Shown: positions 1 through 64,000, counted from the first letter of the stretch. The stretch is 64,000 bases of DNA from a virus (IMGVR_UViG_3300021197_001442:31020-95019), one strand, 5' to 3'. Made by a program: numbers and translations. Notes: a model not told the origin generated them from the letters alone.

Positions 1-1
1 T

Positions 2-1396
2 CTCCTGACCTTTGGACTTCTTGGTATACTTGTCTGACTGACGGTGGATATTCCACACAGTCCCATCTTCCGTCATAAGCTCCAAGTCACCGCTGGCGTA
101 TTCCTTGTCCCAGTTAATAACGTTCAGATTCTTACGCTCATTCTTAGACGTTGTGTTGAACATTGTGTACAGCAAGCTATCAATGATGCTTGATTTACCA
201 GAGAAGTTCTTACCAAAAATTCCAACTATGCCATTGAGGTTGGCGAAGTCAACCACATTATCCTCGCCATAATTGAAGAGGTTGTCAAACTTAAGACTAC
301 GTATCTTCCAGTTGACGTTTCTAAGAATCTCTTCTTTCTCTTCGGCCATTAAATTATACTTGTCATTTAGCTCAAGTATCTTGGCTAGTGCGCTAGTATT
401 AAGTTGATAGTCTGAAAGGAATTCCTTGATCAATCTTCTTTGGACAACAATATCTCTGAGGTCATCATGATGAATATCCTCGACTGTATCGTCTGCTAAG
501 CTGCGCTGTCCGATATTCCTGTTAAGGAACGTGGTACTCTCTGGCTTAAACTTATGTTGAGCAACATCAACAGCCTTCTTCATATCTTCTAGCGTTATGC
601 TCTCGTTAGAAACAATACGAATACGAGCACCGCTCTGTACCTCGATGTTGGGTACCTTACCATTTTCTAGCTCGATCGTAACAAACGGCTTAGGGTTTCT
701 AAATGTGACAGGTTTAACTGTAAAGTTATCGCGGTCTTGTATATCCCATATTAAGATGCCCTTATCTTCTGTCTCCCCAAAACCTTGCTGGATCGTTGAG
801 CCAGCATATCGGATCTTGCCGGCTCTATCCATAACCTGAGCTTTGTGAATATCTCCTAGAAAGGCATAATCAAATTCTTCAAAGATTCCCACCTCGTGCT
901 CGCCATTCTCCATCACCCAACCGCTGTCTGTCTGGCAGTTGGAAATAGAGCCATGGTACAAAGCAATGTTTACATTGTCATAGTTTGATGGATCGTCCCA
1001 TCCTTCTTCATCAAACACGGACAGCACGTTAAGCGCAAAACCATCCCTCAGGTACACTTCCTGCGAGTCCTTGAGTAGGTGCAGGCTTGGGTGCTCCAGA
1101 GCCTCTACGATAGGTGTGAGGGCGTCTAAGCGCCCTGTATTCTTGAGGTTGCCGTCATGGTTGCCCAAGATGACATAGGTGGGGGCTATGTCAGCTAGCT
1201 TACTTAGAAAATCAGAGCACATGTCCACAAATTCTGGTGAGATCTGTGTCTTTGTATGTGCAATATCACCACAGTGAATAATGTAATCTACCTTCTCTTC
1301 TCTTAGGCAGTCGTACAACTGTTCAAATACTGCCTTATATTCCTTATGATATCTTAAATTCCTGATGTGTGTATCAGCTATATGTGCAAATTTCAC
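2..1396 (-). CDS. Fused Mre11/SbcD nuclease - Rad50/SbcC ATPase (T4 gp47-gp46-like); runs off the window start
   Basis: Not in the ORF track; translated by hand from GTG at 1396, which overlaps the upstream TAG. Metallophosphoesterase motifs AHIADTH, HCGDIAH, LGNHD, LYHG and LGDIH are followed in frame by WKIRSLKFDNLFNYG and Walker A GKNFSGKS (~191-214). Confidence 0.92.
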   Translation of the reverse strand, partial: MKFAHIADTHIRNLRYHKEYKAVFEQLYDCLREEKVDYIIHCGDIAHTKTQISPEFVDMCSDFLSKLADIAPTYVILGNHDGNLKNTGRLDALTPIVEALEHPSLHLLKDSQEVYLRDGFALNVLSVFDEEGWDDPSNYDNVNIALYHGSISNCQTDSGWVMENGEHEVGIFEEFDYAFLGDIHKAQVMDRAGKIRYAGSTIQQGFGETEDKGILIWDIQDRDNFTVKPVTFRNPKPFVTIELENGKVPNIEVQSGARIRIVSNESITLEDMKKAVDVAQHKFKPESTTFLNRNIGQRSLADDTVEDIHHDDLRDIVVQRRLIKEFLSDYQLNTSALAKILELNDKYNLMAEEKEEILRNVNWKIRSLKFDNLFNYGEDNVVDFANLNGIVGIFGKNFSGKSSIIDSLLYTMFNTTSKNERKNLNVINWDKEYASGDLELMTEDGTVWNIHRQSDKYTKKSKGQE

Positions 1397-2805
1397 TAAT
1401 TTTCCTTATCTTTGATTATTTTATTACTTCGATATTTAATTGTAGCGGCTCTCTTTTTAGCCTCTTGGGCAAAATCAGCCCTATCTATTTTTGGATTTGC
1501 AATATAGTTCCTCATTATACAGGACAACTCCCCTATTGAACTATAAATGTGTGTTAACCCGTCCTCCATTTCCTTTAACAAATTCTCGGCTATATCTTCC
1601 AGTTTCTCAGTGCTGGGTAGGTCTAGCGAGGATGATTCTACCCCGCCATCGTCACTTAGGATATATTTTTTCATATCAATAGAGATTATAAATTTTTCAC
1701 CATTTTTGCCCTCGCGGTCGGTTTTGATTCCTGAGCCGTGAGTGAACCCAGCATCAGACAACAATTTGTATGTTTCCGAAAGTTTCGATGAAAAAGCCCT
1801 TCTAATATACTTGTTACCTAATATTAAATCGCTGATGGTAGGATCTTTACGTAGTTTTACCAAATCCTCTAGCCGGGCTCTAGTTGCGACTAGTTGTTCA
1901 ACAAAAGCTCTCCTACTAATCTCCGTGCCTGGCCCTAGAGCTTTAGACAATATAATCATATCTTGTTGGACCTCTCCGGAGATTTGTCCCCCTTCCTTAT
2001 TGATACTTTTCAGATCTGATAGTATCTGGCCCGCGCCCATCAAATAGTGAGAGGTCTTTAAATCGAATATTATTGCTTCTTGTAAAGCAGCCCTATCTAC
2101 TGGGGATGGAGAAAAAAATCTAAAATTTAACAGTCGCGTCGAAGGGAGTGGTCCTTTTGTAGCAGAGCCCTTATTGACTAGTAAAAAATCGATTTGTCCT
2201 TTAGCTCTTACTAGTTCTTGTAAATATAAAATATAACTTCCACCAGCTTTAAAGTCGTCTTTTAGTTTTAAGCTAATACCTCGATTTTCAAGGTTAGGTA
2301 GTCTAATATCACTTATAACCTTGGTTCCGCCTTCCTGTTCGCCCTTCAAAACACCAGCGATCAATGGCTCAAGCAACAGCCCAGCCATCTGCGGTTCATA
2401 AGCATCAACGTTTACTAGGCTTATCATAGTGTCTAAAAATATAAATCTTGACAGTACTTCGTTTAGATCTAAACTTTTGTTTTGAGAAACCATCATAGCT
2501 TCGGAAAGTTTATTTTGTAGCTCGATTATCCGTCCTTTAACAGTGTTGGAAGTTAATTCTATGCTCTCTATAATATCTCTGAACTGTCTTGCTTCTAAAT
2601 TAGAGTTTTGTCTTTTCCCTACTAATTTATTGAGAGGGAGTCTTGGATATCTTGGTATTTTTTCGCACCCTTTTAAGAGCGCATTCTGATCTGATTGGTC
2701 GGAATTGCCGACCTCTGACTCGGTCAGCAGCCCCTTTTTTTCTGATTCCTCACGTAGTGATTTCTTAACAAAAGACATGATGTCTTCATCTGATATTTTG
2801 AACAT
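1396..2805 (-). CDS. Hypothetical 469-aa protein with a possible PD-(D/E)XK-like nuclease fold; possibly virion-packaged
   Basis: Long ORF with AAGGAG SD. Motif spacing GLLLEPLIAG...SDI...GISLKLK; N-terminal leader MFKISDEDIMSFVKKSLREE. Confidence 0.5.
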   Translation of the reverse strand: MFKISDEDIMSFVKKSLREESEKKGLLTESEVGNSDQSDQNALLKGCEKIPRYPRLPLNKLVGKRQNSNLEARQFRDIIESIELTSNTVKGRIIELQNKLSEAMMVSQNKSLDLNEVLSRFIFLDTMISLVNVDAYEPQMAGLLLEPLIAGVLKGEQEGGTKVISDIRLPNLENRGISLKLKDDFKAGGSYILYLQELVRAKGQIDFLLVNKGSATKGPLPSTRLLNFRFFSPSPVDRAALQEAIIFDLKTSHYLMGAGQILSDLKSINKEGGQISGEVQQDMIILSKALGPGTEISRRAFVEQLVATRARLEDLVKLRKDPTISDLILGNKYIRRAFSSKLSETYKLLSDAGFTHGSGIKTDREGKNGEKFIISIDMKKYILSDDGGVESSSLDLPSTEKLEDIAENLLKEMEDGLTHIYSSIGELSCIMRNYIANPKIDRADFAQEAKKRAATIKYRSNKIIKDKEN

Positions 2806-2806
2806 A

Positions 2807-3748
2807 CTATAAACTCCTTACTCTCTGGAGTAAATAGTTATCTGTGCTCATTACGGTTGCACGTTGTTTTCTAATTTCTAAAACATCTCTTGGCATTTCT
2901 GCTATATCCTCATAGCCATGAAGATTAATTAGATATGTTTCTACACCATATCTCATCAAATGCCCTGCTATAGCCGATGTCTTCTTCCTGTCCATTTCAG
3001 TGTTGTCATCTAGAGCAAGGTACACTTTAGGATCATGGCGAACAAGGTTCTGGAATAGCTTAGACTCAATGCGAAGGGTTGAGCCGTTCAAAGGGATAGC
3101 TGTGCCTACAGATTGTGCTCTGATAGCATCAAAGGCACCCTCAACAAGAATTACATCTTTGTCCCAGTCAACGTAGAGTTCGTTAAACACTATATTTCTG
3201 TTGACCTCAGGATTCTTATACCTCATCCAATCACCGCTGTAGGAGCGGGCAACAAAGAAGTTTGCGTATCCTGTCATGCCAAACGAGGGTATAATGATTC
3301 TGTTTCTGTACTTGCCTTCAGAGCAGTAGCCTATCTTCCACCGCACAATGTCAGCTTTTGTTACACCACGCTTTCTTAGATAGTTCATAGCGTTGTTACC
3401 TGCAAGAGGTACATCATTAGCTAAGGAGATAAACTCTTTTGGAAGATGGATCTTTTCTTCCTTCTCCTCTTCCGGTTCCTTGAATATATCTTCAAAGCCG
3501 TTGATCTCAACCTTGTTTGTAAGTACACGCCACCTCTGTACGTCGTTGAAAGATCCGTGCTTACGGATGACTTGGTAGAGGTCGGTGCCTCTTGTGTCAC
3601 AGACCCAGCACTTGTATACATTCTTATCTACGTTAACAGAGAACTTTCTTTTGTGGTGCCCGCAGTATGGGCATAAAAAAAGATGTTCTTGGTTTGACAC
3701 ACGGTACTGACCAAGAACATCTTTTAGGATTTGCAGTTTTTCTCTCAT
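2807..3748 (-). CDS. DNA primase (zinc finger + TOPRIM)
   Basis: CPYCGH...YKCWVC zinc-binding domain, YLRKRG, RIIIP, RYKNP, and TOPRIM motifs VEGAFDAI and LALDD. Confidence 0.92.
   Translation of the reverse strand: MREKLQILKDVLGQYRVSNQEHLFLCPYCGHHKRKFSVNVDKNVYKCWVCDTRGTDLYQVIRKHGSFNDVQRWRVLTNKVEINGFEDIFKEPEEEKEEKIHLPKEFISLANDVPLAGNNAMNYLRKRGVTKADIVRWKIGYCSEGKYRNRIIIPSFGMTGYANFFVARSYSGDWMRYKNPEVNRNIVFNELYVDWDKDVILVEGAFDAIRAQSVGTAIPLNGSTLRIESKLFQNLVRHDPKVYLALDDNTEMDRKKTSAIAGHLMRYGVETYLINLHGYEDIAEMPRDVLEIRKQRATVMSTDNYLLQRVRSL
2831..2838 (-). promoter_or_regulatory. Putative late promoter motif ACTATTTA
   Basis: 26 nt upstream of the ATG at 2805, inside the 3' end of the primase gene. The same motif precedes several other genes at similar spacing. 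Confidence 0.5.
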
Positions 3749-3754
3749 GCCATG

Positions 3755-3783
3755 AGTATAGCATAAAGAGATAATCTAGTCAA
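3755..3783 (-). promoter_or_regulatory. Sigma70-type promoter of the primase gene
   Basis: TTGACT (3783-3778), 17-nt spacer, TATACT (3760-3755), filling the short intergenic gap. Confidence 0.8.
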
Positions 3784-3787
3784 GCAT

Positions 3788-6664
3788 CTAACCCTTGATT
3801 AATTTTTGCCAACGACGCTTGACCGACTCTTCTAACTGTGCTTCTTCCGCTTCTCTTTCAAACTCATCAGGTTCGCTATCATACACTCCTGCTTGAATCT
3901 TTTCTGTTTCTATTCGAATCTCTTCGGCTTTTCGCTTCAATTCTTCATTTTGCTCGACAGTCGCATCTTCTCCCTGTTCAATCACACTCTGGCTAAGCAA
4001 CAGCAATGTGATCATCTCGCCAATCTGCTTAATTGCTTTTTTTCTGTTGCCAGCGGGGCCTCTAGCAAACATACGTTTGCCAAAATCAGCAATGCTGCCT
4101 GGTAAAAACTTATCCGCCTTACTGAAGTCATAAACAACCGTTTTAGTCGGCCCTTTCTTTGCCTTGAGCGCCTTCTCGATGTTTTTTAGGTCCTTAACTA
4201 CCTTACCAATGGCAGGGCCAGCAGCCGTCATCGCAACTGCACTCCTTCTTCTCGCTGTGGTCGTAAGAGGCTCAGCAGGCTCTTCAGCAGCAGGCTCTTC
4301 AGCAGCAGGCTCTGGTTCGGTAGCAGGTTGTGCCTGGCTGTTTAAATAGCTAGCAATAGCTGTGGGCCCTCTTTCTGTTCCACGTCCATCAATACCTTTC
4401 CAGCCATCAGCTTGGCTTGCGCGATACCACTGCACAAAAGATCTAAAGCTGGAGTTGCTAGGAAGCGCGACAGCCTCACTTATGGTCGTGCCGCCGCCGG
4501 TCGCTGCTAGCCAGGCTTTCGCCATTGCTTTGTGCGCCTCATCCTTCGACGCAAATGCCTTCCAATCATTTGGTAAATCACTCGCGTCCATCCCAGTTGT
4601 TCTCGATGTCGCTCTAGATAAATTCTGGGCTGTGCCTTGGCCAGAGCTTGTCCCGAGAGGAGGTGGTGATGGTCTTTGAATTCCTACTTGATCTGCAACT
4701 CCTCCGTCAGCAAAAGTGTATTTTCCAGTGGCCATAGCCTGTGACATTCTAGATGTTAGTCCTAGAATGCCCACCAGGCCGCCTGACAAAAATATATCAT
4801 TCATTTTACTTTCAAATGTTTGCCTTAATCTTGGGTTGCCAACTGTAATCCTTTTCATAAATGTTAATATAGACCGGGTCAATAGATCTACCACATATTT
4901 TAATTGGTTGTCTGTTAACCCGTCTAACATGTTTGGATCTGGAAGAGGCCCTTCCGGGTAACCAAATCTGGTTTCTTCCTTCATTTTTTCCATTATACCG
5001 TACATTTCGGACCCAGTAATATTAGGGGTTACCCTCTTTATACTATCATATAAAGAACTGATGTATCTGTCCATGTCCAAAGCTTCGCGTGGTTGTTCGG
5101 CCAGAATAGCTTTGGTTTCTTCCAAGATAACAGACATAAATTGTCTTTCTGTAATTTTCATCTTCTTTGATCTCCTTTGTTGTCTTTCAATTCTTTTAGC
5201 CAATCTAACCTGCAAATTATCTTTTGCTCTTTGTATTCTAGCCTTAAGCTTTTCGCTGTTCTTTGCCTTTGGCAATAAACTTTCTAATCTTTCAATTTTC
5301 TTCACTAAAGCAGGAAATGGCAACGAGTTATCCGAACCCTGCTCAGTTTGCTGTCCGAACTGTTCCGGTTTTAGTGGTAATAAGTCACCAGCTTCAGCAT
5401 CATTTATTTCTTGTTCGACTGAGCTTTCGATTAGCTCTTCCATAGTTTGTTTATCAACTCGACCAGTCACTTCTAGCTGATTTCTTTTTTGAAAATCAGT
5501 TACTGCCTTTTCTGTTCTAGGTCCAAAGTAACCATCTTTTCCAATTCTAATACCTGCGGTTTGTAACAATCCTTGTAAGACCCTAACTATTCCTTCCTGT
5601 TGACCACCAGAAGGTAAGGATCTATCAAACTTTTTCAAGACCCCTTTATTATTTAAAATGTCTTCTTGTGTAAGACTAGTCAGTTGGTATGTTGGTTTAA
5701 CATTTGTACTAACCGCTGTTTGGGCCTGCTTGCGTGCCTCTTCTGGCGTGCTGCCCTCTTTTTCAACCTCGGCAGCCGCTTGCTTCTCTGTCTCAGCAAC
5801 CCCGCTTAATACAATTTTATTAGCATTAACGGCAGAAGATACCACCCTGTCAATAAGACTTAAAAGTGCTTTTTCTGCTTCAGATTCACTTTTGATAGGA
5901 AACCGATCTTCCGTACTAATATCTCTAGCGTACTGCCATTCAGAAGCGACCACCTTTTTGACTAGGCTGGCCAATGAATTCTTCATGGATTCTTGCTTTA
6001 TTGGGGTTGGGTTAATCGGATTGTTTAGTACTGTCAACTTATTAGCTTGCTGGATAAATACCTGCCTTCTGCCAATCGCTTCTGTACTTGGATTACTAGG
6101 TGTATAATCTATAGTTCCAGACGTTGGCATCTGTCCCGATAATATTTTATCTAGCCCAAGAGTTGGAATGTACTCTTTTGCTCTGCTATAAAAATCTGTT
6201 GCATTAAAAATGTAACTACAACATTCTGTTAAGAAATTTGTATACTCTTGTGAGTAAACAACCATTGAATCTTTTAACGGCTCAGATGCATCCTCCGGTA
6301 TTAATTTAAGTATTTTCTCTGAGTCGGGGTTTGAACTGAGTTGCTGCGCCCAGGCTTGTAAACTATTAGCTATATATGCAGAGGTTGGAACACCAACAAA
6401 AGCAGTCTGCTTTAGGCTAAACTCTCCCCCTCTTGTAAACATCACTCTGCCAAGACTCTTGAGCGCTGGCCCTAAAACTCTAGTGCCAAGCCACCTCAAT
6501 GCTCCACCTGAACCAACAGCTGCTCTAGCACCCAAAGATCCAAGAGCAACAGCAGCTGCTGGTAACGCTTCACCTAACTGTTGTCTTTCCTCTATAAGAG
6601 ATTTGGTTTCTTCCGATATGATTTGAGAAATTTGTTCTTCTGTTAATTCTAGTTTTAGGGTCAT
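3788..6664 (-). CDS. 958-aa protein with a peptidoglycan-binding (PG_binding_1-like) domain; probable head/ejection protein
   Basis: VRVLQGLL...DGYFGPRTEKAVTDFQKRNQLEVTGRVDKQT (~5433-5587) fits PG_binding_1. Repeated leader motif and low-complexity linkers. Confidence 0.7.
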   Translation of the reverse strand: MTLKLELTEEQISQIISEETKSLIEERQQLGEALPAAAVALGSLGARAAVGSGGALRWLGTRVLGPALKSLGRVMFTRGGEFSLKQTAFVGVPTSAYIANSLQAWAQQLSSNPDSEKILKLIPEDASEPLKDSMVVYSQEYTNFLTECCSYIFNATDFYSRAKEYIPTLGLDKILSGQMPTSGTIDYTPSNPSTEAIGRRQVFIQQANKLTVLNNPINPTPIKQESMKNSLASLVKKVVASEWQYARDISTEDRFPIKSESEAEKALLSLIDRVVSSAVNANKIVLSGVAETEKQAAAEVEKEGSTPEEARKQAQTAVSTNVKPTYQLTSLTQEDILNNKGVLKKFDRSLPSGGQQEGIVRVLQGLLQTAGIRIGKDGYFGPRTEKAVTDFQKRNQLEVTGRVDKQTMEELIESSVEQEINDAEAGDLLPLKPEQFGQQTEQGSDNSLPFPALVKKIERLESLLPKAKNSEKLKARIQRAKDNLQVRLAKRIERQQRRSKKMKITERQFMSVILEETKAILAEQPREALDMDRYISSLYDSIKRVTPNITGSEMYGIMEKMKEETRFGYPEGPLPDPNMLDGLTDNQLKYVVDLLTRSILTFMKRITVGNPRLRQTFESKMNDIFLSGGLVGILGLTSRMSQAMATGKYTFADGGVADQVGIQRPSPPPLGTSSGQGTAQNLSRATSRTTGMDASDLPNDWKAFASKDEAHKAMAKAWLAATGGGTTISEAVALPSNSSFRSFVQWYRASQADGWKGIDGRGTERGPTAIASYLNSQAQPATEPEPAAEEPAAEEPAEPLTTTARRRSAVAMTAAGPAIGKVVKDLKNIEKALKAKKGPTKTVVYDFSKADKFLPGSIADFGKRMFARGPAGNRKKAIKQIGEMITLLLLSQSVIEQGEDATVEQNEELKRKAEEIRIETEKIQAGVYDSEPDEFEREAEEAQLEESVKRRWQKLIKG
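4273..4313. repeat. 15-bp tandem repeat (~2.7 copies) encoding an EPAAE linker
   Basis: CAGCAGGCTCTTCAG twice plus a partial copy; protein reads EPAAEEPAAEEPAE. Confidence 0.85.
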
Positions 6665-7194
6665 TCTGCTGTTTCTCCGATTATATGATAACAGGCCTTT
6701 GCTATGATCAAGCTATCTGCTCTATCGTATGAAGCTGGCTTTGGGTTTCCTTTGCTAGTATATTCAATAGTAAAAGAATCTTCGTTCTTCAATAAATAGT
6801 CTAAAACAACTTCTTTTGCCTTTTGACCTCTGGATACTTTAATGCCGTTTAGCTTTCTTGCTTGTGCTGGAGATATGTGTACTGGGCTAAACCCAAAAGC
6901 GTCATGACACAACCAAGATGTAATTCCGTTGAATGCCTGTAGTTTAGCCATTGTCTTGGCTGTTGAGCCGCCTGCACGGAAGAACACAAACGGCTCCTCT
7001 ATATAAACATGTTTTATTTTATGAGACTTGCTAATTTCTTCCAGCTTATCTCTAACATGCATAGCTTTACTGTAGAGATCCGGAAAGTATCTTTTGTTCC
7101 GTAGGTCCCAAGCTTCACATTCTATTAATTTTGCATCCTCATCTAATATCGTATAACCTATAATTGAGGTGCTAACGTCTAGCCCTAATATCAT
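6661..7194 (-). CDS. RuvC-like Holliday junction resolvase
   Basis: Acidic catalytic motifs ILGLDVS, VYIEE and DRADS. Confidence 0.85.
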   Translation of the reverse strand: MILGLDVSTSIIGYTILDEDAKLIECEAWDLRNKRYFPDLYSKAMHVRDKLEEISKSHKIKHVYIEEPFVFFRAGGSTAKTMAKLQAFNGITSWLCHDAFGFSPVHISPAQARKLNGIKVSRGQKAKEVVLDYLLKNEDSFTIEYTSKGNPKPASYDRADSLIIAKACYHIIGETAE

Positions 7195-8606
7195 ATATCC
7201 AACTTAACCTTAAATGTAAATTCCCTATCCTCTGTCTTCTTAACAGGTTTTGCAATAGTTGTCACGCCAATTAAGTTTTTATTTTCATCATACAAACCTA
7301 TCTTGGAGATATATGTTTCTTTTGCAAAACTTGCTGTTGGCGTGGTGTATGATGAACTAACTAGATTAACGACAGGCAGGCTTGGCTCGCCGTAGATCAC
7401 AGAGCTTGTGGCACTTGCATAATATCCAGTGGCTGTACTGCGGCTTAGGTATGTTGGGTTGTTTGAATAGTTTAGTTGTCCCTTAGGGGCGTGTGCTAGC
7501 ATGGTTACGACGGGCACCTCGTTAGACCCGGAGAAGAGCAAGGCATAGCTTGCTGAAGCCCTTGTAGTAGCACCCTCGCCATCCGTAGGGATACCGTCGT
7601 TAGCCCCAACTGCAAAGTATAGCCATGATGAGGTCACAGCAGTCCCAGCGTTCTTATAATCTAACGAAGCATCAGACGAAGGCCCAGTGGTCTGTAGATC
7701 CCAACTGCCAGTAAGTATAACGAATCCTTCTTCGTACAGGGCTATACCAGCAACGCTGCCCGATCCTTCACTGCCCTCTGGGCCAACTTGTATAAGTTCA
7801 CCGTTCTTGTTCTCGTCTCTTAGTTGTCCTATCAAAGTTCCTGTCAGGTAGTAATTTAAGTTTATGGTTCCTCGCTCTATCTCAGAACCGTAAAAAATAC
7901 TTGGAATACTAATCAAGTTTACAGGCACCTCGTCTAGATCTCTACTGTAACCGCTTCCAAACGTAGCAGAGTAGCGATAGTGTGGGCTCATAAAAGACTT
8001 AGAATTGATTGAGTTCTTTAGTGAGTTTATGTGAGACGATGATAGTAGTCCTTTTAATCTCTCAAATCTGTCTGCGCTAGTCCTAGCCACAACGCCTAAA
8101 CTAGTCACTGTGTCAGTTGTATTATAGTCTGGTAGGCCTTCACTGGTTGTGTCACCGCCTTGTAGCGATAGTGGTATACCAAGGTGCTCAACTCTTTCGT
8201 CAACAATAACCGTTTCGTTATTTGTCCTCATTGTTGCAAAATGGTTTGTATCAAAAAACTCTCTTGTTATAGAGGCAGACAATGGATAGGTGGCACCGCT
8301 TATATCAGTACCGTAATCAGTTGAATAAAAATCACTTGTAGACACCGTTTTAAAGGTTGTTAAAGAACTACCTTTAGTTATAAAAGGGAATACAAGACCA
8401 GTATCATCAGCAGTCCTATCAATATTTAATTCATATAAGCTGATGTGGCCAGCAGGAACATTGGTAACATTTGATACAAATGCTCCTGCCACCTCTCCAC
8501 GATTATTATAAAATATTTGTGAGTTATAAACATCAAACTTACATGATGGGCTTGTGTCTAAGAAATTTACAAATAAGTCATTTTGATTAAATTTGTAAAA
8601 TGACAT
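7191..8606 (-). CDS. Virion structural protein (baseplate/tail-fibre attachment), paralog of 8616-9752
   Basis: C-terminal NYSNNPTY and YISKIGLYDENKNLIGV...KPVKK resemble tail-collar/fibre-anchor motifs. Ser/Thr-rich. Confidence 0.65.
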   Translation of the reverse strand: MSFYKFNQNDLFVNFLDTSPSCKFDVYNSQIFYNNRGEVAGAFVSNVTNVPAGHISLYELNIDRTADDTGLVFPFITKGSSLTTFKTVSTSDFYSTDYGTDISGATYPLSASITREFFDTNHFATMRTNNETVIVDERVEHLGIPLSLQGGDTTSEGLPDYNTTDTVTSLGVVARTSADRFERLKGLLSSSHINSLKNSINSKSFMSPHYRYSATFGSGYSRDLDEVPVNLISIPSIFYGSEIERGTINLNYYLTGTLIGQLRDENKNGELIQVGPEGSEGSGSVAGIALYEEGFVILTGSWDLQTTGPSSDASLDYKNAGTAVTSSWLYFAVGANDGIPTDGEGATTRASASYALLFSGSNEVPVVTMLAHAPKGQLNYSNNPTYLSRSTATGYYASATSSVIYGEPSLPVVNLVSSSYTTPTASFAKETYISKIGLYDENKNLIGVTTIAKPVKKTEDREFTFKVKLDI

Positions 8607-8615
8607 AGAGTCCTC

Positions 8616-9752
8616 CTAGTAATCTAAGCGGACTCTTAATGTTAACTCATTAGATGGGTCTTTCTTAATTGGCTCAGAAAGCTTTGCGACTGCCATAAGC
8701 TCATTATCCGCCGAATAGAGTCCTACTGTAGTAATATAGCTGTGGGGGTCGGTGCCAACAGAGCCATCTTTAATAACTATTTCACTTGGCCCACCAGAAG
8801 AAGTTGACAGGTAGGTGGGGTTGGCGCTATAGTTAAACTCTGAGTTGTTTACTCGACAGAAGTAGATCGTTGAGTTAAGTTCAGTAGTATTGTTGAACTG
8901 AAGATTATACAATCTATTTCTTAAGTTGTCCGCCATAACGTCATTCGTAGACGCTGTAATTGTGTTGAAGCCAGTCACAGATGCGCCCGCTGGGCTGTAT
9001 GTAACGGTGCCCACACCAGTGTTCAGAATTCCTCCATCGTCTGAATCTGAGAAGATCGACCCACTCAACACAGCAACGCCAGCCTGGTAGAAGAGGAGTC
9101 CAACAGCAAACCTCCTATTGGCACTCAAAACAGCGTCAACATCGGTGGATGATGTGGCGTATAAAACTCCGTACTCTCCCGCTGGGGAGTTAACAAAATA
9201 CCCATCAGATCCTGAGAAATCGGTGATTATGAGTCTTTCACCAGAAGCCGGGCCATGGGCAAACCCATCAGCGGTCATTACCTGCATCTCAAAGGTACCT
9301 TTCTTAATTTCATCCTTAGTTAAAATTCTAGAAAAGTTTACAAAATAGCATTCCCTGAGTTTTGTTCCACCAGCAACAATATTTCCATCCTCATCAAACA
9401 ACCTAACAGAGCCCGTCTCATCATACCCCATAAGTACCTGTGCCATCTGGTTGTAGATGTTAATTTTCTTGGAAGTTTGTGAAGTTGTAGATGAGCTAAG
9501 AGCACTTGAATCAGCAATACCAGACGTAATATCGAATATATGGTTAGCTGATGAGCTTAGGTGTGGATAGTCAAAGACACTCTGGAACATGCCATGTGAG
9601 TATGTCTTAATATGTGGCTCCGATCCTAGTGCGACAGCGTCTCCACCATAAGTACCGGACACGATACTGCCTGTAACTGGGATCGACTCATGTAAAAGAG
9701 TTCTTGTCGAAGTAGCATCGCCAGATGCTAGTGATTTAAAACTTGATGCCAT
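8616..9752 (-). CDS. Virion structural protein (baseplate/tail-fibre attachment)
   Basis: C-terminal NYSANPTY and YITTVGLYSADNELMAVAKLSEPIKK; lies in the tail module. Confidence 0.65.
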   Translation of the reverse strand: MASSFKSLASGDATSTRTLLHESIPVTGSIVSGTYGGDAVALGSEPHIKTYSHGMFQSVFDYPHLSSSANHIFDITSGIADSSALSSSTTSQTSKKINIYNQMAQVLMGYDETGSVRLFDEDGNIVAGGTKLRECYFVNFSRILTKDEIKKGTFEMQVMTADGFAHGPASGERLIITDFSGSDGYFVNSPAGEYGVLYATSSTDVDAVLSANRRFAVGLLFYQAGVAVLSGSIFSDSDDGGILNTGVGTVTYSPAGASVTGFNTITASTNDVMADNLRNRLYNLQFNNTTELNSTIYFCRVNNSEFNYSANPTYLSTSSGGPSEIVIKDGSVGTDPHSYITTVGLYSADNELMAVAKLSEPIKKDPSNELTLRVRLDY

Positions 9753-9765
9753 TATATGCCTTCCT

Positions 9766-10650
9766 TTATGCCTTAATATATCTTACAGGAATATCTATGC
9801 TATATCCTGTCGTCTCGCCAGTAACCTTAACAACTGTGTCAATATGCTTAACACTGGTGCCGTTTACGGTAGAGGTGCCACCAAGCCTTGTGAATAGAGT
9901 GTCACTGCCATTTAGGTTCAGCGAAGCTTTAATCCTAAAGTCTAATCGGGTTCCCCTTCGGCCATTGACTGAAGAGCCGCCAGCCGACAGATCAGTTATA
10001 AGCGATACAATTGGGGAACCTTGTGAAACGATGTATGTAGCCATATTATCTTCGTCAACAAAGTTAACGCTTAAAGACGACCCTGCTGTACTCGTCAACG
10101 TTCCAAATCGATTGTCAATTTGAACTCTATATTGAGTTTCTAAGAGATCACCAGTAAGCTGCGCTATAGCAAGATTACCATTTGCATCAACTCCCTGATC
10201 AACTCGTATTGTCTCACTAAGAGCCGAGTCTGTATTCTCACCAAATATAACACCGTCATACCCATTTATATTACTGTTTTCTTCTGTTGTTTCGTTAACA
10301 GCCACTAAGAATGAATTTGTAACTGAGTCTCTAGTGGTGCCACTGACCTCGAATAACTCTAGAATTGGTAGATAGAGAAAATCGTTTCTGCTAAGAGTTA
10401 CGAGCCTATGGTGTAATTGCGAGGTCTGGTTTGTAAATGCCTCAAGAACTGGGGTCTGTAGAATCTCCAAATCGTAGTAAGCAGAACCGCTAGCGTGACT
10501 TGGATTGTAAAGGCGATAGTTAATTTCATCATCACCTAAAGCAAATTTAGCAATACTAAAAGTGCCATCTCCTCTGGCTAGTCTGCGCCTACCTGCATCC
10601 GTTAAAACGGCATCTAAAATTATATCACCACTGTTATCCAAAAAAGCCAT
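9766..10650 (-). CDS. Virion structural protein (tail-collar-like N-terminus)
   Basis: N-terminal LDAVLTDAGRRRLARG...KFALGDDEINY; preceded by tandem ACTATTTA motifs. Confidence 0.6.
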   Translation of the reverse strand: MAFLDNSGDIILDAVLTDAGRRRLARGDGTFSIAKFALGDDEINYRLYNPSHASGSAYYDLEILQTPVLEAFTNQTSQLHHRLVTLSRNDFLYLPILELFEVSGTTRDSVTNSFLVAVNETTEENSNINGYDGVIFGENTDSALSETIRVDQGVDANGNLAIAQLTGDLLETQYRVQIDNRFGTLTSTAGSSLSVNFVDEDNMATYIVSQGSPIVSLITDLSAGGSSVNGRRGTRLDFRIKASLNLNGSDTLFTRLGGTSTVNGTSVKHIDTVVKVTGETTGYSIDIPVRYIKA

Positions 10651-10674
10651 GGTATTTCCTCTCTCTCCAATGTT

Positions 10675-10698
10675 TAAATAGTGCGTACTATAAATAGT
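10675..10698 (-). promoter_or_regulatory. Tandem putative late promoter motifs ACTATTTA
   Basis: Two copies (10675-10682 and 10691-10698) in a 54-nt intergenic gap; the proximal copy is 25 nt from the ATG. Confidence 0.65.
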
Positions 10699-10704
10699 TT
10701 CTAG

Positions 10705-13700
10705 TTACGTAGTTTTAATTCTTTTATCTTCTTTGTTAAAAGTGACATTAAAATCTAATTTTTTACCTGTTTTCTTAGAGGTCAACCTTATCTTAAATGT
10801 CTTATCCCATATACGGTGTTCCGCATCATCAATATTTCCTAACTCGACTGTCGTTAGGTCACTAGGATCTGGGACAGAAGTATTGATAGGAATGTCTGCG
10901 GTTACTTGTGATAAAGCAGGTATAACCTCTATAAATTTCTTCATGTCAATAGAAGGCACATCGTTTGTTACAAGTGGGAACTCATGCATCTTGACCAATA
11001 AGTAAACAGCACCTGAATCGTCCACCAATTCAACTTCGTATACTGGAGTTGGGTTAGAATAATTGCCATGATAATCGACAGACCTAAATGTATAATAATA
11101 CTTGATATTAGGTAGTAGAACTTCATCATGCCCTATCGAAGTGGCTCGAACTATCTTTTCCTTGCTTGACAGAAGGGTTGTCAACGTATTTCGCAGCTTA
11201 CCAGCAAAGTCAGCGTAGCTGTTTGGAGGCGTATCCATTCTATATATTTGGAAAAATGCTGTGCTATCATCTTGCGAGAATGTTATCTTACCATCAAGTG
11301 AATTCTGGGCATTTAAGTGCATTTCAAATAATTTATCTTCGCCCTCTTCAATTGGTATGGGATACTGCTCGACTTCGATGTTGGTAGAAGACAAGCTTAG
11401 TAATAGGGTGTCGTTTATACCTCTGTACGGGGTTATTGATATTTCTGGAGGCGGTGGAGGCTTAGAGAGAACGGAGGTTGTTGTGGTAAAATAAGGAACC
11501 TCTACAATTTCTGCCACGGGTCTCATTTTTATTTGATACTCAGCCTCATAGCCAGTAAGTTCTACTGTCGTAGTACCAGTGCCAGGTTCAACTTTTTCAA
11601 TTGAGCCATAAGACACATTTCCTAAAGTAGTTGCGAAATTTTCAAACCCAACAACTTGATACGAACCAGGACCGCCTTCTGCGGATACGCTATCTAATAA
11701 ATGGTGCGATGGTGGTATATATTGAGCGCGAAAATGACCCGTACCAGGTGTGTGCAAAGAAGACAGAATATTAGGCAAACGACCAGGCTCATATTGGTCT
11801 TCTACGCCAGCGCCAAACCACAAATTTAACCAGTCAAGAACACTAAAGTTTTCTGGTAAAAATACACTTAGAGCAGTTCCAGGAGTGCCTGTGGGCGCTC
11901 CCCCAGGCGGCATTATCTCGCCATCCGTTGTTATAGCTGTCCTTAAGGATAAAATCCCAAAAGGACCACCTGAGACTGTGTTGACCGGGGTCTCAGGAGT
12001 TACTTCATATTCTGGTCCCCAGTCTCCACCACCAAATATCTCTTTCCAACTTAATGACTGCCTACCAATTGAACTGCCTGTGTGTCGCCCTGAGCTTGGC
12101 TTTAAGGTCCAAGAAGTTTCTAAAATTTCGTTAAGCCTTTCAATGCTTAAAAAATATCTATTTTTACGATTAAAGCCAGGTGACGTATCTGCCCTTGAGC
12201 CAACAACTGACGGAGTACTAGGAACGTAGTTAAAAGTAGGGTCATAAAGGTTTGCGTAGGTTGCCCACTCCGGATCAGGCGAGCCAGGAATATCTGCTAT
12301 GGCTAGCTCCCAATCATCAAAAAGATTGGCAAATCCAGTCCACTCAACAATATAGCCTATTGTTATCCCGCCATCGTCCAAGACAGTCTCTACAACAGAA
12401 ACTTTTGGCTCTTCTATTCTTTTGTACCCGTACTTTAATCCAAAAACGTATTTAAGAGCACTAACTTGGTATGTATACTCTTGACCGTATTTAACTTGCG
12501 AATCGATATATTCAATATTAGAGGATAATCCACCCTTGTCTGCTATTTGGCTTGGGATCCATATATTCTGAATTGGCTCAACATTTGTGTTAGTGCCCAC
12601 ATATTTTGCTATTCGATACATAACTGTTTCGTTATGTGCTGGTAGACCGTCTTCAAAGGACTCTTTGTAGAGCCTACCAATATTTATAGACGCACCGCGA
12701 CGGCTTTTGAATGACTCATTGACTTGGTTTATTAAACCTTCTGTTCCTCCTACCCCGTAGACTGAGGACGCTGGCGAACTAAGGGGCGTAGCCGTAGTCA
12801 TTTGTGTGGTTTGAAAAATAAAATTATTTATTGCTATTGATTGAACGGGTAACGGAGCTGTTGGATATTCTTCTGACAGTCTTAAAGCCAAATCAGTTTC
12901 AAATTCTGGCACTCCTACATCTACGTCAATAAATAATTTGTCATCAAGGGCAAAGCTTGTAACAGGAGAAGGTCCAGTTTCTACTCCGAATAGACTAGAT
13001 ACGCCATGGTATCCAATGGCCCAAGTAAATGAGCCAGCAGCTTTGGGCCCTATAAGGCTAGAGGCATAGTTTATATAATCATGTAACTCAGGAGAAACTA
13101 ATAAATTAGCTTCATCTGAATTGGATTGGTCAAAAAATGTTCTTGAACTAAACGAATATTCAGGTGTATTAGGGTCCCCGGCATCAACATAACCAGAATC
13201 ATAAACACCAGCTATGTGTGAACCAAAGGTTGAATACAAAAGATTTTGATGTAGTTCGGCTGCGATTGGCTTCATCTCTACAGTGCCTAGTCCAGCACCC
13301 AACGATGTTGATAGTGTACCATAGCTTTCAGGCAAGAATTTGACTGATGAATAAAATGGTAACTTATTTTGTGTGGGCAAAGCATTAACAAAAGTATCTT
13401 TGATTAAAGCCGTGCCTGTGACACCGGAAAAAATAATATTTTTACCCTTGTTTTCAAGAGTTGTCTGGTTCTCAGATGTTAAATCCACATATCCGCTCGG
13501 CCAAGCACTAAAATAATTGCTATACTTAATATCTAGTGTCTTATCAAGATCGGCTAGTAGATAGTCTTCTAGCGTTAAGCCGGATTCTAAAAATTCTGAT
13601 TCAATATAAGACTCGGAAAATAACCCTTGGTCACGAATAATTGACAGAGGGTCGAGTGGATCTCCTATGGAGCCCATTAGTAAAGTATGGTCTATCGTGT

Positions 13701-14364
13701 CCTGGTATGGCTCCATAGCTGGAAAAGACCCAGGCGTTGACACAACAAGCGACAAACCTGTAGCGCTTTCAAATTTCGCTACATCGCCTGACCTTTCAAT
13801 AATGCTTAAGTTGTAATGGTTTGGTAAAATACGCTCACTAGAATTCTTAATCTGTGACTCATACCCCTCTACCAGGTAATTGTACTCTGAAATGGATGAA
13901 TAATCAACAAGCTCAGGAGTATTAAATTGAAATGTTCTATCGTAGAACAGGCCATCTCCATCTTCTGGATTTTTAAAAATAAAATCTAGGTCATTAGTGA
14001 ACCTATTAATCGAACTGTAATTTAAGTAATCAGCAGTAATTTTTATGTCTAATGTCGCTAGGCCAGAAAGCGCGTCTCTGCCAAGCCCAAGTTCGCTAGT
14101 CAGGGTACCAAGTGATGTCGGCACCCTTCTTATACGTAAAGTAGTGGGCGATTGCCCTGGATCCTCTGGCTGAAATGTCGCGATCTGATCATCAGCTCTA
14201 ACACCAAGTGGCCAAACCCCTGGGTCTGGTAAGATTTTAACATCAGGATTCCAACTAACACTTCCGTCTTCATTGATAACATAATGCTGTCCCATGAGTT
14301 TTCTAAAGTTATCACGTATTGTTAATGGAAATACGTCGGGGCTTATGTACTTTTTAGTAGGCAT
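10705..14364 (-). CDS. Large hypothetical virion protein with probable Ig/FN3-like beta-sandwich segments
   Basis: 1219-aa ORF in the tail module. YIDSQVKYGQEYTYQVSA and KYYYTFRSVDYHGNYSNPT are FN3-like strands. Confidence 0.55.
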   Translation of the reverse strand: MPTKKYISPDVFPLTIRDNFRKLMGQHYVINEDGSVSWNPDVKILPDPGVWPLGVRADDQIATFQPEDPGQSPTTLRIRRVPTSLGTLTSELGLGRDALSGLATLDIKITADYLNYSSINRFTNDLDFIFKNPEDGDGLFYDRTFQFNTPELVDYSSISEYNYLVEGYESQIKNSSERILPNHYNLSIIERSGDVAKFESATGLSLVVSTPGSFPAMEPYQDTIDHTLLMGSIGDPLDPLSIIRDQGLFSESYIESEFLESGLTLEDYLLADLDKTLDIKYSNYFSAWPSGYVDLTSENQTTLENKGKNIIFSGVTGTALIKDTFVNALPTQNKLPFYSSVKFLPESYGTLSTSLGAGLGTVEMKPIAAELHQNLLYSTFGSHIAGVYDSGYVDAGDPNTPEYSFSSRTFFDQSNSDEANLLVSPELHDYINYASSLIGPKAAGSFTWAIGYHGVSSLFGVETGPSPVTSFALDDKLFIDVDVGVPEFETDLALRLSEEYPTAPLPVQSIAINNFIFQTTQMTTATPLSSPASSVYGVGGTEGLINQVNESFKSRRGASINIGRLYKESFEDGLPAHNETVMYRIAKYVGTNTNVEPIQNIWIPSQIADKGGLSSNIEYIDSQVKYGQEYTYQVSALKYVFGLKYGYKRIEEPKVSVVETVLDDGGITIGYIVEWTGFANLFDDWELAIADIPGSPDPEWATYANLYDPTFNYVPSTPSVVGSRADTSPGFNRKNRYFLSIERLNEILETSWTLKPSSGRHTGSSIGRQSLSWKEIFGGGDWGPEYEVTPETPVNTVSGGPFGILSLRTAITTDGEIMPPGGAPTGTPGTALSVFLPENFSVLDWLNLWFGAGVEDQYEPGRLPNILSSLHTPGTGHFRAQYIPPSHHLLDSVSAEGGPGSYQVVGFENFATTLGNVSYGSIEKVEPGTGTTTVELTGYEAEYQIKMRPVAEIVEVPYFTTTTSVLSKPPPPPEISITPYRGINDTLLLSLSSTNIEVEQYPIPIEEGEDKLFEMHLNAQNSLDGKITFSQDDSTAFFQIYRMDTPPNSYADFAGKLRNTLTTLLSSKEKIVRATSIGHDEVLLPNIKYYYTFRSVDYHGNYSNPTPVYEVELVDDSGAVYLLVKMHEFPLVTNDVPSIDMKKFIEVIPALSQVTADIPINTSVPDPSDLTTVELGNIDDAEHRIWDKTFKIRLTSKKTGKKLDFNVTFNKEDKRIKTT

Positions 14365-17300
14365 TATTACCTCCGCCTGTTGTACCGGTCGCTGCTCTTC
14401 TCACAAAATATCCTTGCTGCTGTTCGGACGTAGCTACTGTTGTAGTAGGCACCGTTGCGGTCGGAGCCTGTACGGCTGCTTGTGGCTGAGACGACGGCTT
14501 AGGCGGATTCTGATAAGTCTGCCCAACCTCTGGCTGTACGTCCTCTGAGGGAGGGTCCTTGTCGTCTACGGGGTCCGCTGGTGGGACACGAGTGACCGGT
14601 TCGCATTCTCCAGTATCATAATTATACTTGTGACCGTCCGGGCAGGGGTCCTCAGTGATAATCTCTTGTGATGAATCATCAGGCACTTCTCGAACTATAA
14701 TAGTGTCTTCGCACGGATCATCTTCTTTTAACTTTTCCTCTTCAACTTGCCCGCCTGATGAATCTACCAGCCCAATTGAGTCGTTAATTAAATCTTGTTG
14801 TTCACTATTTTCACCTTCAGTCTCGAATACATATAATACCGGGCTTGCAGACTGTGGTATGCTCATACTGTACAGGGGCTCCATTTTACTATCAAAGCCC
14901 GTCACATACTTTACAGATACAGTAGTTTGCTCCAAGACATCAACTTCTGCCTCTTGTTCGCCAGATAACGATTCGCGCTGAAGCATTTTTAAATATCTTC
15001 TCTGAAGACTATCATTTCTATCAATATCGGTACCATACGTTCTGTCCCCACGCTTCTTACCTATCAACGCATTACGTATTTCTTCTGCTTTTTCGTCTTC
15101 TATGCTTGTTTGGGTTCTATCTTCACCTGCGGCTTTGTCATTGCCTTTAATTGTAAGGTTTGTATCATCTCCAAAATAGTCAGATGCTTCTACTCTACTA
15201 CCAGCTTCAGATTTATTTCTTCTTCGCGAACTAACCGTAACACCCATGTTTTTTAACAATTCGATGGAGGAGGCATCTGTACTCGTCCCCTGTCTGCGGC
15301 GCGATAGAGCTTGAGATGTCTTTTCATAAGACCCGACATTTTGCTTTGACAAAACAATTTTATCGCCGTCAGTCTCCACAACACTGGGGGTTAAATGTGA
15401 AAAGTATGTCTTTCGAGAACCTTTAAGTTCATCATTGACAATTTGGTTCTCTCTTTTGCCCACAACCTCAGGGAAAAACTTATTTGCTTCGACATTAAAT
15501 CGACTTACTAAAGAGTTTCTGTTTATGCGAACTAAGCTGTCCTGGCTGCGCCTTAGGGCTCCTTGTAGGTAATTCAAGCGATATCCAGCGTTTTTAACTC
15601 GTGTCTTTCTCCAAGGCTTGTTATCAAATAGCTTTTGTGACTTTAAAATATCATCTTTTATTTTAGCGCCGCGCTTACCAGAAGTTCTTGACTTCGCTTC
15701 TGCCTGCACATTTTCATGAGGACTCAGCTGCACCATTAGAGAGTCTAGCAAAGATATAAACTTCTCTACGCCGTCTAAACTACCAGTTGACGGATAAAGT
15801 GTCTTTTGTAATAACTTCTTATCAGACTTGCGGATTCTTGTGCCCAAGAGTGTTTCTAAAGCATCAAAGTATATTTTTGGAGCTAGTCTCCAAGGCGTAT
15901 AGACTGGCCTTGGTGTGGGCCCTTTAATACGTATATCAAGGTTATATATCTTTCTTAAGTAAGAAAGGTATTCATGGCTAAACTGCCCAGTGGCAGCGTT
16001 GAAATTTCCTGGCTGTTTGGCCTCCTCGTAATACGAAAGAATCTGCTTTCTTGCCTCACGCAAAGCTAGAATTTGTAGCTTGAGTAGCTTCTTAGTGGGG
16101 TCTGCGGCATCTATATCAACACCATAAACATAAGACCCTCCGTCAGCGTAAGACATATCATGATCGACAAACGAAAAAGACCTCTTGCTACCCATTCCTG
16201 AAATGACTAGTTCTTTCGCTGATCCAATTTTCTTTTCTTTGACCCCATCGCCGTTGTCATCTATTATATTTATAACTGTTGGCATTCGATTTGCTTGCCT
16301 TGTCTGTGGGCTGTGTGCAACTAAGACAGTTCTGTCGGGGCTACTTTTTGTTATAATGTTTGAAACTGTAGTATCGCCCGCTTCATAATCATTTATCCTA
16401 TCCCTGTAGACAGAGAATTTTTGGATGTTAGTCAGGCTCATAAGCTTTTTTAAATTTCTTTTATTCATCAGGCCGTTATAGACAGAGTTCTCAGACAAGA
16501 ACCCAACAAAATCAAATGCAAAAAACCCCTTAACGGTTCCCTGTGAGTCACCAGATAAGAAAAGGTCAGAATAATTTCTTTTCCTAGTCTTCGGGCCAGA
16601 CAATTTAATATCGCCCTGCAACGATAAAAACTTATTAAAAATTCTTAGATCATTAATTTTATTTTCATGTTCAACGACTGTTAGAGTGTTGTGAGGTCTA
16701 TCAGAATGTGCTTTGCCCTCCATGACTCCCCTTTCAGGATGTGCATGCACCGGGCCCTTCCACAAGCTGCCATCAGGAGAATAATAGCTGTACGATGAAG
16801 AATCTAGCTTGCCATTATTAAAAACTTTTTGTACGTTCTTCGACCCATATAACGGTGGCACGTCAATGTATGGGAATGCTACAAAGCCAAGATAGTTAGA
16901 CTTAATATAAAAATCTTGTTGCATTTTTATCGTACAGAGCACATCGTCAAAGCCATCTATCTGCCTAGTCGCGTATTCAGATAGACTTCTACCGTTTGGG
17001 ATTGAGATAATTTTTTCTTTTAAGTGAGGTTTTATAGAGTTAGGCAAATTGAGTAAATCTGTAAAGTTGGCAGAGCTTGCCAAATCAAACGCAGCTTTGC
17101 TAGTAGCTTGAAATATTTTTATCTTCATTGCCGTTCTAGCGGGGGTGTTGAACCAAATACTGCTATTTAGCAAATCATTCATAGATATCTTTAGAGACAC
17201 TTTATAGAACTGCCCCTCTTCTCTGTCTTCTAAGGCCCCTGTACTAACCACTTGCTTATTCGTGCCATATTCATTTTTAAGAAATCGTGGCTCGTTTGTT

Positions 17301-17422
17301 GTGTTAGAAAGCATATTTTCGCGGAGTATTGCAGGAACGTGATCAACAGTTATTGATTCTATGAACACGTAAGGCAATACTTCGCCAATTAACTTTTGTC
17401 TTATTTCAGCCTCTGTGCGCAT
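14354..17422 (-). CDS. Large hypothetical virion protein
   Basis: 1022-aa ORF overlapping both neighbours. His cluster GPVHAH...GKAH...PH, a C-terminal Cys motif and a Pro/Thr/Gln-rich tail. Confidence 0.55.
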   Translation of the reverse strand: MRTEAEIRQKLIGEVLPYVFIESITVDHVPAILRENMLSNTTNEPRFLKNEYGTNKQVVSTGALEDREEGQFYKVSLKISMNDLLNSSIWFNTPARTAMKIKIFQATSKAAFDLASSANFTDLLNLPNSIKPHLKEKIISIPNGRSLSEYATRQIDGFDDVLCTIKMQQDFYIKSNYLGFVAFPYIDVPPLYGSKNVQKVFNNGKLDSSSYSYYSPDGSLWKGPVHAHPERGVMEGKAHSDRPHNTLTVVEHENKINDLRIFNKFLSLQGDIKLSGPKTRKRNYSDLFLSGDSQGTVKGFFAFDFVGFLSENSVYNGLMNKRNLKKLMSLTNIQKFSVYRDRINDYEAGDTTVSNIITKSSPDRTVLVAHSPQTRQANRMPTVINIIDDNGDGVKEKKIGSAKELVISGMGSKRSFSFVDHDMSYADGGSYVYGVDIDAADPTKKLLKLQILALREARKQILSYYEEAKQPGNFNAATGQFSHEYLSYLRKIYNLDIRIKGPTPRPVYTPWRLAPKIYFDALETLLGTRIRKSDKKLLQKTLYPSTGSLDGVEKFISLLDSLMVQLSPHENVQAEAKSRTSGKRGAKIKDDILKSQKLFDNKPWRKTRVKNAGYRLNYLQGALRRSQDSLVRINRNSLVSRFNVEANKFFPEVVGKRENQIVNDELKGSRKTYFSHLTPSVVETDGDKIVLSKQNVGSYEKTSQALSRRRQGTSTDASSIELLKNMGVTVSSRRRNKSEAGSRVEASDYFGDDTNLTIKGNDKAAGEDRTQTSIEDEKAEEIRNALIGKKRGDRTYGTDIDRNDSLQRRYLKMLQRESLSGEQEAEVDVLEQTTVSVKYVTGFDSKMEPLYSMSIPQSASPVLYVFETEGENSEQQDLINDSIGLVDSSGGQVEEEKLKEDDPCEDTIIVREVPDDSSQEIITEDPCPDGHKYNYDTGECEPVTRVPPADPVDDKDPPSEDVQPEVGQTYQNPPKPSSQPQAAVQAPTATVPTTTVATSEQQQGYFVRRAATGTTGGGNNAY

Positions 17423-18591
17423 TAATAAACCGTCCCAGGTCTGTCCTCACATGGGTCATCTAGATCTGGACAAGGCCTAGATGCTGCATCTGTACTATAA
17501 ATATCAACAAAAGCAATATTTTTAACGTCCTCGCACTCAAAATCAACATTAATATATCTACCAGATTTTTTGTTCTCCTCAATAGAAGAGCATATCAGTT
17601 GTGACCCAATCTGTCCGTCGACCTTAATATCAAAGTAATATTGGACGTGATCAGGGGTTATAGGCTCCCTAGATGTAAACACTTCACTCTCATCTAACAG
17701 GATATCGTTCTGCACTAAAGAGGGGCTTTTCCTAAATTTAAGTGGCCTAAGAACTTCCACAGTAGCTGTCTCAGCACCCGCAACACTCTCTGTTGTGGAT
17801 TCAAAAACTTCAATTTCAAAGTTGTCTTTAGAGAACTCTGCATTTAATTCTTTTATTTGAGCTATCAGTATTTCTGGTTCTATATCTAGGATTTCACCAT
17901 TGTCAAACCTTACAGCCAGTTCAGTGTCGGAAATAAAACTCTCATTTGAGATCACATCAATGTTATATGTTAGAGTTACATCAACTTGTGGAATATCTAT
18001 TGTGGGCCTGTTAGCCCCAGTTGAAGTAGCGGCGGCACTTGCTATTTCTCCCCTTATCATGGACACAGACCAAGCTGGGGCCTCTACGGACAAGTTATCG
18101 CTTGTGCCTAGTGTATATTGAGGGCCGTAGAAGTCTCTTTCAAAAACATAAGAATCTTTTAGCCCTGCTAAACTGTCAGCTGTTTGTTCTATATTAAATA
18201 TGGTAGCCATTGAGTAAATCCCAATGCCAGTAGGTGCGCCAGTTACTGGCTTTGAAGCTACGCCAGGTGATGACATCGATGCTCCCGCTGGTACTGGCGC
18301 TGTTAAAGAAATAGGAGCCGCTCTAACAAGTGGCTTATTGTGGAACACGTCTCTACTAGAGAAAACCACTTGGGTTTCTAGCTGGGGGGTGTCTTCTTGG
18401 ATTCTAGGCTCTATTGAATTTTGTTCCCTTGCGGGAGTTTCGTTTGGCCTTCCATATTCACTTTCATATAAAATATTGTCATCAAAAAAAGCATAATACT
18501 CTGGCTTAAAGCGACCGGACGAAAGTAGGTATTCGCCATAGGGGGTCAATACTGTGTCTAGGACTTGTTCTTTTTTATTTAAAAACTTCAT
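17422..18591 (-). CDS. Virion structural protein, N-terminal paralog of 9766-10650
   Basis: LDTVLTPYGEYLLSSG...YYAFFDDNILY aligns by eye with LDAVLTDAGRRRLARG...KFALGDDEINY. Confidence 0.6.
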   Translation of the reverse strand: MKFLNKKEQVLDTVLTPYGEYLLSSGRFKPEYYAFFDDNILYESEYGRPNETPAREQNSIEPRIQEDTPQLETQVVFSSRDVFHNKPLVRAAPISLTAPVPAGASMSSPGVASKPVTGAPTGIGIYSMATIFNIEQTADSLAGLKDSYVFERDFYGPQYTLGTSDNLSVEAPAWSVSMIRGEIASAAATSTGANRPTIDIPQVDVTLTYNIDVISNESFISDTELAVRFDNGEILDIEPEILIAQIKELNAEFSKDNFEIEVFESTTESVAGAETATVEVLRPLKFRKSPSLVQNDILLDESEVFTSREPITPDHVQYYFDIKVDGQIGSQLICSSIEENKKSGRYINVDFECEDVKNIAFVDIYSTDAASRPCPDLDDPCEDRPGTVY

Positions 18592-21500
18592 GATTCTGTG
18601 TCCTTGACTAGATCAACCGATGCGTCTATCTTAACTAGTTCGACCAAAGAGAAGAAATCATACGGCCAGTTATAACTGTAATCCAGTTCCTTAGTTCTGC
18701 CGGCTACCTCAAACTCAAACTTAAACCTCTTATCATCTAAACTATCACCGTGCTTAGAGGCTACCTTAGAGAAGTAGTTTTTAACTGCCTTCTGCTTGAC
18801 CTTGAACACCATCCACTGTAATTTAGATGGCATTTCGTCCGTGCCCAGTATTTCTTGGGTTAGTAGTCGATGATTTATAGAAACTTCTTTTTGTTGTATC
18901 TTGTCGACTGATTTCGGTGGAAGGTTTTGCCATATATGAATTAAGTCATCTTTATCGAAATTATGCTCAAACTCAAAAACGTACATTGCAAAAGGCTTAA
19001 CATGACTGCATGTGATAAAGTCCATTTTAGGCGGAAGAACATAATTCTGTAGCTTAGTCACCATCTGCTGTATCGAGTTTCCTTCTCCTAGGTCTCCATT
19101 TACAGCTGCTGCATAATTTTCCTCCGAGATTTCAAAAAATTGCTTCTTTAGCCCATCACCTGTAAAAGGAACTGCTATGACCGCTTCCTTAACTGTCTTG
19201 TTCACAGCGACTTCGCCAAGCCTACGAGGTGTCTGGTCAAACCCCATTAAGTCAACAAGAGACCTAACATTTCCATTGTTATAAAATGTATCACCTACAC
19301 CTGGGTGGGAGTCTAACCAATCCTGAGGTATGTCTGTGACTTGCAAGAAGATGCCCTGCTCCGGACTTTGAGGTGGTAGGCCGAACTGATGCCACATGCC
19401 TCTTGGCACCGACTCGGAGGCATAAGTGGGGATAGTCAAGTTGTTGTTTAAGTTAACTAACGAATCTCCAAAGTTTAACATAGGTGTTTCCCATTTAGGC
19501 TGGATAACATGCGCTATATGGTTTGCCTCTGGATCGTCACTTACGGCAAGAGCCTTTCCTGTAACCGGATCATAAGTAACTGATTTTATTCTTGCCCTGC
19601 CATCAGTTATAATAGTATCCTGTAGGTTTAGTATATTGTTTCTTAAAGTTGTAGGATTGGCTGCTGGGCCATCTGCGTAATAGCCTGCATCGTTGCCTGG
19701 ATTGTGTACACTGCCTACACGGTCAAACCTTATCTCCAAGGTACCATCTATCCCCCCCAGTATTTCAGCTAATGTATATTTCTTTGTTTCAGTAGCTGTG
19801 AATTGAACATCAAGCCAAGCTTCGCCATGATAATATGGAGGTGTTGCAACCCAGTTATAGCCACTGTAACTGTCTAGCATCTGCTGCCCATAGGTTCCAT
19901 CATGGTCAGTGGCAGCTGTGATGGCGTTACGGCCCGTTACAGCATGGAAGAAGGCCGAAGGCCTGCTATACATGGTAAATGTTTCTCGTAGATCTGTTTG
20001 CAGGGGGTTGTCTTGTGGTAACTCCAAGCCAACAACATCGGCAGACGAGGAGCGTGCTATGTTCATGCTGCGATACATCTTCACACGCATATTGTAAACA
20101 GAGCCACTAATCGCGTTTCCAAACCTTGGGTCACTTTCTGGTAGAGAAGTAATTGTTGTCATGTTTCCTTGTGGGAGGAAGAACTCTGGGACCTCTCCAA
20201 AAAAGTTGTGTGCCATCATACTATACAGTGGATCACCACGGCCATTCCAAGATGCAGTTATGTTTAGTGATGCACTGGGGTGCGGGGCCATATCTACCAA
20301 GGGCACTTCGGTAAGGTATTTCTCTGGTTCGACAGCAGCTTCAAAATCAATCATTCTAAATTTACTGCCATTGACACTAGAACTAATTGCGTAGTAAGAG
20401 CCAAGTTCTTGCACTTCATAGCTTGCTGTTAATACTGGGTATGGAACCCCTATACCAGATTTAATAGAATTGTATACAACTCCAGGGGCAAACATTGTCT
20501 CTAAGAATGGTCTTATCTTCGCATTCTCAAGAGTCGAATCTGCTCCCGTGTACTCAACAAACTTAGAGTATGATGATGAGAACTGGGTTGCCATCTGCAA
20601 GGTTCTCTCGGCAGGATAGAATCCATTGTATGGCAAGAACTTCATTAGTGCCTTACACGTTAAGGTTATTGACTGACTTAATGGAATACCAGCGTGCTCT
20701 TCATTGACAACATCAAAATATTTTAGGAAGTCACTGTTTGAATAGACGTTATAAAATTGCTCTTGTGAGCTATCTGTCGGGTAGTCAGAGGACACAGTTG
20801 CACCAAAAATATCAAAAGAGGCAGTGTTTTTTACATGGAAATCGCCACTGTTTGTTGATACGTAATATGGCATGTGGTCACTGATACGAAATTCTGGAAC
20901 TATGGAATAATCTTTGTTTCTTACTCTTAGCTCCTCGGCATAGTCGCTGTACGAATCATAAGCCGGGACTTGCCTGTTTGCGGAGCTTGTGACAAATACT
21001 CCGTTCTCCATGCGGCCAGCCATTTCCCCAGCTTGCCATTTGGCATTGCCGCCTCCAACACCAACGAAACCAAATATTCTATCACCAGTTCCAGCAGCTG
21101 ATCCTGCATTTGTTATGGATATACCAGAACGCGCTGTTGCAGATGATGTTGTGGCGACCCAATGCTTGAGGGCATAGAGTGCCGAAGCGGTTAGCGATGT
21201 TTTTGATGAGAAATGTCCTTGGGTGGTATTATTTTGAAGTTCTCCCGTGCTCGTGCCGGATTCTGCGTCAGCAGGTCTGAACCGGGCGGCAATGACAGAG
21301 TTTAGACTATCCTCAGTTTCTCCACCACCAGTAGCATTAAAAAATCCATCTAGTGCCCAAACACTGTACTTGCTTTGACCAGCGAAGCTAACTTTATTGG
21401 CTCTATTAGCATTTCTAGTTGCTCTGTTAGAGTGCCAGTAGTTGATTGTATAGCCTTCTCTTTGGCGGATTCTATTATCGTATACATTCTTTTCGGCAGG

Positions 21501-30940: not shown

Positions 30941-33900
30941 CTAATCCTCCTTCTTTTTACAGGGTGGAGGCCGCAGAGAACTCCACTGCCACCATTTAAT
31001 CCCCGGATCGATGTCAGCACTAGGGCCCATATTATTAACGTATACCTCAGACGGACTCATGTAATCTTTATCCCTATAATCATAACTAGTATAGCAGGCA
31101 GCTTCTAACGTTTGTCGTGCAGCTGTTTTAGTGTTCATGAACGAATTTTTCATTCCTTCGTCCCCTCTCCACGTATTCATGCCACCAAACCTACCAAAGC
31201 CAATCCATCTTCCGCCACCTCGTGCCTGGTCACTGCCACCAAATAACTTAGTCTTGGCAGCCCACCCATCGTCCACTCTAGCCAATGAGGGCACAAAAGT
31301 GTTTGCACAGTATAGTGCCAGCAGGTCCATATATCTAGGCATCGGGAAACAGTGCTGGAATAGCATCTTGTATTCAGGAGTCTCGACAAGCAAGCAAACC
31401 AAGTTTTGCAAATAGTCATTATACAGGCTAGGTGCATAGCCACCAATATCGTCTAGCAATATCTCGGCAGACGCCAACGGTATAGCGTTTTTATAATAAC
31501 TTGAGAAAGCCTTATGTGTATAACCTTCCTCCTCTGTTATATTCTCCGCTGCGTAATCAAACTGGGATTGCACATTAGAGATTCTTGTAGCCTCTGGTAC
31601 AAATACTATTCTAAGACCAAAGTATACTTGATCCTCTTCAGTGATCTCTTTCCCTCCCCAGGCTGTGTCGGCATCAAATATGTTGGCTACGAAGCCAAAT
31701 CTTTTTATTGCAGTAGCAGCTTCTGTGCTTGACCTAGAGACAATATATCTCTCCAACACAAAGGGAGTGTTTGACTCTGCGATAGGTGGTGTCTTTAAAT
31801 CATAGGGGTGCGGGTAGCCACTTGCGCCAGCAACTCTAGATTCATAGTAAGCCGCCTCAGGCACGTCAAACGGGCCTCTCTCGCCAGCACCTTCTATAGC
31901 CCCTCTAAGCAGCAATGGGCTCTGTAGGATTATATCATTAATATCTTTATTTTCGGGAGTTACATAGTCTGAGAATATATTGGTTGTTCTGTCATACTCA
32001 TCTCTTACATACCTGCGCAAAATAACTTTACATTTCTCAACTATAGGAGATTCTACTAAGGCTGGCGACCCAGTTGTTGGATCGATAGTTGCCGTGCTTT
32101 CAAAGATTTTATCCCAATTTTCTTTCCGCTTTTTAGCTATTTTCCTTGCAGCAAACAACGTTGGAGATCTTGAATCAGATGTTGATTGGTTAATGACAGC
32201 ATCTGTGCCCTCTTCGGCGGCTAGTTGTATCTGATCGGCTATCTTGACTACATCAATTCCTCCGCCCGTTGAGACGTACTCCCAGTTATCTTCAATGTAT
32301 TGGGTTATGTATTCAATCGCCTCTGTCTCTTCTGGTGTTGAGTCAGTGATGATGCCAGCGTTTACCTTTATAGCGTAATTTTGGACAACCTGCTCCAAGA
32401 ACAGCCACCAGTAATCTTCATATTTTTCTATGAACCTTTTGCCACGTCCGACATCCTTCATGCCAGATTCCATCTTATCTATTATAAAGGCGGACAGCAT
32501 TTCACCATAATTGTATTCTGATAATGATAAGAACTTCAAGACAGGCAATGCTTTCAGGAGAACCTCTACAACATAAGTCCTAATTGTGGCGTTAATCGTT
32601 CCCTCTATGATCCCAAGTGACGCACGACTCAAGTGCCTATCAAACGGCTCTTCTCTAGCATCGCTCATGCCTTCGACCTTCAGGCCTGCTCTCGGGTCTT
32701 CATTAATCTTAGAAGTCAACTCGGAACAAATATTTGCCAAGGAATTGAATTCTGGGAATGTAATAACTTCAGTGGCTTCCTCGCAAGGCTTGAACTCTGG
32801 TACTATGCCCTCTGCTATCTTCAGGTAACCCTTCGACGCAGGTGGCTTAATATAGAATGGCGGGTTGCCCTCTGAGCCACCATATCTAGCTACCGCGCCG
32901 GGTATATCGCCGTCAAACTCCTCTCCGGGATCGTGGAAATAAATGATTCTAGGTGGCGCAGAAGTGTTAAAGCCATAATTGAATGGAGAGTTAACAGAGC
33001 CTTCAGAAGCCACAAGCTCGGCTAGGGACTCAAGTATATTTTGGTTCGTATTCTGGAATGCGGATACCATTGGTCCTTCTAGCGTATTGTATCTGCTTAA
33101 AAACAAATCACCCCCACTAGAACCAAACAAGGTGCTTGAAACTTTTTGCTGTATAAGAGCCTGGAACGCAGAATCTGGTGTTGCTAAATTATCTATGTAA
33201 AACTCAGATAGGAAGCTTTTCTTATAATCCGCCACATCGGGATCTAATGACGACGCTATATCAAAAAACGCTATGACTTCTTCATAAGGATCGCCGCCCT
33301 CTACCCAATTTTCATTTTTCATGTTTATGCGTATACGATGCCCATCCCAAGAATGCTTTTCACTTTCGGCTGGGTCAGTCCAGTAATCGTAACTAAATGT
33401 ATACTGCACAGAGTCAGGGTTGTCGTAGTCAAACCAAAACAAATTTGTTGTGTAATTACTAGACACGTTAAACGGAGCGCTAAGGCTTAATAGACTATTT
33501 TGTAAGTGACCTGCGACCTTATCAGGCAATCCACCAACAGCTGGGGGCTGGCCAGTGGTTACAGTTTCACCTTCATCAATACCTTGACCGCTTGACAACT
33601 CTTCTGTGTCCCCTGGGCTTCTAGAAGATAAGGGATTAAACAAAAATGGTAATTTCCAGAATTTCTTTTCTGTAAATTCTCTTCTTTCGCTTATCCAGCT
33701 ATTCCAATCTTCTTTAGAACCATCAGCACCTTCACCCCATTCATCACCAGGCGGCTGTGCCCTTGTGCCTCTTGAGCCGTAGATGTTAAAGACAGTTGGG
33801 CCTAGAATAGACCTCTGGAAAGCAAGGTGCTGTTTATAGCCTCGTCCGCGAGAATCTGCCAAGGCCATGTTTAAGAATCCTCGTCTTCCAGTTATGTCCT

Positions 33901-36900
33901 CGGTGAATGAAAGGCCCATCATATCAAAAATATTATTAAAAATATTATCATTGACCACGGCTTCTAATGGCATCTCGGATGGTAGTAGAGAAGGATTGTC
34001 GCTAGTAACATCATTTAATATATCAGGTATAACGCTATTAAAGATGCCAGCCTGCAAGAGGCCCATTAAGTCTTGCAAATCGTCTGCGGTCTGATCTCTA
34101 AGAACACACAGCTGGTCCTCTATACATTCCTCATCAACACCCTTCTCTCTGAGCGCGTCTGCTCTAACTGATCTAAATGTGCTAAGGAGTCCCATGTTGT
34201 CACAAACTTCTCGGCTAACCGGTAGATTAGATGGATCGTTAATACATAGCTGCTCTAGATCAACGAAGACACCTATTGATTTAAAGAAGTTATGAACGGA
34301 TTCTCTGTCATATAGACATTCCGACAGTTCTGATGTCACTGGGTCTGTTCTGACTATTTCAACGATAAGATCGTACAGGTTGTCTGACCCTTCACCGTTT
34401 ACTAGGTCTACAAGCTCACACTGTGTCACTACAGAGGCTACGTTGTCAACGAGACGCCCAACTGCCGTTGGGTTTGTCAGACAGCCCATAGCACCCACTA
34501 AGTCTGTCAGAGCGGCATCCACCAAACTTGGATCTATATCAGAGTCTCCGCACAGCCCATTTTTGAGTGCATCACGTAAGTTTAGTGGGTCTGAACCAAC
34601 CCTAGTCTTGCAAAGCTCTTCGGCTATAATCTCTAATATCTTTTTCAAGATTAATATTAGCAATCTGATTAGAAGCTCTTCTAGCACTCTTAGAGCATTG
34701 TCAATCATAATTTTGCTAATCGTATTAAACTTGATCTTTGGAATAACTGGTATTGTAATAGACGCCTGCAACTCACAAAAGTCTATGTTAACCCCCGGAA
34801 GTTTAATAAACTCTTTGAGAGGGGGGTAAAAGATAGGCGGTGCTATGCAGAACTTATCTATCTTCTCAAGAATACTAATTGCTATACCAGCACCAGGAAG
34901 GTTGTTTAATAAGTTTAGAACTTCGTCTATATTGAGTAGTTCGTTAACAACAAGATCATAGACCACATCTTTTAGTTGACCGTAATCTTGCGGCGTGGCG
35001 GCCCTGTTTTCTGCCCCAAGCGACCCTATGCGGCTAGGAGGTGTACTCAATGAAAGCTCAGTGGTTTTCGAGCCTGGAGTAGTGGTTGTGCCGACAAACC
35101 CAACATCGCCTAGCGAACCTAAGGGTACATCCGTGCTTGTATAACTTGATGCTCTATCGTAAACAGGTTCTATTGTGGCCCCTTCATCATCCGTAATCAC
35201 AACTGTCACAAAGCCAGCTAATAAAGGAAGTAGCTGCGGGAAGGATTCGTTAACAGCCGCAATTACAAGTTGTTGGGCCTCTGGAGATAAGTTGCTTATG
35301 AACTTGCCTATGAACTCGTCGTCCATGCCTTTGATGGCTGCTCCAGTTATAAGAGTAATGGCATCATCGTACCCAAGAGCGTTTAATATACAGTCCACAG
35401 CAGACTTAATTAGATCTATTAGGCCGCACATTCCTAGGTTGTTAAGCATACCCCCATACAAATCTTCTAAATCTTTGTATCTACCACGGACCAACAACTC
35501 TGGGAGGTCGTTAATGAACCTATCGCTAGTTAAATATTCCTTTAATGTCATGTCTGTGATCTGCATAGCAAAATCAACACGACCTTGATGTTCTAATATT
35601 TTTCCATCTACAATTGCGCAAGGGTTTGAGCTAAATTGTGACAAAAGAGCGCCCTTGATATCGCTTATTTGACTTTCTGCCCACTTCTGCCTTTGTATGG
35701 AACTTCCAAATAAGTTTGGCTCGAATACACCGCTAGCAGAGCCAGCGGAGCAGGTTAGCTGCTCAATTTCCTTCAAGCCCTCATTGCCCTCAACTGTCGG
35801 AGATGATATGTCTAACCCATACGATTCTTCGATTATAGGGAACCTATACTTCAGAGCCATGTCATACCAGGACACTGCTTCACGAATCATCAAATCATCT
35901 TTAATGTTTGGAAGCTGCGACACGTAAGCTGATGTTGTAGGGTCGTTCATCGGGGCGCGAGATATATAAGATGAAAAGCCTTTCTCTATCTGCACTGGAG
36001 AGGAGAATTGTTTTTGCACCTTAACATATTCAATCTTAAATTCTGGACTGAAGCCTATCTCAACCCACTGTAGATCAGATAATGAAAACCCTGACTCTCT
36101 CAGTAACAGATCTGTTTCCTTGAAGAAGCTTTCTATTCTTCTAGACTCGCTAGTAAAGTTCAAGCCCTTTATAGTTTTGCCCGTCTCTAAGTGCCACTGA
36201 GCGTAAAACCTATCATAGATCTCAAAGCTGTAGCTTACCTTATCAAAAATAGACTCCATTTCGGAAGCGGAGAAGACCACGAATGAAGATTCACCTTCAC
36301 GATATACAGAAGTAGGGGATGTCTCTTGCACTTTTGGTTGCTTAGTGGGAATTCTATTGAATTCTTCAGCAGACACAGTTATTAATACTTTTGTCTTTGC
36401 AAGAGGCCTTGGAGGTATGTAAAAATTTCTTACAGTTGCCGTACCAGGAAATATTAGCCCATCTAAGTATAAGCCCCCGCTGCCTTCTATGATAGCATCC
36501 TTTGATCTAGTTGGGACTTTGCCTAGACTGGTCAGGTTGATGAAATCAACATTCGTCTCTTTATTATAATATTCTAGCAACTTGTCCACGGCACCTGGGA
36601 TAAAAGAATCTAGATATTCCTGGCTACAGTCTGGTGGGTCTGCCAGCATTACAATTGAATACTCACATGTCTTTTGATTGAAAAATGGCTCTGCTTCAGT
36701 CTGGTTTAACCAGTTTGGTACTATGGCATCAGGGTTTGGTATACAAGTTTGGTAAGTCTGGACGCCCAAAGCTTCCTCTGGTTCGGCTCTACAACTCGCC
36801 GGATCAACGCCTGCAAATATATTATTCGTTGGTGCGTCTACTTCTGCCGCATCACAATAGCCTGCAACGCCTTCTGATTCTATAGCCTGGTTCAGGGCTT

Positions 36901-38269
36901 CCGTAGAAAGACTTACCGAGACACTGTGATCTTGTAAGAAATTATTCCAAAAATCTAAAGCGTCATCTGTTAATATGTCAGATAAAGGGCTTTCTCGAAA
37001 GTAAAGATTGTCTGCCATGGCTCTAAAAATACCAATGTTACAGTCATTTTCATAAGGGTCTGGCCTTACCAGGCCTCCATACGGAGGGCCAGTGAGTTGG
37101 CACTGGAACAATGATAATCTGGGTGCTGCCCCACCAGCCTGAAAATTATTTGATAACCACCCAGTGGCCCCCACTTCTTCAACAATCTCTAGTGCTTTCC
37201 TAAGCCAAAATAAAAATGCATTGTAGTCGGCATCTATTATTTTTACAGAATGGCCGCAAGGGCTTCTAAAATGCCTACGGTGAGCAGCTGAGGAAATAGC
37301 ACCGCCCGGTTGTCCCCCGACATCACCACCACCTTCATTGTTTTGGCCTCTGGGTGGTGTGTATGTACTTCCTCCATCCACCTCAAACCCAGCGTCAAAA
37401 TCTCCAACTCCGCCTACAGGATAATATTTAATTTTAGCATTTGACAAAACATCCACCGGGTTCAGTTCTCCATCCCAAACCCAGTTATCATCTGAAATTG
37501 TGTTACTACACCCCTTAGCCAGTTGCGTTCTTGGGTCTTCATGACCATATTTACCCAGGAGGTCCTTAGTTTCATAACCATACCAAAACATCTGGTTCCA
37601 GGTAAAGGAATCCATACCTGGTTTTATAAAATCGCCACCCCTTTCGTCATGTATATGTATAAAGGCGTCTAGCACCTCTAACAAAAAACCAAACTGGAGA
37701 TATTGTGTTACACTCCACCCACTTAGATCCTTAAACTCTGTTTCACCCGTATACCAGGAGTCCCAAAGGCTGTCATACCGCGTGCTAGAATCTTTTACAG
37801 ACTGTGGGCTGTACCTGTCACCGTTTAGGGCTAACATTGGATGTACAATCAAGCCACCAGCAACATTTAGCCAGCCTGTATCGTCTGTTGGCATATTTTT
37901 CCAGTGGCCTGTCTCATAGTCATCAAACACGCTCCACTTAGGGCCTTTTATATAAAATGGCAACGCTGTTGACCAATTAGTTATACTAGAGCCATAAACA
38001 ACACTGGAGTCATCTGCTGGGTCTCCTCCAATAAATGTACCTATTTGTGAGTCTACATCGTGCAACATGGCTCCCTCACCATCGTTATACGAATTCCAAC
38101 TTCGATAACCACCACCACCAGTAGCGCCGTCTACAAAGGGGTTGCCCGGATCCGTTGGGCTTGTTAGATTTTTGACCCCATAGACATTTTTTAGTGAAAT
38201 TATTAAATACCTAGCGTAATAGATAAAAGGATCTTCGCTGTATACTGGTACTGGTGGGCACGTTGCCAT
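30941..38269 (-). CDS. Giant (2442 aa) hypothetical virion protein between the spike and gp25 genes
   Basis: Uninterrupted acidic, Cys-rich ORF with an AGGAG SD; contains the amphipathic/hydrophobic helix ELLIRLLILILKKILEII. Confidence 0.55.
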   Translation of the reverse strand: MATCPPVPVYSEDPFIYYARYLIISLKNVYGVKNLTSPTDPGNPFVDGATGGGGYRSWNSYNDGEGAMLHDVDSQIGTFIGGDPADDSSVVYGSSITNWSTALPFYIKGPKWSVFDDYETGHWKNMPTDDTGWLNVAGGLIVHPMLALNGDRYSPQSVKDSSTRYDSLWDSWYTGETEFKDLSGWSVTQYLQFGFLLEVLDAFIHIHDERGGDFIKPGMDSFTWNQMFWYGYETKDLLGKYGHEDPRTQLAKGCSNTISDDNWVWDGELNPVDVLSNAKIKYYPVGGVGDFDAGFEVDGGSTYTPPRGQNNEGGGDVGGQPGGAISSAAHRRHFRSPCGHSVKIIDADYNAFLFWLRKALEIVEEVGATGWLSNNFQAGGAAPRLSLFQCQLTGPPYGGLVRPDPYENDCNIGIFRAMADNLYFRESPLSDILTDDALDFWNNFLQDHSVSVSLSTEALNQAIESEGVAGYCDAAEVDAPTNNIFAGVDPASCRAEPEEALGVQTYQTCIPNPDAIVPNWLNQTEAEPFFNQKTCEYSIVMLADPPDCSQEYLDSFIPGAVDKLLEYYNKETNVDFINLTSLGKVPTRSKDAIIEGSGGLYLDGLIFPGTATVRNFYIPPRPLAKTKVLITVSAEEFNRIPTKQPKVQETSPTSVYREGESSFVVFSASEMESIFDKVSYSFEIYDRFYAQWHLETGKTIKGLNFTSESRRIESFFKETDLLLRESGFSLSDLQWVEIGFSPEFKIEYVKVQKQFSSPVQIEKGFSSYISRAPMNDPTTSAYVSQLPNIKDDLMIREAVSWYDMALKYRFPIIEESYGLDISSPTVEGNEGLKEIEQLTCSAGSASGVFEPNLFGSSIQRQKWAESQISDIKGALLSQFSSNPCAIVDGKILEHQGRVDFAMQITDMTLKEYLTSDRFINDLPELLVRGRYKDLEDLYGGMLNNLGMCGLIDLIKSAVDCILNALGYDDAITLITGAAIKGMDDEFIGKFISNLSPEAQQLVIAAVNESFPQLLPLLAGFVTVVITDDEGATIEPVYDRASSYTSTDVPLGSLGDVGFVGTTTTPGSKTTELSLSTPPSRIGSLGAENRAATPQDYGQLKDVVYDLVVNELLNIDEVLNLLNNLPGAGIAISILEKIDKFCIAPPIFYPPLKEFIKLPGVNIDFCELQASITIPVIPKIKFNTISKIMIDNALRVLEELLIRLLILILKKILEIIAEELCKTRVGSDPLNLRDALKNGLCGDSDIDPSLVDAALTDLVGAMGCLTNPTAVGRLVDNVASVVTQCELVDLVNGEGSDNLYDLIVEIVRTDPVTSELSECLYDRESVHNFFKSIGVFVDLEQLCINDPSNLPVSREVCDNMGLLSTFRSVRADALREKGVDEECIEDQLCVLRDQTADDLQDLMGLLQAGIFNSVIPDILNDVTSDNPSLLPSEMPLEAVVNDNIFNNIFDMMGLSFTEDITGRRGFLNMALADSRGRGYKQHLAFQRSILGPTVFNIYGSRGTRAQPPGDEWGEGADGSKEDWNSWISERREFTEKKFWKLPFLFNPLSSRSPGDTEELSSGQGIDEGETVTTGQPPAVGGLPDKVAGHLQNSLLSLSAPFNVSSNYTTNLFWFDYDNPDSVQYTFSYDYWTDPAESEKHSWDGHRIRINMKNENWVEGGDPYEEVIAFFDIASSLDPDVADYKKSFLSEFYIDNLATPDSAFQALIQQKVSSTLFGSSGGDLFLSRYNTLEGPMVSAFQNTNQNILESLAELVASEGSVNSPFNYGFNTSAPPRIIYFHDPGEEFDGDIPGAVARYGGSEGNPPFYIKPPASKGYLKIAEGIVPEFKPCEEATEVITFPEFNSLANICSELTSKINEDPRAGLKVEGMSDAREEPFDRHLSRASLGIIEGTINATIRTYVVEVLLKALPVLKFLSLSEYNYGEMLSAFIIDKMESGMKDVGRGKRFIEKYEDYWWLFLEQVVQNYAIKVNAGIITDSTPEETEAIEYITQYIEDNWEYVSTGGGIDVVKIADQIQLAAEEGTDAVINQSTSDSRSPTLFAARKIAKKRKENWDKIFESTATIDPTTGSPALVESPIVEKCKVILRRYVRDEYDRTTNIFSDYVTPENKDINDIILQSPLLLRGAIEGAGERGPFDVPEAAYYESRVAGASGYPHPYDLKTPPIAESNTPFVLERYIVSRSSTEAATAIKRFGFVANIFDADTAWGGKEITEEDQVYFGLRIVFVPEATRISNVQSQFDYAAENITEEEGYTHKAFSSYYKNAIPLASAEILLDDIGGYAPSLYNDYLQNLVCLLVETPEYKMLFQHCFPMPRYMDLLALYCANTFVPSLARVDDGWAAKTKLFGGSDQARGGGRWIGFGRFGGMNTWRGDEGMKNSFMNTKTAARQTLEAACYTSYDYRDKDYMSPSEVYVNNMGPSADIDPGIKWWQWSSLRPPPCKKKED

Positions 38270-38279
38270 TTAGGGCTCC

Positions 38280-39341
38280 TTAGTTTGTCTTATTGTATCT
38301 TGATAGAATATATATGGGACTACTTGGCTTTAGCCAGTTCTGATTGGTTGTTATCTTCATATTTATGTCACTTAGCGTGGTCTTAACTATAGTGTCTTTA
38401 AGATGTCCTATCGCCGTGTTTATGCTTTGTGGCGTTAGCAGTGCAAAGTCTGGTAGAGCAACTGCCGGGGTCATTCCTGCAACTGTGTGCGTATGCCCTG
38501 CGATGGCAGCATTAAATTGTGTCTGGTACACTGCGAAAGAGGACAAGGCATTAGACAAATTTTCTATGTCCTCCATTAAATCCTCCAAAAATCCTACAAG
38601 AAAATCACCCTTTACAAGTGGCTGTACCTTGTTGTAATTATTTAAAGATGTGGCACTTAGATGAGTAGTGGTCGCGAAACCTGCCTGCTCTACCGGTCCT
38701 GACTCCATGTTCGCTATTAGATGAATACCACTTTTGCTTTGGATATCTCCGCCCACAGCGTTCGTTTCTTTCTGCTTACCAGAAGTCTTAGTCCTAGCAT
38801 TAGTATAAATTCTAACACCCTCTCTGCCTATAATCCTGATACCATCTGCCTTGATACCAATGGCCGACCTATTCTCGGCTGGCTGTATTGCATTTGGGAT
38901 ATCTTCTGGAAGATTGAAGTAGGCGTCTATGTCTCCCCTCTGTGTTAGATAAATCCTAGCTGCGTCTGTGAAGAAGTTAGGTCCAACAATTTGCCCATGC
39001 TTTGGCTCTGGGCCGCCACTGCCGACAACTATATCTATAGAACCAGCAGCAGTACAGCCCCGACCACCGTAACCACTAAGACCTTCACGAGTGTGTCTAT
39101 CCCTACCAAATACGATCCTATGCCTTCCCCAATGAGTCGCTTTCTTTGGCAAAGCTACCTCAGCTTCCGTGGGCTCATATTTAACAAGAGGTTCTTCTAA
39201 TTCTGTGCCTCCTTGGCCAGGCAACAGAACTTTTTCACCGCATTCCATCCTTCTTAAGATTTCTTCGTCCTGTTGCTCTAATTCTTTTCTCTTTTTACCG
39301 GGGAAGCCTTTGTAGCTTCTTGCTTTACTTTTGGCCATCAA
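38280..39341 (-). CDS. Putative baseplate central spike (gp5/gpV C-terminal-like)
   Basis: Beta-helix-like short repeats (ARIYL, AIGIKADGIRIIGREGVRI) and an HxH motif GHTHT (~38487-38495); upstream of gp25. Confidence 0.55.
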   Translation of the reverse strand: MMAKSKARSYKGFPGKKRKELEQQDEEILRRMECGEKVLLPGQGGTELEEPLVKYEPTEAEVALPKKATHWGRHRIVFGRDRHTREGLSGYGGRGCTAAGSIDIVVGSGGPEPKHGQIVGPNFFTDAARIYLTQRGDIDAYFNLPEDIPNAIQPAENRSAIGIKADGIRIIGREGVRIYTNARTKTSGKQKETNAVGGDIQSKSGIHLIANMESGPVEQAGFATTTHLSATSLNNYNKVQPLVKGDFLVGFLEDLMEDIENLSNALSSFAVYQTQFNAAIAGHTHTVAGMTPAVALPDFALLTPQSINTAIGHLKDTIVKTTLSDINMKITTNQNWLKPSSPIYILSRYNKTN

Positions 39342-39936
39342 TTACCTCCTGCTCTTTACTCTGTGACTCCTCATTCGTTGTAGGGGTTGTATCTGGACAA
39401 TCCATACGCTTCCTGGCTGAAGTTGAGTTAGTTGTAGCCGCTATCTGGTTCGGGTCAATAATGCCTATATACTGTCCATACTGGCCCTGTCCATGAGTAT
39501 AGAAACGAACTCTTATTATGTTGCCAGGCTGCGGGAGAGAACTATCGCTCCCTTGCCTAGCGTAAAATATTGGATGCATCATAATCGCTAAATTCTTTTG
39601 TAGCTCACAAAACTCTGCCTCTGGTTTTGGAATAGCAGCGTGCAACTTTGGAATTCTAGCAATAACCTTAACCAGAGCTTTAGAATCATCGCCTTCGTTG
39701 TTTACCTCTCCTGGGATCTTGCCTGTGTAGTCATAAGAAGCGGCTAAACAACGAGCTTCGTATTCTGATTCAGAGTCGTCTGATAAGGCGTCAGAGTATA
39801 CTTTACCTATGACTGCTGCAACTGACTCGAAAGTACCTTCAGTAAATTTATTTTTTCTTATACCAAATCTTGATACTGTGTCGCTGTTTAAAGTTTGTAG
39901 CTTGTCCTTTTTAAGCAAATCCTCTAGGTTACTCAT
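39325..39936 (-). CDS. Putative spike/hub OB-fold protein
   Basis: KVIARIP and LPQPGNIIRVRF resemble the gp5/VgrG OB-fold signature. Confidence 0.45.
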   Translation of the reverse strand: MSNLEDLLKKDKLQTLNSDTVSRFGIRKNKFTEGTFESVAAVIGKVYSDALSDDSESEYEARCLAASYDYTGKIPGEVNNEGDDSKALVKVIARIPKLHAAIPKPEAEFCELQKNLAIMMHPIFYARQGSDSSLPQPGNIIRVRFYTHGQGQYGQYIGIIDPNQIAATTNSTSARKRMDCPDTTPTTNEESQSKEQEVIDGQK

Positions 39937-40219
39937 TAGAACCTTCCTGGATCAGCCCGAATAACTCTTCTTTATCTTGAGCAGTTAAGCCAACTTCCTT
40001 GGTCTGGTTTTTCTGTATGAGCGCAGCTACTTTGACTAGCTGCTCGTTTGAGCGCTGTAGAGTTTCGACATACTTAGAAGCTGTAAGTCCGACCTCGCGG
40101 TGGCGAGTTTCGTCTTTACTCATATAACGAACAACATCGTCCAGAAGCTCTCTCGTGATCTTTCTGTCGTTGTCTATATTCTTTATAGCCTGTTCTAAGT
40201 AATGGTCTAGCTTTTTCAA
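39929..40219 (-). CDS. Hypothetical helical protein
   Basis: 96-aa ORF overlapping both neighbours. Confidence 0.55.
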   Translation of the reverse strand: MKKLDHYLEQAIKNIDNDRKITRELLDDVVRYMSKDETRHREVGLTASKYVETLQRSNEQLVKVAALIQKNQTKEVGLTAQDKEELFGLIQEGSNE

Positions 40220-40911
40220 AATTTACCCTCTTCCCAGCGATGCTTAAATGCTCTGTATTTGGTTCTTAATTTATTAAGATTATTAACGACCTGTTTGGTA
40301 TTGAGACCAGTAATCTCTCGAATGTATAAATAAATAGCTTTCTTATTAAAAATTAAATTAGGATTATCTCTATCTTCAAGCAAAATCTTGACTGCTTGGA
40401 GTACTTTCTCTTCATTTGCTTTAAGTTTTAGTTTCTCCCAGCCCTCTATCTCTTTCCACAGAAGGTTCCAAAATTCTTCGTCTTCCCTCTCTTGTTCATA
40501 CATTATACGCACTGAAGCGTATTCCAATTGATGATCGGCTGTTAGATGGTCTAGCTCAACCTCTCTCCTATTCTGTTGGTTGGTTTTCTTAACTTTGTGA
40601 ATGAACCAGTTTTTGGTTATAACACTAAAATATGAAAAAGCTTTAGAACCTTTGTCAGGATTGTACTTGTGCAAAATGGTGGTTAGATATATTTTGCACT
40701 CTTCTCTAAGATCTTCTATATTGGGAAGACTTGTGAACTTATATGTAAAAACAATTTTATCAACCATCTCGTTAAAAGCTGGCTGTATGTACTTGCCATA
40801 CAAAATTGTTCTTTCTCTAGAGTTTGTGCTATTATTATAAGCTATTATTGCATCTTCATGTTCCTGTGTAAAATATAATCTTTTTGTACGCTTACGCCTC
40901 TTCCTTGCCAT
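40216..40911 (-). CDS. Phage late-transcription sigma factor, T4 gp55-like
   Basis: YFTQEHE...EDLREEC...KYNPDKGSKAFSYFSVITKNWF resembles sigma region 2 (gp55 NFDP..S.NPFAYFT). Start moved to ATG 40911, which has a GGAGG SD. Confidence 0.75.
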   Translation of the reverse strand: MARKRRKRTKRLYFTQEHEDAIIAYNNSTNSRERTILYGKYIQPAFNEMVDKIVFTYKFTSLPNIEDLREECKIYLTTILHKYNPDKGSKAFSYFSVITKNWFIHKVKKTNQQNRREVELDHLTADHQLEYASVRIMYEQEREDEEFWNLLWKEIEGWEKLKLKANEEKVLQAVKILLEDRDNPNLIFNKKAIYLYIREITGLNTKQVVNNLNKLRTKYRAFKHRWEEGKF

Positions 40912-41215
40912 CTGGTTCGACCTCCTGTTCTGGTTCTTCTGTCTCTTCTGGTTCTGCCAGGAGGAAAATCTCTTCATAGCCAGCTAATTCCTCTCTTACA
41001 GCATTGGTATGCTCCAACAGGTAGGACAGCGTAGGGTCTCCGTAAAATCTCTCTAATTCATACACTTCTTTTAAGTGTAAGTTATAAGCAGATACTACCT
41101 CGTACAAAAGACCAAGATTGTCAGATAAATACAGAAGGTTGCTTAGAGTATTCCTTGCATACCACACTAAAAATATATTTATCAATACAGACAACACTAA
41201 AGCAAACTCAACCAT
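40892..41215 (-). CDS. Small membrane-anchored hypothetical protein
   Basis: N-terminal hydrophobic helix FALVLSVLINIFLVWY and an acidic tail. Confidence 0.6.
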   Translation of the reverse strand: MVEFALVLSVLINIFLVWYARNTLSNLLYLSDNLGLLYEVVSAYNLHLKEVYELERFYGDPTLSYLLEHTNAVREELAGYEEIFLLAEPEETEEPEQEVEPDGKEEA

Positions 41216-41450
41216 TGTAATCCTCTTTTAATTTTCTTTTTTCATCCTGGACATCTCTTTTCGCATCTTCAATGTATTCTCTTACAAGAGACCCTGCACT
41301 TGAGGGTTTGCTAACACTAAAAAATAATGATGGTATCCTACTAACAGGACCACCACCACATAAAGCACACGTATCCACAACCTCTGTCATGGAATGACGT
41401 GCCTCAAATTCTCCATCGCACTCAGAACACCTATAATTATACTTCGGCAT
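41208..41450 (-). CDS. FmdB-family zinc-ribbon protein
   Basis: MPKYNYRCSEC...FE...CALCG. Confidence 0.85.
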   Translation of the reverse strand: MPKYNYRCSECDGEFEARHSMTEVVDTCALCGGGPVSRIPSLFFSVSKPSSAGSLVREYIEDAKRDVQDEKRKLKEDYNG

Positions 41451-41460
41451 TCTTTTTTTC

Positions 41461-41658
41461 TCAGCAATCTTCTTGGGCGCTGTCGTCGAGTTTAACTGTT
41501 GGAGGATTCATAACCATAAGGCCACCCTCGCTAAGTCTAAACTTAAAGCCCTTAAGCACTGGTACAATATCAGATTGCTCCAATAGAGACTTCTGTAGGG
41601 CCATCATCAAAGCTCCCATAGCCTGATCGCTAAGGTGCATACTATTTTCATCACTCAT
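41461..41658 (-). CDS. Hypothetical protein
   Basis: 65-aa ORF with an AAGGAG SD, filling the gap after gmd. Confidence 0.6.
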   Translation of the reverse strand: MSDENSMHLSDQAMGALMMALQKSLLEQSDIVPVLKGFKFRLSEGGLMVMNPPTVKLDDSAQEDC

Positions 41659-42649
41659 TGTTTAGCTCCTTTAATGCTAATTTGTAATCTTCCTCATACA
41701 TGAGCTTTGCTAGCTCTTTAAATTTTATTTTCGGCTGCCATCCCAAGTGGGCTTTTGCTTTTGCTGGGTTGCCCAGTAATAAAGGTACTTCATGTGGTCT
41801 AAAAAGCCTTTTGTCTATTTCTACATGCTCTTCAACGCTTAGTCCTGCATGTGCGAATACCTCGTCAAGAAACTCTCTAACTGTGTGGGTCTCGCCAGTG
41901 GCTATGACATAGTCATCTGGCTTGTCTTTCTGGAGCATCATCCACATGGCCACAACATAGTCACCAGCATAACCCCAATCTCGCTTGGCATCTAAATTTC
42001 CTAGATACAGCTTTTCTTGAACTCCTAACTTTATCCGTGCCGCTGCCATAGTTATTTTGCGAGTTACAAAAGTTTCACCCCTGCGGGGGGATTCATGATT
42101 AAATAGTATTCCTGAGGAGGCGTGAATACCGTAGCTTTCTCTGTAGTTTCTAACAAGATGGTGAGCGCACACTTTTGCACAAGCGTAAGGAGAAGCAGGC
42201 ATCAACAAAGTTTCCTCTGTCTGTGGGACTAATGGATTATCACCAAACATTTCGGATGAGGATGCCTGGTAATATTTAATCGATCGGTCGGTGTTGCGGA
42301 TACACTCCAATATGTTTAGCGTGCCCATAGCTATTGTTTTTAGAGTCTCTTCGGGGACATCAAACGATACCCTAACGTGCGACTGAGCGGCCAAGTTGTA
42401 AAACTCGGAAGGGGAGTATTCTCCTAGGATCCTGTATAAGCAACTGCTATCATGCAGCGAGTAATATTCTAAATAAAAATTAGGATTTTTAAATAAGTGG
42501 TTTATCCTGTCTGTGCTTATCAAAGAGGTTCTCCTCTTTAACCCTACCACTTTGTAACCCTTGTCTAACAAAAATTCAGCTAGATATGAACCATCTTGGC
42601 CAGTTATGCCGGTAATCATTGCTATTTTCTTATCTGGTATATTCTTCAT
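41651..42649 (-). CDS. gmd: GDP-mannose 4,6-dehydratase
   Basis: ITGITGQDGSYLAE, LAAQSHV, QASSSEMFG, SPYACAK, LFNHESPRRGETFVTRKI. Start moved to 42649 (AGGAGG SD). Confidence 0.96.
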   Translation of the reverse strand: MKNIPDKKIAMITGITGQDGSYLAEFLLDKGYKVVGLKRRTSLISTDRINHLFKNPNFYLEYYSLHDSSCLYRILGEYSPSEFYNLAAQSHVRVSFDVPEETLKTIAMGTLNILECIRNTDRSIKYYQASSSEMFGDNPLVPQTEETLLMPASPYACAKVCAHHLVRNYRESYGIHASSGILFNHESPRRGETFVTRKITMAAARIKLGVQEKLYLGNLDAKRDWGYAGDYVVAMWMMLQKDKPDDYVIATGETHTVREFLDEVFAHAGLSVEEHVEIDKRLFRPHEVPLLLGNPAKAKAHLGWQPKIKFKELAKLMYEEDYKLALKELNNE

Positions 42650-43523
42650 ACGTCCTCCTAAAGCCTTCCTCAAACGGAACAAAGTTATAATCACCTATTA
42701 AATGTAATAGCGCAACATTACTACCATCTTTCCTGTGTTGTCCATCTAAATCCCCGTTAAAAGACACCTCCACTTTCTTGTTGGCTACCTTAAACCCTAT
42801 GTCTATCATTTCTTTAATTGAATGGCTCTCTCCGGGAGCAACAATTAAAGGAGCGTCCGTGTGGTGACTATTTAGTAGCTTTTCTATGATTTCCACCATA
42901 TCATCAACATACAATTGCTGTCTAATTGCATTTCCGGAACCCCAAAACATTACCTTATCCCCGCTGTTGGCTAATGCACATCGGTGGACCAGAGAGGCTA
43001 CAAAGTGGGATGACTCTTCTCCGAACTTGTCTTCAGGGCCGTACAGATTACAGGGGGAAAAAGTTGAGTAATTTCTTCCATATTGTTTTCTGTATGACAT
43101 ACTAGCAACGTGCAACATCCTTTTTGACATTGCATACGACATGTTAGAGGCCGCTGGGGGGCCATTAAAAATATCAACCTCAGTAAATGGGTATCTGCCC
43201 ACTTTATCAGGAAACGCGCATGTGCTAAGGGCTGACAACACCCTAGCCACGTCGAACTCATGGGCCTGTTGTAGTACATTGGCGTTAATCATGTTATTCT
43301 TATACGCGAAGTCAGCTTGCCTTGTAACGTTTTCCTTAACACCGCCCACCATTGATGCAAGATGTATCACTGCCTCTGGTCTCACATCTTTAAATAAATC
43401 CTTCACTTGTGATGTACAAGTAAGATCACAATCACCAGAAGATAAATAAATCCACTGCGGGAATGACAGCCTTAGCCGCCTTCCTAGGAAACCTGAGCCG
43501 CCTGTAACTAAAATCCTACTCAC
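42630..43523 (-). CDS. fcl: GDP-L-fucose synthase (4-keto-6-deoxy epimerase/reductase)
   Basis: TGGSGFLG, HLASMVGG, LSTCAFP, YAMSK, NLYGPED; adjacent to gmd. Confidence 0.85.
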   Translation of the reverse strand: MSRILVTGGSGFLGRRLRLSFPQWIYLSSGDCDLTCTSQVKDLFKDVRPEAVIHLASMVGGVKENVTRQADFAYKNNMINANVLQQAHEFDVARVLSALSTCAFPDKVGRYPFTEVDIFNGPPAASNMSYAMSKRMLHVASMSYRKQYGRNYSTFSPCNLYGPEDKFGEESSHFVASLVHRCALANSGDKVMFWGSGNAIRQQLYVDDMVEIIEKLLNSHHTDAPLIVAPGESHSIKEMIDIGFKVANKKVEVSFNGDLDGQHRKDGSNVALLHLIGDYNFVPFEEGFRRTYEEYTR

Positions 43524-44104
43524 GCTTTTCTTAGCTCCGAATCTTTCAGGCGATCTTTCTCTTGCCTAATCGAGGGACAGTGATTTCCTGTCCTGTGGAT
43601 TAGGTCATAAAAAATCATAAGAATGGAGACTTCTACAGTATGGAAATAATTACATTTAATTGATAATTCATCAATCCCATCTCTCAGGAACTCAGACTCA
43701 CTACCACTAATTAAAAACGTAGCAAACCCTTCATCTTCTCCCCAATGCAGTGTATTAATGACGTTTCCAGAATTACCGGAACAAGAAAGGCCAATAATTA
43801 GGCACTCTTCAGGATTTTCAACACTCGCTATTGTCTGAAGCCACCTAATAAATATCTGACTGTAGCCATGATCGTTAGCATTAGAAGTAATAAACCCAAC
43901 ACTGTCAAAAGAGTAGACTGCTTTGTTTGGTATTAATCTTGACAAGTCTGTTGCCATGTGACTTGCTACATAATGCAAGCCGCCATTACCTATAAGAAAT
44001 ATTTTCTTTGCCTTATTGACCTTCTCTACCAGCGTAGTGTATTCGTCGCTAGAAGCGGCGACCATGCACTTATCTTCAATATTCTCAAAATCAATCAACA
44101 TCAT
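43520..44104 (-). CDS. SIS-domain sugar-phosphate isomerase (GmhA-like)
   Basis: IGNGG, ANDHGY and LSCSGNSGNV. Confidence 0.8.
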   Translation of the reverse strand: MMLIDFENIEDKCMVAASSDEYTTLVEKVNKAKKIFLIGNGGLHYVASHMATDLSRLIPNKAVYSFDSVGFITSNANDHGYSQIFIRWLQTIASVENPEECLIIGLSCSGNSGNVINTLHWGEDEGFATFLISGSESEFLRDGIDELSIKCNYFHTVEVSILMIFYDLIHRTGNHCPSIRQEKDRLKDSELRKA

Positions 44105-45264
44105 ATTATTGTCTCTCTAAAAATTTGTAATGCATGCTCAACTTCATGCTCATTTAAATTTAAGTTTGGCCTCAGCCTAATTGACTTAAAACCTGTCTTA
44201 TTGCAAATTAATCCATTTCTATATAAATTCTCTACTACTATATCACGCTTTTGAGAGTTTGGCAAGTCAAATCCTATAATTAAACCACAATTTCTCAAAT
44301 TTAATATCCCATCTATCTCTGAGAGTCCGCGAACTAAAGTGCTACTTTGAATATTCACATTATCAAGTATATTGTACTGATTGTACGCCCTTATGATATA
44401 CTTGCACCTGACCATGTCAGATATATCCCCGTCCCAAGTAACCTCAAGTCTAATGGAATTTTGTTTACTAAAGATGTCACTATACTTTTCTTTCACCATA
44501 ATGCCAGAAAGTTGCGTCTTCTTACCAAAGATCACAACATCTGGCTCGATGCCTAGATGTTCGTAATACCAGAGTTTCCCGGTGCCCCCAAAGCCAACTT
44601 GAATTTCATCAAAAACTAGAGGCACGTCATATTCATCACAAGCTTGCCTAATCTGTTTAAAAAAATGCTTGTCAAAGTAGATATCCCCAGCGCTACATTG
44701 CACTGGTTCTACAATCAGACAAGTGACTTCAGTCGTTCTAAATAGTTTATAAACTTCTTTGATATCTGGCCGGATCTTGGTTGAATATGGCTCTGGGAAC
44801 CCGGCTAACCTAACGTCTGCGCCGGGAAATCTTGATGTGATAAAACCACCGTAACTGTTTATCCCATGAAAACTGTTGTCGAAGGACACAATATTTAGAT
44901 TGTGACATTTTTTATACTGTAGGCAAGTCTTAATCGCTGCTTCTACCGCTAATGCTCCAGTACACGAATAGTGGAAGTGAGAAAACAGCCCTCTTCCAGC
45001 ATACTCCCGGAACATTTTATCAAATTCATCAGTCTCATTTGAGGTGAACTCACAGTTGTTGACTTTGTACCTTGACACTCTCAAATACTCCCGCTTGAAC
45101 TCAGGAGTAGAGAATATAGGATGACTGTACCCTAAAGGCAACGATGCATACATTCCAAAAAAATCTAGATACTGTCTTTGCGTATTTCTATCGAAAAGAT
45201 ATGAATCATGACTTTTATCAAAATCTACTTTGATATTAAATTTTGTGCTTCGTGCTATAGACAT
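44101..45264 (-). CDS. Class III PLP aminotransferase (L-lysine 6-transaminase-like)
   Basis: YLDFFGMYAS, TGALAVEAAIK, SFHG, FDEIQVGFG, FGKK and TWDGD..DMVR. Confidence 0.88.
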   Translation of the reverse strand: MSIARSTKFNIKVDFDKSHDSYLFDRNTQRQYLDFFGMYASLPLGYSHPIFSTPEFKREYLRVSRYKVNNCEFTSNETDEFDKMFREYAGRGLFSHFHYSCTGALAVEAAIKTCLQYKKCHNLNIVSFDNSFHGINSYGGFITSRFPGADVRLAGFPEPYSTKIRPDIKEVYKLFRTTEVTCLIVEPVQCSAGDIYFDKHFFKQIRQACDEYDVPLVFDEIQVGFGGTGKLWYYEHLGIEPDVVIFGKKTQLSGIMVKEKYSDIFSKQNSIRLEVTWDGDISDMVRCKYIIRAYNQYNILDNVNIQSSTLVRGLSEIDGILNLRNCGLIIGFDLPNSQKRDIVVENLYRNGLICNKTGFKSIRLRPNLNLNEHEVEHALQIFRETII

Positions 45265-46328
45265 AAACTCCCTACCATATATTCATGAATAATATTTTTC
45301 AATTCTTGATGATCGATAATTTTAGTCACTCGTATATCACCTAACTCGTAAGGTAACACGCAAACTATACAGTCATCAATATTTTTCTTATCTTTCTTTA
45401 GTAAAGAGTAATACTCTTCTTCCAACTCTATGGGTACTCTATAGTCAATCAAATTCATTTTGATCGCAGAATATAATTCTTCATATTGTTTCTTGTTGAT
45501 GAAACCTTTTCTAAATGAAATATAGTTTGCTAGATCCATACCAATCGTGACTGCGAGTCCATGAGGCACCCTGTATCCGCTGATCGCTTCGATTGCATGG
45601 CCAAAAGTATGACCATAGTTAAAGACTCTTCTTTCGTTCTCATCAAACTCATCTTTTTCGACCATATTTCTTTTAATTCGTAAGCTCTCAGCGATATACT
45701 GCGACAGATGCCCAACAGGATTGGATAATATGTTATGGTAGTCGCCAACAAATCTAGTAATAAGTTCACTATTTTCTATAAGGTAGTAGTGTAATATTTC
45801 ACCAATACCTGATTTAATATCATTGATACTCAATGTTTCTAGAAACTCTGGACAGCAATTGATGTGTGACGGCGGATAAAAAGTTCCTATTGCGTTTTTA
45901 GTGTTTAAGAAGTTTATAGAACTCTTACTTCCAATACAACTATCTGCTTGAGCTAACAAGGTTGTGGGCATAAACTCCCACTCAACACCCCTATAGATAA
46001 CAGAAGAAACAAAAGCAGTGACATCTTGAGTTATGCCTCCACCAATTGCCAATAGCTTGTGATTTCTTTTAAACCCTACAGAAATTAGAAAACTAATCAC
46101 TTGTTCACAAGTCTTCAGTGTCTTAGTTTGTTCATTTGCTTCTATGACATAGGTTTTTGATGAATTAAACGACTCTTTAATTAGAGGATATATCATGTAT
46201 ATGTTTGAATCAACAATAACACATGTATTCTCGTCATAAGAGTCTAGCAAATTGCTATTTAAACTAGCAAAATTCACCATGTATTCCCTACGATATGATT
46301 TAACTTTTAATGGATCAAGTTCAAACAT
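45255..46328 (-). CDS. 3-dehydroquinate synthase-like sugar-phosphate cyclase family enzyme
   Basis: GGGITQD, PTTLLAQADS, KN, FNYGHTFGHAIE, HGLAV and DKK. Confidence 0.88.
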   Translation of the reverse strand: MFELDPLKVKSYRREYMVNFASLNSNLLDSYDENTCVIVDSNIYMIYPLIKESFNSSKTYVIEANEQTKTLKTCEQVISFLISVGFKRNHKLLAIGGGITQDVTAFVSSVIYRGVEWEFMPTTLLAQADSCIGSKSSINFLNTKNAIGTFYPPSHINCCPEFLETLSINDIKSGIGEILHYYLIENSELITRFVGDYHNILSNPVGHLSQYIAESLRIKRNMVEKDEFDENERRVFNYGHTFGHAIEAISGYRVPHGLAVTIGMDLANYISFRKGFINKKQYEELYSAIKMNLIDYRVPIELEEEYYSLLKKDKKNIDDCIVCVLPYELGDIRVTKIIDHQELKNIIHEYMVGSLCL

Positions 46329-47037
46329 TCACAAACCCACCATCAACAATTATATTTTGACCTGAAATGTACGAATTTAATTCGCTGGCCATAAACAAAA
46401 CGACTTTAGATATCTCAGCCGGTTCTGCCATTCGACCCATGGGAATATTCTGTGATATCTCTTGCATTCTCTCCGGCCCTAGCACTTGGCGAGTCAAGTC
46501 AGTGAGCGTGAAGCCAGGAGACACGGTGTTAACAAGTACGTTAAACCGCGATAGTTCAGCCGCTGACGCGAGGGTAAGACCTCTTAATCCAAACTTACTA
46601 GAAGAGTAAGCAGCACGCTTAGCGACACTAATAGAGCCCCATATAGATGCTATATTGATTATCTTGCCGTAACCCTGCTTGACCATGTTATCAACAACTG
46701 CTTGCTGTATTAAAAAAGGAGCGGTTAAATTTACTTTTAGGATGTGATCCCAATCCTCTCTCTTGACATCACAAAATGAATCGATTTTATTTATTCCAGC
46801 GTTGTTGATACAAATGTCATATGTTTGATTTGATATTACTTCAATAAATTTATTTGTACTTTCGTTATCTAAAAAGTCAACCTGCATGTATTCTACGCCT
46901 GGGAAGATACAGTGAGATTTCTTACCAGTGACGGTAAGAGTCGCACCAAGATCTAGCATGTCTTCCGCAATCTGCCTTCCAATGCCTCTGGTCCCTCCAG
47001 TGACAAGAACTCTTTTGTTTTTAAAATCAATTTTCAT
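46321..47037 (-). CDS. Short-chain dehydrogenase/reductase (FabG-like)
   Basis: TGGTRGIG, NNAG and YSSSK. Start moved to ATG 47037. Confidence 0.9.
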   Translation of the reverse strand: MKIDFKNKRVLVTGGTRGIGRQIAEDMLDLGATLTVTGKKSHCIFPGVEYMQVDFLDNESTNKFIEVISNQTYDICINNAGINKIDSFCDVKREDWDHILKVNLTAPFLIQQAVVDNMVKQGYGKIINIASIWGSISVAKRAAYSSSKFGLRGLTLASAAELSRFNVLVNTVSPGFTLTDLTRQVLGPERMQEISQNIPMGRMAEPAEISKVVLFMASELNSYISGQNIIVDGGFVNV

Positions 47038-48163
47038 TTGTATGCTTACCATCTGGGTAAACATGCGCGACATCTTCTCTGCTAACAGCGAGTCTAATCG
47101 CAGGCTTATCACCAGTTGCTTCAATCCTATGAACTACACCTTTTTCAATAAACACAACGTCATCTTTCTTAATCAGTTTCTTTTCACCTTCAATTTCCCA
47201 GATCCACTCTCCGTCAATAATATACCACCATTCGTTCCAGTCTGGATGATAGTGTCTCCGGTTTCCTTGACCCGGCTGCTGGTGTATAACCGTAGCGCTA
47301 TTGTTTTCAGTGTTAACAACTCTGTGACTCCAAGATGTACTACTGTCAAACGATGCTCTGATGTCGTTAATATTAACGATTTGTTTGTTTGCATCATGCA
47401 AGTTGTTAACCATAACACCGTCTTTCACCAAAATAGACGGCACATCCACCTCCGAATGTTCTTCGCCATAGTACTGTGGGGCATAGCTTTTAGACGCCAA
47501 TGATCGTGCAACTACTTCTGCTAGTTGGAAGTCTTTTTCATTATCGATGTCAATAACCGCAAAACCATCAAGCACATAAAATTTAATTTTACCATCGCCA
47601 CCATGATACCCACAACCATACTCATCCATGTTGTTAATATAATTGCTAGTCTTCCAGCCCATCAGCCCACACGCGTAAGCCTGTACTGGAATTAAGTCTT
47701 GCGAAGGCGGGGAGAGTTTCTTTTGATCAAAATTAACTGGGCTATCATCATACACGCACTCAATCTGCTGATTTGCGACTGATACGAGTGTGTCTAAATC
47801 ATCATCAATTATTTTTTTAGTAAAACTTACAATATCATCCTTTGATATAAAAGGGGAAGTTGGCAATATTTGAATCAAGACATCACAATCAATATTTTTT
47901 ATAAAATCTGCTGTGAACTCATCATTTGTTGCACTGTTAGTCGAAAGCTCACCGGGTCTTTTATAGAATTTAACACCCTCTTCGATTGCAATTGCACCTA
48001 GAATATCAGATTCAGAGTTAACATACACCTCATCAAAACATCCTGACGCTTTTGCTGCTCTAATGGCATAGCTTATCATCGGCACGCCGTTCAAGAGCCG
48101 AATATTTTTCTTAAGGACTCTAGTACTACCCATGCGGGCAGGTATCATTGCTACTACTTTCAT
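47027..48163 (-). CDS. CMP-ulosonate synthetase (NeuA/KdsB-like) fused to a C-terminal cupin
   Basis: IPARMGSTRVLKKN, PTSPF and DIDNEKDF, followed by cupin HYHPDWNEWW...GVVH. Confidence 0.9.
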   Translation of the reverse strand: MKVVAMIPARMGSTRVLKKNIRLLNGVPMISYAIRAAKASGCFDEVYVNSESDILGAIAIEEGVKFYKRPGELSTNSATNDEFTADFIKNIDCDVLIQILPTSPFISKDDIVSFTKKIIDDDLDTLVSVANQQIECVYDDSPVNFDQKKLSPPSQDLIPVQAYACGLMGWKTSNYINNMDEYGCGYHGGDGKIKFYVLDGFAVIDIDNEKDFQLAEVVARSLASKSYAPQYYGEEHSEVDVPSILVKDGVMVNNLHDANKQIVNINDIRASFDSSTSWSHRVVNTENNSATVIHQQPGQGNRRHYHPDWNEWWYIIDGEWIWEIEGEKKLIKKDDVVFIEKGVVHRIEATGDKPAIRLAVSREDVAHVYPDGKHTNEN

Positions 48164-49011
48164 TTTTTATTAACCAATCCTATTGTTTTTTTAAAATTTT
48201 CTTGCAAGTAATCGTCCAAGGACAGTTTTTTACCATAATGAAAATAAATCATTTTATGAAAATAATTTATTTGTGGAATCTGCTGGTGGATATCGATCCT
48301 CAAGTCTGAGAAGTTGGGTACGTTTCTTACATCTTCCCTAAAATTGCCATTTTTCATAGCTTCCTTGTGGTATTTGTCGTAGTACACTTCTCCAAAAGTG
48401 TTCATGTTGAAAAACGTCATTCCTGTAACGTGTAGACTTTCTATTTCGTAGTTTAGAAGAGTTATTATACCCATCAACCCAGTGTTACAAGTGGTCCCTA
48501 CCTCTTTAAAGACCTTAAACAGATAGCCATCACACACATTATGCCATGGCGTGCCTACCTCATCAAGAAAATTATGTACCCTCTGTACATCCCACATGGA
48601 GACCATTGGACAAACAATATATTTTAAAGACCTGGCGAACTGCATGTTTTTACGTAAAGCGTTTATTTTATGTATATTCAGGCAATTCATTAAAATATCT
48701 GTTCTTTCCCCGTAGTCTTCCCATAAATCTTCAGTCATATGAAAGTTTTGATTAACCCTAACTACAAGATCATGGGAGTCTATCCAAGATCCTAATTTTT
48801 TTCCGCGCAAATGCGGTGAAGGGCACACGTAAGCAATTCTTTTACCATTGATTAGATTAGCTAAATCTTCATTATAATTATAATCACGAAAGTCATCAAC
48901 GAAAGGCCCTCTACGACCAAGGTCGGCTAGTTGGTAGTCGGGAGGTGGGGTAGAGGATTGCCAAGGTGGTGGTCTGTTTGATAACGGTATGCCAATAATA
49001 TCTTTCTTCAT
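48160..49011 (-). CDS. GT29 sialyltransferase-like glycosyltransferase
   Basis: Sialylmotif-L-like RIAYV...LGSWIDSHDLVVRVN...DYGERTD, motif-S-like NTGLMGI...LHVTGMTF and a downstream His. Start moved to 49011. Confidence 0.75.
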   Translation of the reverse strand: MKKDIIGIPLSNRPPPWQSSTPPPDYQLADLGRRGPFVDDFRDYNYNEDLANLINGKRIAYVCPSPHLRGKKLGSWIDSHDLVVRVNQNFHMTEDLWEDYGERTDILMNCLNIHKINALRKNMQFARSLKYIVCPMVSMWDVQRVHNFLDEVGTPWHNVCDGYLFKVFKEVGTTCNTGLMGIITLLNYEIESLHVTGMTFFNMNTFGEVYYDKYHKEAMKNGNFREDVRNVPNFSDLRIDIHQQIPQINYFHKMIYFHYGKKLSLDDYLQENFKKTIGLVNKK

Positions 49012-49015
49012 TATT

Positions 49016-49963
49016 TCACCAAACAAACTTATTCTTATGATATTCAACTATTTTCTGAATTTCTTCATCGAAAGATTTATTGGGCTGCCACCCAAGTTGT
49101 CGAAGTCTAGAATCATCAAGTGCATATCTTACATCTTGACCTGGACGGGAGTATGAGAAATCAACATACTGTCGCCAGTCTTGCGTGTTGTGGTAGTGTA
49201 ACACGATTTTGCGAACAGTCTCGGAATTTTTCTGTTCGTGGCCCCCCGCTACATTATAGATCTCGTTAACTTTACCAGAGTCTATTATAGACAACACGGC
49301 CTCAGCCGTGTCATCAGCATGAAGCCAGTTCCTAACAGGTTCGCCATTGTTGTGAAGTCTTATCTTTTTACCTCTAAACAATTTTTTTACAGAAAGTGGA
49401 ATTAATTTTTCAGGATATTGTCCTATCCCATAATTGTTTGTTGGTCTCAATATAATGTATTCCACACCATAGGTTCGAGCCCAAGCAGTGATAAGCATAT
49501 CCGCTGACGCTTTCGCTGCTGCATATGGGTTACTGGGGCGAAGAAGTGAATCTTCTGTGTGATATCCAGAAACTAAATCACCATACACCTCGTCCGTGCT
49601 AAAATGAAACAATATTGGTCTTCTGGCTATATTGTTGGGCTTATGTCTAATCAAGTCTAATAAATTCTTGACAGCTATTATATTACTTTCTATAAACTCA
49701 TCGCTCTTTACTATGCTATTGCCTACGTGCGACTCGGCTGCGGTATTAATAATATAATCACAGTCGTACAAGTGGTCTAGGTCCTTTACATCTTTCCGTT
49801 CGAATACAAAATTGTTATATTTAGAAAATTCCTCAAGAAAAGATGTGTTTGCAGCATAAGTCATTTTGTCAATACCACGAACATACCAGCCTTTCTGGAG
49901 GCATTTTCTTGTCACATAGGAGCCTATAAAACCCAGGCACCCTGTTACATAGACTACTTTCAT
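49016..49963 (-). CDS. rfbB: dTDP/NDP-glucose 4,6-dehydratase
   Basis: GCLGFIG, AAESHV, STDEVYG, PYAAAK, NNYG..QYPEKLIP and RPGQDVRY. Confidence 0.9.
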   Translation of the reverse strand: MKVVYVTGCLGFIGSYVTRKCLQKGWYVRGIDKMTYAANTSFLEEFSKYNNFVFERKDVKDLDHLYDCDYIINTAAESHVGNSIVKSDEFIESNIIAVKNLLDLIRHKPNNIARRPILFHFSTDEVYGDLVSGYHTEDSLLRPSNPYAAAKASADMLITAWARTYGVEYIILRPTNNYGIGQYPEKLIPLSVKKLFRGKKIRLHNNGEPVRNWLHADDTAEAVLSIIDSGKVNEIYNVAGGHEQKNSETVRKIVLHYHNTQDWRQYVDFSYSRPGQDVRYALDDSRLRQLGWQPNKSFDEEIQKIVEYHKNKFVW

Positions 49964-51375
49964 TTCAGTCCTTCAAAAAACTTATCCACAGTTTTCTTTA
50001 TGTATGAAATTTTCTCATCTGTTAGACCAATATATGTGCCCAGAAACACAGATCCCATTGTCACCGTGTGGGCGTTAGGGAATACAGCATCCAAATCTTC
50101 ATACTGCTTGGCCATCTCTTGGTACGCTGGGTGGTACAAAGCATTGCCGGTAAAATATGATCGTGTTTGGATTTTTGCTTTTTCCATGTGTCTAACAAAT
50201 TGTTGTTTCTCGAAAGGAGCATCCGGTTTGGTCACAAGCAGAAACCCAAACCAACATGGATCTGCCTTTTCTGTTGCCTTTGGCAGATAAAAATATTTCT
50301 CGTATGGCTTAAAAATTTTATACAGCTTGTTAAAGTTGTTTCTTCTGGCCTGATCCATTTGGGGCAACTTTTTAAGCTGCTGTAGTCCCATGGCAGCCTG
50401 TAGATCAAGAGGCTTAATATTATAGCCTATTTCATCAAAGACGTATCTATGATCATAAACAGCCTTAGGGCATCCCGGCAGCCACTCCTTAAATCTGTCT
50501 CCGCAGGCTGTTCCAGCAGTGACATCACCTGGCTTCATTTCATTGCAGAAGCAGGCACGACCCCAATCTCTAAAGCTTGCAACTGTAGACCTAATGGCCC
50601 TTGAGTTTGTAGCCACAAAGCCACCCTCTCCCATAGTCATATGGTGGGCCGGGAAGAACGAGCAAGTCGACATAAGACCAAAAGAGCCTAATTTCTTGCC
50701 GTCATACGTAGAGCCTAAAGCGTCACAAGCATCTTCCAGAAAGATAAGATTATGCTTGTTAACAAGCTTCATTAATCTATCCATATCAGGTGGGTTACCC
50801 AATACGTGAGCAAAAATAATTGCTTTTATTTCTTTATCTTTATCATTGTCAAGTAGTTCCTCAACCATGTCAAGGTTTAAGTTTACGCTTGGAAGATCCA
50901 CATCTACAAATACAGGCACCAGACCATTTTGTATCAGGGGGTTGATAGTTGTTGGGAAACATACAACCGGAGTAATGACTTTATCACCCTTATTGAGACG
51001 GTATTTGGCAGGCATTTTGTTTTTTGAGGTTAAAGAAGAAACCATAAGCAAATTTGCAGAAGAACCTGAATTGGTTAGGCACCCATGCTTCATACCCAAA
51101 TGCTTAGGGAAGGCAATTTCAAAATTTCTACAGTTTTTGCCATATATAAGCCATTCGCCTAGAAGAGTTTCTACAGCTTTAGAATATTCGTTGCCATCAA
51201 TGTGAGGGCCAGAATACTTTACCCAATCTTTCCCAGCCTCCCATTTTTCAGCAGATCTCACTTCGGAAATATAGTCTTCCACTAAATTAAGAATCTTATC
51301 AAGTTTGGTTTTCTTTTTAGGTAAAACTTTTGCTATACTCTTTGTTAAAATATTAATATACTTGTTAGTCGACAT
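49960..51375 (-). CDS. rfbH: NDP-4-keto-6-deoxyglucose 3-dehydratase (E1, RfbH/DdhC)
   Basis: NSGSSANL; SFFPAHHMTMGEGG (His in place of the PLP Lys); RDWGRACFC...TACG Fe-S cysteines. Confidence 0.9.
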   Translation of the reverse strand: MSTNKYINILTKSIAKVLPKKKTKLDKILNLVEDYISEVRSAEKWEAGKDWVKYSGPHIDGNEYSKAVETLLGEWLIYGKNCRNFEIAFPKHLGMKHGCLTNSGSSANLLMVSSLTSKNKMPAKYRLNKGDKVITPVVCFPTTINPLIQNGLVPVFVDVDLPSVNLNLDMVEELLDNDKDKEIKAIIFAHVLGNPPDMDRLMKLVNKHNLIFLEDACDALGSTYDGKKLGSFGLMSTCSFFPAHHMTMGEGGFVATNSRAIRSTVASFRDWGRACFCNEMKPGDVTAGTACGDRFKEWLPGCPKAVYDHRYVFDEIGYNIKPLDLQAAMGLQQLKKLPQMDQARRNNFNKLYKIFKPYEKYFYLPKATEKADPCWFGFLLVTKPDAPFEKQQFVRHMEKAKIQTRSYFTGNALYHPAYQEMAKQYEDLDAVFPNAHTVTMGSVFLGTYIGLTDEKISYIKKTVDKFFEGLK

Positions 51376-52212
51376 TTAAACTCTCTTTAATTCATCATAC
51401 ATGGCTTTAATTCCATATTCTAAACCTTTTAATTTTAAAGATAAGCCGTCTATTTTTTGGCTTGATCCAATATAAGATTTTGCAAGTCCTTCTTGATTTA
51501 GTATAATATTATGTGGGTTGTTTGTCAAGTATTTTATCATATTTCCTATATCAACCAAGGAGTGCTTTTTTCCGTAACACATATTGCAATCAAAAGGCTT
51601 TTCAAAGTCTTCTAAGAGAACATAATCTAATACTCGCAATAAATCCATAACCCAAAAAAAATCCATATGTTTGTTTTGGTGTATTTCTATAGGCAACCCA
51701 TTTAAGGACCTAACTAAATTGTTTTTTATAAACCTATTATTATTTTCATACAAGCCAAAACAACCAAATAATCTTAAATTGATAAACTTACCATTATTAT
51801 TTTTTATATCTTTAGCAATCAAATTCTTTGCTAATCCGTAATAATCTCTTGGGAAAGCATCTATGATCTCCTGTTCTCTGGCGCGTTGTACACCCAGATT
51901 CCTATCAAATGCCGCTCCTGAACAGAAGTTAATAACTTTCTTAAATCTGTCACTGTTTGATTTTATATTCTCATACATTTTTAGATTGGTGACAAAACTC
52001 TCAAGATCCTCCGTGTCGCCTCTCTTACCACCTCTTATCGCAGTGTGTATCACAACATCAGTTTTATTATATTGCAAGAATTCTTGTAGTTGGTCAGGAT
52101 GCGAAAGGTCTAAAGCACTACTTGTAGGGGAAAGAATATTATGTTTACCAGAGTAATGCTTTATTATATGTCTGCCCAAAAATCCACTGCCGCCTGTTAC
52201 TAATATATTCAT
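51376..52212 (-). CDS. NAD-dependent epimerase/reductase (extended SDR)
   Basis: TGGSGFLG, YGLAK and LRLFGCFG. Confidence 0.85.
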   Translation of the reverse strand: MNILVTGGSGFLGRHIIKHYSGKHNILSPTSSALDLSHPDQLQEFLQYNKTDVVIHTAIRGGKRGDTEDLESFVTNLKMYENIKSNSDRFKKVINFCSGAAFDRNLGVQRAREQEIIDAFPRDYYGLAKNLIAKDIKNNNGKFINLRLFGCFGLYENNNRFIKNNLVRSLNGLPIEIHQNKHMDFFWVMDLLRVLDYVLLEDFEKPFDCNMCYGKKHSLVDIGNMIKYLTNNPHNIILNQEGLAKSYIGSSQKIDGLSLKLKGLEYGIKAMYDELKRV

Positions 52213-52213
52213 A

Positions 52214-52696
52214 CTAGTTTCGTTTTAAATTAAAATAAGACGAACTTGATGTGTCCTTTATATATTTGCTAGCAAGTAAGCGCATCTCATCAACACTATC
52301 CGGCCAATAACAATCTATATTAGGCAGACATGACATGACTTGCTTATCTTCTTCAGCCCAATGAGAAAACCCAAGATATCCATAATCTTTATCCCTGCCG
52401 CCTCCTATTAGCTTAACAGGCCAGCCTTCATGGTCCAGATAGTTTCTTATATACTCAAAAGGTCGGTATAACAAGAAAGAGGTGATTGAATACACAACAG
52501 GTATTTTATTTTCCATAGCCATTCCTACTGCTGCGCCTAACATTAACTGCTCCGATGACCCCATATTATAAAATCTAGAGGGATAGTCAATTTTTATTTT
52601 ATCCCAAAGTCCGTATCCCAAGTCACCCGTTAGAAGAACTATTCTCTCGTCCTCTGACATGATTTCATGTAAAAGCTCACTAAACTGCTTTCTCAT
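52214..52696 (-). CDS. Transketolase-like pyrimidine-binding subunit
   Basis: LTGDLG, NMGSSEQ..LG.AVG, FLLYRPFEYIR; only 160 aa. Confidence 0.85.
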   Translation of the reverse strand: MRKQFSELLHEIMSEDERIVLLTGDLGYGLWDKIKIDYPSRFYNMGSSEQLMLGAAVGMAMENKIPVVYSITSFLLYRPFEYIRNYLDHEGWPVKLIGGGRDKDYGYLGFSHWAEEDKQVMSCLPNIDCYWPDSVDEMRLLASKYIKDTSSSSYFNLKRN

Positions 52697-53378
52697 TCAA
52701 CTCTCTCCTCTTGGTAATTAAAATTACTCTAGCTTCTTCATATTCTTGTTTTTTCATAATATGATAGTGAGCGTTTATCCCTCTTAAGAAAGAAAAATGA
52801 CCCACGCTTGTAAAATAAACCTTAATATCTGGCAAGAATGACTGTAGCCTCCTTACGAGGTACCTTGTGTCCACCGAATCATAAGCACAGTAGCCGTTCA
52901 CGTTAACGTGAACAGTTATATTTTTTATGTTGGCGTTGTGTATAAATGATAGTGATTCCCAAATAGATCCCTCAGCGCACTCTCCATCACTGATCAAGCA
53001 GTGAACGTTTTTAGATGGGTCGGCCAATGCTCTCCCTACTGCAACTGTCAAGCCCATACCAAGACTCCCTGTGGAGCAGTGGATTTCACAATCTTTATTG
53101 AAGTGGGGGTGGCCTCCTTGTAGCTCAAATAAGTGATCGGCTGATATAGCTTTATACTTCTCTAAAACACAATACAAGGCTACAGCACAATGCCCAGATG
53201 ACAAAATAAAGATATCCTTCGTATCTGAGATACTCATCTCTTGGTATATTTTATCTATAATATCGACACTAGAAAAATAGCTACCAAGGTGTGATAATTT
53301 ATTTTTATATGCAATATCTAAAATGCGAAGTTTTAAGTCACAATCACCTTCTAGGGGTTTAATTATGTTGGTTTCCAC
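52680..53378 (-). CDS. Transketolase-like N-terminal ThDP-binding subunit
   Basis: SHLGS, ILSSGH, GHP, STGSLGMG and SDGECAEGSIWE...N. Confidence 0.88.
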   Translation of the reverse strand: METNIIKPLEGDCDLKLRILDIAYKNKLSHLGSYFSSVDIIDKIYQEMSISDTKDIFILSSGHCAVALYCVLEKYKAISADHLFELQGGHPHFNKDCEIHCSTGSLGMGLTVAVGRALADPSKNVHCLISDGECAEGSIWESLSFIHNANIKNITVHVNVNGYCAYDSVDTRYLVRRLQSFLPDIKVYFTSVGHFSFLRGINAHYHIMKKQEYEEARVILITKRRELNEKAV

Positions 53379-54082
53379 TTTTCTCTCCAGTAGTCTTGTA
53401 TCATTTTTTCATAGTTGTTGGGGTCTTGATGCATTTCCCAAGTCGCTTGTTCCGGGTGCCATCTATAGTTATAACCCAAATATTGACCAGATGGATATAT
53501 GAATACATCGTTATCTGCTAGTCTACAATAAAGATCATAATCAGCAGCGCCGCTATATTTATCAGGGTATGTCTCTAGAAGGCCAGAGGTAAACAATTCT
53601 CTTGAATACACAGCCGTTGGACTCAAAACAGGACAACTAAGTAAGCACATATCTTTAAATTCTTGCAGTGTCCTATAGTATACAGCTGAGCTTCCCTCCC
53701 TCATACCAATGTTTTTAATTCCGCTTTGAAACGCTTTTATTCTACCTTTGCCAGCAGATATAAATGCCATGCAATTAGAAATATAACTACGCTCATATTT
53801 ATCATCTGCCGCCAAAGTAAAAAGGTAATCGCCGCTAGCTAAGCGAAAACCCTCTTGCCTTGGTTCATCCCAACACCTTTTATATATGTTTTTCGCAGAA
53901 GCTAATATTAAATTTGGATAATTAATTTTAATATCTTTTGCTATCTTGCAAGAATTATCTGTGCTCTCATTGTCGACAAATATAACTTCAAAAGACCCAT
54001 AGTCCTGCCTAAGGGCAGATAAAAGTGTTTCTTCTAGCCAGTTTTCTGCGTTGTAGCAGGGCACTATAATACTAGCTTTCAT
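53363..54082 (-). CDS. GT2 family glycosyltransferase
   Basis: SIIVPCYN, VDNESTD, AADD and DYDL. Start moved to 54082. Confidence 0.88.
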   Translation of the reverse strand: MKASIIVPCYNAENWLEETLLSALRQDYGSFEVIFVDNESTDNSCKIAKDIKINYPNLILASAKNIYKRCWDEPRQEGFRLASGDYLFTLAADDKYERSYISNCMAFISAGKGRIKAFQSGIKNIGMREGSSAVYYRTLQEFKDMCLLSCPVLSPTAVYSRELFTSGLLETYPDKYSGAADYDLYCRLADNDVFIYPSGQYLGYNYRWHPEQATWEMHQDPNNYEKMIQDYWREKWKPT

Positions 54083-54083
54083 C

Positions 54084-54983
54084 CTACCAAGACTCCATCT
54101 GTTTGGTTCTATTAATATAAGTGTGTTCTTCAAGTATGTATTTTCTATTAATCTGTCTAACCTGTGTGAGATCTTCTTGCAAGTTTTGCTTAATTAAATT
54201 ACACATATCATCAGGATTATCACAAACAGCAACTGCTGGGAAGAGCCTTTCTAATTGCAATACTTTATCGCTGATGAGAAAACCATTTAGCCCTAGAGAT
54301 TTGAATGTCCTCTCGTTAGTATCATACCCTAAGCTTCTTTGATATGCATCATGAATATTGATTGATATTCTAGAGTTTGATAAAATTTTATTTTCTTGCT
54401 GGTGCGTTAAATTTCTATTGATGAATATACCACTTTTAATATCCATTTTTCTAATTTTAGAAAAAAAATCTAGCATTATTTTTCTTTTTTCATTGAAGCC
54501 ATTGTTGGCCCAGCCGCCTATGTAACAAATATCAAATTGATAGTCTTCATCAATATCTATTTGATAGCTCAAAGAATCGAATGCTAATGGAAGAGTATTA
54601 ACTTGATCCCACTTATAGTAATGTGGATTAATGTCTGCGAAGGTCCACAAGTGAACGTTAGCCAAACCATTAAGAGCCTCTATATACGCATCCGAACATA
54701 AGCTTACAAAGTTTGGATGAGAGCCCCAAGGCTTAGGAAAAGCATTTGGCTGTACGTAAACAAACGACTTTATGGAGTTTGCTAGTACCTCTAAGCCTTG
54801 AGGTGTCTTTACATCTCCATCCAACGCCATGACATAATACCTTTGCGCTTCAAATTTAAGTTCTTCTAGATTATTATATAGTTTAACGTGAAACCCCATA
54901 CTTTCCCACGCCAACCTATATCCTGTGTAGATCCACTTGCCAGCGTATGCGTCGTGATTTTTAATGTAAACTATCACAGTCAC
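54084..54983 (-). CDS. GT-B glycosyltransferase (CgeB/YkvP-like)
   Basis: DICYIG, SRISINIH and NERTFKSLG..GFLISD. Confidence 0.75.
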   Translation of the reverse strand: MTVIVYIKNHDAYAGKWIYTGYRLAWESMGFHVKLYNNLEELKFEAQRYYVMALDGDVKTPQGLEVLANSIKSFVYVQPNAFPKPWGSHPNFVSLCSDAYIEALNGLANVHLWTFADINPHYYKWDQVNTLPLAFDSLSYQIDIDEDYQFDICYIGGWANNGFNEKRKIMLDFFSKIRKMDIKSGIFINRNLTHQQENKILSNSRISINIHDAYQRSLGYDTNERTFKSLGLNGFLISDKVLQLERLFPAVAVCDNPDDMCNLIKQNLQEDLTQVRQINRKYILEEHTYINRTKQMESW

Positions 54984-55882
54984 AATTCCTTGATTTTATT
55001 AATTACTTCTTCCAGTCTCATAATAGAATCATGTTGTTTTAAAAATCTTTTATGTCCATTTTTAGCTATTGATTTAACCACCTTTGGCCTATCAGCAAGA
55101 AACTTAATTTTTTTGCAAAATTCATCTTGACTGCGAAACGTGATTATTTCTTTATCTATCTCATAAAATTCTTCTATGCCTTCATGATACTCTGTCATAA
55201 GCATCCCTGCACCTGCCGGGACCTCAAACATCCTCTGCTTCATCTGTGTCTTTCTCATGGGATCATTATCGTTAACACTAAAATTTATACCTATCTTACT
55301 TCTTGAATAGGTTTTAAAAAGTTCTTTCGTATCTATGCCAAAGATGTTGGTGACTGGGGTCGGAGACGATTCAATAAATTGTTTTCTTGAGTGAGTTGGA
55401 TTACCTAAAAAACAAACATTGATGTCCTTACTATCAAAGTCTATGCTTGGGTAAAATGAAGAATTAGAATGCCAATTAGCAAGTATGATATTATCATATC
55501 CATCTAATTTATACTTTTGAACGTAGCTTGGCTCTGGGGTTGAACACACCGCAAAGTTCTTACATACTTTGCTTGAAAAAGAATTATACCTCCATGTGTC
55601 ATCGCAAAACCAGTTAAATGTCTTTGTTCTACCTGTAATTGTTTCGTTTAAAATTTCAGACCAAGGCTCGTAAGGAGCTATATTCCTATCCCCGGTAAAG
55701 CAACAAAATATTAAATCAGGCTTATATGCTTCTAATACTTTGTTAAAACCAGCAGTGTCTGGCTTAACTGTATCGTACCATAACACATCATGACCCAACT
55801 GTTTGAGAGGTTCATAAACATACCAATATCCTAGATCAGGAAACCCTCGGTATGTTTTGTTTGTGGTTAAAAGTATTTTCAT
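54980..55882 (-). CDS. GT-B glycosyltransferase (CgeB/YkvP-like)
   Basis: WFCDD, VCFLG, SKIGINF and KQRMFEVP. Confidence 0.78.
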   Translation of the reverse strand: MKILLTTNKTYRGFPDLGYWYVYEPLKQLGHDVLWYDTVKPDTAGFNKVLEAYKPDLIFCCFTGDRNIAPYEPWSEILNETITGRTKTFNWFCDDTWRYNSFSSKVCKNFAVCSTPEPSYVQKYKLDGYDNIILANWHSNSSFYPSIDFDSKDINVCFLGNPTHSRKQFIESSPTPVTNIFGIDTKELFKTYSRSKIGINFSVNDNDPMRKTQMKQRMFEVPAGAGMLMTEYHEGIEEFYEIDKEIITFRSQDEFCKKIKFLADRPKVVKSIAKNGHKRFLKQHDSIMRLEEVINKIKEL

Positions 55883-56715
55883 TTTACGTAGCTTTCTACC
55901 GTATCAATAATATCATATTGTTTAGTACGCATATATTCAATTAAGTCAAGACCTTTTTTTGAAAACCAGTCTTCATGAATAGCTCCTATATTGTTGGTTG
56001 TTTTTGTAGCCATCCCCATCATCCTGGCCTCTACAACGACCCTAGAAAGGGTCTCTGGTGTCTCGGGAAAGAATACTAGCGTAGAACGGGAGCCAAGCTC
56101 TCTGAGGAACGTGGTAGGCTCTAGGGGTGGTATCACGTCATACTTTAGCCCTAGGGCTTTACAATATTTGATGGCCCCTAAAGTATTTTTATGTTTAGTA
56201 TTCGACATAATTATTGCATGTCTGTCTTGCCTCAGCGGTTCTTTACAAATCTCTTCTAAAAAACCTAAGTGCTCGTCCGACCACAGATTGCCACCTAGAC
56301 TTATAATATTGTCTAATTCAAGATTTTTTCTTGCTATGTTCGCATGAAACTGGCTCTGGCACAGAATAGCCTTCGCATTTGCATAAAATTGTCTATTAAT
56401 AATATGCTCTTTAGGAGCATGATACTCCGGGTAAATCCCTGGATTTCTACCAGGGAGATACTTGTGATCGTGCTCATAAATGATATAGTTTCTACTTTGT
56501 AGATCTTTTTTGTTCTCTTCAGAAAGATTAGCAAAATTTGAAACAATAATGTTCTCATTGTATAACAAATATATGTGTTTAACGAGGTGGCTATTAACTG
56601 CACGAACAGTGTGGCCACGCTCATAAAGCTTCTCCATCAAGACTTTGTTATTTAATTCTCCCCCCCCAGGTACTTGGTCTGCGAAGAAGTCCGCTATAAA
56701 AAGTATATTAGCCAT
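55879..56715 (-). CDS. GT4-like glycosyltransferase
   Basis: PGGGE, EHDH and ETLSRVVVEARMMG (E-x7-E motif). Confidence 0.7.
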   Translation of the reverse strand: MANILFIADFFADQVPGGGELNNKVLMEKLYERGHTVRAVNSHLVKHIYLLYNENIIVSNFANLSEENKKDLQSRNYIIYEHDHKYLPGRNPGIYPEYHAPKEHIINRQFYANAKAILCQSQFHANIARKNLELDNIISLGGNLWSDEHLGFLEEICKEPLRQDRHAIIMSNTKHKNTLGAIKYCKALGLKYDVIPPLEPTTFLRELGSRSTLVFFPETPETLSRVVVEARMMGMATKTTNNIGAIHEDWFSKKGLDLIEYMRTKQYDIIDTVESYVK

Positions 56716-57967
56716 GCTCTACCAAATCAGGAGATAGCGACTCTAGCCAGTTCTCAACATCAAAAGACTCACCGTATACTGAGTCGGCAAATAGCTCGTG
56801 CTGCTTAGCAGAATCAAATTCCTTACGAACCCAACTTCGGAGAGTTTTAGCTCTCTTCTTCCAGCTATCGTAATTCTTTCGAACTTGCCTCAGTCTCATC
56901 TTATAATGGCCTTCATGTGGATAACACCACATACTATCTTTTTGAACCACGCCATCCCAGACAGCAAAATCCTGTACTGGTGCAATGTCATAGTTAACAT
57001 CGGCAAACATTGCTTTTTTCTTGCCATTCTTCTGGGGCATGTACAGGAAGTCACAGTGACCCGACCACCCTGGGGCTATAACTGGTACCCCATGGCATAC
57101 AGCATCAAAAATAGGCAGGCCAAAACCCTCACCGTGGCTAAGATTAATCAGTGCCTTCACCTTCTTGTGTGTGTATAGAGACTGCATCTGTGCTTCTGTG
57201 AGATCACCATGAAGTAGGTATATATTACACTTTGCATCGTCAGGTAGAAAACTATTTATGATTGCACTTAAATTCTTGTGGGTGTGCTCTCTATCCATTA
57301 TAGAATTATTTTTTAATGATGTCTTAATTATTAGCCCAACTTCTTGATCATAGTTTTCTTCAACCCACCACTTTACAGAGTTCTCCATATTCTTTCTAGG
57401 TCCCCACTGGGAAACCATCAGGTAATTGAAATCATGCTTTAGCTTAATACCTAGATTATCAGGCTTTTCATCCTTTACGGGGTAATGTACTATCTCAACT
57501 GGAACTTCGCACTTAAGAGTCATAGGCTGCTTAGTATCTCTATGCATGCCCTGATACACTGTGTTTTCTAGCACTTGCTTAGAGTGTTCCGAGATTGTAA
57601 TTACCTTGTCCATCATGTTGCAACGCTCCAGCCATACTGGCGCTACCTTGGTCGTCTCTATGCCTGCTGTGACGCCCACGTTGTACGGAGCTATCCTCTC
57701 CCACTCATTAGGTATGGAGACCTGCACAGACATATCAAATTGGCCTCCTGACTGAGAATAGTGGTGCGTCTTTAGGATGATCTCATCCATCCACTTTCTT
57801 TCTTCAGTATCTTCGGAGAGCCAGCCAGTCTGCCCCCAGTTAACAGAAATCAGATAGACATCAAACTTATCCGGATTTGCTCTTAAAGATCGGAGGAGAA
57901 AACGAGTGTGTTCACCATACCCGGACTGAGTTAGCGCTGGACCTCTTACTATAACTTTCTTGATCAT
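56708..57967 (-). CDS. GT4 family glycosyltransferase
   Basis: SGYG, PRKN and SHGEGFGLPIFDA. Start moved to 57967 (AAGGAG SD). Confidence 0.85.
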   Translation of the reverse strand: MIKKVIVRGPALTQSGYGEHTRFLLRSLRANPDKFDVYLISVNWGQTGWLSEDTEERKWMDEIILKTHHYSQSGGQFDMSVQVSIPNEWERIAPYNVGVTAGIETTKVAPVWLERCNMMDKVITISEHSKQVLENTVYQGMHRDTKQPMTLKCEVPVEIVHYPVKDEKPDNLGIKLKHDFNYLMVSQWGPRKNMENSVKWWVEENYDQEVGLIIKTSLKNNSIMDREHTHKNLSAIINSFLPDDAKCNIYLLHGDLTEAQMQSLYTHKKVKALINLSHGEGFGLPIFDAVCHGVPVIAPGWSGHCDFLYMPQKNGKKKAMFADVNYDIAPVQDFAVWDGVVQKDSMWCYPHEGHYKMRLRQVRKNYDSWKKRAKTLRSWVRKEFDSAKQHELFADSVYGESFDVENWLESLSPDLVEHG

Positions 57968-59223
57968 GTTAACTCCTTCAGTTCCCAACTCTTATGGTTT
58001 CTTCTATTTTCCCAAGAACCGTGCTTTTCATGCACTTCTGTCATTATCTTTACCCAGCCTTCACAATACTCTTCAAAGCTGTAATTATTCTCAACATGCT
58101 GTCTGCCCTTTCTACCCAACTCCTTTCGTTCTTCGGGAGTCATATTGTACATTTTATGTAGTGCAGCCTTAAAGTCTTCTTTACTTATGCGATCTTCGTA
58201 GATGTACGGCACTTGCTGGGAGCCTATAACAGTTTTTGATGAAGGCTCAATACCAATGCCGAACCAATCTTTGCCATCCGTCACTTGCTCTTGCAGGCCA
58301 CCAGTCATTGTAACAACGATAGGTGTCTCGCATGAAAGAGATTCTAGTGTGGCTAGGCCAAAACCTTCAGCGTCAGAAATATTGATAGTGCATGAAGCCA
58401 TATTATACATATCTGATAGGATCTGTGGTGGGACCTTAGAACTAGAAATCATCATAGTGCCATCGTTTCCTAGCTTCTCTATGATGTGCTGAAGGGGCTG
58501 CCCATGTATGTCATTAGGATCAGTATGCATGATTAGACGAACATTGTCACGCCCCACTTCATTTGCGAATTCGTCAAACCAGAATAAGAGAGAGCCACTT
58601 TGTTTTCTACGTGCATTTCTGTTATTCCAAAAGAATAACATTCTGTCATCTTTGTCCTGCGAGAAGTTGTTCTTCTTTAACTCTTTAATCTCTTCGTCTG
58701 CCTTCGGCTTAAAGATGCTTGAGTCAACAGCGTGAGGATGATATATATTTTCAACTTCTGGTGCTGCTTCTGCTACAACATCTCTTGTAACCTTAGAAAT
58801 CGAAACGATTAGATCGTTAGATAAGTAGAATGGTCGGTTAAACATCGGCGCAGGGTGGTTATCCCAAACGTGATAATATACCATCGGAATTAGTGGACGA
58901 ATTTCATTTTCGACAAACCACAACCACTCGTAGAACCTTGGGTCCGTCATAAACCACAGAATATCTGGTCTTTCGTTTCTTATGATAGACCTAATTTTCT
59001 CTGCGTCTCCATAGCCGTCAACAGGGATAACCATCCAATCATCTTCGTATGGGGCTATCTTTTGGGCCTCATACTTATCATGCTTCATAGCTCCGCCCAA
59101 ACAAATAAATTGAAACTTTCCAGTCTTTAGGAGAGCTTCAATAAAATATTTTGTTTGGGTTCCAACACCAGATGGTGACAGCGGGTGGTCTGACAATGTC
59201 AGAATCTTTATTTTCTTATCCAT
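57964..59223 (-). CDS. GT4 family glycosyltransferase
   Basis: PSGVG, NRNARRK and AEGFGLATLESL. Confidence 0.88.
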   Translation of the reverse strand: MDKKIKILTLSDHPLSPSGVGTQTKYFIEALLKTGKFQFICLGGAMKHDKYEAQKIAPYEDDWMVIPVDGYGDAEKIRSIIRNERPDILWFMTDPRFYEWLWFVENEIRPLIPMVYYHVWDNHPAPMFNRPFYLSNDLIVSISKVTRDVVAEAAPEVENIYHPHAVDSSIFKPKADEEIKELKKNNFSQDKDDRMLFFWNNRNARRKQSGSLLFWFDEFANEVGRDNVRLIMHTDPNDIHGQPLQHIIEKLGNDGTMMISSSKVPPQILSDMYNMASCTINISDAEGFGLATLESLSCETPIVVTMTGGLQEQVTDGKDWFGIGIEPSSKTVIGSQQVPYIYEDRISKEDFKAALHKMYNMTPEERKELGRKGRQHVENNYSFEEYCEGWVKIMTEVHEKHGSWENRRNHKSWELKELT

Positions 59224-59230
59224 TAATTCC

Positions 59231-60004
59231 TCAGGGGCAATGTTCCGTTTCGCGGAACTGGCAAAACTTACAAGATAATCTATTTTTGATGTATCTTTTC
59301 TTTCCTATATTATAAAGCGCTTTGTCCAGAAAGTCAAGTGAATTTTTTGTTTTTCTTTCCCCGCTTGTGACACGGAATAACTCAATCCTATTTTTCTTAG
59401 CTGTGCGCTTGATTAGTCCAAAGTGTGTAGATACAGTTCTTGGGTTTAGATTTAACTTCTTGGAGTAGTAATGCTTGTATAGCACAAGTTGCCTAACATA
59501 GAGTATGTCTGCTTTCTTTCTGGCATTCCATCCCCATGAACAGGTCTTCCAGTCAATAACATGGTAGTGGCCATTCCCATCTTTTATAACAAGGTCTATA
59601 AACCCCTTAAAATCATAACCTTGGATTCTAGACTCTGTAATTGGCTCTCTAAGTGACTCTTCCGTGGCCACTAAGGACCAACCACCCTTGTCCTTAAAAC
59701 ACTCATCTAGTGAGGGCTCGACTAATTCAAAAATGCCTTCCACTTGTTTTCGCATTTCTTTTTCTAACTCAGAGCCTAGAGGTACACCAGCTTCAGACAG
59801 TTCCTTATCAAATACTTTATGAAAATATTCATATGGGTCAGTGATATTACCAAGAAGCATCTGTTCTATGGTTTCGTGGACTGCGGTCCCAAAGGAAGTA
59901 TGCTCGTTTCCTTCAAAGGCTCTGAGGCGATCAACATAAAGAAGCTTGTGTCTCCATGTACACTCAGACCAGTTTTTCAGTTCAGAATAAGAAATGTGGG
60001 GCAA
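59231..60004 (-). CDS. Cas4/RecB-like PD-(D/E)XK exonuclease with a probable Fe-S cluster
   Basis: SYS...C, GTAVH, GFIDLV, IDWKT, QLVLY and C-terminal CKFC...C. Confidence 0.85.
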   Translation of the reverse strand: MPHISYSELKNWSECTWRHKLLYVDRLRAFEGNEHTSFGTAVHETIEQMLLGNITDPYEYFHKVFDKELSEAGVPLGSELEKEMRKQVEGIFELVEPSLDECFKDKGGWSLVATEESLREPITESRIQGYDFKGFIDLVIKDGNGHYHVIDWKTCSWGWNARKKADILYVRQLVLYKHYYSKKLNLNPRTVSTHFGLIKRTAKKNRIELFRVTSGERKTKNSLDFLDKALYNIGKKRYIKNRLSCKFCQFRETEHCP

Positions 60005-60005
60005 T

Positions 60006-60704
60006 CTAAACCTCGTCTACATTACAAACCATCGCAACTTTTTCATATGCTACGGGGCTTATTCTTTTAACATATGATGAATTTTCTAGCAAGTAGTGCT
60101 CTAATGCAGTGGCAAAGTACTCTCTGATGCTTGTCACAGCATAGGGCCTGATGAATAACCCAGTGCAGAAGGTCTCTAGCTTATCATACCCCAGCTTTTT
60201 ATAAAGAAAATCATCTAACTCTTTTGTATATTCTAACTCCGTAAATGATACCTGCTCGTTATCTGTGAGGTATCCATACTCATATATTAAATCTCTAAGT
60301 CTCTTTCTTTTTCCAAGAAATTCCTGTTGTATCTTGTTGTCAGAATATATTTCTCTTGCATATACATCTTCCGCAGCATGTGCCAATTCATGTATTAAGT
60401 CGTCGATCATGTCAGCGTCATTATCTTGATCGTTTGAGACAAATATAGCACCGTCGCGATACATAGCATTTACTTGCTTTTCTTCAAACTCTTTAAATTT
60501 ACCAACGTAAAAGGCATCAACCTCGTTTGCTATTTGGAAAGGAATCTTTTCTTCTACCTTTTTTAATACATTTAAAATATCAATGTTTTCTGGTAGTGGG
60601 TCTTTGATAAATAGATCTATGGTCCCAAAAATTTTAAATTGCTTCTGACTCCGGGCACTCTTCTCAGAGGATTCTTTTATAAAGCCTTGTAACTTATTGG
60701 GCAT
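60006..60704 (-). CDS. Putative zincin metallopeptidase-like protein
   Basis: HELAH followed by a downstream REYFA. Confidence 0.6.
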   Translation of the reverse strand: MPNKLQGFIKESSEKSARSQKQFKIFGTIDLFIKDPLPENIDILNVLKKVEEKIPFQIANEVDAFYVGKFKEFEEKQVNAMYRDGAIFVSNDQDNDADMIDDLIHELAHAAEDVYAREIYSDNKIQQEFLGKRKRLRDLIYEYGYLTDNEQVSFTELEYTKELDDFLYKKLGYDKLETFCTGLFIRPYAVTSIREYFATALEHYLLENSSYVKRISPVAYEKVAMVCNVDEV

Positions 60705-60943
60705 TACTCTTCCTCATCAAAATATCTTAGATCTTCAAGTCCTTGCTCATAGCCTCTAATATAATTTTCCTCAACAAGGGGAAGAACCACTTCCGGTAGT
60801 TCATCTGCTAAAACATTTATAATCATTTCCACAGTCACTTGATTATCTTCTGGGTTCAACAGATTACCAACATAATCAACAATATACTCTCTTAGTTCTG
60901 TTGTAGTATCAGAATTATCCATAACCGTTTTTTCCAAACTCAT
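60704..60943 (-). CDS. Hypothetical acidic protein
   Basis: 79-aa ORF with an AGGAG SD, first gene after a consensus promoter. Confidence 0.6.
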   Translation of the reverse strand: MSLEKTVMDNSDTTTELREYIVDYVGNLLNPEDNQVTVEMIINVLADELPEVVLPLVEENYIRGYEQGLEDLRYFDEEE

Positions 60944-60959
60944 TTCGACTCCTACTCTA

Positions 60960-60987
60960 ATTATAACATCCTAAAAAGGAATGTCAA
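60960..60987 (-). promoter_or_regulatory. Consensus sigma70 promoter
   Basis: Intergenic TTGACA (60987-60982), 16-nt spacer ending in TGt, then TATAAT (60965-60960). Confidence 0.85.
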
Positions 60988-60993
60988 TAGATT

Positions 60994-62349
60994 TTATAAA
61001 GCCTTGGCCGCGAGTGTGGCAACATTCGATCTCTCACCCTTCTCAAGAGTGATATGACCTGACAGCTTGTATGCTTTAAGCTTCTCAATCGCGTGTGTAA
61101 GGCCAGATGACATTTCATTAACATAAATATTGTCAATTTGTTCAATATCCCCTGTTAATACAATTTTAGTCCCTTCTCCCACTCTTGTTAAAATTGTTTT
61201 AATTTCATGTGCGGTAAGGTTCTGAGCCTCATCAATAACAATGAAAGCATTTGCGATTGAACGCCCTCTTATATAGGTTAGAGCTTCTACCTCGATTAAG
61301 CCACGATGCATATAATCATCTAGGGTTGTTTGATCATCACCAGTCAGAAACTTTAGGTTATCCTGTACAGGTGCAAGCCAAGGTGCCATTTTCTCCTGCA
61401 TAGAGCCAGGTAAAAAGCCTATATCTCTTCCCATGGGCATCACCGGTCTAGACACCACCAGACGCTTGTAAGGGGTCCTACAATAGGTTTCATCCCTAAG
61501 CTTGTCCTTAACCTTCTTATTATTAACAACCTGTTCGAGACCTGCTGCTATAGCCATCAAAGTCTTACCAGAACCTGCCTTACCTATCAGTGAAACGACC
61601 TGTATTTCTGGATCCATTAACAGATCAAGAGCAAACATCTGTTCCTTATTTCGTGCTCTTACACCCCATAGGCCTTCCTTAAACTCAACGACCTTTCCTA
61701 TTGGAGTAGTATAATTGTAGAATCGAGAAAGAGCAGTCTTCTTTTCATTTGAACTAGAGACTAGCATTAAAAATTGGTTTGTATATAAACCTGGATTTTC
61801 TTCTTTATCTATTAAAATTAATTCACCTTCATAGAATTGATCAATTACTTGGTCATCCACTAGACATGTACTTAACCCTGAGTAAAGATCAGACTCATTT
61901 TTTATTACTTGATTCTCTATATAATCTTCTGTAGTAAGTCCTATGGAATCACAAATGACTCTCATATTGATGTCTCTACTTACAAGTATAGTCTTTCTGC
62001 TACCATTAGACTCATCCTCTGATAGAGCTGTAGATATGATTACATGGTCTGCTACAGATCTGTCTAGGTCATAGGGTAACTCATGTGTGGCGTGGTCTGC
62101 AATTTTTAGTATACCCTTACCTTTGCCTAGACGTATACCAGTTTGTAAGCTGCCCTTGGCCCTAAGGTCGTCCAGGGCTCGGATTATTTTTCGAGCGTTG
62201 ACTCCTACGCTGTCTTGACGTTTCTTGTGGTTATCTATTTCTTCCAATACTTTTAGTGGAATTAGAATATCATTGTTTCCATAATTATAGATACATTCTG
62301 AGTCTGTGAGGCAGACGCTGGTGTCGAAGACATATGTTTTTTTAGCCAT
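60994..62349 (-). CDS. phoH: PIN-PhoH fusion protein (PhoH2/YlaK-like)
   Basis: PIN motif YVFDTS...EEID; Walker A GKAGSGKT; IGFLPG, YIRGRS, DEAQN and GDIEQID. Confidence 0.93.
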   Translation of the reverse strand: MAKKTYVFDTSVCLTDSECIYNYGNNDILIPLKVLEEIDNHKKRQDSVGVNARKIIRALDDLRAKGSLQTGIRLGKGKGILKIADHATHELPYDLDRSVADHVIISTALSEDESNGSRKTILVSRDINMRVICDSIGLTTEDYIENQVIKNESDLYSGLSTCLVDDQVIDQFYEGELILIDKEENPGLYTNQFLMLVSSSNEKKTALSRFYNYTTPIGKVVEFKEGLWGVRARNKEQMFALDLLMDPEIQVVSLIGKAGSGKTLMAIAAGLEQVVNNKKVKDKLRDETYCRTPYKRLVVSRPVMPMGRDIGFLPGSMQEKMAPWLAPVQDNLKFLTGDDQTTLDDYMHRGLIEVEALTYIRGRSIANAFIVIDEAQNLTAHEIKTILTRVGEGTKIVLTGDIEQIDNIYVNEMSSGLTHAIEKLKAYKLSGHITLEKGERSNVATLAAKAL

Positions 62350-62373
62350 GTATAGTTACCGCTCCATCTATTA

Positions 62374-62381
62374 TAAATAGT
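62374..62381 (-). promoter_or_regulatory. Putative late promoter motif ACTATTTA(TA)
   Basis: 25 nt upstream of the phoH ATG. Confidence 0.6.
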
Positions 62382-62641
62382 CAATACCGCTCTATATCAG
62401 ACTCTTTTACCCATACAATATATTTTTTATTTCCTTTATACTCAGCACCATGTAAAGACTCTCCCATAACACTGACAGCTATAAGATCTTGCTGCTTAGG
62501 CCATGGAGGGCAGCTTATTATAGCATCAGATAGGAAGGTACACTGTTTGTCTTCTAATGGATAAACAAAGTTATAATGTCCAACCTCAGAAGTTTGAGCT
62601 ACAGTCCCTTTCTTAATCATCTTACTTTTTGATTCATACAT
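62381..62641 (-). CDS. Hypothetical protein
   Basis: 86-aa ORF in the co-oriented gene run. Confidence 0.5.
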   Translation of the reverse strand: MYESKSKMIKKGTVAQTSEVGHYNFVYPLEDKQCTFLSDAIISCPPWPKQQDLIAVSVMGESLHGAEYKGNKKYIVWVKESDIERY

Positions 62642-62644
62642 AAT

Positions 62645-62872
62645 TTATTTATTTAACCTATTGCTAATTTCCTGCTGTAAACAATCTTGGATAACTGCTA
62701 TATCTGTTACTTGATAACCAAAAGCACTAAAGCACATTGAACAAATTATAGCTGCTACCGTTGCTCCAATTATTGTTCCTATTAAAATCCCAATCTCAAA
62801 TTTTATAAGTTTTTTCACAACATAGGCCCCCCATTTGGATATTATAAACAATTTTTGTTTAACACTTGTCAA
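62645..62872 (-). CDS. Small membrane protein (true start probably downstream of the annotated TTG)
   Basis: Hydrophobic segment IGILIGTIIGATVAAIIC. Confidence 0.45.
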   Translation of the reverse strand: MTSVKQKLFIISKWGAYVVKKLIKFEIGILIGTIIGATVAAIICSMCFSAFGYQVTDIAVIQDCLQQEISNRLNK

Positions 62873-63155
62873 AATACTCCGATAAAAGCCTATTTGTATA
62901 ATGATTCTGCTCTATAGCTGTCTTCTTTCTGTGACAGTTAGCACAACGAATTTCACATTTTGCTGCTTCTTCTAATATAGAATCCCATGAGTATTCCTTA
63001 CTTATTAAGGTACTAATATTGTGCTTCTTGTTATTAAGATGATCGAAGTCTAAAACCCTAGGATCAGTTTCCCCACAATCAACACAAGGATTAGTTAAAT
63101 AAAAATCCATCATTTTTCTTTTGATAGACTCTCTTCTTTCAGAACGTTTGCACAT
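62859..63155 (-). CDS. HNH endonuclease
   Basis: CVDCG...LDFDH...CEIRCANCH. ATG at 63155 preferred over TTG at 63212. Confidence 0.85.
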   Translation of the reverse strand: MCKRSERRESIKRKMMDFYLTNPCVDCGETDPRVLDFDHLNNKKHNISTLISKEYSWDSILEEAAKCEIRCANCHRKKTAIEQNHYTNRLLSEYFDKC

Positions 63156-63177
63156 GGAATAACTTCCTTTTTGCTTA

Positions 63178-63206
63178 ACTTTACCTCCTGAAGACTTTTT
63201 TGTCAA
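63178..63206 (-). promoter_or_regulatory. Possible sigma70 promoter upstream of the HNH gene
   Basis: TTGACA, 17-nt spacer, TAAAGT. Confidence 0.45.
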
Positions 63207-63230
63207 ATACAAATACCTTGGCTCTTACTA

Positions 63231-63238
63231 TAAATAGT
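63231..63238 (-). promoter_or_regulatory. Putative late promoter motif ACTATTTA(TA)
   Basis: Intergenic, between the tmRNA 3' end and the HNH gene. Confidence 0.5.
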
Positions 63239-63271
63239 GTTAAAAGGCCATTTTTGTCAATTTAGTAAGGA

Positions 63272-63593
63272 TGGAGATGGCGGGAGTCGAACCCGCGTCC
63301 AGAATAAAATTCGTTTCAAGTCATTCACAAGCTTAGGAGATTTTTCTAAATCAACAAAACTTTTCTAACCTTACTGTGGCTAGAAACAGGTTCTTGTTTA
63401 ATTTTTACAACTTGTCTGTTGTTTTGACTAGATTGGATAGAAGGCCCTAGTCAGCCTCCCGATTAAGCCGCTAGACGGATAGAATCGAAATGATTATTGT
63501 TATTGGCAAATATCAAATGGTTTGATTTTTTAAGTCATCATGACTGCTTGCACTATCCTCTTCACTTACCCTGTCGAAACCAAAAACATCCCC
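63272..63593 (-). ncRNA. ssrA: tmRNA
   Basis: 5' GGGGATG pairs with 3' CATCTCC-A, giving a G3:U70 pair and discriminator A. T-arm GCGGGTTCGACTCCCGC. Internal tag ORF 63507-63463 encodes ANNNNHFDSIRLAA*, with UA at -5/-4 of the resume codon. Confidence 0.96.
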
Positions 63594-63748
63594 TTAAAAA
63601 ATTTATAAAATATAAAAGATGGATTACTTACAGAGCCATCATGCTATTCTCTCTTTAAATTTGTTATCTAGCTAAGAAATATACAACTTCTTAGGCAATA
63701 ACTAGGTTCGTTAGAGACATGGAACCATAAACCCTATATATTAAATTC

Positions 63749-64000
63749 TTATATTTTATTTTGTTCTTCTTGAAAGAAAGAATGTATTTGATACTTTCTA
63801 ACTAACATATTAAAATGCTTATGCTTTAAACCTAAAAATCGCATAGCTTCACCTTGTGTCCTAGTAGCAGAAACGGCATATTTCAACACAGCTTCTTGTG
63901 TTATTCTAACTAAATTATCCCATATTGGCAACCCATAAAGTCTATTCTTTACAGGTCTTGTAGATAGTTCTAACTTTAAAGCTATAATATCCTCTAAAGA
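63749..64000 (-). CDS. Hypothetical protein with a possible Fis-like HTH; 5'-truncated by the window end
   Basis: The frame stays open to 64000 (SLEDIIALKLELSTRPVKNRLYGLPIW...). C-terminal TQGEAMRFLGL is HTH-like. Confidence 0.55.
   Translation of the reverse strand, partial: SLEDIIALKLELSTRPVKNRLYGLPIWDNLVRITQEAVLKYAVSATRTQGEAMRFLGLKHKHFNMLVRKYQIHSFFQEEQNKI

What the first reader, a model, noticed from the sequence alone, without database searches (positions are those of the whole stretch)
43520..49011. Unusual CMP-sugar/GT29 pathway with a dehydroquinate-synthase-like enzyme and no NeuB/KdsA
Seen: six tightly overlapping genes encoding a GT29-like transferase, NeuA/KdsB-cupin, SDR, AroB-like enzyme, Lat-like class III aminotransferase and SIS isomerase. 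Established: NeuA/KdsB and GT29 handle CMP-ulosonic acids, which normally come from NeuB/KdsA; AroB-family enzymes oxidise, eliminate phosphate from and cyclise sugar phosphates. No ulosonate synthase is in the window. Inference: the phage converts a host ulosonate phosphate (DAHP or Kdo8P) or a heptose phosphate into a terminal-deoxy/amino ulosonate or an aminocyclitol sialic-acid mimic, activates it with CMP and transfers it. I do not recognise this gene combination as a characterised pathway.
Basis: partly seen in the sequence, partly recalled or inferred. Interest (0 to 1): 0.85.

Follow-up and report, generated by a model that had tools for sequence, protein, structure and literature searches.

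The report
Phage CMP-sugar-acid cassette with AroB-like enzyme
An uncultured T4-like phage carries six overlapping genes, shared with many other phages and bacteria but never studied, that most likely build, CMP-activate and transfer an unknown sialic-acid-like amino/deoxy sugar acid, using a relative of the shikimate enzyme dehydroquinate synthase to remove a phosphate.

Summary
Six overlapping minus-strand genes at 43520-49011 encode a GmhA-like SIS isomerase, a class III aminotransferase, a dehydroquinate-synthase-like enzyme (NCBIfam TIGR04425), an SDR, a NeuA/PseF-like cytidylyltransferase fused to a metal cupin, and a GT29-like transferase. No NeuB, KdsA/DAHP synthase, HpcH or DHDPS-type aldolase is found in the 95-kb record, nor in a 98%-complete sister phage.

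The cassette recurs in tens of viral and metagenome contigs. The AroB-like/SDR pair recurs in about 130 of 160 bacterial, archaeal and viral loci.

- The AroB-like enzyme keeps the DHQS-type active-site pattern. It does not have the pattern of sedoheptulose-7-P cyclases or 2-deoxy-scyllo-inosose synthases. This favours a DAHP-like, carboxylate-bearing substrate over the aminocyclitol reading.
- In sister cassettes a small HAD phosphatase stands exactly where SDR plus the AroB-like gene stand here, and the two never occur together. The pair therefore looks like a deoxygenating way of removing a terminal phosphate.
- The fullest cassettes add a Gfo/Idh/MocA and a SerA/PdxB-like dehydrogenase, which this phage lacks. 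The lack of a synthase here may therefore mean dependence on the host.

The product, the role of the isomerase and the site of amination remain unknown. The scan had already noted this module on other DNA. No paper on it was found.

The parts
43520..44104 (-). GmhA-like SIS phosphosugar isomerase (194 aa)
   Evidence: Family scores are weak: SIS_2 20 bits, gmhA 55 bits. GmhA structures are the best PDB matches. Aligned to E. coli GmhA, 56 cassette homologues keep H61, D94 and the phosphate serines S119, S121 and S124. E65 becomes D, Q172 becomes E, and H180 becomes Y or H.
44101..45264 (-). Class III (LAT-like) PLP aminotransferase (387 aa)
   Evidence: PF00202 scores 183 bits and LAT_fam 259 bits, below its cut-off. 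The nearest structure is M. tuberculosis lysine epsilon-aminotransferase, 178 bits. The PLP lysine motif FGKKTQ and R422 are kept, but LAT's R170 is I and E243 is S. Close homologues always lie beside the cupin-fused cytidylyltransferase.
45255..46328 (-). Dehydroquinate-synthase-like enzyme, TIGR04425 family (357 aa)
   Evidence: TIGR04425 scores 401.5 bits against a cut-off of 400; aroB scores 266.5 against 305. DHQS structures are the best PDB matches. Twelve of 13 DHQS active-site positions are kept, with K197 replaced by H. It belongs to a glycan-context clade that is separate from aro-operon AroB.
46321..47037 (-). Classical SDR (FabG/KduD/glucose-1-dehydrogenase-like), fixed partner of the DHQS-like gene (238 aa from the ATG at 47037)
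   Evidence: adh_short_C2 scores 160 bits. An SDR of this cluster lies within 7-8 kb of the DHQS-like gene, mostly directly upstream, in 59 of 80 bacterial and 70 of 80 viral loci. The start codon was checked.
47027..48163 (-). NeuA/PseF-like cytidylyltransferase fused to a metal-binding cupin (378 aa)
   Evidence: CTP_transf_3 scores 70 bits and Cupin_2 61 bits; PseF scores 92 bits. NeuA structures are the best PDB matches. The cupin residues H304, H306, E311 and H345 are invariant in 20 homologues. The cupin is a separate gene in L092, L094 and L095.
48160..49011 (-). GT29-like (sialyltransferase-like) glycosyltransferase (283 aa)
   Evidence: PF00777 scores 27.2 bits against a cut-off of 23. 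A profile of 16 homologues hits ST3Gal1 at 1.7e-7 and ST6Gal1 at 4.5e-7, over the sialyl-motif-L region only. The start codon was checked.
41651..43523 (-). Flank, not assigned to the pathway: GDP-mannose 4,6-dehydratase (41651-42694) and an Fcl-like extended SDR (42630-43523)
   Evidence: GDP_Man_Dehyd scores 429 bits; GDP-fucose synthase scores 166 bits, below its cut-off. This pair follows the SIS gene in most type-1 and HAD-type cassettes.
49016..59223 (-). Flank: the rest of the glycan island. It holds an RmlB-like dehydratase, an RfbH-like DegT enzyme, an RmlD-like reductase, a split transketolase, GT2, two Glyco_trans_1_2 proteins, an unknown 278-aa protein and two GT4.

Best explanation
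The six genes are a phage copy of a widespread, uncharacterised cassette. It makes a CMP-activated 2-ulosonic (sialic-acid/Kdo-like) sugar acid and transfers it to a glycan built by the neighbouring glycosyltransferases.

Proposed order of steps:
1. The GmhA-like isomerase converts a phosphosugar, most simply sedoheptulose-7-P to an aldoheptose-7-P.
2. In the fullest versions of the cassette, a Gfo/Idh/MocA dehydrogenase and a SerA/PdxB-like 2-hydroxyacid dehydrogenase would oxidise C1 and then C2. The product would be a hept-2-ulosonate 7-phosphate, that is, a DAHP-like molecule. This phage lacks both genes, so it must take that intermediate, or DAHP itself, from the host.
3. The DHQS-like enzyme binds this sugar, which carries both a carboxylate and a phosphate. 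It removes the phosphate by the DHQS chemistry of NAD+ oxidation followed by beta-elimination, leaving a terminal-deoxy keto sugar acid. A plain HAD phosphatase does the corresponding step in sister cassettes.
4. The partner SDR reduces a keto group, and the aminotransferase installs an amino group at a position that is not known.
5. The cupin probably prepares the right anomer or isomer, like YhcH beside the bacterial enzymes, and the fused cytidylyltransferase makes the CMP-sugar.
6. The GT29-like enzyme transfers it.

Shown here: gene content and linkage, the DHQS-type active-site pattern, and the HAD versus DHQS+SDR alternation. Inferred: the substrate, the order of steps, the absence of ring closure, and the roles of the isomerase, the cupin and the aminotransferase.
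For: - Domain assignments are.
- Linkage of the DHQS-like gene: an SDR lies in the neighbourhood in 59 of 80 bacterial and 70 of 80 viral loci. SIS and a CTP_transf_3 gene accompany it in the CMP-type loci. No shikimate genes accompany it, except in 11 true aro loci that form a separate clade.
- Active-site pattern: all cassette enzymes keep R130, D146, K152, N162, E194, K250, R264, N268, H271, H275, H287 and K356, as aro-operon AroB does. PGAP-annotated sedoheptulose-7-P cyclases have K250M, R264A/E, N268D, H275P and K356E/L. DOIS have R264G/A and N268E.
- Phosphatase alternation: of 56 viral loci with the cupin-fused cytidylyltransferase, 30 have the DHQS-like gene (31 have the SDR) and 11 have a roughly 130-aa protein in the same slot. 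None has both.
- That protein carries the HAD motifs DFDGV...DD. Its model (pLDDT 82) matches small HAD sugar-phosphate phosphatases such as phage AfhF and GmhB.
- Fullest cassettes: L237, L248, L240 and L242 add GFO and 2HADH. The 2HADH is nearest to SerA and PdxB, which oxidise phosphorylated 2-hydroxy acids.
- The isomerase keeps the phosphate-binding serines and the metal/catalytic positions of GmhA.
- Bacterial cytidylyltransferases in these loci sit beside YhcH-family (Neu5Ac anomerase) genes. The phage cupin has an invariant His/His/Glu/His site.
- The cytidylyltransferase is nearest to NeuA and PseF. The transferase matches animal sialyltransferases.
Against: - No enzyme of the module has been assayed and no glycan with such a sugar is known to me.
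- This phage and a 98%-complete relative lack GFO, 2HADH and every synthase or aldolase searched for. The route is therefore incomplete here.
- If host DAHP is the substrate, the conserved isomerase has no role.
- HAD-type cassettes hold the aminotransferase but no short-chain SDR or DHQS-like gene of the cassette, although extended-SDR genes lie close by. The source of its carbonyl is therefore unexplained.
- About half of the bacterial CMP-type loci carry an HpcH aldolase next to a KdsB-like cytidylyltransferase. A few loci (phage and other) carry KdsA, which points to other skeletons.
- The enzyme keeps every DHQS residue, so ring closure to a dehydroquinate-like carbocycle cannot be excluded. 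The enol-pyranose intermediate of DHQS is reported to cyclise by itself (my recollection).
- The residue roles (R264 and K250 binding the carboxylate) are recalled from the A. nidulans DHQS literature, which I could not read here.
Confidence: 0.5

Rival explanations
1. Carbocyclic product. The enzyme is a true cyclising synthase that makes 3-dehydroquinate or an analogue from DAHP. The SDR or the aminotransferase then converts the ring ketone to a quinate-like or amino-quinate-like acid. The tertiary C1-OH/COOH of that acid mimics the anomeric centre of a sialic acid, so it is CMP-activated and attached as a carba-sugar.
For: Every DHQS catalytic residue is kept in most of the family, and only K197 is replaced by H in this clade. 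The score to aroB is high, 266 bits. NCBIfam's own name for TIGR04425 says 'cyclizing'. C1 of dehydroquinate carries OH and COOH, like C2 of an ulosonic acid (chemistry).
Against: A sialyltransferase-like enzyme needs a donor that can form an oxocarbenium-like transition state, and a carbocycle without a ring oxygen cannot (inference). A plain phosphatase replaces the enzyme in otherwise identical cassettes. That fits two variants of one sugar, hydroxy versus deoxy, better than a sugar versus a carbocycle. The family forms a clade apart from aro-operon AroB, with its own invariant changes at four aligned positions: Q for G, W for F/Y, C for S, and GSKSS for GGKTG.
Confidence: 0.2
2. Kdo-derived sugar. 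The isomerase plays the part of KdsD. Host or phage KdsA makes Kdo-8-P. The HAD enzyme, or the DHQS-like enzyme plus SDR, plays the part of KdsC. The aminotransferase makes an amino-Kdo comparable to Kdo8N, and the cytidylyltransferase plays the part of KdsB.
For: KdsA-type genes with the KANRT motif, scoring 261-309 bits to Kdo8P synthase models, lie inside or near some cassettes: L096 (by cluster membership also L119), L180/L181 and L209. The isomerase - synthase - phosphatase - cytidylyltransferase logic is that of the Kdo pathway. Small cap-less HAD enzymes such as KdsC are typical ulosonate-phosphate phosphatases (my knowledge).
Against: In Kdo-8-P pyranose the phosphate lies one carbon too far for a DHQS-type elimination from a C5 ketone (inference). 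The phosphate and carboxylate ligands of DHQS are all unchanged, which argues for a seven-carbon substrate. The phages that have KdsA elsewhere also have a separate KdsD-type isomerase, so the GmhA-like one is not simply KdsD. KdsA is absent from most cassettes and from the 98%-complete genome.
Confidence: 0.15
3. The DHQS-like/SDR pair makes a deoxy precursor or a side group, not the CMP-activated acid itself. One example would be the aldehyde partner for an aldolase. The CMP-sugar would then be an ordinary host-type nonulosonic acid or Kdo.
For: The same pair occurs without any cytidylyltransferase or isomerase in a second context. There it sits with an acetolactate-synthase-like ThDP enzyme, a weak HpcH-like protein, an FGGY kinase, an HMGL-like aldolase and a HAD enzyme, in 31 bacterial and 37 viral loci. 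In bacterial CMP-type loci HpcH sits next to the cytidylyltransferase, as if the aldolase acted last.
Against: In the phage cassettes no aldolase or synthase exists to use such a precursor. The DHQS-type carboxylate and phosphate ligands imply that its own substrate is already a sugar acid. HAD and DHQS+SDR alternate in the slot next to the cytidylyltransferase.
Confidence: 0.1
4. An ordinary aroB carried as an auxiliary metabolic gene to boost host aromatic amino-acid synthesis, lying next to glycan genes by chance.
For: High similarity to AroB and intact catalytic residues.
Against: The score is below the aroB cut-off and at the TIGR04425 cut-off. The clade is separate from aro-operon genes. 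The linkage to SDR, isomerase, cytidylyltransferase and aminotransferase is conserved across some 130 loci, with overlapping reading frames. No other shikimate gene is in the cassettes.
Confidence: 0.03

Closest known systems
3-Dehydroquinate synthase (AroB, EC 4.2.3.4; TIGR01357; e.g. PDB 3CLH, 3OKF, 1DQS)
   Same: Same fold and Pfam domains. Twelve of 13 active-site positions are identical, including those that differ in sedoheptulose-7-P cyclases and DOIS. It therefore probably carries out the same NAD+-dependent oxidation and phosphate beta-elimination on a DAHP-like acid.
   Different: It scores below the aroB cut-off and falls in a separate clade. K197 is replaced by H here. Family-specific changes occur near the phosphate loop. 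It is never in a shikimate context and is always paired with an SDR. A HAD phosphatase can stand in its place. Whether it closes the ring is unknown.
Kdo and Kdn/Neu5Ac-9-P pathways (isomerase or epimerase, PEP-dependent synthase, HAD phosphatase KdsC/NANP, CMP-synthetase KdsB/NeuA)
   Same: The logic is phosphosugar isomerase, then ulosonate phosphate, then phosphate removal, then CMP activation, then a sialyl/Kdo-type transferase. Sister cassettes use a small HAD phosphatase at the same step.
   Different: There is no PEP-dependent synthase in this phage. The isomerase is GmhA-like, not KdsD-like. Phosphate removal is by a DHQS-like lyase plus an SDR. An aminotransferase and a cupin are added.
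NDP-hexose 4,6-dehydratase, 4-aminotransferase and 4-reductase logic (RmlB/Gmd, DegT enzymes, RmlD)
   Same: Transient NAD+ oxidation next to the ring carbon, elimination of the exocyclic leaving group to give a keto-deoxy sugar, then reduction or transamination. In the second phage cassette type a DegT aminotransferase sits directly beside the DHQS-like gene.
   Different: The substrate is a free sugar-acid phosphate, not a nucleotide sugar. The leaving group is phosphate, not water. The enzyme fold is different. The analogy is inferred, not tested.
Kanosamine pathway NtdC/NtdA/NtdB and Kdo8N pathway KdnB/KdnA
   Same: A dehydrogenase (Gfo/Idh/MocA in NtdC) makes a keto group on a sugar phosphate or ulosonic acid, a PLP aminotransferase aminates it, and a HAD phosphatase follows (my knowledge). 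The fullest cassettes have this same set.
   Different: The aminotransferase family differs (class III, LAT-like). This phage lacks the Gfo/Idh/MocA gene. No homology to KdnA or KdnB was seen among the PDB matches.
[quoted passage not shown]
   Same: Same superfamily.
   Different: Their diagnostic substitutions (K250M, R264A/E, N268D, H275P, K356E/L; or R264G/A and N268E) are all absent here. No kinase or NDP-type nucleotidyltransferase of the C7N-cyclitol pathways is present.

Membership tests
TIGR04425, AroB-related putative sugar phosphate phospholyase (NCBIfam hypothetical equivalog) | Whole-protein score at or above the curated cut-off of 400 bits | tested here: met
   401.5 bits over residues 9-351. 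The margin is narrow.
3-dehydroquinate synthase AroB (TIGR01357) | Score at or above the curated cut-off of 305 bits | tested here: not met
   266.5 bits.
3-dehydroquinate synthase AroB (TIGR01357) | Metal, phosphate and carboxylate ligands of DHQS conserved | tested here: met
   Twelve of 13 positions are identical, with K197 replaced by H. The residue roles are recalled from the literature, not read here.
3-dehydroquinate synthase AroB (TIGR01357) | Shikimate-pathway context and function (makes dehydroquinate; complements an aroB mutant) | tested here: not met
   The context is a glycan operon in some 140 loci, and the clade is separate from aro-operon genes. The enzyme activity is not testable here.
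Sedoheptulose-7-P cyclases (EEVS/DDGS/EVS) | Active-site pattern that differs from DHQS at K250, R264, N268, H275 and K356 | tested here: not met
   The window protein has the DHQS residues at all five positions. Two PGAP-annotated cyclases have M, A/E, D, P and E/L.
2-deoxy-scyllo-inosose synthase | R264 replaced, and Glu at the N268 position | tested here: not met
   The window protein has R and N. Two annotated DOIS have G/A and E.
CMP-ulosonic-acid synthetases (Pfam CTP_transf_3; PseF, NeuA, KdsB) | Pfam domain above the gathering score; equivalog cut-offs | tested here: inconclusive
   PF02348 scores 70.5 bits against a cut-off of 22.6, so that is met. PseF scores 92 bits against 206 and KdsB models score 50 bits or less, so no equivalog cut-off is met. 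NeuA structures are the best PDB matches. The substrate is not testable here.
GT29 sialyltransferases | Pfam PF00777 above the gathering score; sialyl motifs L, S and VS | tested here: inconclusive
   27.2 bits against a cut-off of 23, covering only profile positions 61-133, the motif-L region. The profile hits ST3Gal1 and ST6Gal1 at about 1e-7 over the same region. Motifs S and VS were not examined.
GmhA sedoheptulose-7-P isomerase | Equivalog score; catalytic E65 and H180; phosphate-binding serines | tested here: inconclusive
   55 bits against cut-offs of 209-265, so not met. S119, S121, S124, H61 and D94 are kept. E65 becomes D, Q172 becomes E, and H180 becomes Y or H.
L-lysine 6-aminotransferase (TIGR03251) | Equivalog score; substrate-carboxylate Arg170 and switch residue Glu243 | tested here: not met
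   259 bits against a cut-off of 521. R170 is I and E243 is S, while the PLP lysine and R422 are kept.
Kdo pathway (KdsD, KdsA, KdsC, KdsB) | Presence of Kdo-8-P synthase KdsA | tested here: not met
   PF00793 is absent from G000 and from the 98%-complete G002. It is present only in some related cassettes.

The most novel reading that the evidence does not exclude
The DHQS-like enzyme does close the ring. The cassette would then make a quinate-like (amino)carbocyclic acid that is CMP-esterified at its tertiary hydroxyl and built into a glycan as a non-hydrolysable carba-analogue of sialic acid. That class of glycan residue, and a kind of glycosyl transfer, have not been described in any organism.
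Probability: 0.12. Interest if true: 0.92.

Novelty: new variant of a known kind. Interest (0 to 1): 0.72.

Why it matters
CMP-activated sugar acids (sialic, legionaminic and pseudaminic acids, Kdo) shape how cells and viruses are recognised. All known routes to them use a PEP- or pyruvate-dependent synthase and a plain phosphatase.

This module appears in bacteria of many phyla, in archaeal MAGs, in many aquatic T4-like phages and in giant-virus contigs. In it a copy of a core shikimate enzyme appears to have been recruited to sugar-acid biosynthesis, probably as a phosphate-eliminating deoxygenase.

If confirmed, it would add:
- a new sugar, probably a seven-carbon relative of sialic acid;
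- a new reaction type for nucleotide-sugar biosynthesis;
- a marker for an unrecognised class of surface or virion glycans in the ocean.

It also gives a testable function to NCBIfam family TIGR04425, which NCBIfam lists only as a hypothetical equivalog with a 'putative' name.

Tried and rejected
Contexts came instead from the search for related loci on genome, viral and metagenome contigs, with my own ORF calling and clustering. ORFs are longest-frame calls, not curated genes.
2. Literature: nothing was found on TIGR04425, on dehydroquinate synthase together with cytidylyltransferase or ulosonic acids, on O-antigen clusters, or on heptulosonic acids in glycans. The ValA and AROM mutagenesis papers that define the DHQS residue roles are not held, so those roles rest on memory plus the comparison.
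3. No cultured phage carries the gene. The best tblastn hits in 50,697 phage records are ordinary aroB at 29-37% identity, mostly in records that look like bacterial DNA.
4. K197 to H as a sign that amination precedes the DHQS-like step. The naive association with the aminotransferase is strong (Fisher 5e-13). However, the residue changed only about twice on the tree, and H also occurs in bacterial loci without the aminotransferase. I rejected it as evidence.
5. An aminoshikimate (AHBA)-type route using the nearby split transketolase. The transketolase is present in only 7-8 of 80 viral loci and travels with the RfbH module. No class II DAHP synthase is present. A Streptomyces plasmid DHQS-family gene, fetched as a possible aminoDHQ synthase, was not in an AHBA cluster.
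6. An ARD-like or KdgF-like role for the cupin. No specific family match was found beyond Cupin_2, so this stays speculation.
7. The aminotransferase as a true lysine aminotransferase: rejected.
8. The small protein of sister cassettes has no Pfam match. It has only weak profile hits in the PDB and no Foldseek hit below E 0.001 (best 3.8e-3). It was identified by its HAD motifs and by the nature of the top Foldseek hits, which are cap-less HAD phosphatases.

Full report
**What is there**

The window is part of a 95-kb IMG/VR virus record, estimated 41% complete. It carries a primase, a baseplate wedge protein and a late-sigma-like gene. Its baseplate wedge protein is 31% identical to those of Flavobacterium phage immuto and Microcystis phage Mel-JY01. 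It is therefore an uncultured, distantly T4-like myovirus.

All genes in the region lie on the minus strand. The six genes of the finding are real and overlap by 4-11 bases:

| Gene | Coordinates | Main evidence |
|---|---|---|
| GmhA-like SIS protein | 43520-44104 | |
| Class III aminotransferase | 44101-45264 | |
| Dehydroquinate-synthase-like protein | 45255-46328 | |
| Classical SDR | 46321-47037 | |
| CTP_transf_3 cytidylyltransferase fused to a Cupin_2 domain | 47027-48163 | |
| GT29-like protein | 48160-49011 | |

The six genes sit inside a larger glycan island, 41651-59223. The island also holds:
- Gmd and an Fcl-like gene;
- an RmlB-like, RfbH-like and RmlD-like set with a split transketolase;
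- at least five further glycosyltransferase-like genes (one GT2, two Glyco_trans_1_2, two GT4).

The DHQS-like protein reaches the curated cut-off of NCBIfam TIGR04425, 'AroB-related putative sugar phosphate phospholyase (cyclizing)', with 401.5 bits against 400. It misses the aroB cut-off with 266.5 bits against 305. The family is thus known to curators as a hypothetical equivalog, but I found no paper on it.

**Is the linkage real?**

I collected four sets of loci:
- 80 loci from one-genome-per-species contigs;
- 80 viral loci found with the DHQS-like protein;
- 61 viral loci found with the cupin-cytidylyltransferase;
- 80 metagenome loci found with the aminotransferase.

I called ORFs and clustered them.

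An SDR of one cluster lies within 7-8 kb of the DHQS-like gene, mostly directly upstream, in 59 of 80 bacterial and 70 of 80 viral loci.

Three contexts appear.

1. The CMP type, in two forms.
   - In bacteria: [HpcH aldolase - KdsB-like cytidylyltransferase - methyltransferase] - Gfo/Idh/MocA - SIS - SDR - DHQS-like - 2-hydroxyacid dehydrogenase. These are often followed by a YhcH-family gene, a NeuA-like cytidylyltransferase and MptE-like (Maf-type) transferases.
   - In phages: GT29 - cytidylyltransferase-cupin - (MptE) - SDR - DHQS-like - aminotransferase - SIS - Fcl-like - Gmd, as in this window, in about 26 contigs. A second phage form is cytidylyltransferase - DegT aminotransferase - DHQS-like - (radical SAM) - SIS.
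2. A second type without a cytidylyltransferase or SIS: an acetolactate-synthase-like ThDP enzyme, a weak HpcH-like protein, SDR and DHQS-like gene, plus or minus an FGGY kinase, an HMGL-like aldolase, a HAD enzyme and NeuB. It occurs in 31 bacterial and 37 viral loci, including giant-virus MAG contigs.
3. True aro operons, without an SDR.

In a tree rooted on annotated sedoheptulose-7-P cyclases and DOIS, the 142 glycan-context sequences form a clade. The clade has support 0.89-0.97 and is separate from 11 sequences without glycan context, at least some of them in conserved aro-type operons.

An accidental aroB is excluded for practical purposes.

**What does the DHQS-like enzyme act on?**

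I aligned cassette enzymes with aro-operon AroB. I added natural sequences that PGAP annotates as sedoheptulose 7-phosphate cyclase (two) and as 2-deoxy-scyllo-inosose synthase (two), taken from plasmid records.

| Position (A. nidulans DHQS numbering, from memory) | Cassette enzymes and AroB | Sedoheptulose-7-P cyclases | DOIS |
|---|---|---|---|
| K250 | K | M | K |
| R264 | R | A/E | G/A |
| N268 | N | D | E |
| H275 | H | P | H |
| K356 | K | E/L | K |

The cassette enzymes are also identical to AroB at R130, D146, K152, N162, E194, H271 and H287.

R264 and K250 are, as I recall, the carboxylate ligands of DAHP. The only enzymes here that lose R264 are those whose substrates have no carboxylate.

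This argues that the substrate is a 2-ulosonate phosphate with DAHP geometry: a seven-carbon chain with the phosphate on the exocyclic carbon next to the ring. It argues against sedoheptulose-7-P or glucose-6-P, and so against the aminocyclitol reading.

The one change, K197 to H, is shared by this window and a clade of about 45 sequences. It changed only about twice on the tree and also occurs in loci without the aminotransferase. I therefore draw nothing from it.

**What is the enzyme for?**

Among 56 viral loci with the cupin-fused cytidylyltransferase:
- 49 have the aminotransferase;
- 48 have the SIS gene;
- 37 have the GT29-like gene;
- 30 have the DHQS-like gene, with the SDR in 31;
- 11 have instead a conserved protein of about 130 aa in the same slot, for example L212, which otherwise has the same gene order as this window;
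- none has both. The naive hypergeometric probability is 5e-5, but the loci are related.

The small protein has no Pfam match but shows the HAD motifs DFDGV ... S/T ... K ... DD. Its model has pLDDT 82. No structural hit falls below E 0.001; the best is 3.8e-3. Most of the top hits are small cap-less HAD phosphatases: BT_0820, the phage HY126 arabinose-1,5-bisphosphate phosphatase AfhF, 1XPJ and GmhB. The role of AfhF is described in PMC13326640.

The DHQS-like/SDR pair and a sugar-phosphate phosphatase are therefore alternatives at one step. The simplest reading is that both remove the terminal phosphate of the same kind of intermediate:
- the phosphatase leaves a hydroxyl;
- the DHQS-type chemistry (oxidation, phosphate elimination) leaves a deoxy carbon and a keto group, which the SDR then reduces.

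This parallels the 9-hydroxy (Neu, Kdn) and 9-deoxy (Leg, Pse) series of nonulosonic acids. An earlier report of this scan had stated the phosphatase replacement. I reproduced it independently here.

**Where does the sugar acid come from?**

The phage record and four related records, one of them 98% complete, lack all of the following:
- NeuB;
- KdsA and class I DAHP synthase, which two of the related records do carry;
- class II DAHP synthase;
- HpcH;
- DHDPS/NanA-type aldolases;
- Gfo/Idh/MocA;
- 2-hydroxyacid dehydrogenases.

The fullest cassettes recovered with the aminotransferase do carry more: SIS - Gfo/Idh/MocA - 2-hydroxyacid dehydrogenase - SDR - DHQS-like - aminotransferase - cupin-cytidylyltransferase (L237, L248, L240, L242). 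Compact bacterial operons such as L020 and L058 have the same core without any aldolase.

The 2-hydroxyacid dehydrogenase is nearest to SerA and PdxB, which oxidise phosphorylated 2-hydroxy acids. The SIS protein keeps the phosphate-binding serines and the metal/catalytic positions of GmhA, so it should act on a phosphosugar before the phosphate is removed.

This suggests a route that needs no aldolase and balances in redox terms:
1. sedoheptulose-7-P is isomerised to an aldoheptose-7-P (SIS);
2. C1 is oxidised to the heptonate-7-P (Gfo/Idh/MocA);
3. C2 is oxidised to a hept-2-ulosonate 7-phosphate (2-hydroxyacid dehydrogenase).

The product is exactly the kind of carboxylate-plus-7-phosphate pyranose that the DHQS-type site implies. 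This is inference only.

On this view the window's cassette is a reduced copy. It would need the host for two oxidations, or it would use host DAHP directly. In the latter case the conserved isomerase is unexplained.

Other loci point to other skeletons. HpcH next to a KdsB-subfamily cytidylyltransferase occurs in about half of the bacterial CMP-type loci. Genuine KdsA with the KANRT motif occurs in a few loci, phage and other. In Kdo-8-P the phosphate is one carbon too far for DHQS-type elimination, so I rank a Kdo-derived sugar lower.

**The other genes**

- Aminotransferase. It is LAT-like in overall similarity but lacks LAT's substrate-carboxylate Arg170 and the switch residue Glu243. Its close homologues are always beside the cupin-cytidylyltransferase. 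Where it aminates is unknown. HAD-type cassettes have it without the cassette SDR or the DHQS-like gene, which I cannot explain.
- Cupin. It has an invariant His-x-His...Glu...His site and can be a separate gene. In bacteria a YhcH-family gene, the family of N-acetylneuraminate anomerase, sits beside the cytidylyltransferase. An anomerase or isomerase that feeds the cytidylyltransferase is therefore the most economical guess.
- Cytidylyltransferase. It is nearest to NeuA and PseF.
- GT29-like protein. It matches animal sialyltransferases only over the CMP-sugar-binding motif-L region.

**Ring or no ring**

Because every DHQS residue is kept, cyclisation to a dehydroquinate-like carbocycle cannot be excluded.

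Two points speak against it:
- a sialyltransferase-like enzyme needs a donor with a ring oxygen;
- a simple phosphatase can replace the enzyme.

I put the carbocycle at about 0.2 as a rival, and at 0.12 in its most novel form, a CMP-activated carba-sialic acid built into a glycan.

**Verdict**

The module is uncharacterised and widespread. It has been seen several times by this scan on other DNA.

I class it as a new variant of the known CMP-ulosonic-acid pathways, with a probable new reaction type. Interest is 0.72.

Noticed in passing
window 49016-53378 (-): A second sugar module: an RmlB-like 4,6-dehydratase, an RfbH-like (CDP-4-keto-6-deoxyglucose-3-dehydrase type) DegT enzyme scoring 468 bits, above its cut-off, an RmlD-like reductase and a transketolase split into two genes (pyrimidine-binding and ThDP-binding halves). 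This suggests a 3,6-dideoxy or two-carbon-branched hexose. The same block recurs in 7-8 related viral loci.
   Followed up: partly
L105, L114-L160, L028-L064 (loci): The DHQS-like/SDR pair has a second conserved context without a cytidylyltransferase or SIS gene. It sits with an acetolactate-synthase-like ThDP enzyme, a weak HpcH-like protein, an FGGY kinase, an HMGL-like aldolase, a HAD enzyme and sometimes NeuB. This occurs in 31 bacterial and 37 viral loci, including giant-virus MAG contigs (GVMAG). One possibility is decarboxylation of the 2-keto acid to a 2,6-dideoxy sugar. Not examined further.
   Followed up: partly
L096, L106, L107, L119, L122, L123, L159: A compact phage variant: cytidylyltransferase (no cupin) - DegT-type aminotransferase - DHQS-like - (radical SAM/SPASM protein in L107 and L159) - SIS, without the SDR. 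L096 adds a second cytidylyltransferase and a genuine KdsA; L119 has the same layout by cluster membership.
   Followed up: partly
L001 (JACAFS010000027.1, labelled Thaumarchaeota MAG, 13.9 kb): This contig is syntenic with the phage glycan island over its whole length, from the GT and transketolase genes through RfbH, GT29 and the cytidylyltransferase-cupin to SDR, DHQS-like gene and aminotransferase, at 50-76% protein identity. It is probably a viral contig binned into an archaeal MAG.
   Followed up: no
L212:10124-10504, L189:10125-10526 and 10 others (alignment A3): A family of phage HAD phosphatases of about 130 aa has no Pfam match. It is structurally closest to BT_0820 and to the phage DNA-arabosylation phosphatase AfhF. 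Here it sits in a CMP-sugar cassette.
   Followed up: yes
window 10705-38269 (-): A run of very large ORFs (1219, 1022, 2858 and 2442 aa) lies next to a baseplate wedge gene. These are presumably tail-fibre or other virion proteins and are possible targets of the glycan island. No membrane export or polymerase genes (Wzx/Wzy type) were noticed in the island.
   Followed up: no
L161 / L209 (record of L117, about 11 kb from its cassette): Some of these phages also carry a separate small Kdo set: a single-domain KdsD-like isomerase, a TagD/RfaE-II-like nucleotidyltransferase and KdsA.
   Followed up: partly
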